A stretch of 64,000 bases of DNA from Dehalococcoidia bacterium. Lineage in GTDB: Bacteria; Chloroflexota; Dehalococcoidia; DSTF01; WHTK01. Position 1 is the first letter of the stretch. The number at the start of each line of letters is the position of its first letter. The position numbers and the translations under genes were made by a program. The notes under the pieces are model-generated. The model made no database searches, had not been told where the DNA came from, and saw only the letters and a program-made list of their open reading frames with translations. The stretch spans positions 221,621 through 285,620 of the forward strand of contig CBDDBP010000007.1 of NCBI GenBank assembly GCA_965225815.1, given 5' to 3'. Of the stretch, positions 1 to 64,000 are shown piece after piece.

Positions 1-5
1 CCTGG

Positions 6-236
6 CTAGCCTTCCTCGACCAGAAGCGGACCGCCGCGGTCTAGCACGTTGCCCTTCAGGTCGATCACCGCGGGACGTTCCTCACAGTAGAAACCGTCCT
101 CGCACTTATCAAAGTAGAGCGCTTCCCGCTCTCGGTCGTAACGGATCGTCCACGTACCGACGACGGCGCTGTTCGGGCCTTCCTTCAACTGATCATCGAT
201 GATGCGGGCCAGAGCTTTTAGCTGTTCTTTTCCCAT
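6..236 (-). CDS. hypothetical small protein (76 aa)
   Basis: Intact ORF in the six-frame track with no recognisable motif. Coding status is uncertain. Confidence 0.25.
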   Translation of the reverse strand: MGKEQLKALARIIDDQLKEGPNSAVVGTWTIRYDREREALYFDKCEDGFYCEERPAVIDLKGNVLDRGGPLLVEEG

Positions 237-305
237 TAGTCGCCTTCTTTACCCATAACTTCCCATTCGCGTCGATCTTAACGCAGCGGGCTTAACGCAG
301 CAGGC

Positions 306-1178
306 CTAGCCAATCGCCTCTTTGTAGCGGCGCATCGTGTCGATGTGGTCGCGGGGGTTGGCCAGGCCGGCGCCCATCGTGCTGAAGCAGAGGTAGTCGG
401 CGCCCATCCCTTCGAACATTTCGACATCTTTGGCCCAATCCTCAGGCCCTTTGTTCGCGATGCCTGCCGAAACCTGAATCTTGAACGCTTCAGGGTCTCG
501 GCCGTTGCTCTCGACCTGCCGCTTCAGCGCCTCAATCCTGCCCGGCAGCGCCTCGATGTCGGCTGGCTCGCGGACCATCGGGAACCAGCCATTGGATATT
601 CGCGCCGCTCGTTCCAGGACGGCTTCGGAAGCGCCGCCCATGAAAATCGGAATCGGCTGCTGGACAGGCATCGGGTTGAGGCCGGCGCGGTCGATCCGAT
701 GCCATTTGCCGTCGAAGTCGACGCTAGGTTGTGTCCAGAGGCGTCGGAGCACTTCGACCTGCTCCTCGACGCGGCGGCCCCGGTTGTGGAAGTCCTCATT
801 CAATGCTTCATATTCGACGTCATTCCAGCCCAAGCCGATACCAAGGCGCAGCCGGCCTCCGCTCAATACGTCGACCTCGGCGGCCTGTTTCGCGACGAGG
901 ACCGTCTGGCGCTGGGGCAGAATGAGGACGCCAGTGACAAATTCGATTCTTGATGTGAAGGCGGCCATGTAGCCGAACATCACGAACGGCTCGTGAAACG
1001 AGTCCTTATCGGAGTATCGCGTGCCCCAATCCGGACGATTGCTAACGTGGGCGCCCAGGACGTGGTCGTAGGCAAGGATGTGGTCGAATCCAAGCTCCTC
1101 GGCAGTCTGGGCGTAATCGCGCAGGATGACGGGATCGTGGCCGATTTCGGTCTGTGGGAACGTAACGCCAATCTTCAC
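306..1178 (-). CDS. luciferase-like monooxygenase (LLM) family, probable F420-dependent oxidoreductase
   Basis: 290 aa with the TIM-barrel LLM pattern (MKIGVTFPQTE..., ...LGIGLGWNDVEYEALNEDFHNRGRRVEEQ...) typical of the TIGR03619-like F420-dependent class. Confidence 0.6.
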   Translation of the reverse strand: MKIGVTFPQTEIGHDPVILRDYAQTAEELGFDHILAYDHVLGAHVSNRPDWGTRYSDKDSFHEPFVMFGYMAAFTSRIEFVTGVLILPQRQTVLVAKQAAEVDVLSGGRLRLGIGLGWNDVEYEALNEDFHNRGRRVEEQVEVLRRLWTQPSVDFDGKWHRIDRAGLNPMPVQQPIPIFMGGASEAVLERAARISNGWFPMVREPADIEALPGRIEALKRQVESNGRDPEAFKIQVSAGIANKGPEDWAKDVEMFEGMGADYLCFSTMGAGLANPRDHIDTMRRYKEAIG

Positions 1179-1474
1179 CAGGCAGACTCCTTATAGATCA
1201 GGGACGGTTGATTCTAGAGCGTTGATCATTTGGCCTGCAGTTGGCTCTGTCAATTCAAGCTGAAACGGTGCGGTGGTCAGGAGCGTTAGGCAATCAAGAG
1301 AGGCGTTGGCCTTATCGTCAGGAAGCCGGACCGGCATGGACTCCACTATTGTCACCGTTGCAGTGCTGTTGTTTCTGGGGCTAGACCTCGGGTTCGTCGC
1401 GATCGCCTTACTCTGGCTCAGTGAGCAGCGGGTGCGCGCGGATAAGACGGACGCCCGTAATCGAGATCGGCCGA

Positions 1475-2098
1475 TCAAGTACCGCTAGCCAGAAGCTGCT
1501 CGGCGCGTTCCATATCTTCTTCAGTGTTCACATTCAAGAAAGACACGCCGTCTTTATCGAGACGTTGCCACTCGGAGGGCTCGATAAATCTGACCTTCAC
1601 CGCGTCCAGAAAGCTCGTCATCTTGTATGACTGGGCTTCGAGCTGAGCCTCTATAGCCGGGATGCAGGTGGTTGCGTAGACGGCGCAGAGGGGCTCGGGC
1701 AGGCCATTGAGCGGCACAACCGCGTCGTGGCCGGGCTGAAGGCGTCGTAGCAGGGCGATCAGAGACGGTTTCAGCAAGGGCATGTCGCAGGCAACGGCAA
1801 CGGCGCGTGCCGCTGCCATGCTCGAGAGGCCAGTGTAAACACCGCCGAGCGGGCCGGCTCCCAGAAACAAGTCCTCGACATAAGTGATTGGACGGCTGGC
1901 ATAGACGGCAGGCAGCTCCTGACCGGCAGCCTTAACGACGACGTATTCGTCGACAATGCCGTCAAGGCGGTCGAGAACCCGCTGCAGCAGGCTGCGGCCG
2001 CGTAGGAGTTCGCTCGGCTTGTCGCGGCCGAAGCGGGTGCTCTTGCCGCCGGCGAGAATGATCCCGGCGAAGTGGCCTCCAGTAGTCATTACGAGCAT
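1475..2098 (-). CDS. mobA: molybdenum cofactor guanylyltransferase MobA
   Basis: GIILAGGKSTRFGRDK nucleotide-binding N-terminus and the MobA fold pattern. The six-frame ORF extends to 2251, but the internal Met (ATG at 2098) gives the canonical N-terminus and avoids overlapping the divergent padR. Confidence 0.65.
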   Translation of the reverse strand: MLVMTTGGHFAGIILAGGKSTRFGRDKPSELLRGRSLLQRVLDRLDGIVDEYVVVKAAGQELPAVYASRPITYVEDLFLGAGPLGGVYTGLSSMAAARAVAVACDMPLLKPSLIALLRRLQPGHDAVVPLNGLPEPLCAVYATTCIPAIEAQLEAQSYKMTSFLDAVKVRFIEPSEWQRLDKDGVSFLNVNTEEDMERAEQLLASGT

Positions 2099-2130
2099 TG
2101 TCGCGTGAAGAGGTGCCTTGACGATACTCA

Positions 2131-2146
2131 ATGATTGACCAATCAT
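2131..2146. promoter_or_regulatory. perfect 7-2-7 inverted repeat ATGATTG-AC-CAATCAT in the mobA/padR divergent promoter region; candidate operator
   Basis: Read directly from the sequence. It sits 10 nt upstream of the likely padR ATG (2156). PadR-family regulators commonly autoregulate through short inverted repeats. Confidence 0.3.
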
Positions 2147-2155
2147 GATTTGGCT

Positions 2156-2716
2156 ATGCCGAGAACGAAGACCTTCCTCACGCCTTCTGAATACGCCGTG
2201 CTCGGCTTGTTGCGGCGGCGGCCGGCATACGGCTACGAATTGCAGCGCCAACTGAGCGGCGGCCAGGGCCTGGCGCGGGTTTGCCCGGTGGAGCCGGCGA
2301 TGGTTTACGCGATCTTGAAGTCGCTATCCGGCCTGGAGCTTATCGACGGGGAGTGGGACAACAGCACGTACCCGCCAAGGGCCGTTTACGCCACGACACC
2401 TGAGGGAGAAGCGACCTTCCAGCGCTGGCTGCGGCAGCCCGTGGAGCGGCTGAGGCAGGTTCGGCATGACTTCATGGTCAAGCTGTACTTCGCCCTGGAG
2501 GAGGGACCAGGGAAAGCAGCCGAGCTAATCGAGCGACAGATCGAAGCGTGTAAAGCGTACGAACGGGGCGTTGAAGCCGGCATTGGAGAGGCGGACGAGT
2601 CCAGTTTCGACGCGATCGCGCTGCAATCCAGGGTGGTGGCGGTGCGAGGGACGCTGCAGTGGCTGAGGGCCAGCCAACGCAGTTTGAAGGCGAGCGTGGG
2701 AGCGGATGGGGCGTGA
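2156..2716 (+). CDS. PadR family transcriptional regulator
   Basis: Winged-HTH PadR signature (...YAVLGLLRRRPAYGYELQRQL...). The start is taken at ATG 2156; the track's TTG at 2135 is an alternative. The TGA stop overlaps the modA ATG (TGATG at 2714-2718). Confidence 0.6.
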   Translation: MPRTKTFLTPSEYAVLGLLRRRPAYGYELQRQLSGGQGLARVCPVEPAMVYAILKSLSGLELIDGEWDNSTYPPRAVYATTPEGEATFQRWLRQPVERLRQVRHDFMVKLYFALEEGPGKAAELIERQIEACKAYERGVEAGIGEADESSFDAIALQSRVVAVRGTLQWLRASQRSLKASVGADGA

Positions 2717-3540
2717 TGGGGCGTTATGGGAAGCGCGCCACGCTGGTCCTGCTGTTAACCATTGCGGGTGTCCTCGTGGCCTGTGGCGGCGGCGACAGCC
2801 GGACAGCTGAGTCGAGCGGGCCAACCGGGAAGATCACGGTTTTCGCGGCGGCATCACTCACGGAGGCTTTCAAAGAGATCGCTACAAAGTTCGAAGCGAC
2901 GTTCCAGGGTACGAAGGTCGATTTCAACTTCGCAGGAACGCCGACGCTGCGGACGCAGCTGGAGCAGGGGGCGCGGGCTGACGTATTCGCCAGCGCCAAC
3001 CGGGAGCAGATGGCTCTGGCGCAGGCTTCCGGTGTTGTGGAACCGTCGAGCCGCACCTTCGCAAGAAACTCGCTGGTGATCATTACGCCGGTGGAGAACC
3101 GGGCGAGTGTGGAATCGGTCGAAGACCTTGGGCGCGACGGGCTGAAGCTGGTATTGGCGCTGGAAGCGGTGCCGGTAGGCGCCTACACGCATCAGGCTTT
3201 GACGGCTATGTCGGTCGAGGCTGGTTACGGGCAGGGCTTCGGCGAAGCGGTGATGAGCCACGTGGTTTCGTTGGAGAGCAACGTCAAGCAGGTCGTGGCG
3301 AAGGTCGAGCTTGGCGAGGCGGATGCAGGGATCGTCTACGGGACCGACGTTACGCAGGAGCTCGCATCAAAATTGACGAGGATTGAGATTCCTGACGGAT
3401 TCAATGTGATTGCCGAGTATCCGGCGGCGCTGGTGACTGACCGTCGCAACGACGTGGTGGCTCGTCTCTTTATTGACTTCTTGCTGACAGAGCCGGCGCA
3501 GGCGATCCTGGCCCGCCACGGCTTCTCGGGAGTGGGCTAA
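2716..3540 (+). CDS. modA: molybdate ABC transporter substrate-binding protein ModA
   Basis: Lipoprotein-type signal (LVACGG), then ITVFAAASLTEAFKEIA...ADVFASAN, typical of ModA. The start ATG overlaps the padR stop. Confidence 0.75.
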   Translation: MGRYGKRATLVLLLTIAGVLVACGGGDSRTAESSGPTGKITVFAAASLTEAFKEIATKFEATFQGTKVDFNFAGTPTLRTQLEQGARADVFASANREQMALAQASGVVEPSSRTFARNSLVIITPVENRASVESVEDLGRDGLKLVLALEAVPVGAYTHQALTAMSVEAGYGQGFGEAVMSHVVSLESNVKQVVAKVELGEADAGIVYGTDVTQELASKLTRIEIPDGFNVIAEYPAALVTDRRNDVVARLFIDFLLTEPAQAILARHGFSGVG

Positions 3541-3541
3541 C

Positions 3542-4366
3542 GTGGCCTCCCAGGCGCGAGTGAGCATCGGCTTAGACACGACGCGGGCTTTTGCTCCGCT
3601 GGCACTGCTTTTCGTGGCGTTCGTGGCGCTGCCATTGGTGGCGCTAGGTTGGCGGGCAGTCGAGAGCGGCGAACTGGCCGACAACGTGACCTCGGAACTG
3701 GTCCTGGATGCGATGCGGCTGAGCGCGATCACGAGCACGATTACGCTGGTGCTGGCGGTCCTTTTCGGCACGCCGGTGGCGTATTTGCTGGCTCGCCGCG
3801 ACTTCCCCGGCAAGACGCTGGTGGACTTGCTGGTCGATCTGCCGATCGTCCTGCCGCCGACCGTGGCGGGCGTGGCGTTGTTGGTGGCCTTTGGGCGACG
3901 AGGCGTGCTTGGCGGTGAGTTAGACGCTCTGGGGATCGAGCTGGCGTTCACGACCGCCGCCGTTGTGATGGCGCAGCTCTTTGTCTCGGCCCCGTATTAC
4001 ATTCGCACCGTAAAGGCGGGATTCGAGGGAGTGAGCCCCGAGTATGAAGGCGTGGCGGCGACGCTGGGCGCGGGCCCGTTGCGCGTCTTCTGGCGCATTG
4101 TGCTGCCTCTGTCGTGGCCTTCGGTGCTGGCCGGCGCGATCTTGTGCTGGGCGCGCGCCCTGAGTGAACTGGGGGCGACGCTGGTCTTCGCCGGCAGCTT
4201 CCCGGAGCGAACCCAGACGATGCCGCTGGCGATCATCGGTGTCTTCGATTCCGGTTCGTCCGTGGATGTCGCGATCGCGCTGGCGGTGATCCTTGTGGTG
4301 GCGGCCGCGGCGATGCTTTTACTGCTGCGATTGGTGGCGCGACAGGCGACAAGGCCGGGCGTATGA
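3542..4366 (+). CDS. modB: molybdate ABC transporter permease ModB
   Basis: CysTW/ModB-type permease with the EAA-loop region (...ARALSELGATLVFAG...). GTG start sits 2 nt after the modA stop. Confidence 0.75.
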   Translation: MASQARVSIGLDTTRAFAPLALLFVAFVALPLVALGWRAVESGELADNVTSELVLDAMRLSAITSTITLVLAVLFGTPVAYLLARRDFPGKTLVDLLVDLPIVLPPTVAGVALLVAFGRRGVLGGELDALGIELAFTTAAVVMAQLFVSAPYYIRTVKAGFEGVSPEYEGVAATLGAGPLRVFWRIVLPLSWPSVLAGAILCWARALSELGATLVFAGSFPERTQTMPLAIIGVFDSGSSVDVAIALAVILVVAAAAMLLLLRLVARQATRPGV

Positions 4367-4367
4367 C

Positions 4368-5474
4368 GTGCTGACGGTCGACTTTGAGAAGCGGCTGGGC
4401 GACTTTCATCTGCGCCCGCGCTTTAATGCGGAAGATGAACTTGTCGTCCTGCTTGGCCCGTCGGGTTCCGGCAAGTCGCTGACACTACGCGCGATTGCCG
4501 GGCTCCTGGAGCCGGACGGCGGACGTATCGAGCTGCCATCCGGGCCGGTCTTTGATTCAGGGACGGGCCTGGATCTGCCGCCCCAAGCACGCAGCGTCGG
4601 TTACGTGGTGCAGGACCTGGCGTTGTTCCCACACCTGAGCGTGGCGGAGAACATTGCCTTCGGTCTTCATCGCTGGCCAAAGGCGGAGCAGCAGGCGCGT
4701 GTGCGGGAGCTGGTGGAGTTGCTCGGACTGGGCGGCATGGAGGGACGCCTACCCCGCGAGACCTCCGGCGGACAGCAGCAGCGAGTCGCGCTGGGGCGCG
4801 CGCTGGCGGCCCGGCCGCGCGTCTTGCTGCTGGACGAACCGTTCAGCGCCCTGGACGCTCCGATCCGGAATGCGTTGCGGCGTGAGGTGACACGGCTGAG
4901 GCGACAGCTGGGATTGCTGGCGCTATTCGTAACGCACGATCTACAAGAGGCGTACGCGCTGGCCGACCGCATTGCGATCTACGACGATGGCGCGGTCCTA
5001 CAAAGCGGACCGCGGGCTGAAGTCTTCCGGGACCCGGCGTCGATCCGCGTGGCTGAGCTTCTGGACGCGCGAAACATTTTCAAGGGTCGCGTCGTCTCAA
5101 AGACGGAGGCCTATACGGAAGTCGAGACGCCGTGGTTCGGAGTAAGGGCGCGTCCGGAGGCGAGGTTGGCATTGAACGCGCGCGCGGCCGTTAGTGTACG
5201 GCCAGAGCACGTCATCCTGCTACGCCGTGATAGGCCGCATACAAACCAGCTGGACACGACGCTGGATGTGGAGTTAATCGACGAAGTGCCGACAGGAAAT
5301 AACCACCGGCTCTACCTGAAGGTCATAGGGTCCGACAATGATCTGTGTGTCGTTGAAGCCGACGTGCCGGCGCACCCCTATCAGGTGATGGGTGTGGCGT
5401 CGAGGAGGGATTGGCGTGTGGCGTTAACTCTCGATGAAACCGTCGCAATCCCAATGGAGTACGAATTAACATAG
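4368..5474 (+). CDS. modC: molybdate ABC transporter ATP-binding protein ModC (with C-terminal TOBE-like domain)
   Basis: Walker A GPSGSGKS, signature LSGGQQQRVALGRAL, Walker B LLLDEPFSALD, and a C-terminal extension of about 130 aa. GTG start at 4368 sits just after the modB TGA. The track ORF begins upstream, in-frame, at 4293. Confidence 0.75.
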   Translation: MLTVDFEKRLGDFHLRPRFNAEDELVVLLGPSGSGKSLTLRAIAGLLEPDGGRIELPSGPVFDSGTGLDLPPQARSVGYVVQDLALFPHLSVAENIAFGLHRWPKAEQQARVRELVELLGLGGMEGRLPRETSGGQQQRVALGRALAARPRVLLLDEPFSALDAPIRNALRREVTRLRRQLGLLALFVTHDLQEAYALADRIAIYDDGAVLQSGPRAEVFRDPASIRVAELLDARNIFKGRVVSKTEAYTEVETPWFGVRARPEARLALNARAAVSVRPEHVILLRRDRPHTNQLDTTLDVELIDEVPTGNNHRLYLKVIGSDNDLCVVEADVPAHPYQVMGVASRRDWRVALTLDETVAIPMEYELT

Positions 5475-6496
5475 TGAATGTGTCTCCCGTAGGGCGTACC
5501 CAGCATCTCTTCCTGACAGCGCTTGCCGTCGGGATGCTGGCGTTGGCCTGTGGAGGAGACGACGCCACGCAATCGGGCGGCGGCGATAGCTCGACGACGA
5601 CGGAGCTCAGAGTCACCGACCCTCCCGAGGCCGCGATCGATCTAGATATGAGCCTCGACACGAAGTTTTACGAGGTCGAAGGTACGACAACCGAGTCGAT
5701 TTTCAACCACATCGAGCGCAACGGACCGACAGACGGCGATGGCAAGCGCGGCAGCGGCCTGACGTCTGTCGTGTGGGGCTATGAGTGGCAGGGCGGTTCA
5801 GAGGCCGGCGCCTGCACGATTCGTAGCATGACGATCAAGGCGGAGATGGTCGTGACGCTGCCCCAGCACGTCGAGGCCGAATCGTTGCCGATCGATATAG
5901 AGGATGACTGGCAAGCCTATGCCGACAGCGTGGAAGTGCACGAGCAAACGCACGTCGACATCTACGAAGATGGCGCGAAGACGATTCGAGAACGGATGCT
6001 GGTCATTGGCTCGATGTCAGACTGCGACGACCTCGAGGACGAAATCGACCGTGTCTGGGCCGAGGAGCAAGACGAGATCAACGGCTTGCAGGCAGAGTTC
6101 CACGAGCTGGAGTTCGATCGGCTGGCGCAGCAGAGAGCGCCGATAGCGGCGCAGATCGAGACGAATCGGGCGGAAATCAATTCGCTCCAGGTCCAGATCA
6201 GCGTGTTAGACGATGAGATTGCCGATCTCCGCACAGACATTGACGTTCTGATAATCCAGATAAACGACGTCGATGAGGAGATCAAGGCGGTCAACGCGTC
6301 GAACGAGTCTCAGTTGGACAAGCAGGCAAAGCTCATCGTGCTAATTCAGCAGCGCAACGCGCTACAGGCGCGGCACAACGAGGCGGTTGATGAGCACAAT
6401 GACGCGCTGGCCGAGCGACAGCCGCTGGTGTCGAGGCGCAATCAGCTGGTCGACGAGACGAACACACTGGTCGACGAGTTCAACTGGACGCGCTAG
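5474..6496 (+). CDS. lipoprotein with DUF922-like HExxH (predicted Zn-peptidase) domain and long C-terminal coiled coil
   Basis: Lipobox LALACGG, an HEQTH motif (HExxH) in the N-terminal half, and a C-terminal ~150 aa heptad-rich Leu/Ile/Gln/Asp region. GTG start overlaps the modC TAG stop. Confidence 0.45.
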   Translation: MNVSPVGRTQHLFLTALAVGMLALACGGDDATQSGGGDSSTTTELRVTDPPEAAIDLDMSLDTKFYEVEGTTTESIFNHIERNGPTDGDGKRGSGLTSVVWGYEWQGGSEAGACTIRSMTIKAEMVVTLPQHVEAESLPIDIEDDWQAYADSVEVHEQTHVDIYEDGAKTIRERMLVIGSMSDCDDLEDEIDRVWAEEQDEINGLQAEFHELEFDRLAQQRAPIAAQIETNRAEINSLQVQISVLDDEIADLRTDIDVLIIQINDVDEEIKAVNASNESQLDKQAKLIVLIQQRNALQARHNEAVDEHNDALAERQPLVSRRNQLVDETNTLVDEFNWTR

Positions 6497-6687
6497 GCGT
6501 CCGGCGGCGGTTGCTGCGGTATATAGAACTCGGCCATTGTCCAGATAAAGCCGGCGCCTACGGCACATGCACCGATTAGCAGGCCCGCAGAGGAGACAAG
6601 ATCCGGCAGGACTAGCAGCGTGAGGCTGCTAATGAGGATCAGGACGCCTCCAGCGAGGCTGAGTCGTAGGCCGCGTGACTCGAACAT
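6493..6687 (-). CDS. small hydrophobic protein (64 aa), hypothetical
   Basis: Two predicted TM helices. No homology recognised. Confidence 0.25.
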   Translation of the reverse strand: MFESRGLRLSLAGGVLILISSLTLLVLPDLVSSAGLLIGACAVGAGFIWTMAEFYIPQQPPPDA

Positions 6688-6730
6688 GACGAAGTCAGGT
6701 TAGCACGGGACCAAATCTGGCCCGGCCGGC

Positions 6731-7404
6731 TCAGTTCAGGCTGAAGGGCGGGTACTTGTCGGTAAAAGCGGCGAGATAGGCGATGACGCGGGCAGTCCAC
6801 CTTTGATAGCCGACCACGAAAGTGTGCAAGCCGGCCGGGAAGGAGCCCGTGAACAGGATCGCGATCTGGGCGATGAAGACCAAAAGCAGTGCAATGATCC
6901 CGATGACATAAAGGATGGCTAGGTGAGCAACCAACTCCATATTTGAATCGCCAGGATGAACTTGATCGGGAAGAACGGCAGGTTTAACCATCGATTCGGG
7001 TGCTCGGGATAGTCGACCTGCATTTGAAGGGGTCGATTAGGTCTCTGATCCAAGTCCATCGGTGGATAGTCGTCAAATAGGTTAAGCAGATAGGCGTTCT
7101 GATTCATGTACCAACGGAGTGCACCGACCTCGAGCTTGAAGAGCCCGCGTGGATGTCGTCCCGTGAAGAGAATTCCCCACAACGAAACGAATACAGCCAG
7201 AACTGCTGTGTATTGGAGATACGCGAGTACGATTAGGTGAGGAACTAGAAGAAGCAGACGTATAAATGTTCCTAGTAGGAGAGGGAGGCCCAATATCCGC
7301 GACTGTCGGGGTTCGCGCTGGATGTCCAGTCGCAAGGGATACGTCGAGGGCGAGTCACTGCCCACGGATTCTGTCGTCATGATCGTCTTCCCCATTACTT
7401 GCAA
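6731..7404 (-). pseudogene. DUF4389-family membrane protein with two tandem DUF4389 repeats, interrupted by a frameshift near 6935-6960
   Basis: Two overlapping ORFs (6919..7404 and 6731..6991) each contain the DUF4389 hallmark ...LFTG(R/S)xPxGLxxFxVGxxRWxxxxxAYLxxxxDxYPP.... The helix preceding repeat 2 is split between frames (FILAIQ | ELVAHLAILY), consistent with a 1-nt indel in the caaata region. Confidence 0.45.
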
Positions 7405-7508
7405 GCCAGTTAACTGCTAACGGGAATATGCGTCTGAGGGCCAGCCCACACGGTTGTCAAGGAGCAATGGTCAGATCGGGGACTGGTCGTTTTGATAGGC
7501 AGGGAGCG

Positions 7509-7707
7509 TCAGGCGAGTTCGAATCGTGGTGGCCGGGAGCTTTGAAGCCGGGGGTGCCCGGACCCCACTGAAGGGGCAGAGGGGTTTTCTTAAGGCCGAA
7601 GTATCAGGCGAGCTCGAATCGCGCGGGTTCTAGCCAAGGCTTTGAAGCCGGGGGTGCCCCGGACCTCACTGAAGGGGCAGACAAGGGGTTTTCTTTAGGT
7701 CGAAGTA
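7509..7707. repeat. tandem direct repeats (~95 and ~104 bp). Each copy begins with a copy of the last ~25 nt, including the stop codon, of the adjacent MBL gene
   Basis: R1 runs 7509-7603, R2 7604-7707, and the gene terminus starts at 7708. The shared opening is tcaggcgag(t/c)tcgaatcg.... Each unit contains the 42-nt element gctttgaagccgggggtgccc(c)ggacc(c/t)cactgaaggggcag. Confidence 0.7.
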
Positions 7708-8679
7708 TCAGGCGAGTTCGAATCGCGGTGGCTCGATCCACTCGCCGGTTGGGGGATTCTCCTGGAGGAAGACGGCGCGGCGACGGTCCTGCTCGCGGTA
7801 TTCATCGGCCTGGCTCAGAACGGCCTCGCGAGTGGCGTGCTCGGCGGCTTCCTGCGCCGTTTCGGCGTCTGTGGGCTTGTGCGGCTTACCGGCGTGGAGC
7901 TGAAGGCGCCCCTCCTTGTCCAGCTTTGTGAGGTGACTCTGGACGTTGCGGTCGGCCGTGCGCCTGAGGCGGGAGTCGATGTCGGTGTAGATACGCTCCA
8001 TGATTTGCCAGCTGGTCAGCGGCTCGTCTTTAGAGAGTTCGGTGAGGATCTGTGACTCGCGTGTCTCGCGGTGCGAGATGTACTCGTTGATCAGGGCGGC
8101 TGGATTTTCGATCAGCGGGCCGTGGCCGGGGCAGATAAGGCGGAGGTTCGGCAGGGCCCTGAGGCGTCGCAGGCTCTGCATGTAGTCGGCTAGATCGTTG
8201 ACCGCGGTTGTGCTGCCGCCAAGGATCGTATCCCCGGTAAACAGCACGCCTTCCTCCTCGAGGTAGAAGCAGAGCGAGTCTGGGCTGTGTCCAGGCGTGT
8301 GCATGACCTGGAGACGGACGCCGCCGCCGGGACTGAGCGTGCCGCCTTCGAAGAGCGGGAGGACGTGGTCGGGCAGCTTGCCTTCGAGGCGGGATGCAGT
8401 CTCGGGCGAGACGTGGGCCTCGGCGTTGAACTCCTCGCAGACCCAGCGCAGGTTCGAGGAGTGGTCGAAGTGGAAGTGAGACAGCGCGCTGAGGCCAATC
8501 TCCGCCTTTTCGGTCGCGGCGAGATAACCGCGCAGCATCCAGCGGTAGCGGTCTTCATCGGCGCCGGTGTCTATGGCTAAGACCTGGTCTCGGCCGACGA
8601 GGTAAATCGTGGTGAACTGCGGGTGCATCGGGTCCGTCTCTGGGACCTGAACGGCACGGACGCTGGGGCTGACCTGCAT
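7708..8679 (-). CDS. MBL-fold metallo-hydrolase
   Basis: HFHFDHSSN (HxHxDH) and HTPGHSPDS motifs, followed by a C-terminal ~90 aa extension. Confidence 0.65.
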   Translation of the reverse strand: MQVSPSVRAVQVPETDPMHPQFTTIYLVGRDQVLAIDTGADEDRYRWMLRGYLAATEKAEIGLSALSHFHFDHSSNLRWVCEEFNAEAHVSPETASRLEGKLPDHVLPLFEGGTLSPGGGVRLQVMHTPGHSPDSLCFYLEEEGVLFTGDTILGGSTTAVNDLADYMQSLRRLRALPNLRLICPGHGPLIENPAALINEYISHRETRESQILTELSKDEPLTSWQIMERIYTDIDSRLRRTADRNVQSHLTKLDKEGRLQLHAGKPHKPTDAETAQEAAEHATREAVLSQADEYREQDRRRAVFLQENPPTGEWIEPPRFELA

Positions 8680-8691
8680 GACGCCCTCATT

Positions 8692-8723
8692 CTACGTGGC
8701 TACGTGGCTACGTGGCGGCGTGG
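8692..8723. repeat. tandem octamer CTACGTGG x3 (+ CGGCGTGG), 13 nt upstream of the MBL start codon (within its 5' UTR/promoter)
   Basis: Read directly from the sequence. Related (C/T)GTGGGTGG motifs recur at 11157-11233. Confidence 0.5.
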
Positions 8724-8834
8724 GATGCCGGGGCGCACGGTGGCCGAGTTAACGGCGGGTATAATTGCCAAGCCCGCCGAACGGAGGTTTTATTGGACCA
8801 GAGTCCGCAAGGGTCGCAGGCGCGCTTCAAAGTG

Positions 8835-9365
8835 ATGGTGCTCGGGCTGACCGCGATTCTGGTCTTTCTCTCGGTCGTGGGGTTGTTCCTCTACCTGAAG
8901 CCGGGTGCCGATAGTCCGACGCCGGAGGATCTGCCGGTTTTCGTGGCGGGGCCGGTAGAGGTTTTCGAGATAGGGACTGCCAGCTATTTCGAGCTTGAGC
9001 ACGTTTACATCGTCCGAATGGCCGGGGGCGGATTGCTGGCGCTTTACGACCTTGGGCCGGGAAGCCAGGCAGGCGTGAAGCAGGGCGACGAGTCAGCGCT
9101 GGACTGCCGGATTCAGTTCATCGAGGACGAAAACGGCTTGAATAGCCGGGGCGACCCACCGAAGGGCTTCGAGGCGATGGTGTTTTGGGACGCATGCCTG
9201 GGTAACGGCTGGGACGCTGCCGGACGGTACCTGACAGGCCCGGCCAACGGTGATCTCGATCGCTTTCCTGTCGGAGTTGCCGACGAGGCGGTCCAGGTGG
9301 ACGTGAATAATCGACGCTGCATGAATCACATTAGTCAGGCGGCGCCTTGCATACCAACGCAGTAA
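8835..9365 (+). CDS. membrane-anchored Rieske-like domain protein lacking His ligands
   Basis: N-terminal TM helix (MVLGLTAILVFLSVVGLFLYL), then a Rieske-fold pattern with DCRIQF in place of CxH and FWDACLGNGWDAAGRYLTGPA in place of CPCHGSxFDxxGxxxxGPA. Start is taken at the internal ATG 8835. Confidence 0.4.
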   Translation: MVLGLTAILVFLSVVGLFLYLKPGADSPTPEDLPVFVAGPVEVFEIGTASYFELEHVYIVRMAGGGLLALYDLGPGSQAGVKQGDESALDCRIQFIEDENGLNSRGDPPKGFEAMVFWDACLGNGWDAAGRYLTGPANGDLDRFPVGVADEAVQVDVNNRRCMNHISQAAPCIPTQ

Positions 9366-9388
9366 ATCTGAGGTAAAATGGCAGGGTC

Positions 9389-9676
9389 ATGATGTACGGC
9401 GGCGGCACACGCGATCTGGAAGCTGAGTACACGAAAGTCCTGGACGAGGCGCTAGAGACGCTACGATGGACCCGTCAGCACTTTCACGAGCCCAAGGCGA
9501 GCGACACGCTGCGCCAACTCCAGGGGAGACTGGGTTACCTGGCTCAATCGATGAATTGGCGCTCCGACGGCACGACCTCCGAGGCGGAGCAGGCGCTCGG
9601 CGTCGCGCAGGGCAAGTCGTTCAAGGAGCAGAGCAGCATCCGCCAGATGTGGGAAGAGATGTGGTGGTCGCACTGA
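9389..9676 (+). CDS. hypothetical protein (95 aa)
   Basis: Intact ORF. No motif recognised. Confidence 0.3.
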   Translation: MMYGGGTRDLEAEYTKVLDEALETLRWTRQHFHEPKASDTLRQLQGRLGYLAQSMNWRSDGTTSEAEQALGVAQGKSFKEQSSIRQMWEEMWWSH

Positions 9677-9732
9677 CCGTCACTCAGGGTGGCTGCGGGA
9701 CGGCGTAGGCTGCCGCTGACGCCGCACTGCCC

Positions 9733-11286
9733 GTGTTAGCTAACCCCAGTCCTTACGAAGCCCTCGATCAGATCCTAGAAACGTCAGGCAGAGCGCGGTC
9801 GCCGGAAGACCGCGTTTTCATTGACGGCGCGGATCCGGTCTTGCCGACGGCGTTTCGTTTGGGGACGGCTGGCGCGGCGGCGATCGCGGCGACTGGGCTG
9901 GCGGCGGCTGATTTATGGCAGCTGCGCAGCGGCCGAAGCCAGGACGTATCGGTCAGCCTGCGTGACGCTGCAGCGGTGATACGGAGCGATCGCTTCCTGC
10001 GCCTGGACGGTGAGGCGCCGCCATCGCCGTGGTCGCCGACGGCTGGCTTCTACCGGACGCGCGACGAGCGCTGGATCCAGGTCCACAGCAACTTTCCGCA
10101 TCACCTGGACGCCGCGCTGCGGGTCCTGGGCTGCGCGGGCGACCGGGACGCGGTATCGAAGGCCGTGGCCGGGTGGCAGGCGTTCGAGCTGGAGGATGCG
10201 CTGAATGACGCCGGGATGTGCGCCGCCGTGGTGCGTAGCGAGGCCGAGTGGCGCGAGGTGCCACAGGCGGAAGTCGTGGCCGGGCTGCCGCTGTTTGAGA
10301 TCGTGAAGCTGGGCGAGAGCGCGCCGGAGCCGTTGCCACCGGGCGACCGGCCGCTGGCGGGTGTGCGCGTGCTGGACCTGACGCGGGTGATCGCCGGGCC
10401 GGTGGGCGGACGGACGCTGGCGGCGCACGGGGCGGACGTGATGCGCGTGACGGGCGACCATCTGCCAGGCTTCCCGGAAAGCCTCGACATCGACATGGGG
10501 CACGGCAAACTATCGGCGAGCCTGGACCTGCGAAGCGCCGACGAGCGCGGGCGCCTTTTGGGACTGGTCGACGAGGCGGACGTGTTCTTGCAGTCGTACC
10601 GTCCGGGATCCCTGGCGGGACGGGGACTAGCGCCGGACGCGCTGGCTTCGCGGCGGCCGGGGCTGATCTACGCGACGCTGAGTGCCTACGGGCACGTTGG
10701 GCCGTGGCGGGAGCGGCGTGGCTTCGACAGTATCGTGCAGTCGATCAGCGGCATCGTGCATGAGGAGAGCGGTGACGGGCCGCCTCGACACATGCCGGCG
10801 CAGGCGCTGGACTACGTTTCGGGGTATGTGCTGGCGTTCGGGATCATGCGTGCCCTGGCGCGGCGGGCGGAGGAAGGCGGCAGCTACCTCGTGCGGGTGT
10901 CGCTGGCGCAGACCGGGGCATGGATTCAGGGTTTGGGCCGGGTGGCGTTTTCGGAGGCAGCCGCCGCGGACGACGACGTGCCGGCGCGGCTGGTGGAGAC
11001 GGAGTCGCCGTTCGGGGTGCTGCGGCACTTGGGGCCCGTTGTACGGCTGTCGGAGAGCGCGGCGCGGTGGGCGCGGCCGAGCGTGCCTTTGGGGTCCAGC
11101 GCGGCGGAATGGCGCCTCGTTAGCATTCGACGCCGAGGCTGGAAAGCCTCGGCTAAGTGGGTGGAGACGGGGCTATGTGGGAAAAGCCTCGGCGTCGTGG
11201 GTGGAGACGGGGCTACGTGGGTGGAGATTCGTGGCGAATGGTGTCAGGGCGGACTCTGCAGAAGGTGTAGGAACTCTGCAGGTTGA
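9733..11286 (+). CDS. CoA-transferase family III (CaiB/BaiF/Frc-like) protein with non-canonical motif order and a low-confidence C-terminal tail
   Basis: The family III N-terminal glycine-rich motif (PLAGVRVLDLTRVIAGP) sits at about residue 205. A catalytic-Asp region (QALDYVSGYVLAFGIMRAL) follows at about residue 390. The first ~200 aa resemble the post-Asp helices plus the small (middle) domain. The C-terminal ~60 aa read through tandem repeats. GTG start. Confidence 0.55.
   Translation: MLANPSPYEALDQILETSGRARSPEDRVFIDGADPVLPTAFRLGTAGAAAIAATGLAAADLWQLRSGRSQDVSVSLRDAAAVIRSDRFLRLDGEAPPSPWSPTAGFYRTRDERWIQVHSNFPHHLDAALRVLGCAGDRDAVSKAVAGWQAFELEDALNDAGMCAAVVRSEAEWREVPQAEVVAGLPLFEIVKLGESAPEPLPPGDRPLAGVRVLDLTRVIAGPVGGRTLAAHGADVMRVTGDHLPGFPESLDIDMGHGKLSASLDLRSADERGRLLGLVDEADVFLQSYRPGSLAGRGLAPDALASRRPGLIYATLSAYGHVGPWRERRGFDSIVQSISGIVHEESGDGPPRHMPAQALDYVSGYVLAFGIMRALARRAEEGGSYLVRVSLAQTGAWIQGLGRVAFSEAAAADDDVPARLVETESPFGVLRHLGPVVRLSESAARWARPSVPLGSSAAEWRLVSIRRRGWKASAKWVETGLCGKSLGVVGGDGATWVEIRGEWCQGGLCRRCRNSAG
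11142..11233. repeat. two ~39-bp tandem direct repeats (aagcctcggc(t/g)(a/t)(a/c)gtgggtggagacggggcta(t/c)gtggg) plus a partial third copy, inside the 3' end of the CoA-transferase ORF
   Basis: Read directly from the sequence. Confidence 0.6.
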
Positions 11287-11294
11287 ACCTGCAG
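11276..11294. other. perfect hairpin CTGCAGG-TTGAA-CCTGCAG straddling the CoA-transferase stop codon
   Basis: Seven-bp perfect inverted repeat. The TGA stop lies in the loop. No U-tract follows. Confidence 0.5.
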
Positions 11295-11377
11295 CCTGGG
11301 TGAGGGGGCGGTGCGGCGTTCGTGCGTGACACGAATGCGTGGTTAGTTTGACGCGCTGTCGAATCCCTCACCCTCAT

Positions 11378-11399
11378 CCGCTCCCCTGGTGGGGAGCGG
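11378..11399. other. perfect 9-bp stem-loop CCGCTCCCC-TGGT-GGGGAGCGG between convergent genes
   Basis: Read directly. No flanking T/A tract. Candidate factor-dependent terminator or RNA-stability hairpin. Confidence 0.45.
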
Positions 11400-11438
11400 G
11401 GATTGCGTTAGCTCTGGTTAGCGGTCAGGGCGCTCTCT

Positions 11439-11681
11439 TTACCAGAACTTCCACCAAGGCTTCTTGGGCGCATCGCCCATCATCATGCCGTGGTCCATGG
11501 GCTGCGAATGGTCGTACTCGGCCTCGGCTTTGAGGATGGCGGCGGGGTCTTCATCGAAGTCGAGCTTGCAGCCGCGACCGCAGAAGTAATACGTGACGCC
11601 TTCGTGCTCTGAAGTACCGGCGGCCGTGGCCGGGTCGATGTCCATGTGGCAAACGGGATCGTGTGCAGTCTCTGTTGTCAT
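11439..11681 (-). CDS. YHS/TRASH-type metal-binding domain protein with His/Met-rich C-terminus
   Basis: CHMDID...YYFCGRGCK matches the YHS-domain cysteine pattern. The tail is HSQPMDHGMMMGD. Confidence 0.5.
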   Translation of the reverse strand: MTTETAHDPVCHMDIDPATAAGTSEHEGVTYYFCGRGCKLDFDEDPAAILKAEAEYDHSQPMDHGMMMGDAPKKPWWKFW

Positions 11682-11767
11682 GGGAGCCTCCTAAAGAATG
11701 CGTTTTGATCATACTGCCCCGGCCAAGGCATGCGGTTGAGAGCGGCGAATCCTAAACTTGAGCTGAC

Positions 11768-12094
11768 ATGTTGTCTTTGCCACGAAGCGGCGCCCTGCGA
11801 TACGTAATCTGGCTACTGGCTCTGGTAGCGCTGCTTTACTCCGTGGTGCCGATCACCTACGGACTCTTTGGCGCTCCGCTGGGATTTCTTGTCACTGGAT
11901 TGATCCTGTTCGCCATAGGCTTTGGTCTTATCGTCAGACTGGCCCCGGGCAAGCCGTTGCTCTGGTTGGGGGTCGTACTGGTGGTCTACGGCTTTCCGTT
12001 TCTGTTCACGGCTCTCCCGCTTGGCCTTCCGCTTGTAATCGTCGGCGGCTGGGCCTGGTACAGGTCGGCGAGAGGGAAGCCGGCGCCTGTCTAG
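11768..12094 (+). CDS. hypothetical integral membrane protein (108 aa)
   Basis: Three or four predicted TM helices. No homology recognised. Confidence 0.35.
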   Translation: MLSLPRSGALRYVIWLLALVALLYSVVPITYGLFGAPLGFLVTGLILFAIGFGLIVRLAPGKPLLWLGVVLVVYGFPFLFTALPLGLPLVIVGGWAWYRSARGKPAPV

Positions 12095-12137
12095 CTCTGT
12101 TAGGGTTTGGCCGGAACGCGATACACTGGGGCTGTTC

Positions 12138-12407
12138 ATGCCGACTTCCAAAACCAAGGCAACGTTCGAGGATCTGTACCGCCAGCTGGAGGAGAAGGTC
12201 GCTCTGCTGGAGCAGGGTGGGCTCAGCCTGGATGAATCGCTGGCAGCCTACGAGAGCGCGGTGGGGCTGGCGCAGAAGTGCCAGCAGATGCTTGACGGCG
12301 CCGAACTTCGGATCACCAAGCTGAAGGAGACCATCGCGGCGGGCGCCGAAGCCTTCGAAACCGAGGACGAAGCGCTCATCGCGGTAGACGATGAGGACGA
12401 AGCGTGA
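12138..12407 (+). CDS. xseB: exodeoxyribonuclease VII small subunit XseB
   Basis: Length and sequence typical of XseB (FEDLYRQLEEKVALLEQGGLSLDESLAAYESAVGLAQKCQQ). Confidence 0.7.
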   Translation: MPTSKTKATFEDLYRQLEEKVALLEQGGLSLDESLAAYESAVGLAQKCQQMLDGAELRITKLKETIAAGAEAFETEDEALIAVDDEDEA

Positions 12408-13117
12408 AGCTACGCGCTGATTTCCATAGCCACAGCAACTACTCTCGCGATTCGGTGATCGGGCCGGAGTCGTTCGTCGCCAACTGCGTCCGCAAGGGCG
12501 TGACGTGTATCGCCGTGACGGACCACAACGAGATCGAAGGCGCGTTCGTGATCGAGAAGCTGGCGGCGGAACGCGCGGCGGGAAAACTCAAGGTTGTCGT
12601 CGGCGAAGAGGTAAAGACGGCCGAGGGCGAGATTATCGGCTTATTTCTCAAGGAGCTCGTAGCGCGCGACATGTCGCCCGAGGACACGATCGAGGCGATT
12701 CACGAGCAGGGTGGGCTCGCGGTGATCCCGCACCCCTATGACATCTTCCGGCGCTCCGTGTTGACGGACGAGGCGATCGAGCGCGTGAAGACGAAAGTTG
12801 ACGCGATCGAAGGCTTCAATTGCCGAAACATCCTGGGCAAGCACGACCAGAAGGCGCGAGCTACTGCCGCGGAGGTGTCGAAGCCGATCACGCTAGGGAC
12901 GGATTCGCACAGTCCGTGGGAGCTAGGCGGTGCGCTGCTGGAGCTGGACGATTTCGAGACGCCGGAAGAGCTGCTGCAGTCGTTGCCCGGCGGCCGAATA
13001 ATTGGACACCGGTCGCTGCCGATGGTGCATTGGGCCAGCACCTACGCAAAGATCCGCTGGCGATTGGGCTTGAAGCCGACGTATTCGTCCCCACCGCGGG
13101 CTGCGTCCAGCCGCTAA
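12404..13117 (+). CDS. PHP-domain metal-dependent phosphoesterase
   Basis: HSHSNYSRDS ... VTDHN ... PHPYD PHP motifs. GTG start overlaps the xseB stop. Confidence 0.6.
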   Translation: MKLRADFHSHSNYSRDSVIGPESFVANCVRKGVTCIAVTDHNEIEGAFVIEKLAAERAAGKLKVVVGEEVKTAEGEIIGLFLKELVARDMSPEDTIEAIHEQGGLAVIPHPYDIFRRSVLTDEAIERVKTKVDAIEGFNCRNILGKHDQKARATAAEVSKPITLGTDSHSPWELGGALLELDDFETPEELLQSLPGGRIIGHRSLPMVHWASTYAKIRWRLGLKPTYSSPPRAASSR

Positions 13118-13124
13118 CTTCGAA

Positions 13125-13712
13125 ATGACGATACGGCTGGCAGTTCTAGTCTCGGGCTCCGGCACGACGCTACAAAACTTCCTCGACCACATTGCGGACG
13201 GGCGTCTCGATGCGAGCGTTGAGGTCGTGATCAGCAGCAATTCGACGGCCTATGCGCTGGAGCGAGCCAAGGGCGCAGGCATCGACACACATGTCGTGAG
13301 GCGCCGCGACTTCGAATCGCAGGAAGCTTACAGCGAAGCGGTGACGGCGGTGCTGAAGGGCTATGACGTCGAGCTGATCGCCGCTGCGGGCTATACACAG
13401 CGGTACGTTTTCCCGGACCGTTTCGAGGGACGCATGTTGAATACTCACGGGGCGCTGCTGCCGAAGTTCGGCGGACAGGGCATGTGGGGGCATCACGTGC
13501 ACGAAGCCGTGCTGGCGGCAGGCGAGACGGAGTCCGGCTGCACGGTCCACATCGCCGATCACGAATACGACCGCGGGCCGGTGCTGGTGCAGAAGAAGGT
13601 GCCGGTGCTGCCGGACGATACGCCGGAGATGCTGGCGGCGCGGGTCCAGGAGGCGGAGCGCGAGGCGTATCCGGAGGCGATTCGTCTGATGGCGGCGAAG
13701 CTCGGGTTCTGA
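13125..13712 (+). CDS. purN: phosphoribosylglycinamide formyltransferase PurN
   Basis: LVSGSGTTLQNFLD ... formyl-transferase core with the conserved N/H/D catalytic region. Confidence 0.8.
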   Translation: MTIRLAVLVSGSGTTLQNFLDHIADGRLDASVEVVISSNSTAYALERAKGAGIDTHVVRRRDFESQEAYSEAVTAVLKGYDVELIAAAGYTQRYVFPDRFEGRMLNTHGALLPKFGGQGMWGHHVHEAVLAAGETESGCTVHIADHEYDRGPVLVQKKVPVLPDDTPEMLAARVQEAEREAYPEAIRLMAAKLGF

Positions 13713-13854
13713 TATGCCGGGCGCCAGGCAAGCTGAAGCTCAGGGGAGCCTTCGAACCAGGCGTGGCCGGACGAGAGAATTGCCCGAAAATGATAGTCTG
13801 AGGAACGATAGAAGACGTGACGGAGACTGATCGAAGAACGGGAGGAGTCAACGC

Positions 13855-15276
13855 ATGCTGAGCAAAGAAGACAACGAACTGTTGAGTCGAGTCGGTCCGG
13901 GGACGGCGATGGGCGATCTGATGCGTCAGTACTGGATCCCGGCGATCCGTTCAGACGAGCTGCCGGCCGGCGATTGCCCGCCGCTGCGGGTCAAACTGCT
14001 TGGCGAGGAGCTGATCGGCTATCGCACGACGTCCGGCAAAGTCGGCTTGATGCAGAACTCTTGCCCTCATCGGGGCGCATCGTTGTTCTTCGGCCGCAAC
14101 GAAGAGGAAGGCCTGCGCTGCGTCTACCACGGCTGGAAGTTCGACGTCACCGGCGCCTGCGTCGACATGCCGTCGGAGCCGGCGGAGTCGAATTTCAAAA
14201 GCAAGGTTCGAGCCAAGGCGTACCCGGCGTATGAGCACGGCGGCGTGATCTGGGCCTACATGGGCCCGCGCGAAGTGCCGCCGCCACTGCCGCAGATCGA
14301 GGCCTTCGTGGCGGCGGAGGGACCGCATCAGGTATCGGCGATCATGCGTCCTTGTAACTGGATGCAGGGCTGGGAAGGCGAGATGGACACGGTCCACGCG
14401 GCGTTCCTGCACTTTGGGGCGTCGAAGCCGGAGGACCAGCAGCCGGGCTCGTTCAACTTCTACCAATCGAATCAGCGCCACGCGAAGTTCAGCGTTGTCG
14501 AGACCGACTTCGGGACCTCCTACGGGGCCTACCGACCAGCCGAGGTGGACACGTACTACTGGCGCATGGCCCACATGCTGTTCCCGTTCTACGCGATGAT
14601 CCCCCAGGGCGAAATCGGCAAGGACGCGAAGATCGGCGCTTACGTGCCGATGGATGACGAGCACACGATGCACTGGGAGATTTTCCTGCGTCCCGAGGTG
14701 CTGGGCGGGCCTCAGCCTGATCGATCAGACGACCCGCGTGCCGCGGTCAAGAGCGCCAACCCGGGAGACGAGATCCAGGAGTTCGTCGACCAGCGACAGC
14801 AAGGTGGACGCGCTCCGGCCAGCGCCGGGCAGCCGACGGTTGGCAACAACCTGGGCCCGCTGCCGAACACGACCGGCTGGTACGGGCGCTTCAATCTGCC
14901 GCAGAACATGGGGAACGACTACATGATCGACCGTGAGGCTCAGCGTGCGTTGAAGAGCTTCACGGGCATCCCGGGGATACGTCAGCAGGACATGGCGGTG
15001 ACCGAGAGCATGGGGCCGATCTACAAGCGCTACAACGAGCACCTGGGCACGACGGACGCGATGATCATCCGCACCCGTCGCAAGTTGATCGCCTCGGCGA
15101 AGGCGCTACGCGATAACGGCGTGACGCCACCAGGGGTCGATAGCCCCGAGGTCTACCGTCAGCGCTCGGGCGAGTGCATCCTGCCCCGCGACGTCTTCTG
15201 GTGGGACGCGACGAAGCCGATGCGCGAGATTTTCGACGTAGCGGAGGTGCCGCCGGCGTTCGTCGCGGTGAAGTAG
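13855..15276 (+). CDS. Rieske [2Fe-2S] aromatic-ring-hydroxylating oxygenase, alpha-subunit-like
   Basis: Rieske motif CPHRGASL...CVYHGWKF, followed by a catalytic mononuclear-iron domain (about 470 aa). RBS GGAGGAG upstream. Confidence 0.7.
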   Translation: MLSKEDNELLSRVGPGTAMGDLMRQYWIPAIRSDELPAGDCPPLRVKLLGEELIGYRTTSGKVGLMQNSCPHRGASLFFGRNEEEGLRCVYHGWKFDVTGACVDMPSEPAESNFKSKVRAKAYPAYEHGGVIWAYMGPREVPPPLPQIEAFVAAEGPHQVSAIMRPCNWMQGWEGEMDTVHAAFLHFGASKPEDQQPGSFNFYQSNQRHAKFSVVETDFGTSYGAYRPAEVDTYYWRMAHMLFPFYAMIPQGEIGKDAKIGAYVPMDDEHTMHWEIFLRPEVLGGPQPDRSDDPRAAVKSANPGDEIQEFVDQRQQGGRAPASAGQPTVGNNLGPLPNTTGWYGRFNLPQNMGNDYMIDREAQRALKSFTGIPGIRQQDMAVTESMGPIYKRYNEHLGTTDAMIIRTRRKLIASAKALRDNGVTPPGVDSPEVYRQRSGECILPRDVFWWDATKPMREIFDVAEVPPAFVAVK

Positions 15277-15295
15277 ACCGACTCGTTAGCAGAGA

Positions 15296-15333
15296 AACGG
15301 CCCGTTCGATTCCGGACGGGCCGTTTGATTTGG
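15296..15333. terminator. stem-loop (AACGGCCCG...CGGGCCGTT) followed by TTTGATTTGG; likely intrinsic terminator for the convergent Rieske-oxygenase and yeaQ-like genes
   Basis: Nine-bp GC-rich stem followed by a T-rich tract on the + strand. It lies in the 57-bp gap between convergent genes. Confidence 0.5.
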
Positions 15334-15588
15334 TTAGCGGCCGACGACGGCGAGGATCAGCACGGCGCCAACGGTGGCGATGACGATCTGGCCCAGCACA
15401 TTGCTGGCAATGCCGAGGTCGAGGACGGAGAAGACGAAGCCGCTGACGATAGCGCCGACGATGCCGAGCAGGGCGTAGCTGATCAAGCCGCGTTTGCTGC
15501 GCATGATCTGGCTGGCGAGCCAGCCGGCGACGACGCCAACGACGAGCCAGATGACGATCTCTTCGATTTGGGTTTCGTTGAAGGACAT
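15334..15588 (-). CDS. GlsB/YeaQ/YmgE family stress-response membrane protein
   Basis: 84 aa, with the glycine-zipper TM pattern WLVVGVVAGWLASQIM...GIVGAIVSGFVF typical of this family. Confidence 0.6.
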   Translation of the reverse strand: MSFNETQIEEIVIWLVVGVVAGWLASQIMRSKRGLISYALLGIVGAIVSGFVFSVLDLGIASNVLGQIVIATVGAVLILAVVGR

Positions 15589-15607
15589 GCGGGGGTCTTT
15601 CTAGGGC

Positions 15608-17908
15608 TCAGTCGAGCTTTTCGAGGGGGGCGAAGGAGAGGAGGAGCTTTTTGACGCCGGACTCGCCCTTGAAGGCTACGGTGACTTCTTGATCGGCGCC
15701 GTTGGAGGTCATGGCGGCGTTGACGACGATGCCTTCGCCGAAGCGGGCGTGACGCACGTGCTCGCCGGCTGCGTAGGTGGAGGCGATGGCGCGGGGCTGC
15801 GGCTCATCGTCGGCGCCGACGCGGACGCGAGTCGGTTTGACGTTGCCGAGCATCGATGACCAGGCTTGCTGGCGAGGTCGCGACGGCCGCTGCTGGTAGG
15901 CGTGGCCGTCGCTCTGTTGCGCCTGGTGGACCAGCTCGTCGGGTAGGTTCTTGAGGAAGCGCGACGGCGGGTTGTGGCTGCTCTGGCCCATGAGGGCGCG
16001 CCGGAAGGCGCGCACGAGGTAGAGACGGTCCTTGGCGCGCGTGACGCCGACGTAGGCGAGCCGGCGTTCCTCCTCCATCTGGGCTGGGTCATCGAAGCTG
16101 CGGATGTGAGGCAGGAGACCCTCCTCCATACCGACGATGAAGACGACCGGGAACTCCAGGCCCTTGGCGGCGTGCAGCGTGATCAGCGTGACGGCATCGA
16201 TGCGTTCGTCGTATTCGTCGGCGTCCGACATCAGGGCGACGTCCTCGAGAAAGCGCAGGAGGGCGTGCTCGGGCTCGAGCTCGTCGAACTGGGCGGCGAC
16301 GTTGCGCAGCTCCATGACGTTCTCCCAGCGCTCCTCGCCGTCGACGGGGAAGGCGTCCGTGAGGTACTCGCGGTAACGCGTCTTATCTATGACAGTCGTG
16401 AGGAGCTGCGATACGGTGAGCGCCGGCGCCGCGGAAATCAGCTCGTTGAGGAGAGCCAGGAAGGCGGTCAGCGCCGTCCGGGCAGAGTTGGCGAAGGGGC
16501 TCTCGACGGCGGCCTCGTCCATTGAAGGCAGGCGTGCGGCGGAAGGTGGCGTGTCAGCTGCAGGCAGGGAGCCGGCGAGGAGCTGGAGGGCGGTATAAAC
16601 CGGCACCTCGAGGGACCTGGCCCAGCTGCGTAACTCCTGATGGGTGCGATCGCCGATGCGGCGGGGTGGGACGTTGAGGACGCGGTCGAGGCTGACGGAG
16701 TCGAAGGGATTCACAACCAGCCGCAGGTAGGCGAGCAAGTCCTTGTTCTCGCGGCGCTCGTAGAATCGGGTGCCGCCGACGAGACGGTAGGGCAGACGTT
16801 CGGCGACGAACCGTTCCTCCATTGCGCGGGACTGGGCGTTGGTGCGGTACATGACGGCGACGTCGCGGAGGTTGCGGCCGGACTCGCGGGCGAGCCGTTT
16901 GATCTCGCTGCAGACGAAACCGGCCTCTTCCTCCTGGTTGTAGGCCTCGTAGACCACGATGGGGTCGCCGGCGCCCTTTTCGGTCCAGAGCTCCTTCTGG
17001 CGGCGCTGTTTGTTGGCCGCGATGATCCTGGTGGCGCCGTCGAGGATGGTCTGCGTGCTGCGGTAGTTCTGTTCGAGGCGAATGACCGTGGCCCTGGGAT
17101 AGTCACGCTCGAAGTGGAGGATGTTGCGAATGTCGGCGGAGCGCCAGGAGTAGATTGACTGGTCGGGGTCGCCGACGACGCAGATGTTGGCGTCCGGTGG
17201 CGGCGCCAGGAGCTTGGCGAGCGAGTACTGGGCGACGTTGGTGTCCTGGAACTCGTCGACGAGGACGTGCTCGTAGCGATCGAGGTAGCGGCCGTGGACG
17301 TCTTCGTGGTCGCGCAGCAGTTCGACCGTCTTGACGAGGATGTCGTCGAAGTCGAGGGCGCCATTTTCGACCAGCATGGCCTCGTAGCGCTGATAGCAGC
17401 GGGCGACGATCTCCTCGAAGTAGGAGGCGGTCTTCAGAGCAAACCCTTCGGCCGTGATCAGTTCGCTTTTGGAGCGTGAGATGACGGAGAGGATGGCGCG
17501 GGGTGGATACTGACGCGGCTCCAGCGAATACTCAGCGCAGATGCGCTTCATGAGCGACATCTGATCCGCATCGTCGTAGATGGCGAAGCTGCGGGGTACG
17601 CCAACGGACTCGCCATCGATGCGGAGGATCCGGGCGCAGACGGCGTGGAACGTGCCGAGGGTGACGCCGCGAGCCAGCCCGCCGAGGAGGCCTTCGACGC
17701 GGTCACGGAGCTCGCGGGCCGCCTTGTTCGTGAAGGTGACGGCCATGATGCGCGCGGGCGGTACACCGACCTCGTCGATCACGTAGGCGATGCGGTGGGC
17801 GATGACGCGTGTCTTACCGCTACCGGGACCAGCCAGAATGAGCAAAGGCCCCTCGGCGTGAGTGACGGCTTCGTGCTGGGCTGGGTTAAGCCCTTCGAGT
17901 ATGGACAT
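15608..17908 (-). CDS. pcrA: ATP-dependent DNA helicase PcrA/UvrD
   Basis: NPAQHEAV...LAGPGSGKTRV (motif I), DEFQDTN (motif II), the full UvrD-family motif set, and the typical C-terminal Tudor-like tail. 766 aa. Confidence 0.85.
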   Translation of the reverse strand: MSILEGLNPAQHEAVTHAEGPLLILAGPGSGKTRVIAHRIAYVIDEVGVPPARIMAVTFTNKAARELRDRVEGLLGGLARGVTLGTFHAVCARILRIDGESVGVPRSFAIYDDADQMSLMKRICAEYSLEPRQYPPRAILSVISRSKSELITAEGFALKTASYFEEIVARCYQRYEAMLVENGALDFDDILVKTVELLRDHEDVHGRYLDRYEHVLVDEFQDTNVAQYSLAKLLAPPPDANICVVGDPDQSIYSWRSADIRNILHFERDYPRATVIRLEQNYRSTQTILDGATRIIAANKQRRQKELWTEKGAGDPIVVYEAYNQEEEAGFVCSEIKRLARESGRNLRDVAVMYRTNAQSRAMEERFVAERLPYRLVGGTRFYERRENKDLLAYLRLVVNPFDSVSLDRVLNVPPRRIGDRTHQELRSWARSLEVPVYTALQLLAGSLPAADTPPSAARLPSMDEAAVESPFANSARTALTAFLALLNELISAAPALTVSQLLTTVIDKTRYREYLTDAFPVDGEERWENVMELRNVAAQFDELEPEHALLRFLEDVALMSDADEYDERIDAVTLITLHAAKGLEFPVVFIVGMEEGLLPHIRSFDDPAQMEEERRLAYVGVTRAKDRLYLVRAFRRALMGQSSHNPPSRFLKNLPDELVHQAQQSDGHAYQQRPSRPRQQAWSSMLGNVKPTRVRVGADDEPQPRAIASTYAAGEHVRHARFGEGIVVNAAMTSNGADQEVTVAFKGESGVKKLLLSFAPLEKLD

Positions 17909-18051
17909 GGCACCTTGTGCCGGCGCGGCGTCGACGCTGCATTTCGTGAGGCAGCCCCGGGCGGCGGTGCCGGAATCGTCTGCGAACTTGTGTACTCATT
18001 TGTGCTTTGATTCTAGCAGCGTGTGGCACCGACGATCGCGAGACTTATGTA

Positions 18052-18774
18052 ATGGGGCCCGTGTTACACTTGGGCACTGAATTTGGGACGGTTTATACGG
18101 ATGTTGTCATGACAGATCTCCTCGTCGGCTGGCCAGGCGGAAGCTTGGAATCGGCATTACAGCTTCTCGCGCTGGTGCTGGTTTCGTATGCGCTTGTGCT
18201 CTGGCTGAGCGCTGTGATCTGGGCCTACCGCGACGTTCGAAGCCGGACGGACGACCAAACATCGCAGATCATCGCTGTCGTACTCGTCGCCGTTTTCAAC
18301 GTGCCGGGGCTGCTGGTCTACCTGGTTATTCGGCCGCACGGGACGATGGAAGGGCTGTTCGAACGATCGATTGAAAACGAAGCGATGCTGCATGAGTTGC
18401 AGCTCTCGGCGAACGCCTGTCAAAGCTGTAGGCGGCCGATTGAGGACGAGTTCGTTATCTGTCCCTGGTGCCGGATTATTTTGAGAGAGCCGTGTCGGAA
18501 CTGCAGCAAGGCGGTACGCACGAGCTGGTTGGCGTGCCCTTACTGCACTGCGGATCGCGTGCCACCGCGACCCCAACCGGTGGCGCAGACGCCAGGGGAT
18601 GGAAACGCTATCGTGCCGCCGCGACGTCGCCCAGAGCAGCGGCAACGGCCACCGCAGCGGCCGCGACAGGCGCCACCACAACGCGAGCCTCTGGCACAAC
18701 GAGCCGCGCCCACACCGGCTGACGGGCAGGATGAAGACGAAGAGTCACTGACGAGGCCGCAGGGCCGCAGTTAA
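18052..18774 (+). CDS. membrane protein with PLD-nuclease N-terminal (PLDc_N)-like TM domain and double zinc-ribbon, Pro-rich tail
   Basis: LVLWLSAVIWAYRDVRSR...VPGLLVYLVIRP (PLDc_N-like), then CQSCRRP...CPWCRI...CRNCSKA...CPYCTA. The start is uncertain (TTG 18007, ATG 18052, ATG 18109). Confidence 0.4.
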   Translation: MGPVLHLGTEFGTVYTDVVMTDLLVGWPGGSLESALQLLALVLVSYALVLWLSAVIWAYRDVRSRTDDQTSQIIAVVLVAVFNVPGLLVYLVIRPHGTMEGLFERSIENEAMLHELQLSANACQSCRRPIEDEFVICPWCRIILREPCRNCSKAVRTSWLACPYCTADRVPPRPQPVAQTPGDGNAIVPPRRRPEQRQRPPQRPRQAPPQREPLAQRAAPTPADGQDEDEESLTRPQGRS

Positions 18775-18812
18775 CCGCCAGCTCCCTTAGTTCTTACTTC
18801 TTCCGGACGGTT

Positions 18813-19712
18813 TCAGGCGTCGATTTTTCGCGTGAGGCTGGTGAAGTCCAGGCGTTCTTCAAGGTGCGCGTAGGCGGCATTGGCCTTGCGATCACCGCGA
18901 AAGCGAGTGGAAGACCAGGCTTCAGCGAGCGCCGCGATGGTACCCGGCGTGTCCTGATCGGAGAGCAAGATGGTGGTTGCCTCGTTGCTGGCGCGGTCGA
19001 TGACGTAGGGCGACGGCTCGCGGCCGCCGGTGATGACGAGGCATGCGGCGTTGCTCTCGATCGCGGCGAGGTGCAAGTCAGTCTTGTTGAAGGGCGCGAG
19101 GATCGCCTGGGAGGCGAAGCGCTGGAACAGGGGGGTCGCCGGGTCGGCAAATACGGGGCCGACGATCACGTCCTCGACGACCTCGCGCTCGTTCTCGCCG
19201 GCGTACAGGACGCGAGCGCCGAGAACCGCGCCGATCTCGCCGACGCTGGGCGCGGCGAGGCTCCGGTCTTCGGGCAGCAAGGCCAGCGGGCGGAGTTCGC
19301 CGTTGGTCAGAAGGCGGGCGACGTCTTCGATGGCGCCGGGATTAACGGCAACGGCGATTGAGCCAATAAGACGGTCGCCGAGGGCGGCGGCGAGGGCTTT
19401 GTCGGCGTCGGCCGGTTCGCCCCGGATCGCGACGATGGCAGGCAACTTCGCATCCGGTTCGGCGCCACTATCGAGTTCGATTACCAGGGTTTCGCTGCGG
19501 CTTGCGGCAGGCATCCGAGTCACGGGCTTCTCGGCGGCGGAAGCGAAAAGGTAGGTGGCGAAGGTCAGGGCATCTTCATCGGCCGCCTCACCTTTGCCAT
19601 GACGCACGAGGCGGACTTTTGCGCCGTTGGCGGCAAGACCGCGAGCTATCGCCACGGCGATTGTGCTCTTGCCGGCGAAGGGTTGGCTGGAGACGACCTG
19701 AAGGGCTGGCAT
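18813..19712 (-). CDS. phosphotransacetylase N-terminal-like (AAA_26 + DRTGG domain) protein without the Pta catalytic domain
   Basis: The N-terminus, QVVSSQPFAGKSTIAVAIARGLAANGAKVRLVR, resembles the BioD-like N-domain of Pta. A DRTGG-like ...ACLVITGGREPSPYVIDRAS... region follows. Only 299 aa. Confidence 0.45.
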   Translation of the reverse strand: MPALQVVSSQPFAGKSTIAVAIARGLAANGAKVRLVRHGKGEAADEDALTFATYLFASAAEKPVTRMPAASRSETLVIELDSGAEPDAKLPAIVAIRGEPADADKALAAALGDRLIGSIAVAVNPGAIEDVARLLTNGELRPLALLPEDRSLAAPSVGEIGAVLGARVLYAGENEREVVEDVIVGPVFADPATPLFQRFASQAILAPFNKTDLHLAAIESNAACLVITGGREPSPYVIDRASNEATTILLSDQDTPGTIAALAEAWSSTRFRGDRKANAAYAHLEERLDFTSLTRKIDA

Positions 19713-19765
19713 GGAGCGAAGTATAGCAATCGCGCCAATTAGGGACGACGGGTTAGGCTGGCGGC

Positions 19766-20725
19766 GTGCTGGGTGCCCTTGTTGCCCTTTTCTCCGCGCT
19801 CTCCTTCAGCCTGAGCGACGTCTCGGTACGTCGTGGGGTTTTGAAGGCGCCGGTCTCGCAAGGCGCCTTCGTCACGATCCTCCTGGGCGTGCCGCTGTTC
19901 GCAATCGCTGCACTGGTCACGGGTCAGCTGTTCGACCTGGGCGAGCTCTCGCGCAAAGGCTACGTGCTCATGGGCCTGGCGGGCATCGTGCATTACGTGA
20001 TCGGGCGTTTTTTCAACTACGCGGCGATCGGCGCGATCGGCGCGGCGCGGAGCAATCCGATTCAGTCGCTGGCACTGCCGTACAGCGTGCTGGTCGCGTA
20101 CTTGACGCTGGACGAAGGTGTATCGACGGGCATGGCGATTGGCATCGTGCTGATCCTGCTGGGTCCGGCGATCATCGTGGAGCGGCGTTCGGCAGCGGTT
20201 AAGGTAACGCCCCAGGCCGTGTCGTCCGATGCCGCGGCCTCGACTGCCGTGCCGGCACAAACCACAGGCTTCGAGCTGCGCCAGGCGGAAGGGTATTTGT
20301 TCGCATTCATCGCGGCGATCTCTTATGGATCGAGCCCGATCTTTATCCGAGCGGCGCTGGATGACGCGTCGGGTGTCTCGATCCTGGGCGGGTTTGTTTC
20401 GTACGTGGCAGCCGCGGGACTGTTATTAGCGACGCTCCTGATACCGGGAAAGCGGCAGCTGGCAGGGACGTTCAAATTGCCGGTGTTCCGGGCATTTGCT
20501 CCAGCCGGCTTCTTCGTCTTCCTGGCGCAGATGCTGCGATTCATCTCGCTGTCGCTGGCTTCGGTCGCGGTCGTGACGACGATGCTGCGCTTCGGCGGTA
20601 TTTCGACGCTGCTGCTGTCCTGGTGGTTCAACCGCAGCCTGGAGCGGATCACGTGGCGATTGGTGGCCGGGGTTCTGATGTCACTGGCGGGCGCGATCCT
20701 CATAGTGTTGACGCGTGTCGATTAG
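19766..20725 (+). CDS. EamA/DMT-superfamily transporter
   Basis: Ten predicted TM helices with the duplicated EamA pattern. GTG start. Confidence 0.6.
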   Translation: MLGALVALFSALSFSLSDVSVRRGVLKAPVSQGAFVTILLGVPLFAIAALVTGQLFDLGELSRKGYVLMGLAGIVHYVIGRFFNYAAIGAIGAARSNPIQSLALPYSVLVAYLTLDEGVSTGMAIGIVLILLGPAIIVERRSAAVKVTPQAVSSDAAASTAVPAQTTGFELRQAEGYLFAFIAAISYGSSPIFIRAALDDASGVSILGGFVSYVAAAGLLLATLLIPGKRQLAGTFKLPVFRAFAPAGFFVFLAQMLRFISLSLASVAVVTTMLRFGGISTLLLSWWFNRSLERITWRLVAGVLMSLAGAILIVLTRVD

Positions 20726-20740
20726 GCTAGGATTCGAGCG

Positions 20741-21520
20741 ATGAGTGGTTTGGACGACGCAGTCGCGGCGGCGCTGAGGACACTGGGCGAGCGGCCATCG
20801 GCGCTGGTAACGGATGTCGACGGGACGTTGAGCCGTATCGTGGCGCGGCCGGAAGACGCCACGGTCGAAGAGCTAGCGCGCCAGAGCCTGAGACGGTTGG
20901 CAGGGTGCCTAGAGCTGGTTGCGGTGATTACGGGTCGCGAAGAGAGCGTCGCGCGAGGCATGGTTGGCGTCCCGGGACTGACCTACGTCGGCAGCTACGC
21001 TTTGGACTCGACGCGGGGACTGAGGTTCGAAGCCATAGAGCCGGCGCTCGCGTTGGTCCTGCCAGGGCTGGAAGTGATGCCGTGCGTTGAACTGGAGCGC
21101 AAAGAGGTGAGCTTCGCCCTGCACTATCGAAACTGCGTCGATACGGAGCGAATCGGCGCCGAGCTCAGGGAGTTTCTGGAGCCGATCGCGCTGACAACGG
21201 GAACGCAGCTTCTCGAGGGCAAGCTCGTGATCGAAGTGGCCCCCGCAGCGCTGCCGGACAAGGGCACGGCGCTGACAGGTCTGCTGCTGGAGCACGAGAT
21301 CCGGGGCGCTGTCTTCGTGGGTGACGACCTGGCGGACGCCGCGGCGTTTCGAGAGCTGCGAAACCGGCGCGCCGAGGGCAGGGCAGCCGGCTTATGCATC
21401 GCGGTGGTGGACGAGGAAACGCCACCAGCGGTCAGGGATGCAGCCGACCTGGAGCTGCATGGCGTTGACGAAGTCGAGCGCTTCCTGGCATCGCTGGCGG
21501 AGCAGCTGATGACGGAATAG
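20741..21520 (+). CDS. otsB: trehalose-6-phosphate phosphatase OtsB (HAD-IIB)
   Basis: DVDGTL HAD motif I, with GDDLADAAAF late in the sequence. No otsA lies adjacent. Confidence 0.65.
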   Translation: MSGLDDAVAAALRTLGERPSALVTDVDGTLSRIVARPEDATVEELARQSLRRLAGCLELVAVITGREESVARGMVGVPGLTYVGSYALDSTRGLRFEAIEPALALVLPGLEVMPCVELERKEVSFALHYRNCVDTERIGAELREFLEPIALTTGTQLLEGKLVIEVAPAALPDKGTALTGLLLEHEIRGAVFVGDDLADAAAFRELRNRRAEGRAAGLCIAVVDEETPPAVRDAADLELHGVDEVERFLASLAEQLMTE

Positions 21521-21523
21521 GGT

Positions 21524-22804
21524 CTACGGGAAGAGGACGGGCTGGACGCCCTGTGACGGCTTCGAGCCATTGGTACCGACGGCTCGCCCGCCTTTAGCGC
21601 GCTTGCGGCGAGAGCCGCGTGCATCGACGCGAGCCGGGAAACCGCCGTCAGAAACCTTGATGACGAGGCCGTCGCCTGAGGTGACGTCGGCGATCGTGCT
21701 GACGACGCTGCCGCCCTTGTGGACGACGGCGTAGCCCCGGTCGAGGGTTGCCTGGGGGTCGAGCGTGACGAGCTGGGCGCGAGAGCGAATCATCGCGTCG
21801 CGATGCTCTCGCTGGGTGGCCTGTATGGCGCGCAGGACGCGGCGTTCGAGGTCGTCGAGGCGTTGACGCTGACGGTCGACATCCGTTGCGCCGCGGGCAG
21901 CGCGAGCCATAAGCGCCTCGACGCCGGAGCGCTCACGGTCGAGTTGCTCCTGCATCTTGCCGACGGTGAAGACGATGGCGCCCCGGAGCTGAGAAGCAAC
22001 CTGGTACATGTCTGGGACGACGAGCTCGGCGGCGGCAGACGGCGTCGGTGCGCGCAGGTCGGCGACGTCATCGCAGATCGTGAAGTCGGTCTCGTGGCCG
22101 ACAGCGGAGACGACCGGGATCAGCGAGCCGAAAACGGCGCGCGCGACGGGCTCCTCGTTAAAGGTCCAGAGCTCTTCAACGGAGCCACCACCGCGGGCGA
22201 CGATGATGACGTCGATATCAGGCTCGGCGTTGAGTTGTTCGATGCCGCCAACGACACCGAAGACCGCGTCCGGGCCCTGAACAGGCGTCGGCGAGAGGAC
22301 GACTTCTGAGAGCGGCCAGCGGCGTTGGATGACGTTGCAGATGTCATGGAATACGGCTCCGGCCGGCGAGGTCACCACGCCAATGCGACGGGGGAAGGCG
22401 GGCAGGGGACGCTTGCGGCTCGCGTCGAAGAGGCCTTCCTCCTGGAGGTGCTGGCGGAGGAGTTCGAACTGGGCGTGTAGCAGACCGACGCCTTCCGGCT
22501 GAACGAAGTCGACGACGACCTGAAGCTCGCCACGGGCCTCGTAAATCGTGACGCGGCCGTGGACGATGACTTGAGAACCTTGAGAGAGGTGCTCGGCGAT
22601 GCGCGGGGCGCGCAACATGGCGGAACGAAACAGGACGCCTCGGAGCTGCGCCTCCCCGTCTTTGAGGGTGAAATAGGTATGTCCAGAGGGCTGGGTGCGA
22701 GGCCCGGAGACTTCGCCGCTGATCCAGACGTCGGCCAGGACGATGTTGCTCTCGAGGAGTTCGCGAAGGTAGCCAAGAGCCTGTGAGACGGAGAGGACTT
22801 GCAT
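21524..22804 (-). CDS. xseA: exodeoxyribonuclease VII large subunit XseA
   Basis: N-terminal OB fold (VWISGEVSG...HTYFTLKD) plus the catalytic and coiled-coil regions. 426 aa. It lies about 9 kb from xseB. Confidence 0.8.
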   Translation of the reverse strand: MQVLSVSQALGYLRELLESNIVLADVWISGEVSGPRTQPSGHTYFTLKDGEAQLRGVLFRSAMLRAPRIAEHLSQGSQVIVHGRVTIYEARGELQVVVDFVQPEGVGLLHAQFELLRQHLQEEGLFDASRKRPLPAFPRRIGVVTSPAGAVFHDICNVIQRRWPLSEVVLSPTPVQGPDAVFGVVGGIEQLNAEPDIDVIIVARGGGSVEELWTFNEEPVARAVFGSLIPVVSAVGHETDFTICDDVADLRAPTPSAAAELVVPDMYQVASQLRGAIVFTVGKMQEQLDRERSGVEALMARAARGATDVDRQRQRLDDLERRVLRAIQATQREHRDAMIRSRAQLVTLDPQATLDRGYAVVHKGGSVVSTIADVTSGDGLVIKVSDGGFPARVDARGSRRKRAKGGRAVGTNGSKPSQGVQPVLFP

Positions 22805-23147
22805 GCTGGGAGTATACGGCGGGAGACGCGGGGCGGCAGATGTAGAGCGAGGGCGAATTCTATGCGTGTTTTTTACAAACGCGGGTAGACAGGTGATCAG
22901 ATCTGTGCTTATACTGCCGCTGGCTGTGGCGGGCCGAACAGCACATCGCTCGACCAGTGTGGATTAGAGTCAACTTACTTGCCCCGCCGGCTCTACTCCA
23001 CGTTCTTTCGCAGTCCTGGTCGAAATGGCTAAATGGTTCTCCTCCTCAACGGATACCCGGTCCGCCGCAGTCACCAACTAACCCCTCGGTTTCAGTCAGC
23101 GCTTGAGGCGTCAGCCAGGCTTTGCTGGTAAGTCGAGTGTTTCCGTC

Positions 23148-23762
23148 TCAGCGGCAGGCGGGTACGAATTCGGCCGTCGGCGAGTCGGTGGGGATGAAGT
23201 TGTCGAAGAGGCATTCGCCGGATGCGGTATCGAGGACGGCGTAGGAGAGCCGGCGTCCGTTTTGGAGGTCGCGAGGGTCGCCGCAGGAGCCCGGGTTGAT
23301 CACAAGCGCGCGGCCGGCAGGTTCGGCCATCTGAGTGTGGGTATGACCCAAGAGGACGTAGTCGGCTTCGATCTCGGCCAGACGTCGAAACTCGGGCGAG
23401 CCGGGGAAGACATACTGCGTGCCGGGCTCCAGGGGGCTGGCATGAGTCATGACGAGCCGCTTGCCTCCGACATCGACGTCGAGGCTGAGCGGCTGCCGAG
23501 ACATGTACTCGACGAGATCGTCGCGGACGTTTGCGGCATTTCGGGCGCGGATGCCCTGCGGGCCGAGAAAGACCGTCTCGTGGTTTCCCAGCACGTAGCG
23601 CGCGTTACTGTCGCGCAGGACCTCGATGACCTCGTTGCTGAAGCGGTACTCGAAGATCGAGTCGCCGACGCAGAGCAACTCATCGACGGCGCCCATGCGC
23701 TCGATCGCGAGCCGCAGGGCGGCAGCGTTGCAGTGAACGTCGGAGATGATGCCGAGGCGCAT
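23148..23762 (-). CDS. metallophosphoesterase (YfcE/MJ0936-like calcineurin-type phosphoesterase)
   Basis: GIISDVHCN...GDSIFEY...GNHE...GHTH motif series. Confidence 0.65.
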   Translation of the reverse strand: MRLGIISDVHCNAAALRLAIERMGAVDELLCVGDSIFEYRFSNEVIEVLRDSNARYVLGNHETVFLGPQGIRARNAANVRDDLVEYMSRQPLSLDVDVGGKRLVMTHASPLEPGTQYVFPGSPEFRRLAEIEADYVLLGHTHTQMAEPAGRALVINPGSCGDPRDLQNGRRLSYAVLDTASGECLFDNFIPTDSPTAEFVPACR

Positions 23763-23781
23763 ATCTCAGGCTAGCACGCGA

Positions 23782-25626
23782 CTACTCGACGGTGACGACT
23801 TTGGCGAGGTTGCGCGGCTGGTCGACATCGCAGCCTTTGAGCCGAGCCAGGTGATACGCGAAAAGCTGCAAAGGGATGGCCGTCACCAGCGGCTGTAGCA
23901 GCGGTGGCGCGTTGGGAACGTAAACAACGTCGCGAACGCGGTCGCGAATCGATTCATTGCCTTCCGTGGCGATGGCAATGACGATGCCGTCGCGGGCTCG
24001 GACTTCCTCGATGTTGTTGAGCATCTTGACGTAGTGCTCATCCCGCACGGCGATGGCGACGACCGGCATCTTGGCGTCGATCAGCGAGATCGGACCGTGT
24101 TTCATCTCGCCGGCGGGGTAGCCTTCGGCGTGAATGTAGGAAACCTCTTTGAGCTTAAGGGCTCCCTCCATTGCGCTGGTGTACTGGATGCCGCGGCCAA
24201 GGAAGAGGACGTTACGGGCGCGTCGATAGCGCCGGGCGAGTTTTTCAACCGCGGGCTCGGTCTTCAGCGCTTCGCCGATGATCTGGGGCGCCCGGGCAAG
24301 GTCGCTGAGGGCGGCGAGGAGATGGTCGCCGCCGAGGAAGCCGCGCTTGTGGCCGATGTAGCAGGCCAGTAGATAGAGCGCGGTCAGCGAGCCGAGATAG
24401 GTCTTGGTGGAAGCGACAGCGACTTCAGGCCCGCATTGCATGTAGACGATGCCATGGGCCAGCCGCGTGGCCTGAGAGCCCGGCGTGTTGCAGACCGTGA
24501 CGACGTGAGCGCCACGGCGCTTCGCTTCGAGCATCGCACCCAGGGTGTCGACGGATTCTCCCGACTGGCCGACGGAGACGACGAGGGTGCGCTTATCGAG
24601 CACGGGGCGGCGGTAGCGGTACTCGGAGGCGTTGTCGGCCTCGGCGGGTAAGCCGGCGAGCTGTTCGACATAGATTCGACCGACCTGGGCGGCGTGGAAG
24701 CTCGTCCCCATCCCGATGAGGACGACCCGGTCGAGGTCTGAGATCTCACGGTCACTGAGATTGAGGTCTGCGAGGTGGACGGCGGGCGGTTCGAGCTGGG
24801 CGGCATCGCGTAGCGTGTCGAGCACGGCCTCTGGCTGCTCCGCGATCTCCTTCGCCATGTAGTGGTCGTAGAGGCCTTTGCCGGCGACGTATGAGCCGAC
24901 GGGCAGCGTCTGTGGCTCTTTTTGAATCGGCTGGCCGTTGAAATCGGAATACCTTGCGCCGCTGCTGGTGACGCAGGCCATCTCGCCGTCCTCGAGAAAG
25001 ACGACGCTCTGGCTTCGATCTGCGATGGCGGGGAGGTCGCTAGCAACGAGCATCTCGTCCTTGCCGTAGCCGATAACGACGCCGCCGGCGTTGGCGACCC
25101 GCGCCGCGACAATGACGCCGGGTTCCTGCTGGTGGATCGTGAGGACGGCCGCTGCACCTTCGATCCGGCTCAGGGCCGCCGCGGTGGCGCCCGCGAGGTC
25201 GAGGCCGTTCTTGATTCCGGATTCGATGAGATGAGGAATGACCTCCGTGTCGGTCTGGGAGCGGAATTCACAGCCCTTCGATTCGAGCTCGAGTCGCAGC
25301 TCGCGGTGGTTTTCGACGATGCCGTTGTGGATGACGGCGATCTCGTTACTGCAATCGAGGTGAGGATGGGCGTTGAGTTGCGAAGCGCGGCCGTGGGTGG
25401 CCCAACGCGTGTGGCCGATCCCCGTGCCCGTGCCTTTGAGTGAGGCAGGGATCTTGTTGCGCAGGTTGACCAGCTTGCCAGCGTCCTTGGCGGTGGCCAG
25501 GGCGCCGTGGCTATCGATCACGGCGATGCCGGCGCTGTCGTAGCCGCGATATTCGAGCTGAGACAGGCCGTCGAGGACAACGGGGACGGCCTCGTCAGGG
25601 CCGACGTAGCCAACGATGCCACACAT
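23782..25626 (-). CDS. glmS: glutamine--fructose-6-phosphate aminotransferase GlmS
   Basis: N-terminal MCGIVGYVG (Ntn Cys), two SIS domains, and the C-terminal ...VTVE. 614 aa. Confidence 0.9.
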   Translation of the reverse strand: MCGIVGYVGPDEAVPVVLDGLSQLEYRGYDSAGIAVIDSHGALATAKDAGKLVNLRNKIPASLKGTGTGIGHTRWATHGRASQLNAHPHLDCSNEIAVIHNGIVENHRELRLELESKGCEFRSQTDTEVIPHLIESGIKNGLDLAGATAAALSRIEGAAAVLTIHQQEPGVIVAARVANAGGVVIGYGKDEMLVASDLPAIADRSQSVVFLEDGEMACVTSSGARYSDFNGQPIQKEPQTLPVGSYVAGKGLYDHYMAKEIAEQPEAVLDTLRDAAQLEPPAVHLADLNLSDREISDLDRVVLIGMGTSFHAAQVGRIYVEQLAGLPAEADNASEYRYRRPVLDKRTLVVSVGQSGESVDTLGAMLEAKRRGAHVVTVCNTPGSQATRLAHGIVYMQCGPEVAVASTKTYLGSLTALYLLACYIGHKRGFLGGDHLLAALSDLARAPQIIGEALKTEPAVEKLARRYRRARNVLFLGRGIQYTSAMEGALKLKEVSYIHAEGYPAGEMKHGPISLIDAKMPVVAIAVRDEHYVKMLNNIEEVRARDGIVIAIATEGNESIRDRVRDVVYVPNAPPLLQPLVTAIPLQLFAYHLARLKGCDVDQPRNLAKVVTVE

Positions 25627-25754
25627 GCGGGCCTCCGGTGCGGCGCGAGACGCGTCTTTGCGTACCTACGAATCGTAGGCAGCACGACACGCCGCGGCGA
25701 CCGCGACTATGAGGAGGAACGGAGGACTGTCTGGGGAATCGCGAAGTCTTCGCG

Positions 25755-25960
25755 ATGCACGTCGGCGCAGTTTTGTCGGGAGCTTGCGCATCCCGGTTTG
25801 TCTGCGACGTTACGACTGTGCCAGCCGAGAGGCCACCCGCCGAGTTTTTCGAAGAGCCTCTTCCTCGTCATCCGATTGGCTTTGAAAGCCCGGGGACACC
25901 CCGGACCCCGCTAAAGGGGGTTACAAAGCTGGCAAATCTTCAATCGGACCTGGCGCTTTC
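25755..25960 (-). ncRNA. glmS_ribozyme: glmS ribozyme (glucosamine-6-phosphate-activated self-cleaving ribozyme) in the glmS 5' UTR
   Basis: The minus strand reads A|GCGCCAGG..., then ...UGACGAGGAAGAGGCUCUUCGAAAAACUCGGCGGGUGGCCUCUCGGCUG...GUAACG...CAAACCGGGAUGCGCAAGCUCCCGACAAAAC. The GACGAGG-AGG-UUCGAA-UCGGCGG-UG-CCUC-CGGCUG core and the CAAACC...GACAAA P4 region match the conserved glmS ribozyme pattern. It ends about 130 nt upstream of the glmS ATG. Confidence 0.7.
25879..25929. repeat. copy of the ~45-nt dispersed element (gctttgaaagcccggggacaccccggaccccgctaaagggggttacaaagc) embedded between the ribozyme's 5' AGCGCC and the GACGAGG core
   Basis: About 80% identical to the element at 7539-7579 and 7639-7680. 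In the minus-strand transcript it can fold as GCUUUG...CAAAGC closing two GC hairpins. Confidence 0.5.
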
Positions 25961-26148
25961 AGAACGACAGTCCCTGGGTCAACCTCCCTATCGAGTTGCT
26001 GGAAGTGAATATAGCACGGGTCGAACAGACCGGTAGTCAGGTGGTTCAGGGACAGGGCGGAGGGCGCCAAAGCGCTGGATGCCGAAGGGAGGGGTATATA
26101 CGCAGCTCGAGGAAGCGTCGGGAGGCGCGGCCAGCGCGTTTGAAGACG

Positions 26149-27009
26149 TTACTTGGCGGCGGCGAGCGCTTCGAGGCGTTCAACGACCTGGTCGACGACG
26201 AAGTCCGGCGTTGAGGCGCCGGCGGTGACACCGACGCGTTCCTGATCTTTAAGCCAGTCGGGGTCGATCTCGTCGGCAGTCTCTATGTGGAACGTCTCGA
26301 CACCGCGCTCGCGGGCGACGACGGCAAGATGGCGTGTGTTGGCGCTGTCGCGGCCGCCGACGACGATCATCAGCGAGACGCTATCGGCGAGGTGCATCGT
26401 CGCGGCCTGCTGCGCCGTCGTGGCGTGGCACAGGGTGTTGAGCACCCGCAGCTCGCTGATGCGGTCCATGTTGACTTCGAGCAGCGTCTTGACGAAGGAG
26501 GCGAATCGCGCCTCCGTCTCGGTGGTCTGAGACAGGATACCGACGCGGGACGGGAAGTCAGGAGGCAGCTCAGCGACGTCGCTTTCCGCCGCGAGGCAGA
26601 GGACGTAGCCGGTAGCCCAGCCGAGGACGCCGCGAACTTCTTTGTGATTGGGGTCGCCGAAGACGACGAGGGCGAAGCCTTCCTCTGTGAGGCGCTTGGC
26701 CCACTGCTGGGAGCGAGTGACGATGGGGCAGGTGGTGTCGATGATTTCGATGCCGTTGGATTCGAGATCGCTGATGACCTGCTGGCTGACGCCATGAGCC
26801 GTGATGGCGACCGGCCGGCCCGCGACCTCGGAGACGTCCGTTACGACGTCGAGGCCTTCGTCGCGCAGCCGGTTCACGACCTGCGGGTTGTGGACGACGG
26901 AGCCGAGGCTGACCATCGGCCCGCGTTCGCGGACGGACTCCTCCATCATTTCAACGGCGCGCCGGACGCCGAAGCAGAACCCCATTTCGGTGGCGCGGAC
27001 AATTTGCAT
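26149..27009 (-). CDS. ispH: 4-hydroxy-3-methylbut-2-enyl diphosphate reductase IspH
   Basis: MGFCFGVRRA N-terminus with the three conserved Cys regions of IspH/LytB. 286 aa. Confidence 0.85.
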   Translation of the reverse strand: MQIVRATEMGFCFGVRRAVEMMEESVRERGPMVSLGSVVHNPQVVNRLRDEGLDVVTDVSEVAGRPVAITAHGVSQQVISDLESNGIEIIDTTCPIVTRSQQWAKRLTEEGFALVVFGDPNHKEVRGVLGWATGYVLCLAAESDVAELPPDFPSRVGILSQTTETEARFASFVKTLLEVNMDRISELRVLNTLCHATTAQQAATMHLADSVSLMIVVGGRDSANTRHLAVVARERGVETFHIETADEIDPDWLKDQERVGVTAGASTPDFVVDQVVERLEALAAAK

Positions 27010-27011
27010 TG

Positions 27012-27677
27012 CTAGTTCACCTGCTCCGTCACGTATTCATAGTAACCGCGATTCTGCGGCGGCAACAGCGCGGCAATGTGTTCCATGATCTGACGCGTGC
27101 CTTCGCGGGCGGCTTCGGCGTTGAGGCGCTGCGGCTTTTCGAGTTGGAAGGGCTTCCCGATGGTCAGCGTCACTTTGAGGTGCCTGTCCAGGCGAAGAAA
27201 CATTCCCGGGAGCTGAAGACGGCCGCTGCCGGTGACGGCGATGGGGAGGACCGGGACGCTGCTGCGTAGAGCGACGATGGCCGCGCCCGGCAAGGCTTCG
27301 GTCAGCTTCTCGGTCGGGCCTTCGCGCGTGCCTTCAGGGAAAATGCAGACGGCCCGGCCGAGTTTGAGGTTCTCGTTCGAAATGCGCAGGGTCGAGATGT
27401 CGGCCTCGCCGCGCCGGACCGGGAAGGACCCGAAGGCGCGGAGGAATTGCGCCAACAAGGGGATGCGAAATAGCTCGATCTTGGCCATGAAGGCGATGGG
27501 CCGGCGGATGCGGGTGCAGATGATGCCGGGATCGGCGTCGTTGAGGTGGTTCGAAGCGATGACGAGCGGTCCGTCCAGCGGCAGGTTCTCGAGTCCACGG
27601 ACTTCGATGCGGCAGTAAAGGGGGAGAAGGACGTACTTCGAGAAGAGGGTCGCCGTCGTGTAGACGAAGCGGTTCAT
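27012..27677 (-). CDS. plsC: 1-acyl-sn-glycerol-3-phosphate acyltransferase PlsC
   Basis: NHLNDADPG (HxxxxD acyltransferase motif), ...FPEGTRE, and an N-terminal TM. Confidence 0.7.
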   Translation of the reverse strand: MNRFVYTTATLFSKYVLLPLYCRIEVRGLENLPLDGPLVIASNHLNDADPGIICTRIRRPIAFMAKIELFRIPLLAQFLRAFGSFPVRRGEADISTLRISNENLKLGRAVCIFPEGTREGPTEKLTEALPGAAIVALRSSVPVLPIAVTGSGRLQLPGMFLRLDRHLKVTLTIGKPFQLEKPQRLNAEAAREGTRQIMEHIAALLPPQNRGYYEYVTEQVN

Positions 27678-27679
27678 GG

Positions 27680-28390
27680 TCAGCCGCGGGCTGCCTCACG
27701 GACGCGGTCGAGGACCTGGTCGAGGTCGAGCGCGTCGGTATCGATGATGATGGCGTCGTCGGCAGGACGTAGCGGCGAGACGTGACGCTGGCTGTCCATC
27801 TCGTCCCGGGCGAGAAGCTCGGCGAGGATCTCGGCTTCGGGGCGCTCCGCGCCGGCTTCGACCAGTTCGCGATGACGGCGGTGGGATCGGACTTCAGCGG
27901 AGGCGTCGAGGTAGACCTTGAGGGGGGCGTCCGTCAGTACGACGCTGCCGATGTCGCGGCCCAGCATGATCAGGCTGCCTTCGCGGGCGAGGGCGCGCTG
28001 CTTTTCGACCATTGCCTTGCGAACCCCCGCTATGCGCGACACGAAAGAGACGCCGCGGTCGACGTCGGGGAAGCGGAGCTCGCCTGTGATGTCCTGGCCG
28101 TTGACCTTGATCGTGGGACCACCGTCCGTCTGTGGCTGTCCGAGCTCGATGACCGCGGCTTCAGCAAGCGTGACGAGCGCGGCTTCGTCCTCGATGTCGA
28201 CATTCTGCTGGAGGGCGAGCCAGGTGAGGGCGCGATACATCATGCCGGTGTCTACGAGGCGGTAGTGGAACTCGCGGGCGAGGCTGAGCCCAACAGCGGT
28301 CTTACCGGAGGCAACGGGTCCGTCAATAGCGATAACCGGGGCGATGGTCGGCCCGCGCGGAGTGATATCTGAAGACGATCCAGCAGTCAA
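27680..28390 (-). CDS. cmk: cytidylate kinase Cmk
   Basis: IAIDGPVASGKTAV P-loop with the CMP-kinase pattern. It forms the cmk-plsC-ispH gene string. Confidence 0.8.
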   Translation of the reverse strand: MTAGSSSDITPRGPTIAPVIAIDGPVASGKTAVGLSLAREFHYRLVDTGMMYRALTWLALQQNVDIEDEAALVTLAEAAVIELGQPQTDGGPTIKVNGQDITGELRFPDVDRGVSFVSRIAGVRKAMVEKQRALAREGSLIMLGRDIGSVVLTDAPLKVYLDASAEVRSHRRHRELVEAGAERPEAEILAELLARDEMDSQRHVSPLRPADDAIIIDTDALDLDQVLDRVREAARG

Positions 28391-28438
28391 TTAGTAAGAC
28401 GATTATAGGTAGGCGCCTGGTCAACGAACAAGGCGGGC

Positions 28439-28858
28439 TCAGTCGCGTTGACGGTAGAAGGCATAAGTGCTGCCGAGGCCCGCGGCAAACAGCGCTCCGG
28501 CAATGAGCCAGACCGCAGGTACACCGTCATCCGTCGACGGCGCCTGCGTCAGAGAGGTTGGTGCGTCTTCGCCGGGTGGTGCGGTTTCGCGCCTTGCGGA
28601 CAAGACCTCCTGGACAGGCGTGGGTTCAATCCCAGGCTGGGCGTCAGGGGTCGCTGCTGCAGGAGAGAGGGCTGGTGTGGCAGCGGGGCCGACGGCTTCG
28701 TTGCTGTCGTCTCGGCGTGACGCTTCGGCCGAGAGCGCCGTGACATCGGCTGCAGCCGGCGCCGGCAGGGCAGTGTTGGTTGGAAGGGGCGTTGCCGAGG
28801 GCGTCGATGTCGGTCGTGGCGTCGAAGTTGGTTTCGGAGTTGCGGTGAGGATTGGCAT
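28439..28858 (-). CDS. Pro/Thr-rich protein with C-terminal TM anchor; probably the 3' remnant of a larger cell-surface protein gene
   Basis: PT-rich linker (TPKPTSTPRPTSTPSATPLPT...) and a C-terminal TM plus RQRD. The same frame stays open upstream to about 29162 without a start codon and encodes ...ASLRVRLSATASAPATVCLDNISLSGPPRPSPTATATLPPPPTAIATSIPAT, which looks like the end of a beta-sandwich domain. Confidence 0.3.
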   Translation of the reverse strand: MPILTATPKPTSTPRPTSTPSATPLPTNTALPAPAAADVTALSAEASRRDDSNEAVGPAATPALSPAAATPDAQPGIEPTPVQEVLSARRETAPPGEDAPTSLTQAPSTDDGVPAVWLIAGALFAAGLGSTYAFYRQRD

Positions 28859-29209
28859 AGTGGCTGGGATGGACGTTGCAATCGCGGTTGGCGGAGGCGG
28901 AAGGGTTGCAGTGGCAGTTGGGCTGGGCCGAGGCGGTCCGCTGAGGCTGATGTTGTCGAGACAGACGGTGGCGGGAGCGCTGGCCGTAGCGGATAGGCGT
29001 ACGCGGAGGCTCGCAGTCCCGGCAGGCCGGCTGGCGATCTCGGCGAAGCGGCTGTAGGTCGGACCGCTAATGACGCTCGCTGAATGGCGGCTTAGCTCGT
29101 CCCCGTCGCCGTCGAGCCAGATCAGGATAGCTTCGACCTGGAGCTGATCCTGACTGCACCTTTAGCCAGCCGGTCAGCGAATATTCGCCGCTGCCGGGTC
29201 TTCCTCGAC

Positions 29210-29623
29210 ATGGTCTTGCGTGGAGTGCCGGCCAGCTCTGTCGCCCGCCAGGACTACGTCACCGTGCCGCCGGACATGATGCTCACCGAGCTCGTCGAAG
29301 AGAACGTCCTCGCCGGATACGGCCGCTGCTTTCCCATCGTCGTTGGCGATGAGCTAATCGGCCTGGTCACGCTGCATGACGTTCGCGCCGTACAGCGCGA
29401 GAATTGGGACACGACCAGCGTCTTTCGCGTTATGACACCGTTCGTCGATCTGCGCTCTGTCACCCTCCTCGCCGACGTGCCCGCCGTCCTTTCGCTAATG
29501 GCCGCCGCCGACATCAACCAGGTGCCGCTGCTCGATGGCCGCACCCTGCTCGGCCTGATTCACCGCTCCGACGTCATTCGCTACATCCAAACCCGCCAGG
29601 AGATGCTTCCCACGGCTGCTTGA
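29210..29623 (+). CDS. CBS-pair domain protein
   Basis: Two CBS motifs (...VTVPPDMMLTELVEENVLAGYGRCFPIVVGDELIGLVTLHDV... and ...VFRVMTPFVDLRSVTLLADVPAVLSLMAAADINQVPLLDGRTLLGLIHRSDVI). An in-frame TAG lies upstream at 29093. Confidence 0.55.
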   Translation: MVLRGVPASSVARQDYVTVPPDMMLTELVEENVLAGYGRCFPIVVGDELIGLVTLHDVRAVQRENWDTTSVFRVMTPFVDLRSVTLLADVPAVLSLMAAADINQVPLLDGRTLLGLIHRSDVIRYIQTRQEMLPTAA

Positions 29624-29658
29624 GGCGCTGCGACCGATGTATAATTCTCGCCGTGGAC

Positions 29659-29958
29659 ACGGTTAAGTGCGGTCACTGTGGCGTCCGAAGAGATGTTGGC
29701 GACAACTTCTGCCGCGCCTGTGGCCATCAGTTCACGATCAACCTGCCGGCAGTTAAGAACTCAGGGCTCCCCGCCGTCAAACAAGGCGGACTGCCACCTT
29801 CCCTGATCGGCAGCGTAGCGGTCCTCGCGGTCGGCACCAGCCTCGAGTGGCTGGCCCGGCGCATGGTCGGCTCGGCCGCTCGCGCCGCCGGACGCGCCCT
29901 GGTCGGTGCGGAAGCCAAAGTCGCCACCAAGCCCGCTCATCCCAAAAAGACGACGTGA
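29659..29958 (+). CDS. small zinc-ribbon protein with one TM helix (about 99 aa)
   Basis: CGHCG...CRACGH followed by a hydrophobic helix. GTG start lies 13 nt after a TATAAT hexamer at 29641-29646. Status uncertain. Confidence 0.3.
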   Translation, partial: TVKCGHCGVRRDVGDNFCRACGHQFTINLPAVKNSGLPAVKQGGLPPSLIGSVAVLAVGTSLEWLARRMVGSAARAAGRALVGAEAKVATKPAHPKKTT

Positions 29959-30394
29959 CCATCGACGAAGTCCTCTACATCCGCAAGGTCCAACTCCGCC
30001 GTTAGACCGGACCCGACCCCGCAGCGAATAGCGCTTCCTTACTGGAGACGCCTGTGCCGTTGTGCCGCCTCGCCGTTGCGCTCGTATTCCTCCTGCTCGC
30101 GTCCCAACCGGGATCGGTTACAGCTGCGGCTCAACTACTACAGAACGGCGACTTCGAGCAGGGAAGCAGCGGATGGAGCGGCGCTGGCCGATGTCCATAG
30201 ACGGCTGTCAGATCCCTACGGCGGTAGCAGGGCTCTCGCCATCCTGTCCAGCGGGTCCGCCGTTTTCGCCCAACAGAAAGTACCGGGTCCCCTTGTTCGT
30301 AGCTTTCGGCAGAGGCGACGCGCATACGAAGATATGCCCGATGATGGAGCGACGGGCCAGATGCGTGCGCTGACGATGGATGCGGTGAAGGAAG

Positions 30395-30574
30395 AATGAC
30401 GATGCCGATCGCTACCGCGACAGTCCAGCGGCGCGCGTCGGTCCATTCGGGGTAAAACTCCTCGAGCACACCAGTGGCGAAAGTCCAGGCAAGCAGAAAC
30501 GAGAAGAAGAACCAGGTCCAGTGGACGCTAATGTTGAGGCCAAAAAGCCTGCCGACGCGGAGATTCCCGGACAA
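30395..30574 (-). pseudogene. N-terminal fragment (about 60 aa) of a site-2 protease (peptidase M50); the remainder is missing
   Basis: MSGNLRVGRLFGLNISVHWTWFFFSFLLAWTFATG...WTVAVAIGIVI matches the M50 N-terminus, where the expected HExxH would follow. No reading frame continues the M50 pattern downstream. The track ORF (30131..30574) continues as non-homologous sequence. Confidence 0.4.
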
Positions 30575-30625
30575 TGTGCCGCTCCCTGCCCCGCTAGAAA
30601 GATGGGGCTGTATATAGGATCGGCA

Positions 30626-30655
30626 AAAAGAAAGGCGGCCCTTAAGGCCGCCCTT
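30626..30655 (-). terminator. intrinsic terminator downstream of the thioredoxin-like gene (minus-strand GGCGGCC-UUAAG-GGCCGCC then UUUCUUUUUG)
   Basis: Seven-bp GC stem with a 5-nt loop, immediately followed on the minus strand by a TTTCTTTTTG tract. It lies about 20 nt after the stop at 30675. Confidence 0.6.
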
Positions 30656-30674
30656 CTTGCAAGTTAGCTAAGCG

Positions 30675-31277
30675 CTATTTCGTCGCAGCTTCGAGGAGCT
30701 CGCGAATCTCGGTCACTTCGGCGTCGCGCCAGCTAGCCCAGACGGGCCCCTGCTGGAACGCTTCGTACTGTTCCATGTACTGCTTGCGCTCTTCTTCGGA
30801 CAGGTCCTGGTTGCGCATCTTGGCCGTGATTTCGCTGAGCTGAGGCATCTCGTCACGGGCCTTCTTGGCGCGCTCGTGCCAGGTGCCGAGCTGCTCCATG
30901 TCTTTGGAGTAGAAGACAAGCGTCGGAATCGACTGGAACTCACCCTTGTAGAGGAACTCGTTCATGATGTCGAGGTTCTGGTCGCGGAAGAAGATCTTGA
31001 GGTCCAGTCCAGTGGCTTCGCAAAGCTTGCCGAGTACCGGCATACCGCGGACAACGTCGGGGCACCAGGCTTCGCCTAGAGCGAGGACGGTCGTGGGGCC
31101 GTTCGGCTTTGACATCGCCGCCTTGATCGCAGCCACATTGTCGGCGTTGGGCTGTGTTCCGTCGTAGTTGAACTGGAACTTCTCCTGGTTACGGTCGATC
31201 TGCTCTGCCCACTCCTTGTAGCTGATGCCCTGGGCGAGACGCTCAGGCGTTACGACGCTTTCTTTCTGCGCAGTCAT
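30675..31277 (-). CDS. thioredoxin-fold protein with single-Cys WCPDV motif
   Basis: LALGEAWCPDVVRGMPVL resembles a thioredoxin-like WCxxC site with the second Cys replaced by Val. About 200 aa with a C-terminal helical region. Confidence 0.45.
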   Translation of the reverse strand: MTAQKESVVTPERLAQGISYKEWAEQIDRNQEKFQFNYDGTQPNADNVAAIKAAMSKPNGPTTVLALGEAWCPDVVRGMPVLGKLCEATGLDLKIFFRDQNLDIMNEFLYKGEFQSIPTLVFYSKDMEQLGTWHERAKKARDEMPQLSEITAKMRNQDLSEEERKQYMEQYEAFQQGPVWASWRDAEVTEIRELLEAATK

Positions 31278-31365
31278 GGTTTCTCCTTGAAACGGGCTAT
31301 TTGAAGGACTTAGCTATTAAGTAGGCGCAGTATAACATCCAGTGCCGTCTGCCAAGCGGTCGAAA

Positions 31366-32205
31366 TTAGCCCTCTTTGGCCTTGGCTTCGTCCCACAAGG
31401 ACAGGAGCGATTGGCGCGACTCGCTCTTGAGGTCGAGCCCGCGATCGCGGGCAGTGGTTTCGACGGAGGAGAAGCGGCCACGGAACTTGTGGCCGGCCTC
31501 GCGTAGGGCCTGCTCGGCGTCGATTCCGAGGGATCGGGCATAATTCGCCACGTTTAGCATGAGGTCGCCGAACTCGGCGGCGGCAGACTCTGGTGTCGAA
31601 GCGGCCTCGAGCTCACGCAGCTCCTCGGCGAGCTTGATGAGGATGTCTTCGCGAGTTGGCCAGGCGAATCCAGCCTTCGCGGCGCGATGTAGCAGGGTCT
31701 GGGCATAAGACAGCGCCGGCATGGCTGGCGGCACGTTGGCAAGAGCGGAGGCATCGTCGTCTCGCTCGGTTTTCTTGATTTCGTCCCACTGGGTTACGAC
31801 CTGGCCCGCGGTTTCGAGCTCGACGTCGCCGAAGACATGAGGGTGGCGGCGGATGAGCTTCTGGGCGAGGCCGTCGAGGATGTCAGCCATCTCGAACTCG
31901 CCGGCTTCTGCCGCGATCTCGCTGTGCAGCAGGACCTGTAGGAGGAGGTCGCCGAGCTCTGCCGGCAGAGCTTCGATGGAATTGGAATCGAGGACGGCCA
32001 GCACCTCATAGGCCTCCTCGATGACGTAGGGTCTCAGGCTGGCGTGTGTCTGTTCCTGGTCCCAGGGACAACCGCCGGGGGCACGCAGGCGGGCTACGAC
32101 CTCGCGCAGTGCCTCGTAGCTACGGGTTTCGCGTTGGCTGAGCATGGCGAGCCTCTCATTAAGTCCAAACAATACATCACATAACGCGCCATAACTCGTT
32201 GACAT
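31366..32205 (-). CDS. mazG: nucleoside triphosphate pyrophosphohydrolase MazG
   Basis: Tandem MazG EExxE motifs (IEEAYEVLAVL ... EFGDLMLNVANYAR). 279 aa. Confidence 0.75.
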   Translation of the reverse strand: MSTSYGALCDVLFGLNERLAMLSQRETRSYEALREVVARLRAPGGCPWDQEQTHASLRPYVIEEAYEVLAVLDSNSIEALPAELGDLLLQVLLHSEIAAEAGEFEMADILDGLAQKLIRRHPHVFGDVELETAGQVVTQWDEIKKTERDDDASALANVPPAMPALSYAQTLLHRAAKAGFAWPTREDILIKLAEELRELEAASTPESAAAEFGDLMLNVANYARSLGIDAEQALREAGHKFRGRFSSVETTARDRGLDLKSESRQSLLSLWDEAKAKEG

Positions 32206-32282
32206 GAATCTGGCGCGAACCTACGATAACAAAGAACTGTCCGAGACGTGGCGGGCGCCTTCGGGACGAGAACGAGGCTTCC

Positions 32283-32996
32283 TTGAGCGTCTTTCGAACC
32301 GTCGCGACCCTGCTTTTTATCCTCTGCATTCCTGTAGCGCTGATCACGACGAATATCCGATTCATGGCCAACGAGTCGCGCGTGTATCGCTACGCGATCG
32401 ACGAATTCGATGCGGTGGCGACCACGGGCATCGAACGGTCCGAGCTGATCCGGGCGGGGGCAGAGATCCGGGCCTACTTCAACAACGACCAGGAAACGCT
32501 GCTGATCGAGGTCAACGAGAACGGGCGGGAGACGACTCTGTTCAACGCCCGCGAGACGATTCACATGCAAGACGTGAAGGACCGCTTTCAGCTGACGAAC
32601 CGAGTCCAGGAGTTCTCGCTGATGTACGTGTTGGCGTACATCGTCGTTGTCGTGCTGTGGGCGCGAGAGATGACGCCACGCGAGCTTGCGGTGCGAGTCG
32701 CGGCGGGCAGCGCTTTGTGCCTGGTGGCGTTGGGCGGAATCGGCGCCGTCGGCCTGGCGGGCTTCGATTCAGCCTGGGCCGACTTCCACCGTTTGATCTT
32801 CAGCAACGACTTCTGGCTGCTCAATCCCTCGACGGACCACCTCATCCAAATGTTCCCGCTGGCCTTCTGGGAGAGCATCGTGTTCCTGGTAGGAACTCTT
32901 GTGGTGGCCGAAGCGGCGCTGCTATTGCTAGGTGCAGCCCTTTACCTCGGCGCCTCCAGGCACAAGGAAGGGGCGCTGGAACTGGCGGCTGCCTGA
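32283..32996 (+). CDS. TIGR01906/DUF1461 family integral membrane protein (Lit-like)
   Basis: N-terminal TM, ...LFNARETIHMQDVKDRF..., and C-terminal TM helices, in an arrangement typical of DUF1461. TTG start in the track. Divergent from mazG. Confidence 0.45.
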   Translation: MSVFRTVATLLFILCIPVALITTNIRFMANESRVYRYAIDEFDAVATTGIERSELIRAGAEIRAYFNNDQETLLIEVNENGRETTLFNARETIHMQDVKDRFQLTNRVQEFSLMYVLAYIVVVVLWAREMTPRELAVRVAAGSALCLVALGGIGAVGLAGFDSAWADFHRLIFSNDFWLLNPSTDHLIQMFPLAFWESIVFLVGTLVVAEAALLLLGAALYLGASRHKEGALELAAA

Positions 32997-33060
32997 GCCG
33001 ATCCAGGGCCAATCAAAAGGCGGCCCCGAGGGCCGCCCTTCGTGTTTCAGGGGAAGCGGG

Positions 33061-33288
33061 CTAGCAGCAGGAGCAGCTGCCGCCGCAGCAGGCGTCGCCA
33101 CCGCCGGACATCGGCATCGTCATGGCCGGCGCCTCATCGCCACGGGCAAGCGGTGCGAAGAGGGAAAGGACGCGATTGTTTGTCGTGTGGCCGCTGGGGC
33201 AAGTCGCCGCGATGTTCATCTGGTTGACGGGCCTCAATAACTCGAACTGTTCAGCGCAGGGCGGGCAGTAGTACTCATAAAGCGGCAT
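33061..33288 (-). CDS. FmdB-family zinc-ribbon protein with Cys-rich tail
   Basis: MPLYEYYCPPCAEQFE...CPSGH (FmdB zinc ribbon) plus a C-terminal GGGDACCGGSCSCC. Confidence 0.55.
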   Translation of the reverse strand: MPLYEYYCPPCAEQFELLRPVNQMNIAATCPSGHTTNNRVLSLFAPLARGDEAPAMTMPMSGGGDACCGGSCSCC

Positions 33289-33451
33289 ATGCGTCCTCCT
33301 GACGAATTTGGGAAATCTTAGTCACCTCAATGCAACGCCGTCAACGCCCGAAGCATTTCAGTCCAGCTACGAGTGGCTGGAAGCCGGCTAGATTCTGCTA
33401 TTCTCGCGCTGTTCTATCGATAGGAGTAGCAAGTTTAAAGCGGAGGATCCG

Positions 33452-33841
33452 ATGCACGTCGCCAGCAGCAATACGCCGGACTTCCAGGTTCGCACGGGAA
33501 CGCCGATGTTCATCGGCGAGGTCCACGCTCACGGCCTGATCGACGACAAGATGACGGAGCAAACGCGAATGCTCCTGGTGAAGTTCAGCCCTGGTGGGCG
33601 AACGCGTTGGCACACACACAGCTTCGAGCAGGGATTGGTGATCACTGAGGGTCGTGGCATTGTAGCCAGCGAGTCTGAAGGCGAGCGCGTCGTTGAGGCA
33701 GGCGACGTCGTTGTCTTCGACACGGGTGAGAAGCACTGGCACGGCGCGACAAACACGACGGGGATGAGCCACATCGCGATCAACCTCGCGGGCTCGGCCG
33801 AGATCCTTGAGGACTCGGAGATCAAGACTGCGGGGTTGTAG
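33452..33841 (+). CDS. cupin-domain protein
   Basis: GGRTRWHTHSFEQGLVITEG ... GDVVVFDTGEKHWHG two-motif cupin signature. Confidence 0.55.
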   Translation: MHVASSNTPDFQVRTGTPMFIGEVHAHGLIDDKMTEQTRMLLVKFSPGGRTRWHTHSFEQGLVITEGRGIVASESEGERVVEAGDVVVFDTGEKHWHGATNTTGMSHIAINLAGSAEILEDSEIKTAGL

Positions 33842-33850
33842 ATAACAGCC

Positions 33851-34216
33851 GTGGCGGCAGATGAGGCGCGACAGGCGAGCGAGGGCGCCCCGGCGCGACT
33901 CTTCGCCGGCTCCAGCTTTGGCTACGCGTTTGTGGTTGCGGTCCTGGTGCTGGTGGTCAAGGACTTCTTTCGCAATGAGCCGGACCAGGACGCAATGTTG
34001 CTGTGGCTGTTGGTGCCGCTGATTGCCTCCTTCGGAGGCTGGATGTCGGTCATGTCAGGCCAGCCCCTGCTGCGAGGTTGGCTCTGGTTCGGCATCGTCG
34101 CGATTTTGTTTTGCTGCTGGATCGCGGTGTTTTCTTACGGACTGCTGTTCTTGCCGGTAGCGCTGCTGATGATGGTTGCGGCGGTCAGCCCATGGGATAA
34201 GCGGGTAGGCTCCTAG
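33851..34216 (+). CDS. hypothetical membrane protein (121 aa)
   Basis: Four predicted TM helices. No homology recognised. Confidence 0.3.
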   Translation: MAADEARQASEGAPARLFAGSSFGYAFVVAVLVLVVKDFFRNEPDQDAMLLWLLVPLIASFGGWMSVMSGQPLLRGWLWFGIVAILFCCWIAVFSYGLLFLPVALLMMVAAVSPWDKRVGS

Positions 34217-34220
34217 CTCC

Positions 34221-34250
34221 TTGTCCTGACGCCAGCGCCGCACCTATACT
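34221..34250 (+). promoter_or_regulatory. candidate sigma-70-type promoter (TTGTCC - 18 nt - TATACT) for the riboswitch-btuFCD transcript
   Basis: Hexamers read directly from the sequence. Spacing is 18 nt. Predicted TSS is about 34257. Confidence 0.3.
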
Positions 34251-34257
34251 GCCGTCA

Positions 34258-34478
34258 CGTCATGGGTGTCCCTCTTGCAAGCGAGGGAGTAAATGCGAAG
34301 CCGGTCAAAAATCCGGCGCTGTCCCGCAACTGTAGCCCCGAAAACGATTCGGGGGAGCCAGGCCGCCAGCCCGTGACGATGTCTCTGGAAGCCTCCGTGG
34401 AGGGGCCGAGACATCGTCTGAGCCAAGGCATAAGACGATTCGCCCCCGGCCCCATAGAGGCCGGGGTTTTGTTTTGCG
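34258..34478 (+). ncRNA. cobalamin (AdoCbl) riboswitch with intrinsic-terminator expression platform
   Basis: GCGAGGGAG...GCGAAGCCGGUCAAAAAUCCGGCGCUGUCCCGCAACUGUAGCC...GGGGGAGCCAGGCCGCCAGC contains the conserved cobalamin-riboswitch blocks (GGUxAAAAUCC, GCUGxCCCGCAACUGUA, AGCCAGG B12-box region). It is followed by the hairpin CCCCGGCC-CCAUAGA-GGCCGGGG plus UUUUGUUUU at 34444-34476. It lies upstream of a BtuF-like binding-protein gene. Confidence 0.7.
34444..34476 (+). terminator. intrinsic terminator (8-bp GC stem + TTTTGTTTT) forming the riboswitch OFF-state
   Basis: Read directly from the sequence. Confidence 0.65.
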
Positions 34479-34534
34479 CACCGGCGCGGGAACTTCCAGA
34501 GTCGATGGGTCGCCTCGAGTGGAAGGAGACTGCC

Positions 34535-35470
34535 GTGCGTTTTCGTTTTCTCGCTGTTTTGGTGCCATCGCTACTGTGGCTGGTGGCGGCGTGTTCGAAC
34601 GATTCGGAACCAGAGCCGACGGTTGCGTCGCAATCGACTCAAGCCGCTCCGGCGGCGACTTCTGAGGCGAACGAGCCCAGATCATTCACCGGCAGCGACG
34701 GGGTAACGGTTGTTCTGGACGAGGCACCGCAGCGCATCGTTTCGCTGGCAACACACGCGACTGAGATCTTTTGTGCTCTCGGCGTAGGGGAGCGTCTGGT
34801 GGCGGTCGACCGGTACGCTAATTGCTCGGACGGAGGAGGCGAAAAGCCGGAGGTCGACTCTTTCCAACCCAGCGTCGAAGCGATCGTCGCCTATGACCCG
34901 GACTTCGTTTACGCCTGGTATGACCCGGGCGACCTGGCGCGATCATTGCGCGACGTGGGCATCACCGTATTCCTGCTCGACACGCCCGTGGACCTTGAAG
35001 GGCTTTTCGACAACATCCGTCTGATTGGCGAAATGACGGATCGAGAAGACGGAGCCGAGGCGCTTGTGGCGGAGTTGGAGGCGGACCGCGACGCCGTCGT
35101 AGCGAGCATCGCTGACATTGAGACGGGGCCACGGATCTATCACGAATCCGACGCGGCGTTGTACACGGCGCGCAGCGACACGTTCGTCGGCGAACTCTAC
35201 GTTCTGCTTAAGGCGCAAAACATCGCTGACGGGGCCGACAGCCAGTATCCGCAGCTCTCCTCCGAGGCCGTGGTTGCATCCGACCCGGAGGTGATCATCC
35301 TGGCGGACTTCGCCGACCCGGCAGAGGTGGCGGCACGGCCGGGATGGGCTGCGATCAGCGCAGTGCTGAACGATCAGATTTGCGAGATTAATCCCGATCT
35401 GACCGACCGGCCGGGGCCGAACATCATGCAGGGCCTGCGGGCGCTGCGCGATTGCCTTTACCCGGACTGA
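34535..35470 (+). CDS. ABC transporter periplasmic substrate-binding protein, BtuF/FecB (TroA-like cluster) family; probable cobalamin/corrinoid binding
   Basis: GTG start preceded by the AAGGAG SD. Lipoprotein signal (LLWLVAACSND). ...RIVSLATHATEIFCALG...AYDPD... is typical of class III SBPs. The cobalamin riboswitch lies upstream. Confidence 0.7.
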   Translation: MRFRFLAVLVPSLLWLVAACSNDSEPEPTVASQSTQAAPAATSEANEPRSFTGSDGVTVVLDEAPQRIVSLATHATEIFCALGVGERLVAVDRYANCSDGGGEKPEVDSFQPSVEAIVAYDPDFVYAWYDPGDLARSLRDVGITVFLLDTPVDLEGLFDNIRLIGEMTDREDGAEALVAELEADRDAVVASIADIETGPRIYHESDAALYTARSDTFVGELYVLLKAQNIADGADSQYPQLSSEAVVASDPEVIILADFADPAEVAARPGWAAISAVLNDQICEINPDLTDRPGPNIMQGLRALRDCLYPD

Positions 35471-36543
35471 TGGCTGAAGCGATTCAGGCGAGCGGGGCCA
35501 CAGGGACGAATCAAAGTCTCGCGGAACGGCTGCGCCCGGCGACGCCTGCAATTGCATTCGCGGTGTTGCTGTGTTGCTTGCTGGCCGGGATCCTGATCGG
35601 GCCGGCCGGCATCAGTCCGGGCGATACGGCTCGGGTTGTCCTGAATCACGTGGCCGGCGCGAGCTTTGATGTCCCAGGTCAGACTGACGCGATCATCTGG
35701 GAGATCAGGCTGCCACGCGTGCTGCTAGCCGCGGTGGTAGGGGGATCCCTCGCGTACAGCGGTGCTGCCTACCAGGGTGTTTTCCGAAACCCGTTGGCCG
35801 ATCCGTATCTGCTCGGGGTCGCGGCCGGGGCGGGATTGGCGGGCGCGATTGCGATCGTGCTTGACGCGCCGTTGACTCACGCCGGGCTCAGCCTGCTGCC
35901 GCTGGTTTCGTTCGGCGGCGCGATGATCGCGGTACTGCTGGCCTACAACATCGCTCAGGCCGGCGGGCAGACGCCCAACACGACGCTGATCCTCGCCGGC
36001 GTGACGCTATCGTCCATATCGGTAGCGGCGATCTCCTACATCCTGATCACCGATCAGCAGAATTCGACGGCAGTCCTGTCCTGGTTGCTCGGATCGTTCA
36101 ACGGCAGCGGCTGGCGCGATCTGCCCTACGTGCTGCCTTACGCAATTCCGGCCGGCATCGTGGTCTTCCTGCACGGACGTATGCTCGACGTGTTGCAGCT
36201 GGAGGAGAGCGAGGCTTCTTACGTCGGCCTGGACGTGCGGCGGACGAAAGCGATCATCTTGCTGGCGGCGTCCCTGGCGGCCGCAGCGGCGGTTTCGGTA
36301 GTGGGCATCATCGGCTTCGTTGGTCTGGTGTCGCCGCACGTCGTGCGGTTGCTGCTGGGGCCGGATTATCGGCGATTGTTACCTGTGGTGGTGCTGGTGG
36401 GGGCGAGCTTCCTGGTGCTGGCAGACATCGGCGCTCGCTCGCTGGTCAGCCCCGGCGAGCTCCCGGTCAGCATCCTGACGTCATTCGTGGGCGCGCCGTT
36501 CTTCCTCTTCCTGCTGCGGCATCAGCGCAAGGTGTACTTCTGA
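35470..36543 (+). CDS. FecCD-family ABC permease (BtuC-like)
   Basis: About 10 TM helices with the FecCD pattern. ATG overlaps the upstream stop (ATGA). Confidence 0.75.
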   Translation: MAEAIQASGATGTNQSLAERLRPATPAIAFAVLLCCLLAGILIGPAGISPGDTARVVLNHVAGASFDVPGQTDAIIWEIRLPRVLLAAVVGGSLAYSGAAYQGVFRNPLADPYLLGVAAGAGLAGAIAIVLDAPLTHAGLSLLPLVSFGGAMIAVLLAYNIAQAGGQTPNTTLILAGVTLSSISVAAISYILITDQQNSTAVLSWLLGSFNGSGWRDLPYVLPYAIPAGIVVFLHGRMLDVLQLEESEASYVGLDVRRTKAIILLAASLAAAAAVSVVGIIGFVGLVSPHVVRLLLGPDYRRLLPVVVLVGASFLVLADIGARSLVSPGELPVSILTSFVGAPFFLFLLRHQRKVYF

Positions 36544-37337
36544 TGACTACGACTCTGGGAGGGCTCGCGATACGTGGCCTGCGCGTTTCATACGGACAAC
36601 GGGAGGTGCTGCGTGGTGTTGACCTTGACGTCACAGCCGGTGAGATCGTGGGCCTGGTGGGTCCCAACGGCGGCGGCAAGACCACGCTGCTGAAGTCGAT
36701 CACGCGGGGCGTGTCGATCGCGTCCGGCGATGTCAGTATTGGCGGCGAAGACGTGACCCAGCTGAGCCCGAGGGAAATAGCGCGCCGTGTCGCGGTGGTG
36801 TCGCAAAGCTCCACGCTGCCGGTTGGCTTCCTGGCGCGAGAGATCGTCGTCATGGGCCGTACGCCGTACCTGCGCTTCCTGGAACAAGAGGGGCCTGACG
36901 ACTACAGACATGCGGACGCGGCGCTGGCGTCGGTGGGCGCCGAAAGCCTGGCGCACCGTCGGGTGGAAGAGCTATCCGGCGGCGAGCGACAGAACGTGGT
37001 GCTGGCGCGAGCGCTGGCTCAGGAGACGCCGTTGCTATTGTTGGACGAGCCGACCGCGAACCTGGACATCGGGCATCAGGTGGTGATCGCGCGGCTGCTA
37101 CAGCGGTTAGCGCGAGAACGCGACGTTGGCGTGCTGGCGGCGCTGCATGACCTGACGCTGGCCTCGTTGTACTGCGACCGTCTGGTGCTGCTGTCCGGCG
37201 GCAGCATCATCGCGGAAGGCACGGCGGCAGAAGTGCTCAGGCGCGAGAACCTGAGGCTGGCCTACGGCGCCGATGTGGTGGTGCTGCGAACGGAGGGCCT
37301 ACCGGGCCCGATCGTGCTGCCGCTAGAGCCGGACTAG
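36543..37337 (+). CDS. ABC transporter ATP-binding protein (BtuD/FecE-like)
   Basis: Walker A GPNGGGKTTLL, signature LSGGERQNVVLARAL, Walker B LLLDEPTANLD. Confidence 0.8.
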   Translation: MTTTLGGLAIRGLRVSYGQREVLRGVDLDVTAGEIVGLVGPNGGGKTTLLKSITRGVSIASGDVSIGGEDVTQLSPREIARRVAVVSQSSTLPVGFLAREIVVMGRTPYLRFLEQEGPDDYRHADAALASVGAESLAHRRVEELSGGERQNVVLARALAQETPLLLLDEPTANLDIGHQVVIARLLQRLARERDVGVLAALHDLTLASLYCDRLVLLSGGSIIAEGTAAEVLRRENLRLAYGADVVVLRTEGLPGPIVLPLEPD

Positions 37338-37711
37338 ACGCCGCCTCGCCGCCCTCGGAGTTTTGAGTAGAGCTTGGTTTGGAAGCTGGTGGTTGAGTAT
37401 TCGGCCTCAGTTGATTCCAGCGTGACGACGGAGTCGGGCAGGTCGCGACCTTCGACGTTGAGAATGGCCTTGACGTCGCGACCGTAGATACCGCGACGGA
37501 ACCACTGAAACTTGGCCTGACCCTCGGCGTTTGTCTCACGCATCAGGTCCTTGGCGTTGTGCGATGGCTGCAAGCTGCCGTCGCCCTCGATGCTGATTGA
37601 GACGTCTTTTCCGGGGAGGATTTGGCCGGCCGCGTCTCGTAAGGTCAGTAGGTAGTCGAACCGGGCCTTGGGCTCCTGGGCCTCGATGAAGATTTCAGCG
37701 CTGGCGCTCAA
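37334..37711 (-). CDS. hypothetical protein, possibly a bacterial Ig-like (Big_1-like) domain
   Basis: 125 aa. The pattern ...ISIEGDG...TNAEGQAKF...VKAILNVEG... suggests an Ig-like beta-sandwich. No signal peptide. Confidence 0.3.
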   Translation of the reverse strand: MSASAEIFIEAQEPKARFDYLLTLRDAAGQILPGKDVSISIEGDGSLQPSHNAKDLMRETNAEGQAKFQWFRRGIYGRDVKAILNVEGRDLPDSVVTLESTEAEYSTTSFQTKLYSKLRGRRGGV

Positions 37712-37770
37712 TTTTGCTTCTCCTGTGTGATTTCTCTGCCGTATTTTACGACGAGCAAGCGTATCGCGAT

Positions 37771-38145
37771 TCAGATCGGCTCGGGTGGCGGTGATTCGTC
37801 CGTCCCGGTATCGCCGAGGCGACGCCGGATCTCGTCTTCGATTTCGCGCATCTGCTCCGGCGTGATGCCGAGCTTCTGCATTGTGTCCTGCAGCAGGCGC
37901 TGCACTTCTTCCATGTCATGTTGAATCAGAGCGTCGGCAAGCTCCATCTGGGTTTCGACGGCGACGAAGGCGTCGCGACGCTCTGCCTGACTCTGCGTCG
38001 ATAGAATAGTCGACATAAGACGAGCAAAGAGGTTGCTGGTCCTCGCGATGCGGATGCGGTCCTGGGGGTCGTCGGGAAAATCACCCGTAATGGCGACTTC
38101 GAGGCCGGTCCGCTTATCCGTGGCGACGTATTGCTCAGGAGCCAT
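37771..38145 (-). CDS. hypothetical protein (124 aa)
   Basis: Intact ORF with an acidic C-terminus. No homology recognised. Confidence 0.3.
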   Translation of the reverse strand: MAPEQYVATDKRTGLEVAITGDFPDDPQDRIRIARTSNLFARLMSTILSTQSQAERRDAFVAVETQMELADALIQHDMEEVQRLLQDTMQKLGITPEQMREIEDEIRRRLGDTGTDESPPPEPI

Positions 38146-38194
38146 GGACTCATTGTAACGCGAGTCGGGTTAGAGGCAGCGCTAGAATTGAGGC

Positions 38195-38872
38195 GTGAGC
38201 GAGTTGCAGTGGCAGCCAGGGGACGAAGTCCTGCTTCGCAATTCAGGCTTCTTCGTCGGCGAAGCCTGGGCAACGCCCCACGTCGTCGTGCTCGATAGCG
38301 AGGAGCTGGTCGTTTTGTACCGGCCAGAGGGCACTGCCTTCGAAAGCTGGGGCTTCCGCGAACAGCGCCTGGTTCCGCTGGGCCGGACGAAGATGGACAT
38401 GCTGCGTCTGATGTTCCCCGGCAAGGACTACGCCGTGGAGCTTTTCTTCGATACGGAGAGAGGTTTGCCGGCGTATCAGGTTTTTCGAGGTGAAGGGCGA
38501 TTTCGGGGCTGGAAGGTCAACATCGAGGCGCCCTATGAGCGATTCGATCTCGGTTTCGACACGACAGACCACTTTCTCGACATCATCGTGCGGCCGGACC
38601 GTAGCTATGCCTGGAAAGACCAGGAAGTCATGGCATCCTGGCTCGCCCGCGGGGCCTCTAGCCACGACGAAGTTGAGCGTTTCTATGCGGCGGGCCGTGA
38701 GCTAGAACCCTTAATCGAAGCCCAGCTGTCGCCGTTTGACGACGAGTGGACGAACTGGCGACCAAGCCAGGTAACGGCGAATCCATCTGTACCCAAAGGC
38801 TGGCAGGAGCTCGCGGGGATCGAGATCACGCATGGGCTCGAACGGCGCTGGGACGCCTGGTTGGGCCGCTAG
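38195..38872 (+). CDS. DUF402 (FomD/YgaC-like) family protein
   Basis: [17 protein letters not shown]...WKVNIEAP...[15 protein letters not shown]...WKDQEVM matches the DUF402 organisation. Confidence 0.45.
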
Positions 38873-40917
38873 CCGAGGGCCAACTCGAGCTGGGTCTTCA
38901 GCTCCGTGGGGTCCGTTGTAGGGGCCTGACAGACGTAGCGTTCGCAGAGATATGCGGTTGGTAGGCCTCTGAGGGCATCGCGATCGTCGAGCAGGGGTGT
39001 TGGGTTGTTGGCCTGGCCTGAGGGTCCACCGACGAGGAGCAGGTTGGGGGCATAAACGCCACGTACCGGATCCAGCAAGTCGGTGTGGGCGGCGGTAGGG
39101 CCGGGCAGGACGATGGCCAGTTCTTGAGGGGTCGAGAAGTGGAAATCGAGCGCCGCGAGCAGGCGTCCGAATGCGGTTGGCGTGTTCTCGAGATAGGGCG
39201 CAAGCGTACGGAGGCAGGTCGCGGCGCGCCGCTCGTAGTCGGCGTTGTCGGTGAGCAGGGCGAGTTTCAGCAGCACGTCGACGGCGACTGAGGTGCCGGA
39301 AGGCGTGGCGTTGTCGAAAAAGTCGCGCGGGCGGGTGATCAGGGTTTCGTGGTCGCGGCCGGTGTCGAAGAAGCCTTCGACCTCGTCGTCCCAGAAGAGG
39401 TCGATCATCTCGTCCGAGAGCTGAACGGCGGCGCTTAGATAGCGGCCATCAAACGTGGCGGCGTGCGTGGCGATGAGACCGTCGATGAGGTTTGAGTAGT
39501 CCTCAAGGTAGCCGTTGAGCCGGGCGACGCCGTCTTTCCAGGTGCGCAGCAGCCGAGCTTTGGGTCGCATTTCTTTCAGTAGGAAGTCGGCGTTCGCAGT
39601 CGCGGCGTCGCGGTAGGGTTTGGCGTCGAAAGCGACGGCGGCTTCGGCGAAGGCGCGGAGCATGAGTCCGTTCCAGGCCGTGAGGACCTTCTCGTCACGG
39701 CCTGGATGGATTCGCTGCTCCCTGGCCGCGTACAAGCTGGCTTTCGCCGCGTCCAGCTTCGCTTCGAATTCCTCTGAGGTCAGGGCGTTTTCCGCCGCAA
39801 AGGTTTCCGGCGGTTTGCGGACGTGAAGGATGTTGCTGTCCTCGAAGTTCCCGCCCTGGCTTGCCCCGTAGAAGGCCCCAATTACGGATGCTTCATCGCC
39901 GAGGACGGCTTCTAATTCGGCGACGGTCCAGACGAAGAACTTGCCTTCCTCGCCCTCGGAGTCGGCGTCCTGGGTGGAATAGAAACCGCCCGAGGCGTCC
40001 GTCATCTCGCGCAGTACGTAGTCGAGGATCTCCTGCGTGATCTGGCGATAGAAGGGCTCGCCGGTGAGCTTCCAGGCGTCGAGGTACAGGCGGGCGAGCA
40101 AGGCGTTGTCGTAGAGCATCTTCTCGAAGTGCGGGACAAGCCAGACGGCATCGGTGGAGTAGCGGTGGAAGCCACCGCCGACCTGGTCGTACATGCCGCC
40201 CTGGGCCATGGCCCGCAGCGTCTTATGAATCGCTTCCAGCGCGGCCGGCGATTGAGATTGGCGCTGCCGGCGTAGGAGGAAGTCGAGCGTCATGGCCTGG
40301 GGAAACTTCGGCGCGCTGCCGAAGCCACCGAAATCGCTGTCGTGAGCGCCGAGAATCGCCTCCACGGCCTGGTCGAGGAGAGGCGGCGTGAGGAGGGTAT
40401 CGCTGGACTGAAGGCGAGCGGGCGAAGCGATGGCCTGGACCAGCTGAGCGCCCGCGTTGATGACGTCCTGGCGCTTCGATTTGTAAGCATCAGCGACCGC
40501 TTCGAGAAGGCGCGGGAATCCCGGCATTCCCTGTCGGTCGGCGGGCGGGAAATAGGTGCCACCGTAGAAAGGGGTCGCTTCCGGGGTGAGGAAGACGGTC
40601 ATTGGCCAGCCGCCGCGGCCGGTGAGCGACTGCACGGCTTGCATGTAGATGCTATCGACGTCTGGGCGCTCTTCACGGTCGACCTTGATGTTGATGAAGA
40701 GGCGATTCATCTGCTCGGCGATGGTGGCGTCCTCAAACGACTCGTGGGCCATAACGTGGCACCAATGGCAGGCGGAGTAGCCGACCGAGAGCAGGATGGG
40801 CTTGTCGGCTTCGCGGGCAGCCGCGAAGGCTTCGTCGCCCCAGGCGTACCAGTCGACCGGGTTGTCTTTGTGCTGGAGGAGGTAGGGGCTGGTTTCGTTG
40901 GCCAGACGGTTAGGCAT
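38869..40917 (-). CDS. thioredoxin-domain protein YyaL/DUF255 fused to an alpha/alpha-toroid domain
   Basis: [20 protein letters not shown] (DUF255 thioredoxin-like) followed by a six-hairpin glycosidase-like region. Start is taken at the internal ATG 40917; the track starts at 40962. Confidence 0.7.
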
Positions 40918-41102
40918 AGAACCAGTGTAGCCCTTGCAAAGCAGCGCCTTCAGCCAACCCAAAGCACATTTGATACGCTATATCCTCACCACGCATATAA
41001 CGCCCTGACGATCAACGTCACGAAACACTCCTGACATGATGCGGTCAGTACGTGTGTTCTATACTGGCAATCTGCGTGAAGTCAGCGCCGAAGGACAAGG
41101 CA

Positions 41103-42083
41103 TTGCAAGCGATCGAAGTCGAACAACTCCGGAAGGAATACGAAGGCGGGATTATCGCCGTAGCTGGCATCGACCTGGAGGTTGAGGCGGGGCAAGTGTT
41201 CGCGTTCCTTGGCCCGAACGGCGCTGGGAAGACGACGACGGTGCGGATGCTCACGACACTGCTACGGCCGACCTCAGGCCGGGCGATGGTGGCGGGCCTC
41301 GACGTCTACCGGCAACAGCACGAGATTCGCCGGTCGATTGGGGTTGCGTTGCAGGAAGCCGGCCTGGATGGCCTGGCGACCGGCCGTGAGTTGCTGGAGC
41401 TGCAAGGCAAACTGTGCGGACTGACCTCGAACGATTCGCGACGGCGCGCCGCGGAGATGCTGGAGCTGGTCGGGCTTGTGGACGCCGCGGAGCGCCAGGT
41501 CAAGACGTATTCGGGAGGCATGAAGCGACGCCTCGACCTCGCCAGCGCGTTGGTCCACGAACCTCGCATCTTGTTCCTGGATGAACCGACCGAAGGCCTT
41601 GACCCGGCCAGCCGGCAGTCCGTGTGGCAGGAAGTGCAGCGCTTAAACAAGCAGATGGGAATGACCGTCTTTTTGACGACGCATTACCTGGAGGAGGCGG
41701 ACCGCCTCGCGGACCAGCTGGCGATCATCGACCACGGCAGCATCGTGGCGCGGGGAACGCCAACCGAGCTGAAGGCCTCGATTGGCGCCGACGTCGTCAC
41801 GGTGACGTTCCACGACTCGGGCGCGGAGGTCGCGAAGCCACTGCTGGCCGAGATGCCAGGCCTGCGCGAGATGCGGCCGGAGGTGAACAGCGTGACGCTG
41901 TTCGTCGACAACGGGACGCAGGCCGTGGCGCAGGTGATCCGGATCCTGGACGGGGCGTCGGTTGAGGTGGCGCAGGTGGCCGTGGCGCATCCGAGCCTGG
42001 ACGAGGTGTTCTTGAAGGCAACCGGCTCGAGGCTCGAGGGCGCCGCGTCGGCCAAGGAGGCGAATGACGATGGCACTGGCTGA
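41103..42083 (+). CDS. ABC transporter ATP-binding protein (DrrA-like, ABC-2 exporter ATPase)
   Basis: Walker A GPNGAGKTTT, signature YSGGMKRRLDLASAL, Walker B LFLDEPTEGLD. Start is ambiguous (TTG 41103 after the AAGGA SD; GTG 41076; track 41052). Confidence 0.7.
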   Translation: MQAIEVEQLRKEYEGGIIAVAGIDLEVEAGQVFAFLGPNGAGKTTTVRMLTTLLRPTSGRAMVAGLDVYRQQHEIRRSIGVALQEAGLDGLATGRELLELQGKLCGLTSNDSRRRAAEMLELVGLVDAAERQVKTYSGGMKRRLDLASALVHEPRILFLDEPTEGLDPASRQSVWQEVQRLNKQMGMTVFLTTHYLEEADRLADQLAIIDHGSIVARGTPTELKASIGADVVTVTFHDSGAEVAKPLLAEMPGLREMRPEVNSVTLFVDNGTQAVAQVIRILDGASVEVAQVAVAHPSLDEVFLKATGSRLEGAASAKEANDDGTG

Positions 42084-42882
42084 GACGACGATGACGGGCG
42101 AGGCGACTCTGCCGGCGTGGAACTCCGTACGTCAAACGCTGCGGGCGACGATGCTGCTGGGCGGCCGCGAAATTCGGTTGGCGCTGCGCACGCCGATGTA
42201 TCTGCTGCCGAACCTGATCGTCCCGATCTTTTTCTACTTCATCATGTTGGGTTCGCTGGAGGACTTTGCGAATTCGGCCGGACTGGCGAACTGGGAGGGC
42301 TTCCTGCTGCCGATGTCGCTGATCTTCGCGGTTCAAGGCGGCAGCGCGGGGCTGAACATGGTGGCCGACATCGAGAGCGGCTACTTCGACAAGCTGTTGC
42401 TGACGCCGGCCAACCGGATGTCGCTGTTAATCGGCGCGATGATGGCCGACTTCTTCCGAGTCATGGCTCAGGCGGTGATCGTCTTGTTGGTCGCCGTGGC
42501 GGCAGGGCTGCACTTTGAGACCGGTGTTCTCGGCGCCATCGTGATGGTGATCCTGGCGAGCTTCTTCGGTCTCGCGTACTCGGGAATTGGCTTCACCATG
42601 GCGCTGCGGACCGGTAACGCGCAGGCAACCCAGAGCATGTGGTTCCTGTTCATGCCGTTCATGTTCCTGACGACGATGTTCGCTCCGAAAGAAGCACTCT
42701 CCGGCTGGTTGAGCACAGCGGCAACGGTTAACCCGATGACTTAAGTACTCCAGGGCCTGCGGTCGCTCTCTCTGGAGGGCTGGAACGCCGGTGACCTGGC
42801 GGTATCTGTCTTGACGATCGCGGTGTGGGCGACTCTCAGCATCAGCGCCGCATTCCTTGCACTCAGGGGTCGGGTGCGTTAA
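42064..42882 (+). pseudogene. ABC-2 type transporter permease interrupted by an in-frame TAA (42742-42744) at the conserved Tyr of the NP(L/M)TY motif
   Basis: The translation reads ...AATVNPMT*VLQGLRSLSLEGWNAGDLAVSVLTIAVWATLSISAAFLALRGRVR*. The downstream 46 codons stay in the same frame and encode the expected last TM helix. This could also be a sequencing error. Confidence 0.55.
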
Positions 42883-42894
42883 ACAGAAAAGCGC

Positions 42895-43407
42895 ATGGCT
42901 AACAGCACCAACACGAGCGATGGCGCGGTCCAAGAGGTCGCGGACGGGTACGAATTGCGCTTCGAGCGCGTCTACGACTCCGCGATCGAGGACGTCTGGG
43001 AGCTACTAACCGACTCGGATGGGGTTGAGAAGTGGCTCGGCGTCGCCGACGTGGAGCTTCGAGTCGGCGGGCGTTATCGATTGCTCGAGGTCGGCGGACA
43101 GGGCATCGCCGGGGTGATTTTGACGCTGGAGACGCCGAATCTGCTCGAATACACGTGGAATTCGGCCCAGTGGACCGGTGGCACGGTGCGCTTTGAGTTG
43201 ATCGAGACGGACGACGGGACGCGGCTCGTGTTTACACACATTCATCCGGCGAAGAGTTGGGAGCTATTCCGCTACAAGTCGCTGGCGGGTTGGCACACGC
43301 TGCTCGATCTGCTCGAACTGGCGGTCCAGGGCCGACCGGAGTCGTGGCATATGGGGCGCTGGCAGACGCATTACGATCGCTACCTTTCGGCGGGTGGGCT
43401 GGACTAG
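42895..43407 (+). CDS. SRPBCC-superfamily protein (AHSA1/activator-of-Hsp90-ATPase-like)
   Basis: ...VYDSAIEDVWELLTDSDGVEKWLG... matches the AHSA1/polyketide-cyclase-like family. Confidence 0.55.
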   Translation: MANSTNTSDGAVQEVADGYELRFERVYDSAIEDVWELLTDSDGVEKWLGVADVELRVGGRYRLLEVGGQGIAGVILTLETPNLLEYTWNSAQWTGGTVRFELIETDDGTRLVFTHIHPAKSWELFRYKSLAGWHTLLDLLELAVQGRPESWHMGRWQTHYDRYLSAGGLD

Positions 43408-43461
43408 TTCGTCTCGGTTGACACACCTAAGCCGAATCTGTAATGTTTTCCGCTGGCACCC

Positions 43462-43475
43462 CCTGTGACCACAGG
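43462..43475. promoter_or_regulatory. perfect dyad CCTGTG-AC-CACAGG about 180 nt upstream of rpsL; candidate operator/promoter element of the str operon
   Basis: Read directly. A second GTGACCAC lies 20 nt downstream. Confidence 0.25.
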
Positions 43476-43651
43476 TGTTAGGTCGTTTGACCTGAATGTG
43501 ACCACGGTCGATCGCTCTCCCGCCTTAAGTGGAGACTCCGCCGAGGAGAGGTCGACTAGCTCAGTAATAGGGCAACCGGCCTATGCGCTTGCCTACGGGC
43601 AGACGATGGGTGTGGTCAAAGGGAGCTTGAAAGAAGAAAGGGAGCACGGGC

Positions 43652-44065
43652 TTGCCAACGATTAATCAGCTGGTGTCCAAGGGCCGTAAAGTCCCGACTC
43701 GCAAGACCAAGGCGCCCGCTCTGCGCTGGCGCTACAACGCGCTGCACAACACAACGCAGTGGACAAAGGGTTCGCCGCAGAAGCGTGGTGTTTGCGTGCA
43801 GGTGCGCACGATGACTCCCAAGAAGCCGAATTCGGCTTTGCGCAAAATCGCGCGAGTCCGCCTGACCAACGGCATGGAAGTCACGGCCTACATTCCCGGC
43901 GAAGGCCACAGCCTGCAGGAGCACTCCGTGGTGCTGATCCGTGGCGGTCGCGTCAAGGATCTTCCCGGCGTTCGCTATCACATCATCCGCGGTGCGCTCG
44001 ACGCGTCGGGTGTGGCTAGTCGTCGCCGCGGTCGCAGCAAGTACGGCGCCAGGAAGGACACGTAG
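43652..44065 (+). CDS. rpsL: 30S ribosomal protein S12
   Basis: [12 protein letters not shown]...KKPNSALRK...; TTG start, 8 nt after AAGGGAG. Confidence 0.9.
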
Positions 44066-44067
44066 TC

Positions 44068-44538
44068 ATGGCACGACGTGGCAAGGCGGCACGACGCGAG
44101 ATCCCGGCGGACGGCAAATACAGCTCCAAAATGCTCCAGATGTTTATCAACAAGGTCATGCTGGACGGCAAAAAGAGCACCGCTGAGCGCATTGTTTACC
44201 AGGCGCTTGGGACGATGGAGGAGCAGAGCGGACGTCCGGCGATCGACGTGTTCGACCAGGCGCTTCGCAACGCGACCCCGGCTGTCGAAGTGAAACCTCG
44301 CCGCGTCGGTGGCGCCACATACCAGGTACCGGTCGACATTCGAGCCGAGCGCCGTGTCTCCCTGGCAATGCGCTGGCTGGTCCGATCGGCGCGAGCCCGC
44401 CGTGGCCGTTCGATGGCCGAAAAGCTGGCGGGTGAACTAATGGACGCATCATCCGGTCAGGGCGCTACCGTAAAGCGCCGCGAAGATACACATCGTATGG
44501 CGGAAGCGAACCGCGCTTTCGTGCACTACCGCTGGTAA
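44068..44538 (+). CDS. rpsG: 30S ribosomal protein S7
   Basis: Canonical S7 sequence. 156 aa. Confidence 0.9.
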   Translation: MARRGKAARREIPADGKYSSKMLQMFINKVMLDGKKSTAERIVYQALGTMEEQSGRPAIDVFDQALRNATPAVEVKPRRVGGATYQVPVDIRAERRVSLAMRWLVRSARARRGRSMAEKLAGELMDASSGQGATVKRREDTHRMAEANRAFVHYRW

Positions 44539-44544
44539 TTAGCT

Positions 44545-46626
44545 ATGCCCCGTCCTTCCAACATCGAGAACGTTCGCAACATCGGCATCATCGCGCACAT
44601 TGACGCCGGTAAGACCACCGTGACCGAGCGCGTGCTTTATTACACGGGCCGAACCTACAAGATCGGCGAAGTCCACGAGGGCACCGCCGTGATGGACTGG
44701 ATGGCCCAGGAACGCGAACGCGGCATCACGATCACGGCTGCCGCGACGACCGCGGAATGGAAGGGCCACCAAATCAACATCATCGACACGCCCGGCCACG
44801 TCGACTTCACAGTCGAGGTGGAGCGCAGCTTGCGCGTACTGGACGGCGGCGTCGTGGTGTTCGATGCGGTTGCAGGCGTGGAGCCACAGTCGGAAACGGT
44901 GTGGCGTCAGGCCGACCGATACAACGTGCCGCGTATCTGCTTCGTCAACAAAATGGACCGCACGGGCGCCGATTTCTGGCGCACCGTCGACATGATCGCC
45001 GAACGCCTGGACGCACGGCCGGTGCCAATCCAGATCCCATGGGGAGTGGAAGCCGACTTTACCGGCATGATCGACCTGGTCGAGCAGAAAGCGCTTTACT
45101 TCACCGGCGAGCGGGACGATCCGCCAGAGGTGCGCGACATACCGCCCGAGATGCAGGAAGCTTACGAGCGCGCTCGTGACCGCCTGCTCGAAAAAGTGGG
45201 CGAGTGTGACGAACAGCTGATGATCTCGTACATCGAAGGCCACGAGGTGACGGCGCCGGAATTGAAGAAAGCGCTGCGGCGTGCGACGTTGGAAGGTCAG
45301 ATCACACCTGTCCTCTGCGGGACGGCGCTACGCAACAAAGGCACGCGCTTGCTGCTCGACGCGGTCATCGACTACCTGCCCTCACCGATCGACGTGCCGC
45401 CCGTTTTAGGCACGGACCCAAAGACCGGCGAGCCTGAGAAGCGCACGACCGACGCGGACGAGCCGCTGAGCGCCCTGGTGTTCAAGATCGTCACGGACCA
45501 GTACATCGGTCGTCTGGCCTACCTGCGGCTCTATTCTGGCAGGGCAACCAGCGGTATGCAGGTGCTGAACACGAGCCGCGACCACACGGAGCGCTTTGGC
45601 CGCCTGGTGCGGATGCACGCGAACAAGCAAGAAGAAGTCACCGAGGTCTTCGCCGGCGACATCGTCGCGGCGGTGGGCCTGAAGAACACGCTGACCGGCG
45701 ATACGCTGTCCGACCCTTCGAAGCCGATGCTGCTGGAGCCGATCAAGTTCCCGGAGCCGGTGATCTCAATCGCCATCGAGCCGAAGTCAAAGAGCGATGA
45801 GGACAAGATGGGCGAGGCTTTGACGAAGCTGGCAGATGAGGACCCGACGTTCCGGATTCACTACGAGGAAGAAACGGGACAGACGCTGATTTCCGGCATG
45901 GGCGAGCTCCACCTCGAAGTGCTGGTCGACCGCATGCTGCGCGAGTTCAGCGTTAACGCGAACGTAGGTCGCCCGCAGGTGGCTTACCGCGAGGCGCTGA
46001 CGCGAGGCACCGTCGCCGAGGGCCGCCACGTGCGGCAGACAGGTGGTCACGGCCAGTACGGTGTCGTGAAGCTGGACGTCGAGCCGGGAGAACGTGGGTC
46101 AGGCTTCATATTCGTGAACAAGGTCGTCGGCGGTTCGGTACCGCGTGAGTTTGTCGGGCCGACAGAAGATGGCGTGAAATCCGCGATGGAAAGCGGTCCG
46201 GTGGGCGGCTATCCGGTTGTCGACGTCAAAGTAACGCTGATCGACGGCTCGACTCACCCGGTCGACTCATCGGAGATGGCGTTCCGCATGGCCGGCATCG
46301 AAGGTATGCGCAAGGCAATGAACCAGGCCGATCCGGTGCTGCTGGAGCCGGTCATGAAGGGCGAAGTCCGTGTCCCGGAGCAATTTTTCGGAGATGTCCT
46401 GGGTGACATCAACGCTCGTCGCGGACACGTCATTGATGTCGAGTCGTTCGGGACGTTGCAGATCATTCGCTGCCAGATTCCTCTGGCGGAGACGTTCGGC
46501 TACACTACGGAACTGCGCTCGATGACGCAGGGGCGGGCGACTCACACCATAGAATTCGATCAGTACGAGGTCGTACCGGCGCACATCGCTGAGAAGCTTG
46601 GTGCGCGTACCAAGGTACACCGCTAG
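44545..46626 (+). CDS. fusA: elongation factor G
   Basis: [13 protein letters not shown]1 motif, DTPGHVDF, and the full five-domain EF-G. 693 aa. Confidence 0.95.
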
Positions 46627-46669
46627 ATAGCCGCCCGAAAGGTGCGGAAGAGAAAGTAACCGAGCAAGC

Positions 46670-46978
46670 ATGCCACGACAGAAGATCAGGATCAGGCTCA
46701 AGGCTTTCGACCACCGCATACTCGATCAGTCTGCAGAGCAGATTGTGGAAGCGGCAGAGCGTACCGGAGTTACGGTTGCCGGGCCGGTGCCGCTGCCAAC
46801 CGAGATACAGAAGTTCACCGTGAACAAGTCCCCGTTTGTGGACAAGGACTCGCGTGAGCAGTTCGAGATCAGGACGCACAAGCGCCTGATCGACATTTTG
46901 GAACCGTCTTCCCGAACCGTAGACACGCTGATGCGCCTGCAGTTGCCGGCCGGCGTGGACATCGAGATCAAGCTGTAA
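46670..46978 (+). CDS. rpsJ: 30S ribosomal protein S10
   Basis: Canonical S10. 102 aa. It directly follows fusA, with no tuf between them. Confidence 0.95.
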
Positions 46979-46980
46979 CG

Positions 46981-47853
46981 ATGGCGAACGCGATTTTTGG
47001 CCGTAAAGTTGGAATGACGCAGGTGTTCTCCGCCGGTGGCGAGGCACGTGGCGTCACTGTGGTTGAGGCTGGCCCTTGCACGGTGGTGCAGATCAAGACG
47101 CAGGAGCGCGACGGTTACGACGCGATCCAGCTGGGCTACGGCGAGCGCAAGCGAGTCACCGCCCCGATGAAAGGCCACATGAAGCAGTTGGGGCAGTTCC
47201 GCTACCTGCGGGAGGTACGCGTGGACGACCCGAATGAGTACACCGTGGGCCAAACCCTGGGCGTGTCGTTGTTCGAAGAGGGCGAAATCGTTGACGTCGT
47301 GGGAAAGTCGAAGGGCAAAGGCTTTGCCGGCGTCGTGAAGCGATACCATTTCCACGGCGGTCCGAAGACGCATGGCCAGTCCGACCGCCACCGCGCACCG
47401 GGCTCGATTGGCGCCGGCACTTCGCCGGGCCGGGTTCGCAAGGGCTTGCACATGGGGGGCCACATGGGCGACGACCGCGTCACGGTGAAGAACCTGCGTG
47501 TCTTCGATACAGACGAAGCGCGCAATGTACTGCTTATCGAAGGTGCTGTTCCCGGCGCGAAGAACGGCCTGCTGCGAATCCGCAAGACAGGCAGGCTCAG
47601 CAACCAGCCCAAGCTGGAGCGCCCCGCGCTACCGGTTGTCGAGGACGAAGAAGTGCCGGCCGCGGCAGAAGAGGCGGCTGAAGACACCGAAGCGCCCGTG
47701 GTCGCGGCTGAGGAAGCTCCAGTGGCGGAGGCTGAAGAGGCTCCCGAAGCCACGAGTGAGGCAGCGCCAGAGACAGAAGCAGCGACTGAAGCGGTGGCCG
47801 AAGAGGAACCCGCCGCCGAGGCCGCGGAAGAGTCAGAAGAGAAGCCGGAATGA
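46981..47853 (+). CDS. rplC: 50S ribosomal protein L3 with ~80-aa Ala/Glu/Pro-rich C-terminal extension
   Basis: Canonical L3 core, followed by ...[33 protein letters not shown]...EESEEKPE. Confidence 0.9.
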
Positions 47854-48524
47854 AACTGACGGTGTACGACATCAGCGGCAAAGAAGTCGACAGCTTGGAA
47901 GCGGACGACCTCGTCTTCGGACTGACGCCGCATCACGCCTCGATGCGTCAGGCGCTTCTGGCGCAGCTGGCCAACCGTCGCGCCGGCAGCGCGAATACGA
48001 AGACTCGAGGCGAGGTGCGCGGTTCGACTCGCAAGATCCGGCGTCAGAAGGGCATCGGCGCCTCGCGCCAGGGAGCGATTCGGGCGCCGCACCACCGCCA
48101 CGGTGGTATCTCCTTCGGGCCGAAGCCGCGCTCATTCAAGCAGGCGTTGCCGAAGCGTGTGCGCCGGCTGGCGATCCGTTCGGCGATCTCGTCAAAGGCA
48201 CAAGACGGAGAGCTCAAGGTCGTACGCGGTCTGGGCCTGGACTCGCCGAAGACGCGCGCCGTGAAAGACATGCTCGCAAGCCTGGAGATAACGCGCTCCG
48301 TGTTGCTGGTCACGGCGACTTCCGATCGGAACATCTTGCTCAGCGCCAGGAACTTGCCGAAGACGCGGGCGCTGGCGGCGGACTACCTCAACGTTGGGGA
48401 CCTGATGACCGCACGATCCCTGGTGATGACGGAAGACGCAGTACGCCGTGCCGAAGCGCTATGGGGCGGCGAACGCGCCAGCAAGCGCATCGCAGCGGTG
48501 CCGGAGGCGGCGACACATGGATAA
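47850..48524 (+). CDS. rplD: 50S ribosomal protein L4
   Basis: Canonical L4. ATG overlaps the L3 stop. Confidence 0.9.
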   Translation: MKLTVYDISGKEVDSLEADDLVFGLTPHHASMRQALLAQLANRRAGSANTKTRGEVRGSTRKIRRQKGIGASRQGAIRAPHHRHGGISFGPKPRSFKQALPKRVRRLAIRSAISSKAQDGELKVVRGLGLDSPKTRAVKDMLASLEITRSVLLVTATSDRNILLSARNLPKTRALAADYLNVGDLMTARSLVMTEDAVRRAEALWGGERASKRIAAVPEAATHG

Positions 48525-48822
48525 ATCAATAAACCCGTATGTCGTGATTCGACGGCCGCTGGTGACTGAGAAGAGCACCGCGCTGGCGGGCGCGAACAAG
48601 TACGTCTTCGAAGTGGACTATCGCGCCAACAAGCCACAGATCAAAGAAGCTGTCGAGAAGGCATTCGACGTCACGGTGACCGCCGTCAACGTGCTGATTA
48701 TGAAGGGCAAGACCCGCGGCGGCCGTCGATTCGGGCGCCGCACGACTACGGCGTCGGACTGGAAGAAAGCGATCGTTACGCTGTCAGCGGACGACCACAT
48801 AGAACTGTTCGAGGGAGTGTAA
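48517..48822 (+). CDS. rplW: 50S ribosomal protein L23
   Basis: [20 protein letters not shown]...; internal ATG at 48517 overlaps the L4 stop. The track ORF starts upstream at 48448. Confidence 0.85.
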
Positions 48823-48823
48823 G

Positions 48824-49651
48824 GTGCCGGTAAAACAGTACAAACCAACCTCCCCCGGAGTGCGCGGGGCCAGCGGCTACACCTTCAGCGAAATCACGAC
48901 GAAGAAGCCGGAGAAGTCGCTGACCGTCTCCAAGAAGCGGATGGCGGGACGTAACAACCAGGGCAAGATCACCGTGAGGCATCGCGGTGGCGGCGCTCGG
49001 CGCAAGCTACGAATCATTGATTTCAAGCGCAACAAGACTGGCGTGCCCGGAAAGGTCGCTTCGATTGAGTACGACCCCAACCGAACGGCTCGCATCGCGC
49101 TGATTCATTACCGCGATGGCGAAAAGCGCTACATCCTGGCGCCGACCGGATTGCAAGTCGGTGCGATGGTACAGGCAGGCCCGACAGCAGAGATTCGTAT
49201 TGGCAACGCGTTGCCTTTGCGCAGCATGCCGTCAGGCACCGTGGTTCACAACATCGAGCTGATCGTCGGCCGCGGCGGCCAGATCGTGCGCAGCGCCGGC
49301 GGTTCAGCGCAGCTCATGGCGAAAGAGGACAAGTACGCCCTGCTTCGTCTTCCGTCAGGGGAGATGAGGCGGGTCCCGGCCGATTGCATGGCGACGGTTG
49401 GGCAGGTTAGCAACCCGGAACACCAGCTGATAAAGCTGGGCAAAGCGGGCCGCATCCGTCACAAGGGTCGCCGGCCGCAGGTTCGCGGCTCCGCGATGAA
49501 CCCCGTCGACCACCCGCACGGCGGTGGTGAGGGCAAGTCGCCGATCGGCCACCCGGGGCCCAAGACGCCATGGGGCAAGCCGACTTTGGGTTACCGGACA
49601 CGAGGCAAGAAGCAGAGCGACCGGCTAATTGTCCGGCGACGCTACAAGTAG
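48824..49651 (+). CDS. rplB: 50S ribosomal protein L2
   Basis: Canonical L2 (...HPHGGGEGK...). GTG start. Confidence 0.95.
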
Positions 49652-49663
49652 GAGATATAGCGA

Positions 49664-49954
49664 GTGTCGCGATCTACCAAGAAGGGCCCGTTCATCGATG
49701 CGAAGCTACTCAAGAAGGTTGAGGCGCTGCAACGTACCGGTGCGCGCACGGTAATTCGGACCTGGTCGCGGGCATCGACGATTATGCCGGAGATGGTTGG
49801 CGTGACGATCGCAGTACATGATGGACGCCGACACGTACCGGTATTCATCACGGAAAACATGGTGGGTCACCGCCTGGGCGAATTCGCCATGACTCGAACG
49901 TTCCGCGGCCACGCGGGCCGTTCCGAGCGGACTACGCAGGTTCGGAGGAATTAG
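49664..49954 (+). CDS. rpsS: 30S ribosomal protein S19
   Basis: [11 protein letters not shown].... GTG start. Confidence 0.9.
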
Positions 49955-50289
49955 TGGAAGTCCAAGCGACCGCCTCCAATCTGCGAATTTCGCCGCGCAA
50001 GGTGCGCTTGCTCCTGGAGCCAATCAAGGGTCGCCGGGTGGACGAGGCCGTCGCGATTTTGCGCAACGCGCCGATGCCAGTGGCACGAAAGGTAGAGAAG
50101 ATCGTGCGTTCGGCAGCAGCGAACGCGGAGAACAACTACCAGCTCTCACCGGACGATCTGCGCGTGAAGGCCGCCTGGGCCAATGAGGGCACGCGATTGA
50201 AGCGCTTTCGGGCCGGCGCTCGAGGGCGCCCCAAGCCGTGGGTGCGACGCTTCGCGCACGTGACGATAGTCGTAGAAGACAGGGCATAA
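49954..50289 (+). CDS. rplV: 50S ribosomal protein L22
   Basis: Canonical L22. GTG overlaps the S19 stop. Confidence 0.9.
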   Translation: MEVQATASNLRISPRKVRLLLEPIKGRRVDEAVAILRNAPMPVARKVEKIVRSAAANAENNYQLSPDDLRVKAAWANEGTRLKRFRAGARGRPKPWVRRFAHVTIVVEDRA

Positions 50290-50292
50290 AGT

Positions 50293-51379
50293 ATGGGTCA
50301 CAAGACGCATCCGATCGGCTTCCGCCTGGGAATCCTGTATCCGTGGCAGAGCAAGTGGTACGCCGACAAAAACTACACAGAGCTGCTGCACGAGGACCTG
50401 GGCCTGCGCAAGATGATCCTGGCGCGCCTGTCCGATGCGGCGGTATCTCGGGTTGAGCTGGAACGCAACGCGAACCAGGTCATCGTCACGATTCATACGG
50501 CAAAGCCCGGCATCGTCATCGGCCGAGGTGGTCAGAAGGTCGATGAGCTTCGCGGCGACCTCGAGAAGAAGACGGGCCGCAGGATCCGGGTGAATATCGT
50601 CGAGATCCGCCAGCCGGAACTCGACGCCTACCTGGTAGCGCGCAGCGTCGCAGACCAGCTGGAACGCCGGGTGGCTTTCCGCCGGGCAATGAAGCAGGCG
50701 GTGACTCGGACGATGCAGCGTGGCGCGCGCGGCGTGAAAATAACGGTCGGCGGACGCCTTGGTGGTTCTGAGATGTCGCGTCGCGAGACGGAAAAAGACG
50801 GCCGTGTGCCGCTGCATACGCTGCGAGCAGATGTTGACTTTGGCCAGGCCGAAGCGGCGACGACATTCGGCCGAATCGGCGTGAAGGCGTGGATCTACCG
50901 CGGCGACATCATGCCTGAGCCGAGTGCGGCACGCCCCGGCGAAGAAGAGACAAGCCTGCCTCCGACGCCGGTCACCCCTGTTGCGCGGCGGCGGCACCGG
51001 TTGCCCCCGCCGCACCTGTGGCCGAGGCGGCACCGGTTGCCCCCGCCGCACCTGTGGCCGAGGCGGCACCGGTTGCCCCCGCCGCACCTGTGGCCGAGGC
51101 GGCACCGGTTGCCCCCGCCGCACCTGTGGCCGAGGCGGCACCGGTTGCCCCCGCCGCACCTGTGGCCGAGGCGGCACCGGTTGCCCCCGCCGCACCTGTG
51201 GCCAGGCGGCACCGGTTGCCCCTGCAGCACCTGTAGCTGAGGCGGCTCCAGCCGCACCCGCCGCACCTGTAGCCGAGGCACCGAGCCCGCCGGCAGCAGA
51301 AGCGCCGCTCGCAGCACCAGAGACTACGGCGGCCGAGCCAGCGGCGTCGGAAGAAACGCCAGGAAGCGGGGAGGCCTAG
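50293..51379 (+). CDS. rpsC: 30S ribosomal protein S3 with Ala/Pro/Val/Glu-rich tandem-repeat C-terminal tail; the tail frame is interrupted twice in this sequence
   Basis: The canonical S3 KH/C-terminal domains run in frame 1 to about 50985. The plausible tail ([12 protein letters not shown] repeats ... GEA*) lies in frame 0 across the repeats and frame 2 after a 1-nt deletion in copy 6. It ends 3 nt before rplP. The uninterrupted frame 1 would encode [12 protein letters not shown] x6 and then a TAG at 51238. Confidence 0.75.
50992..51278 (+). repeat. 36-nt tandem repeat (cggcaccggttgcccccgccgcacctgtggccgagg): 5 identical copies, a sixth with a 1-nt deletion, then 2 diverged copies, inside rpsC
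   Basis: Read directly. Substitutions in copies 7 and 8 are synonymous only in the Ala/Pro frame. Confidence 0.8.
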
Positions 51380-51382
51380 CCG

Positions 51383-51808
51383 ATGCTGCAGCCAAAACGC
51401 GTCAAGTATCGCAAGCACCATCGCGGGCACCGCCGAGGCATGGCGAACTCCGGCAACGTGCTGTCGTTCGGCGACATCGGGTTGCAATCGACGAGTGCCG
51501 CGTGGGTCGACAGTCGGCAGATTGAGGCGGCACGCCGTGCGATTACGCACCACCTGCGCCGCGGTGGAAAAGTCTGGATTCGGATCTTCCCGGACAAGCC
51601 CGTGACGAAGAAGCCGGCCGAAGTCCGCATGGGTTCCGGTAAGGGACCTGTCGATCGCTGGGTGGCCGTGGTGCGGCCGGGCCGCATGTTGTTCGAAATC
51701 GCCGGTGTGCGCGAAGACGTGGCGAAGGAAGCACTGCGCCTGGCGTCGCACAAACTGCCGTGTTCGACACGGGTGCAGGAGAAGATCCTCGAGGGTGTGT
51801 CCTCATGA
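51383..51808 (+). CDS. rplP: 50S ribosomal protein L16
   Basis: Canonical L16. 141 aa. Confidence 0.9.
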
Positions 51809-52029
51809 CACGGAAGAATGACGCCTTCGATGAGCTGACCGCGATGGACGCGACGCGCCTCAGCAAGGAGCTGGACGACACGTACCGTCAGCTCTTTACG
51901 CTGCGGCTGCAGGTGGCAACCCGTCAGCTTCAGGATGTGAAGGAAATTGGCAAGGTGAGGAAGAAGATCGCACGCATCAAGACGCTACAACGTCAACGCG
52001 AGCTTGCGACTTTAGGAGTTAGCGAGTGA
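51805..52029 (+). CDS. rpmC: 50S ribosomal protein L29
   Basis: [23 protein letters not shown]...; ATG overlaps the L16 stop (ATGA). The track ORF starts upstream at 51760. Confidence 0.85.
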
Positions 52030-52634
52030 GCGAGAGTACGCGAGGGCGTCGCAAGAGCCTGATAGGAACTGTTGTCAGCGTCAAGATGGAAAAGACGGCT
52101 GTCGTGTCGGTAGAGCGCCGTTATCCGCATCAGCTCTATCACAAGATCATCCGATCGACGAAGCGCTACAAGGCGCACGATCCGCTCAACGCAGCGGTCC
52201 TGGGTGACACGGTCCGCATCGTGGAGACGCGTCCGATTTCGAAAGAGAAGCGATGGCGCATCTCCGAGACGATGACGCGCGGCAACGTGGCCGACATCGC
52301 GCCGCGTGAGATCGGCGTGCCCGAAGAAGGTCTGTATCATCCGGAGCGCCCAGACCCGGCGCCGGCGGCTGTAGCAGAAGCCGCGGTTGAGGCGGAGACC
52401 CCGGAGGCGGCAACCGAAGCGGCGTCTGCGGAAGAAACGTCACCAGCGGCTGAAGCACAGGCTGCAGTTGAGGCGGAGACCCCGGAGGTGACAACCGAGG
52501 TGGCGTCCGTTGCGGATGAGGCTCCGGTCGCTGAGCCGGAAGCGGCTCCGGCCGCTGAGCCGGAGGCGACACCAGCCGCTGAGGTCGGAGAGACGACTGG
52601 GGAAGAGCCGGCAGAGGGCGGCGAAAAGGAATGA
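52026..52634 (+). CDS. rpsQ: 30S ribosomal protein S17 with ~110-aa Ala/Glu/Pro-rich C-terminal extension
   Basis: Canonical S17 OB-fold core, then ...[22 protein letters not shown]...[12 protein letters not shown] overlaps the L29 stop. Confidence 0.85.
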
Positions 52635-52999
52635 TCCAGAAATTCAGCCGTCTCAAGGTTGCGGACAACTCGGGCGCGCGCGAAATCATGTGCATCCAGG
52701 TGCTCGGCGGGACGCGCCGTCGCTACGCCAGCGTGGGCGACACGATCGTGGCGTCCGTCAAGCTGGCGCAGCCGAATGCCGCGGTGAAAAAGGGCGAAGT
52801 TGTGAGAGCGGTGGTTGTCAGGACGGCGAAAGGCTATGGCCGGCCGGATGGCTCTTACATTCAGTTCGACGAAAATGCCGCCGTGGTGCTGTCCGACACA
52901 CAGAACCCGCGAGGCACCCGCATTTTCGGGCCCGTGGCTCGCGAGCTGCGAGAGCGCAACTACATGAAAATCGTCTCGCTGGCGCCGGAGGTCATCTAA
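52631..52999 (+). CDS. rplN: 50S ribosomal protein L14
   Basis: [17 protein letters not shown].... 122 aa. Confidence 0.9.
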
Positions 53000-53322
53000 T
53001 GAGTGGCATTCGGCGCAATGACAACGTCCAGGTCAATACAGGTAAGGACCGCGGCAAGCAAGGCCAGGTTCGGGAAGTGATCAAGAAGAGTAACCGAGTG
53101 GTGGTTGACGGCATCAACATGATGAAGAAGCATCAGCGTCCGTCACAGCAGGCCGGCGTCCCTGTGCCCGGTTCGGTAGTGACCCGCGAGGCGCCGCTAC
53201 ACATGTCGAATGTCATGGTGGTGTGTTCGGAGTGCAATCAGGCGACGCGTACGGGACGCCGACTGCGACCGGATGGCGTCAAGGTGCGGGTTTGTAAGCG
53301 GTGTGGAGCCGACATTGACTAA
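52999..53322 (+). CDS. rplX: 50S ribosomal protein L24 (KOW) with C-terminal Cys4 zinc-ribbon-like motif
   Basis: [24 protein letters not shown]... KOW core, then VVCSECNQ...VCKRCG. ATG overlaps the L14 stop. The track ORF begins far upstream at 52510. Confidence 0.85.
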
Positions 53323-53881
53323 CAGCGTCGCAACCCGAGTCCAAGACCTCTATAAGGAGCAGGTGTACCCGACGCTTCAGCGTGAGTTCAATTACACCAA
53401 CGTCATGGAAGTACCGAAGCTCACGAAGATCATGCTGAACATCGGCCTGGGTGAGGCGCGTGAGAACGCGAAAGCGCTCGATACCGCTTCAGCAGACCTG
53501 TCAACGATCACGGGGCAGAAGCCGGTGATCACGCGATCGAAGAAGTCGATCGCCAACTTCCGATTGCGCGAAGGCATGCCAATCGGCGTCGTGGTTACTC
53601 TGCGCGGCAGGCGCATGTATGAGTTCTTCGATCGACTGGTGAACGCCGCTTTGCCACGTATCCGTGACTTTCGGGGCTGCTCATCGAAGGCCTTCGACGG
53701 CCGGGGCAACTACAGCCTTGGCGTCAGGGAGCAGCTGATCTTTCCGGAGATCGATTACGACCAGATCGACCGCATCCGCGGTATGCAGATCAACATCGGC
53801 ACTTCGGCTCGCAACGATGAAGAAGGCAAACGCTTACTCGAGCTGCTTGGTATGCCATTCGACAAGCCCGAGGGGAGATAG
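53303..53881 (+). CDS. rplE: 50S ribosomal protein L5
   Basis: ...[37 protein letters not shown].... GTG 53303 or TTG 53315. The track ORF starts at 53210. Confidence 0.85.
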
Positions 53882-53883
53882 CC

Positions 53884-54069
53884 GTGGCCAAGATATCGAT
53901 GATCGTCAAAGGCAACCGGACGCCGAAGTATCCGGTCCAAAAGCGCAGCCGCTGCAGGTTGTGCGGCAGGCCGCGTGGTTATATGCGCAAGTTCGCGCTG
54001 TGTCGCATCTGCTTCCGCAAGCTGGCGCTTGAGGGTCAGATTCCCGGCGTGACGAAGTCGAGCTGGTAG
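53884..54069 (+). CDS. rpsZ: 30S ribosomal protein S14 type Z (zinc-binding)
   Basis: 61 aa with CRLCGRP...CRICFR Cys4. Confidence 0.85.
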
Positions 54070-54081
54070 GGGGCAATTCGC

Positions 54082-54480
54082 GTGACGATGACTGATCCCA
54101 TCGCTGACATGCTGACGCGCATCCGAAACGGAGTTTCGGCGAAGCATGACAACGTACAAATGCCGACTTCCAAGATCAAAGTGGCCATTGCCAAGGTGCT
54201 CAAGGAGGAGGGCTTCATCCGAGATTTCCAGGTCTCGGAAGAGGTGCCGCGTTCGATGTTGAAGATCGACCTGAGCTACACGGGCCGCAAGGACCCGGTG
54301 CTTTCTGGCATCAAGCGGGTCAGCAAGCCAGGCCTGCGTGTTTACGTCCAGAAGCGCGAAATACCGCGCGTGCTGGGCGGCCTGGGTGTGGCGATTCTTT
54401 CGACTCCAGAAGGGGTCATGACCGGCCAGCATGCCCGTCAAAAGGCAATCGGTGGCGAGATTCTTTGCTATGTGTGGTAA
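54082..54480 (+). CDS. rpsH: 30S ribosomal protein S8
   Basis: [15 protein letters not shown].... GTG 54082 or ATG 54088. Confidence 0.9.
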
Positions 54481-54483
54481 ACG

Positions 54484-55023
54484 ATGTCACGAATAGGTAG
54501 GGCGCCGATCCCAGTACCGTCCTCGGTGAAAGTCGAGATCGAGGGTCGCCATATTAGCGTCACGGGCCCAAAGGGCACGCTGGAGCGCGAAGTGGTGCCA
54601 GAAGTCAGGTTGCACCAGGAAGACGGTCAGTTGCTGGTGACGCGACCGAACGACCAGCCACGAGAGCGGGCCATGCACGGCCTGACGCGCGCCCTGCTGT
54701 CAAACATGGTCGTTGGTGTTTCGGACGGGTTTAGCAAGACGCTGGAACTGGTTGGCGTCGGCTATCGGGCGCAGATGCAGGGTTCCGATCTGGTCCTGGC
54801 GCTGGGCTTTTCACATCCTGTAAAGGTTGCAGCGCCGGAGGGCATTTCTTTTGTAGTCGAGGGTCCTCGCGTGACGGTCTCGGGTATCGACCGTCAGGTC
54901 GTCGGGCAAGTCGCCGCGGATATTCGCAAACTGCGCCCGCCGGAGCCATATCTCGGCAAGGGTGTTCGATATCAGGGTGAATACGTCCGCCGCAAGGCGG
55001 GTAAGTCAGGCAAGGGCCGGTAG
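54484..55023 (+). CDS. rplF: 50S ribosomal protein L6
   Basis: Canonical L6. 179 aa. Confidence 0.9.
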
Positions 55024-55025
55024 GA

Positions 55026-55394
55026 ATGAAGAAGAGCGCAACAAATCGCGCCGCCCGGATCAGGCGTCATGTACGCGTCCGGCGTCGTGTCGAAGGCACC
55101 GGCGAGAAGCCGCGACTCTGCGTATTTCGCAGCCTGTCGCACATCTACGCTCAGGTTATCGATGACGTCGCCCGGGTGACGATTGTCTCGGCATCAGACG
55201 TGGAGAAAGACGTCGCCACCAATGCGGGCGACAAGAAGAAGTCGGACGTGGCGACGCTGGTCGGGACCCTGGTCGCAGAGCGCGCCAAAGAAAAGGGAGT
55301 GACGAAGGTGGTCTTCGACCGCGGGGGCTATCCCTTCCATGGCCGGATCAAGGCGTTGGCGGAAGCGGCGCGGGCCGGCGGACTGAACTTCTAA
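55026..55394 (+). CDS. rplR: 50S ribosomal protein L18
   Basis: Canonical L18. 122 aa. Confidence 0.9.
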
Positions 55395-55407
55395 AGAGGA
55401 ATCACGA

Positions 55408-55920
55408 ATGGTACTGGCTTCAGAACGAATCGATACGTCCGGCCTCGATCTTCAAGAGAAGGTCGTGTTCATCAACCGCGTGGCGAAGGTGGTGAAGGGC
55501 GGACGTCGCTTTAGCTTCACAGCCGTTGTGGTTGTGGGCGATCACCTGGGACACGTGGGAGCCGGGATGGGCAAGGCGAATGAAGTGCCGGATGCGATCC
55601 GCAAAGGCGCCTTCATCGCTCGCAAGAACCTGATCAAAGTACCGCTGACAGACACAGCGACTCTGCCCCACACAGTGACTACCAAGTTCAAAGCGGCGCA
55701 GGTGCTGATGAAGCCCGCGGCTCCCGGAACCGGCTTGATCGCCGGTGGTGGGGTGCGTTCCGTCCTCGAAATGGCGGGCGTCAAAGACGTGTTGGCGAAG
55801 TCGCTGGGCAGCTCCAACGTGATGAACGTGGTCCAAGCAACGATTAACGGCCTGATGGAGCTGCGGGACCCGAAGCAGCAGCGCGAACGGCGCCTGGCCG
55901 CGTCTGGCGCCAGAGGTTAG
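55408..55920 (+). CDS. rpsE: 30S ribosomal protein S5
   Basis: Canonical S5 (...[18 protein letters not shown]...). 170 aa. Confidence 0.9.
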
Positions 55921-56111
55921 TGATGGCCCGACTCAAGATAACGCTGACGAAGAGTCCAATCAGCCAAAAGAAGAACCAACAGTTGACGGTGAGATCGCTT
56001 GGCCTGCGGCGCGTGCGGCAGAGTGTTACGGTGGAAGACACACGTAGCAACCGAGGCATGATTCTCACAGTCCGCCACCTGGTTGAAGTGGAAGAAGAGG
56101 GGGAGGCGTAG
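55920..56111 (+). CDS. rpmD: 50S ribosomal protein L30
   Basis: ARLKITLTKSPI.... 63 aa. Confidence 0.8.
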   Translation: MMARLKITLTKSPISQKKNQQLTVRSLGLRRVRQSVTVEDTRSNRGMILTVRHLVEVEEEGEA

Positions 56112-56812
56112 TGCGGCCGAACGATCTCACCCCGGTCCCCGGGTCCATCCACAAGAAGAAGCGAATCGGCCGAGGCAACTCCAGCGGTCATGGCACCTAC
56201 GCGACGCGTGGCCTAAAGGGTCAGAAATCACGTTCCGGCCGTGACCTGCGTATTGGCTTCGAGGGTGGCCAGAACCCACTGGTACGTTCGCTTTCGCGCA
56301 AGCGTGGCTTTAAGAACCGCTTCCGAATCGATTACGAGGCCGTCAATGTAGGCGATCTGGCAATACTCCCAGCGGGCGACGTCACAAGCGAGAGCCTGAG
56401 GACGGCCGGCATCGTCAAGTCGGCCCGAAAGCCAGTCAAGATCCTCGGCGACGGCGAAATCAGCGTGGCCTTGAACATCGAGGTCGAAAAGATATCTGCC
56501 AGCGCGAAGACGAAGATTGAGAACGCGGGCGGCACGGCGACCATGCTGGTGCCGCCGAAAGAGAAGAAGCTACGTTACGCGGGCGACAGCCAAGGCGCGC
56601 GCGACGACGATGAGGACACCGAGGCGCCGGCCGCGAGCCAGCCGATTGCTGAAGTTCCGGCCGCGGATGCGTCTGCTGAGGCACCCGCCACCGAAGCAGA
56701 GGCAGAGGCGAAGCCGGCGAGACGCGCACGCGCACCGCGTAAGGCCACACCTGCCCCCGAAACTGAGAGTGAAAGTAGTGAAGAAGGCGGCGAGGGCGGT
56801 TCGGAGGCTTAA
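56111..56812 (+). CDS. rplO: 50S ribosomal protein L15 with ~90-aa acidic Ala/Glu/Pro-rich C-terminal extension
   Basis: MRPNDLTPVPGS...KKRIGRGNSSGHGTY... core, then ...DDDEDTEAPAASQPIAEVPAADASAEAPATEAEAEAKP...SEEGGEGGSEA. GTG start. Confidence 0.85.
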   Translation: MRPNDLTPVPGSIHKKKRIGRGNSSGHGTYATRGLKGQKSRSGRDLRIGFEGGQNPLVRSLSRKRGFKNRFRIDYEAVNVGDLAILPAGDVTSESLRTAGIVKSARKPVKILGDGEISVALNIEVEKISASAKTKIENAGGTATMLVPPKEKKLRYAGDSQGARDDDEDTEAPAASQPIAEVPAADASAEAPATEAEAEAKPARRARAPRKATPAPETESESSEEGGEGGSEA

Positions 56813-56814
56813 AC

Positions 56815-58164
56815 ATGGCTCTCGCGGGCGGTAGAACCCAACAGCCGTCTAGACCGCGCCTCCTGCAGGCGATGATCGACTCCTGGAACCAGGAGGACGT
56901 CAGGGCGAAGCTTCTCTTTGTTTTCGCGATGTTGGTGGTCTTCCGGTTCGTCGCGCATATCCCGATTCCCGGTGTGAACCCGGCTCTGCTGGACGAGGCG
57001 TTCGAATCAGACTCGAGCACTGCGGCGTTTCTGGGCACGCTGAATATCTTCAGTGGCGGTGCTCTGCGTCAGCTAAGCGTCGCCGCGCTGGGTGTTTACC
57101 CGTATATCACAGCATCGATCATCATGAACATCATGACGCCGATGGTGCCGAGCTTGCAGGCGCTGTCGCGCGAGGGCGAGCAAGGGCGTAATCGGATTCA
57201 GCTCTACACGCACTGGATGGCGGTGCCGCTGGCGATTGTCCAAGGCTACAGCCAGCTATTGATCCTGGAGCAGGCCGGCGCCGTCAGCAACATCGGCTTC
57301 ACCGGTCCGGAGGCGCTTCCGACTTTCGCGGCGGTGATGTCGATGGCGGCTGGAACAATGTTCCTGGTCTGGCTGGGGGAGTTGATTACGGAGAAAGGCA
57401 TCGGCAACGGTATCTCACTGATCATCTTCGGTGGAATCGTGGCCGGAGTCCCCACACTGCTGCCGACAATCTTTGACTCGAGTATCTCTTTCTTCGGTAT
57501 CTTTCTGCTGGCGCTCATCGTTCTGGTGGCGGTTTCGTCGATCGTTTTCTTCCAGGAGGCGCAGCGGCGCATACCAGTGCAGTACTCTCGGACGCAGTTC
57601 CGTGGTGGCCGCCAGTATCGACAACAGGGGTCGACGCATATCCCGCTGCGTATCCTCTCAGCCGGAATGATCCCGATCATCTTCGCCTACTCGATCATGC
57701 TGGTGCCGTCGTTCATGGGTGAGACGTTGGCGACATCGAGCGGCGGATTCGGCAACGACGTGGGCAACATTCTGACGAACGTCTTCGGACAGCAGAACCT
57801 GCCGTATTACCTGGTCGTCTTCCTGTTTGTAGTCATGTTTACGTACTTCTACACGTTGGTGACGTACGCCCAGCAGAACCTGGCGGAGAACCTGCAAAAA
57901 CAGGGCGGCTTTGTGCCCGGTATCAGGCCCGGCAAGCCGACCAACGACTACATCACCCGCGTCCTGGTTCGAATTACCGCCGCCGGGGCGATTTTCCTGG
58001 GCATCATCGCCGTAATGCCGTTCTTCGTCACGGCACTAACCAACGTGCAGGCTTTAACGATCACCGGTACGGGCTTGCTGATCGTGGTCGGCGTCGTACT
58101 AGATACGATGAAGCAACTGGAGGCGCAGCTTATGATGCGCAACTACTCCGGGTTCATCAGGTGA
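56815..58164 (+). CDS. secY: preprotein translocase subunit SecY
   Basis: Ten TM helices with SecY signature regions. 449 aa. Confidence 0.9.
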   Translation: MALAGGRTQQPSRPRLLQAMIDSWNQEDVRAKLLFVFAMLVVFRFVAHIPIPGVNPALLDEAFESDSSTAAFLGTLNIFSGGALRQLSVAALGVYPYITASIIMNIMTPMVPSLQALSREGEQGRNRIQLYTHWMAVPLAIVQGYSQLLILEQAGAVSNIGFTGPEALPTFAAVMSMAAGTMFLVWLGELITEKGIGNGISLIIFGGIVAGVPTLLPTIFDSSISFFGIFLLALIVLVAVSSIVFFQEAQRRIPVQYSRTQFRGGRQYRQQGSTHIPLRILSAGMIPIIFAYSIMLVPSFMGETLATSSGGFGNDVGNILTNVFGQQNLPYYLVVFLFVVMFTYFYTLVTYAQQNLAENLQKQGGFVPGIRPGKPTNDYITRVLVRITAAGAIFLGIIAVMPFFVTALTNVQALTITGTGLLIVVGVVLDTMKQLEAQLMMRNYSGFIR

Positions 58165-58230
58165 GCCCTCTAAAACGCGAGGCGCCAAAGCCGGCACCAA
58201 AGGGATACAGATGAAAGCGGACGGGGCTCC

Positions 58231-58866
58231 ATGATCCTCATCCTCCTTGGTATGCCCGGGACCGGGAAAGGTACCCAAGCGAAGCTATTAGCGGAGGGGC
58301 GCGGCTGGCTGCACCTTTCGACCGGTGACATGCTACGCGATAACGTGACGCAAGGGTCCGAGCTCGGCCAGAAGGCCAAGCAGTATATAGACGCGGGCCA
58401 CCTGGTGCCCGACGATCTCATGATCAAAATGCTGTTGGAACGCATCGAGAGCCCGGATGTGGAAGCAGGACTGATCCTGGACGGCTTCCCGCGTACTCTG
58501 CGCCAGGCAGTTGCCCTGGATGAGGCGCTTGAGCGCTCCGGCAAAGTGGTAGATAGCGCGGTGAACCTGGCGACGACGGACGAGGAGCTGGTGCGACGGC
58601 TGAGCAGCCGCTGGCTGTGCCGGAACTGTGGAAAGATCACCAACAGCAGGCTGGAGAAGTGCGCCAATTGCGGCAGCGATCGGCTATTTCAGCGAGAGGA
58701 CGACGAGCCGGAAAAAGTCAGGACCCGCCTGGAGACGATGAAGCCGCCCGCCGAAATGCTGACGCATTACCGGACGGCGGGCAAGCTGCGAGAGGTGGAC
58801 GCGCTGCAGCCGATTGAGCGCGTGATGGCCGACATCCTGCTCGCGCTGGACGGGGTCACGGCGTGA
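58231..58866 (+). CDS. adk: adenylate kinase (zinc-binding lid: CRNCG...CANCG)
   Basis: GMPGTGKGTQA P-loop, and an LID domain with four Cys. Confidence 0.9.
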   Translation: MILILLGMPGTGKGTQAKLLAEGRGWLHLSTGDMLRDNVTQGSELGQKAKQYIDAGHLVPDDLMIKMLLERIESPDVEAGLILDGFPRTLRQAVALDEALERSGKVVDSAVNLATTDEELVRRLSSRWLCRNCGKITNSRLEKCANCGSDRLFQREDDEPEKVRTRLETMKPPAEMLTHYRTAGKLREVDALQPIERVMADILLALDGVTA

Positions 58867-59615
58867 TAACGATAAAGTCTGAGCAAGAAGTGGAGATCAT
58901 GCGCGAAGCCGGCAGAGTTGTCGGCGAGACGCTGCAAATCCTCAAGAGCGCGGTCAAGCCCGGGTTGGTCGTCAAAGAGCTGGATAAACTCGTCCGCAAA
59001 GAGTATGCGAAGCGCGGCGTGATCCCGACCTTCCTCGGCTATGCCCAGCCGCCGTATCCGGCCACCGTTTGTGTCTCGGTCAACGAGGAGTTGGTGCACG
59101 GAATCCCCGGCAGCCGGGTGATCGAGGCGGGCGACATCGTCAGCATCGACCTGGGCGCCACGTATAAGGGTTTCGTGGGAGACAGCGCGTTGACGTTTGG
59201 TGTCGGCGAAATCTCCGAGGAAGCGCAGCGATTGATCGAGGTCACGGAAGAGTCCCTCTGGCAGGGAATTCGCGTGGCGCGCGCCGGCGCAAGGCTGGGT
59301 GTCATTTCGAACACGATCGGTGAATATATCGAAAGCCAGGGCTTCGGGGTGGTCCGCGAATTCGTGGGGCACGGCGTTGGGCGCGAGATGCACGAGGAGC
59401 CGCAGGTGCCGAACTTCGGCCCAGCCGAAAGGGGGCCGATCCTGCGCAAGGGCATGGTACTGGCGCTGGAGCCGATGGTTACTGTCGGCGACTGGCACAC
59501 GAAGAAGCACGATGACGGGTGGACGATAAGCACGCTGGACGACGGCTTGTGCGCCCACTTCGAGCACACAATTGCGATTACAGACGGAGAAGCGCAGGTT
59601 TTAACGCTTCCGTAA
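58863..59615 (+). CDS. map: type I methionine aminopeptidase
   Basis: Canonical MetAP1 metal ligands (D...D...H...E...E pattern). 250 aa. GTG overlaps the adk stop. Confidence 0.9.
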   Translation: MITIKSEQEVEIMREAGRVVGETLQILKSAVKPGLVVKELDKLVRKEYAKRGVIPTFLGYAQPPYPATVCVSVNEELVHGIPGSRVIEAGDIVSIDLGATYKGFVGDSALTFGVGEISEEAQRLIEVTEESLWQGIRVARAGARLGVISNTIGEYIESQGFGVVREFVGHGVGREMHEEPQVPNFGPAERGPILRKGMVLALEPMVTVGDWHTKKHDDGWTISTLDDGLCAHFEHTIAITDGEAQVLTLP

Positions 59616-59649
59616 GCGGGTTGGCTGCCTCCTAATCGGGTTATGGGGC

Positions 59650-59680
59650 TTGCTTCAACCCGATAGTAGGAAGGTACAAT
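59650..59680 (+). promoter_or_regulatory. AT-rich island with candidate promoter (TTGCTT - 19 nt - TACAAT) upstream of infA
   Basis: Local AT-richness is unusual for this window. Hexamers read directly from the sequence. The spacing is slightly long. Confidence 0.25.
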
Positions 59681-59716
59681 AGAAGGAAATTTCTATAGGC
59701 GTCTGAAAGGAGCCGA

Positions 59717-59741
59717 TTGATCCTTTCCCAAGAAGGATCAA
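59717..59741 (+). promoter_or_regulatory. perfect 9-bp inverted repeat TTGATCCTT-tcccaag-AAGGATCAA; the right arm contains the infA Shine-Dalgarno (AAGGA) 5 nt from the ATG
   Basis: Read directly. The hairpin would sequester the RBS. Confidence 0.45.
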
Positions 59742-59742
59742 T

Positions 59743-59961
59743 ATGCCAAAAAAGGAATCAATCGAAGTTGAAGGGGTGGTAAAAGATCCACTTCCAAATG
59801 CCATGTTCGGCGTTGAACTGGCAAATGGCCATCGGGTCTTAGCGCACCTCTCCGGAAAGATGCGGATCAACTACATCCGTATTACCCCTGGTGACAGAGT
59901 CCTGGTGGAGTTATCCCCCTACGACCTGACCCGGGGTCGAATCACGTACCGGCTGCGCTAG
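59743..59961 (+). CDS. infA: translation initiation factor IF-1
   Basis: Canonical IF-1 S1-like fold sequence. 72 aa. Confidence 0.9.
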
Positions 59962-59984
59962 GCCGGAATCAAAGGAACGAAGCG

Positions 59985-60098
59985 ATGAAGGTAAGAGCCT
60001 CGGTCAAGCCGCGCTGCGAGAAGTGCAAGATCATCCGCCGTCATGGTGTGGTTCGTGTGATCTGCGAAAACAAGCGCCACAAGCAGCGCCAGGGCTAG
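59985..60098 (+). CDS. rpmJ: 50S ribosomal protein L36
   Basis: [37 protein letters not shown] (37 aa, zinc ribbon). It is below the track's length cutoff, so I called it by eye. Confidence 0.75.
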
Positions 60099-60113
60099 TA
60101 GGAGACAGGCAGG

Positions 60114-60497
60114 ATGGCACGTATCGCGGGTGTGGACATACCCAACGAAAAGCGCGTCGACATTTCTTTGCGCTACATCTTTGGCATTGGCGCGACAAGC
60201 GCATCGAAGATCTGCGAGTCGACCGGTATCGCACCGGAGACTAAGACTCGAGACCTGACGGACGCAGAGCTCTCGCGAGTACGCGAGATGCTGGAGAAGG
60301 AGTTCACAGTCGAGGGTGATCTCCGCCGCGACACGCGCCAGAACATCCAGCGCCTGATCGAGATCAATTGCTATCGAGGCATCCGCCACCGCCGCGGACT
60401 GCCGGTAAGAGGTCAACGAACCAAGACGAACGCCCGCACGAAGCGTGGCACCCGCCGAACCGTGGCTGGCAAACGCAAGACCGCGGCGAAGAAGTAG
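60114..60497 (+). CDS. rpsM: 30S ribosomal protein S13
   Basis: [15 protein letters not shown].... 127 aa. Confidence 0.9.
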
Positions 60498-60513
60498 TAA
60501 AGGAAACTAAAGA

Positions 60514-60906
60514 ATGGTCCAGAGGCGAAGTCAGCGGACGCGCCGCCGGGAACGCAAGTCTGTCCCGCGCGGGAAGGTGTTCATTAAATCGACCTTCAAT
60601 AACACGATCATCACGCTGACCGACCCGAACGGGAATGTGCTGAGTTGGGGCAGCGCAGGCACGGCGAACTTCAAGGGCTCACGCAAGAGCACGCCGTTTG
60701 CTGCGCAACTGGCGGCAGAAGGCGCCGCAAGGCGGGCTATGGACCACGGCCTGCGTCAGGTCGAGGTGCTGGTCAAGGGACCGGGTAGCGGCCGTGAGGC
60801 CGCGATCCGTGCACTTCAGGCTGTAGGCCTCAACGTGACGAGCATTCGCGACGTTACCCCGATACCACACAACGGTTGCCGCGCTCCCAAGCGGCGCCGC
60901 GTCTAG
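60514..60906 (+). CDS. rpsK: 30S ribosomal protein S11
   Basis: Canonical S11. 130 aa. Confidence 0.9.
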
Positions 60907-60921
60907 GAACAAGGACAAAGC

Positions 60922-61548
60922 ATGGCTCGTTACACAGGTGCAGTTTGCCGTCTTTGCCGTCGCTACGGCGAGAAGCTCTTCTTGAAGGGCGATCGCTGCT
61001 TCGGCCCGAAGTGCGCGTTCACCAAACGTCCTACACCACCCGGTCCCGCTAGCCAGCGGCGCCGCAAGGTGTCCGACCGAGGTTTGCAGCTGCGCGAAAA
61101 GCAGCGTGCTCGCGTAGGCTATGGACTCCTGGAGCGCCAATTCCGCGGTTATTTCGACGAGGCGTTGCGCAAGACGGGCGTTACTGGCGACCTCTTGATC
61201 CGGTCACTCGAGTCTCGTCTCGACAATGTGGTCTATCGCCTCGGTTTCGCCGACTCTCGCAAGCAGGCGCGCCAGTTGGTGCGCCACGGCCATATTGGCC
61301 TGAACGATCGCAAGACGGATATCCCTTCGGCGCAAGTGAAGGTTGGCGATACGATCGGCTTCTCGCCGCGAGGCGCCAAGACGGAATACGCCAAGGTGGT
61401 GCAGGAAACGCTGCGGTCGAAGCAGCAGCCCTCGTGGCTGTCGCTGGATATGGCCGCAATGCGAGGCCGCGTCATTTCCGAACCAACGTTGGAAGGTGCG
61501 GAGGCACTCTTCGACCCCAACGTGATTGTCGAGTACTACTCGCGCTAA
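60922..61548 (+). CDS. rpsD: 30S ribosomal protein S4
   Basis: MARYTGAVCRLCRRYGEKLFLKGDRCFGPKC... (zinc-finger S4). 208 aa. Confidence 0.9.
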   Translation: MARYTGAVCRLCRRYGEKLFLKGDRCFGPKCAFTKRPTPPGPASQRRRKVSDRGLQLREKQRARVGYGLLERQFRGYFDEALRKTGVTGDLLIRSLESRLDNVVYRLGFADSRKQARQLVRHGHIGLNDRKTDIPSAQVKVGDTIGFSPRGAKTEYAKVVQETLRSKQQPSWLSLDMAAMRGRVISEPTLEGAEALFDPNVIVEYYSR

Positions 61549-61643
61549 GACTTTAGGCCTCGCCATAGCAAGTCGGGACGAGACAGGCAGGGCAACGCCC
61601 GCGGGACCTTCAGGGTGAAGGACCGATTTACCTGCCGCAGGAG

Positions 61644-62789
61644 GTGCTTTTGGTGACGATGGTTGCCTACGAAGGTGAAGAGCGACCTGAGCTTAACCTC
61701 GAGGAGGAAGAATCCGAGGAGACATTCGGTCGCATCGTAGCCGAGCCGCTGGAGGCTGGGTTTGGCGTGACGATCGGAAATGCGTTGCGCCGCACGCTCT
61801 TGAGCGCACTGCCCGGGACTGCGATTACGGCAGTCCGCATCGGAGGGGTTGAGCACGAGTTTACGACCGTCCCTCATGTGAAAGAGGACGTCATCGAGTT
61901 CTTGCTCAACGTGAAGGACATTCGCATCCGTTCGCTAACGGACCGGCCCGGCAAGATGTTTCTCGAAGCATCAGGCGATGGTGTCGTGACAGCAGGCCAA
62001 ATCGAGCAGACGGCTGACTACGAAATCGTCAACCCGGAGCTGCACCTGGCGACGCTGGAAGGTGCGCAGGCGAAGCTCTCGGTGGAGCTCACAGTTGAGC
62101 AGGGCCGCGGCTATTTGCCGGCCGGAACGAGTGAAGGTTTGCCGATCGGTGTGATCCCGGTCGATGCGATCTTCTCGCCCGTCCGCCGGGTTAACTACCG
62201 CATCGAGCACACGCGTGTCGGTCAGGTGACGAACTTCGACCGGCTTGTCCTCGAGATTTGGACCGACGGTACGATCCAAGCTAGCGACGCAGTCAGCAGG
62301 GCGGCAGAAGTGCTGGCCGATCAGTTCACGATATTCTCGCGGCTGGGCCGTCCGGAGCCGACGCTGGTCGGCCGTGGCCTGGGATCCGGATCGGCGTTGG
62401 CGCCGGACCGCTATAACACGCCTATCGAGGACTTGAACCTCTCGGTGCGAGCTTATAACTGCCTCAAGCGAAGTGGCTTGATGACGGTTGGCGCGGTGCT
62501 GGAGAAGAACGAGGACGAGCTGCTAGCGCTGCGCAACTTTGGACGAAAGTCCTACGACGAGCTTCGCGAGAAGCTGGTCAGCATGAACTTCCTGTCCGAG
62601 GAAGAGATGAATAACGCTTTCGGGACCGGGAGCAGCAGCATTGATAGTGAAAGCGCCGCGTCCACACGCACAATGGCTGGGGATGTAGACGCCGACGAAG
62701 AGCTTGGACCCGTCGCAAAGGCTCTGCTGGAGGCCCTGAAGGAATCCGGACAGGATGATCTTCTGAAGAACGATGAGGATGGCCAGTGA
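61644..62789 (+). CDS. rpoA: DNA-directed RNA polymerase subunit alpha
   Basis: N-terminal domain ...[18 protein letters not shown]..., and C-terminal alphaCTD. The start is ambiguous (GTG 61644/61653, ATG 61659) and follows the AGGAGG SD at 61638-61643. C-terminal acidic tail. Confidence 0.9.
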
Positions 62790-63139
62790 GACACAAGGTA
62801 CTAAGCCGCAGGTTTGACCGGCCGACGGCTCATCGCTTGTCGATGTTCCGCAACCTGGTCACGGACCTGCTACGCAACGAGCAGATCAAGACGACTGAGG
62901 CCAAGGCGAAGGCAATTCGCCCCCTGGCGGAGAAGATGATCACGCTGGGCAAGGACGGTACGCTGGCGGCCCGCCGTCAGGCGTTGGCCTACGTCTACGA
63001 CAAGGATGTGGTAACGAAGCTGTTCGACGATCTGTCGGAGCGCTTCGCGGATCGGCCGGGAGGATACACCCGGATAGTCAAGCTGGGGCCCCGCCTTGGC
63101 GACGGTGCTCCGCAGGTCATCCTGGAGCTTGTCAGCTAG
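62786..63139 (+). CDS. rplQ: 50S ribosomal protein L17
   Basis: [17 protein letters not shown].... GTG overlaps the rpoA stop. Confidence 0.9.
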
Positions 63140-63146
63140 TCACTCT

Positions 63147-63959
63147 GTGTCAGAAGAGACGATAAACGCGGCGGCCGCCGAAAGGGGCCGTCGCGTTGCG
63201 CTTTTGCTCGAATACGACGGTGCTCGTTTCGCCGGATCGCAGCTTCAGGCCAATGCCATCACCGTGCAGGGTGCGTTAGAGGAGGCCGTCCTCAAGACGA
63301 CTCAGGAGGCGTCGAGGGTTGCCTTTGCGGGCCGTACGGACGCCGGCGTGCATGCCCGTGGTCAGGTCGCGGCCTTCAGCACGGGGAGCAAGCTAGACAA
63401 TGACACGCTGCGGAGGGCACTTAACGCCTGGCTTCCCGAAGACGTGGCGGTGGCTGACGTCACGGACGTTGCATGGGACTTCGATCCCCGGCGAGATGCG
63501 AGGCGACGCTGGTACCGCTACGTCATCGACAATGGCGACGTGAGGCCGGCGCTCGATCGCGGCAGGTCGTGGCATGTCGTTGGGGAGATGAATGAGGAGT
63601 CTATGGCGCGGGCTGCCGCCCGGTTGATCGGGAAGCACGACTTCGCGGCCTTCGCTTCGCGCATGGAGGACGCATCAGCGAGCACGATCCGCGAACTTCA
63701 TCGATTCGATGTGGTTAGGCGTAGCTCGGCGATTTTCCTGGACGTTGAGGCGAACGCGTTCTTGCCACATCAGGTGCGAAGAATGACGGGCGCGTTGGCG
63801 GATGTTGGGCGTGGGAAGCTGTTTGAGGATGGCTTCGCCGCGCTGCTCGATCAGCCACCGGCAAGCGCCGGACCGACGGCGCCGGCCTACGGGCTCTATT
63901 TGATGCAAGTCGAGTATGAATTCCCGGTATTCAGGCTGGATTCAAGGATTACGGTCTGA
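63147..63959 (+). CDS. truA: tRNA pseudouridine(38-40) synthase TruA
   Basis: ...RVALLLEYDGARFAGSQ...GRTDAGVHARGQV (catalytic Asp). GTG start at 63147 follows the L17 stop. The track ORF starts at 63096 inside rplQ. Confidence 0.8.
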   Translation: MSEETINAAAAERGRRVALLLEYDGARFAGSQLQANAITVQGALEEAVLKTTQEASRVAFAGRTDAGVHARGQVAAFSTGSKLDNDTLRRALNAWLPEDVAVADVTDVAWDFDPRRDARRRWYRYVIDNGDVRPALDRGRSWHVVGEMNEESMARAAARLIGKHDFAAFASRMEDASASTIRELHRFDVVRRSSAIFLDVEANAFLPHQVRRMTGALADVGRGKLFEDGFAALLDQPPASAGPTAPAYGLYLMQVEYEFPVFRLDSRITV

Positions 63960-64000
63960 TAGACTCAACGTTCGTGAAAACATATACGCTTAGAGCAAAA

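Follow-up and report, generated by a model that had tools for sequence, protein, structure and literature searches.

In the cryo-EM structure of the Cutibacterium acnes ribosome, long lineage-specific extensions of ribosomal proteins other than uS3 are without density and are probably disordered, and uS3, uS4 and uS5 are placed around the mRNA entrance (PMC10085706). The rpsC gene analyzed here resembles genes for uS3 proteins with lineage-specific C-terminal extensions in that it encodes a conserved KH_2/S3_C core, stands in the standard S10 position, and adds a solvent-side tail of variable length. It departs from the usual uS3 extensions in that its tail is nearly pure Ala/Pro/Val/Glu with a perfect 12-codon minisatellite, and in that the number of repeat copies differs between strains that are ~99.8% identical in the flanks. 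The inter-domain linkers of the E2 chains of 2-oxo acid dehydrogenases are likewise Ala/Pro-rich and flexible. By analogy with these linkers, the S3 tail, with its Ala, Pro, Val and Glu composition and its short periodicity, may be expected to form an extended, flexible and acidic spacer, but E2 linkers run between folded domains, whereas the S3 tail lies at the protein terminus.

At the DNA level, the S3 copies are arranged head-to-tail, are identical, and vary in number between strains, as in coding VNTRs that change by slipped-strand mispairing. Unlike in an on/off phase-variation switch, the unit is a multiple of 3 nt, and changes in copy number alter the length of the tail and keep its frame. 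Coding minisatellites in low-complexity extensions of ribosomal proteins are a feature of known kind, and the repeat is another example. For the broken reading frame, the closest described case is that of collapsed mosaic consensus assemblies, which give sequence artefacts and whose apparent frameshifts are corrected by allele-specific assembly (PMC8445201). As with such collapsed-allele frameshifts, the S3 breaks are confined to places of length difference between alleles or reads, and they are gone in independent assemblies. The published case concerns a diploid eukaryote, whereas the mixture here, if present, would be one of VNTR alleles in a metagenomic population, a mechanism that we infer.

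The rpsC gene and its repeat tail

We analyzed rpsC in a window of 64 kb, that is, the whole stretch of DNA under study. The S3 ORF as given in this window occupies 50293..51240 in frame 1 and encodes 315 aa; this product is a called protein in public databases (P0121), encoded on a contig of 748,589 nt. The conserved core of uS3 and the proximal, nonrepeat part of its tail (50293..50984, + strand) are intact in frame 1. TIGR01009 (rpsC_bact) matched the core with 279.1 bits against a cutoff of 114.5, with residues 1-207 corresponding to model positions 1-209 of 212, and Pfam placed KH_2 (PF07650; 66 bits) at residues 39-110 and then Ribosomal_S3_C (PF00189; 110 bits) at residues 119-201. The S10 operon order rplV-rpsC-rplP is kept in the window and is the same in the related loci L001 and L002. 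Directly upstream of rpsC lies rplV (L22; 49954..50289), and downstream lies rplP (uL16; 51383..51808, + strand) with its ATG at 51383; Pfam Ribosomal_L16 is recorded for the identical L16 protein in L001. By its match to TIGR01009, the order of KH_2 and Ribosomal_S3_C, and its position in the operon, the protein is the bacterial 30S protein uS3. Two minus-strand ORFs that lie over the array (50146..51195 and 50972..51751) were rejected as by-products of the GC-rich sequence; the plus strand carries S3 and L16.

Tandem Repeats Finder reported an array at 50990-51279 in the S3 tail (period 36, 8.1 copies, 94% matches, score 503), which is by far the strongest tandem array in the window. A perfect period-36 run of 214 nt spans 50990-51203. 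Over 50991..51205 (+ strand), the array holds six copies of the unit GCGGCACCGGTTGCCCCCGCCGCACCTGTGGCCGAG (12 residues), of which five are complete and identical and the sixth lacks one G; comparison of the units identified two diverged copies, 7 and 8, at 51206..51277 (+ strand). The first-pass annotation, which was made from the DNA letters, had described the 36-nt repeats in the same way, as five identical units and a sixth with a 1-nt deletion, and both the repeat search and the perfect run agree with it. With near-identical copies placed head-to-tail and a unit of whole codons, the array is a coding VNTR, and because the unit length is a multiple of three, natural alleles keep the frame.

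Read in frame 1, the array gives a 12-residue repeat six times and then 11 residues up to the stop codon at 51238..51240 (+ strand), which ends the 315-aa ORF. The Ala/Pro-rich 12-residue reading is found in frame 0 (51018..51236), and after the missing G (51203/51204) it goes on in frame 2 to ...EETPGSGEA*. The nonrepeat end of this Ala/Pro tail (51278..51379, + strand, frame 2) consists of 33 residues followed by TAG, and it matches the C-terminus of P0003, an S3 protein that is described below. The SGEA* stop at 51377-51379 is separated from the ATG of rplP by 3 nt. Reading the frames through to this stop thus reproduced two further points of the first-pass annotation, namely that the core is in frame 1 with an Ala/Pro tail in frame 0 and then in frame 2, and that the tail ends 3 nt before rplP.

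Relative to the consensus unit, copy 7 carries CCC>CCT, GCC>GCA, GTG>GTA and GCC>GCT, all at third positions and all synonymous in the Ala/Pro frame, and copy 8 carries five third-position changes and one second-position change, the latter resulting in a single Val>Ala; the unit comparison is here in full accord with the earlier description. Of the 10 differences in the two copies together, 9 affect the third base of a codon in the Ala/Pro frame. The repeat and its frames are thus real and do not reflect chance. It could be argued that frame 1 encodes an evolved, functional tail and that the Ala/Pro frame is a coincidence, since the sequence as given has no uninterrupted ORF but that of frame 1. 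We regard this as extremely improbable. Only in the Ala/Pro frame are the changes of copies 7 and 8 synonymous, the relatives all have Ala/Pro/Glu tails, most of them with the xEA end described below, and frame 1 stops inside copy 7, which leaves 139 nt apparently noncoding before rplP, a stretch that recurs unchanged as the coding tail of P0003.

Tail length in close strains and in relatives

P0003 (277 aa), a protein of the same species, is encoded at locus L001, extended as L089, on a contig of 3.49 Mb. Its core is that of the window protein except for one residue, and its C-terminus is identical to the frame-2 tail of the window. Positions 45293-56379 of the window were 99.7-99.9% identical to L001, with 20 substitutions and no indel outside the array, and comparison of 34067-51028 with L001/L089 showed three single-base homopolymer differences (34307, 34450 and 38157), all of them intergenic. 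Over 34067-56379 there were no coding indels between the window and L001/L089, the array excepted, which argues that the window assembly is otherwise clean and that its defects are specific to the repeat. In the S3 tail, the window has a net 253 extra nt compared to L001, which is not a multiple of three.

At flanking identities of 99.2-99.9%, the array comprises 1 unit in L001 and in L087, 3 units in L088 and 8 units in the window, as anticipated by the first-pass annotation, according to which copy number may vary between strains. The array is in frame in all of these alleles except that of the window, and P0003, L087 and L088 run in frame to the common SGEA end. Removal of the segment between two CCTGT(T/A)GCT sites turns the long allele into the short one of L001. 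Copy number thus varies among close strains with the frame kept, which is the behavior of a coding VNTR, and the allele series fits a normal coding minisatellite. Among the S3 matches in the protein collection, no other assembly had the fully expanded array in frame, and neither the left flank nor the repeat unit was found in the JGI metagenomes. The copy number of the S3 array provides a handy strain marker.

A search of the protein collection returned thousands of S3 homologues, and the close ones, at 86-100% identity in the core, belong to uncultured Chloroflexota/Dehalococcoidia-like bacteria. In the contig scan, the closest relative among the matches listed was 89% identical and belonged to Chloroflexia MAGs, which gives a broad taxonomic placement only. 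The tails of the close homologues are all rich in Ala, Pro, Val and Glu and nearly without Lys and Arg, and the end xEA, usually SGEA or GGEA, is present in 84 of the 120 homologues listed. The first-pass annotation had proposed this comparison of rpsC with close relatives, and the composition of the homologous tails, together with the end that P0003 shares with frame 2 of the window, upholds its view that Ala/Pro is the true frame of the tail.

Measured from the WIYRG motif, the tail ranges from 19 to 192 aa among the 120 homologues listed, and so the constraint on it is weak; the only conserved elements are the proximal GEEDTSLPP and the terminal xEA. What lies between the proximal motif and xEA is a variable Ala/Pro/Val/Glu spacer without basic residues, and such a composition is typical of linkers that are extended, flexible and acidic. 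Such a tail could serve as a disordered spacer, bristle or tether that reaches into the solvent from the 30S head. The length of the tail evidently matters little, and the S3 tail is dispensable.

In a sister lineage, the S3 proteins P0001 (396 aa) and P0002 (385 aa) have a common core that is 97% identical to the query core, and their tails are made of different 12-residue periodic units, e.g., PAAETAPVEPAT; positions 3717-3977 of L002 show DNA periods of 36, 39 and 75. Since P0001 and P0002 differ in both units and lengths, turnover of the S3-tail minisatellite is recurrent in the clade. Two other ribosomal proteins, encoded in the same operon as S3 of the window, also have C-terminal Ala/Glu/Pro-rich extensions: L3 (rplC, 290 aa), with a repeat of period 24 at 47689-47744, and S17 (rpsQ, 202 aa), with repeats of periods 81 and 24 at 52357-52583. 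No difference in length from L001 was seen for the L3 and S17 tails. Taken with the repeat tails of P0001 and P0002, the L3 and S17 tails show that acidic repeat tails are a habit of the lineage and not the peculiarity of one gene. On S3, L3 and S17 alike, this Chloroflexota lineage carries Ala/Pro/Glu tails that evolve fast and vary in length.

Independent assemblies and the two frame breaks

Logan contigs from runs ERR14231557 and ERR14231558 were retrieved with the S19 allele of the window, which differs from the S19 of L001, and with the L16 and S4 proteins; in these k=31 contigs, minority variants and copy number are not visible. Two contigs from ERR14231558 showed no difference from the window (L084, 1149 nt compared; L091, 3261 nt compared), and a third from the same run, L086, had 0 mismatches and 1 gap over 3616 nt. 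From ERR14231557, L090 showed a single mismatch and no gap in 8528 nt, and L083 had 1 mismatch and one 13-nt gap over 1538 nt. All 5 alleles by which the window differs from L001 recur in L086.

The sole gap in the L086 alignment is a G that is missing from the window after 51203, and the right edge of the array in this contig, GTGGCCGAGGCGGCACC, is in frame. The left edge is contained in L083 as GTTGC[TGCTGCGCCGGTC]GCGGCGG and reads on in the S3 frame. L083 breaks off after 30 nt of the first unit, which is expected of a k-mer graph contig that reaches a tandem repeat. Both edges are also present in L088 (ERZ23495085), an unrelated scaffold of 855 nt from another sample, in which the whole tail and both junctions are in frame; the 13 nt of L083 are followed there by one perfect unit, a unit resembling copy 7, then copy 8 and the normal end. 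Compared to these assemblies, the window has two lesions. At 50984..50985 (+ strand), the 13 nt TGCTGCGCCGGTC that are present in L083 and L088 are absent, which moves the reading from the S3 frame into the 12-residue repeat of frame 1, and at 51203..51204 (+ strand), one G that is present in L086 and L088 is absent (CCGAGG to CCAGG), so that the Ala/Pro reading passes out of frame 0 into frame 2. Both breaks are beyond residue 230 of S3 and outside all conserved domains, and residues 1-207 of the core are untouched by either lesion.

The first-pass annotation had attributed the broken frame to two indels, either as assembly errors, which it preferred, or as a genuine frameshift. Its preference is supported by L083, L086 and L088, all of which read the junctions in frame. 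Its second indel, of 1 nt at ~51203, was also correct; the first, however, is a gap of 13 nt and not a 1-nt indel, as seen in L083 and L088. A repair by one inserted G per break likewise opens the frame, but it is superseded by the 13-nt left gap in these two assemblies. With the 13 + 1 nt put back, the gene has 1101 nt and an uninterrupted S3 frame of 366 codons, in which six perfect 12-residue units precede copies 7 and 8 and the SGEA end. Beyond Arg-218, the true tail is free of Lys and Arg. Provided that six is the correct copy number, the true S3 product is ~366 aa.

A third difference, at 50949 (+ strand), is a substitution specific to the window, with G in place of the C that is found in L001, L083, L087 and L088. 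It lies 35 nt upstream of the 13-nt gap and gives EEETSLPP instead of EEDTSLPP (Glu for an otherwise invariant Asp), the latter being conserved in P0001, P0002, P0003 and P0004-P0011. This substitution may be either a real SNP or one more consensus error of local origin, which would be the third. In the nonredundant same-strain comparison of ~13.7 kb there were four differences, three of which (50949, 50984/5 and 51203/4) cluster inside 255 nt of the S3 tail, with both indels exactly at the edges of the block of identical copies. Outside the S3 tail, ~13.5 kb of Logan sequence differed from the window by 1 mismatch and 0 indels. This one difference is at 55792, where the window has T and both L001 and L090 have C, and it is a synonymous CTG>TTG change in rpsE.

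The lesions are thus absent from same-strain assemblies, and the differences are concentrated at the repeat. Indels clustered at the edges of the block fit a misplacement of reads and are unlike mutation in a lineage with about one change per 13 kb. We consider it probable (at roughly 0.84) that the locus is a real, recently expanded coding VNTR with a local assembly or consensus artefact. Under this reading, rpsC would be an ordinary, functional gene whose extension is a low-complexity acidic Ala/Pro/Val/Glu tail with a 36-nt, 12-codon unit. The array would expand and contract by slipped-strand mispairing or unequal recombination, and its six identical copies next to two older, diverged ones would reflect a recent expansion in the window strain. 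The 13-nt gap at the 5′ edge and the 1-nt gap at the 3′ edge of the perfect block would be local consensus or assembly errors, which could have arisen from reads that were misplaced, or that differed in copy number, across the perfect 216-nt repeat during consensus building. Judged from the sequence comparisons, an assembly origin is the most likely source of the discrepancy. A point that counts against an artefact is that a 13-nt deletion is untypical of random base-calling error, and another is that the S3 matches include no other assembly with the fully expanded array in frame.

We also weighed a genuine, strain-specific frameshift, in which the 13-nt and 1-nt deletions are real and an intact core carries a tolerated basic tail of Arg/His/Pro/Trp repeats that ends at 51240. 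The intact S3 core and the wide range of tail lengths in the relatives would allow this, and the 315-aa product does stand as a called database protein. In addition, the Logan contigs are set apart from the window by the SNPs at 50949 and 55792 and may come from a population that is near-identical to that of the window rather than identical. Nevertheless, three independent mutations within 255 nt would be needed, compared to one in ~13.5 kb of flank, and none of the independent assemblies has either junction out of frame. Beside the mRNA entry site, such a frameshift would also turn a tail of net charge -17 into one of +16, and no such tail exists in any relative. Nor were the lesions found again in the same-strain data, where L086 has the G, or in the left junction, where L083 and L088 have the 13 nt. 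On this evidence we hold a genuine frameshift to be unlikely. A narrower version of it, in which the lesions are real in a subpopulation and have swapped the acidic tail for the basic one beside the mRNA entry channel, is more doubtful still. If this were true, an essential ribosomal protein would exist here in a natural tail-swap variant, tolerated or even exploited by the cell.

Programmed recoding would explain the same frames differently, with ribosomes that shift by -1 twice, at ~50985 and ~51203, and so produce the Ala/Pro tail. In its favor, the two breaks displace the frame the same way (1 to 0 to 2), and the last frame runs precisely to the conserved SGEA stop. Yet there are zero X XXY YYZ heptamers in any frame between 50900 and 51380, the S3 genes of the same species and of the sister species are all single ORFs in which no shift is needed, and the lesions are absent from the same-strain contigs. 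Moreover, a single-base shift at the 13-nt gap would still omit four residues of the in-frame alleles. The chance that recoding operates here seems to us negligible.

Returning to the expanded VNTR with a local artefact, the public 315-aa S3 (P0121) is very probably a wrong protein model. It is unfit for propagation into databases or for studies of tail evolution, and it should equally be kept out of counts of essential-gene pseudogenes; a frameshifted form of this essential gene most probably does not exist. The locus would illustrate how consensus errors can break the frame of a GC-rich coding minisatellite even when the long contig around it is clean.

A comparable break was seen in another genus, in the S3 protein P0039, encoded on a 3.6-Mb contig (L095). 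There, a 1-nt deletion in the repeat of the S3 tail (GGCTT-GCCGG, ~1440-1460) turns ...AAEMASPASPDS... into a basic nonsense tail, and the ORF enters rplP by 23 nt. The shifted frame still encodes the usual end of the family, ...TDAEPATTGEEV (...GEEV). L095 also differs from L096, which encodes P0036, by in-frame indels of 12, 6 and 3 nt. As a second case, P0039 suggests that such sequence may pose a recurrent technical problem and that the error mode is systematic.

Other features of the window

A glmS ribozyme (Rfam RF00234, 79 bits) is located at 25753-25968 on the minus strand, upstream of a 614-aa ORF at 23782..25626 on the same strand, which is an ordinary arrangement. A cobalamin riboswitch (RF00174, 60.6 bits) at 34247-34388 on the plus strand lies upstream of a Peripla_BP_2/FecCD/ABC_tran transporter operon. 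The homopolymer difference at 34307 (A6 compared to A5 in the L001 contig) is inside this riboswitch. A repeat with a 104-nt unit present in 1.9 copies (91% matches) was found at 7539-7727. It is mostly situated between minus-strand ORFs that end at 7404 and 8679 and overlaps the 3′ end of the ORF at 7708..8679 by ~20 nt, and a related partial copy of its 3′ part is found at ~7500-7530.
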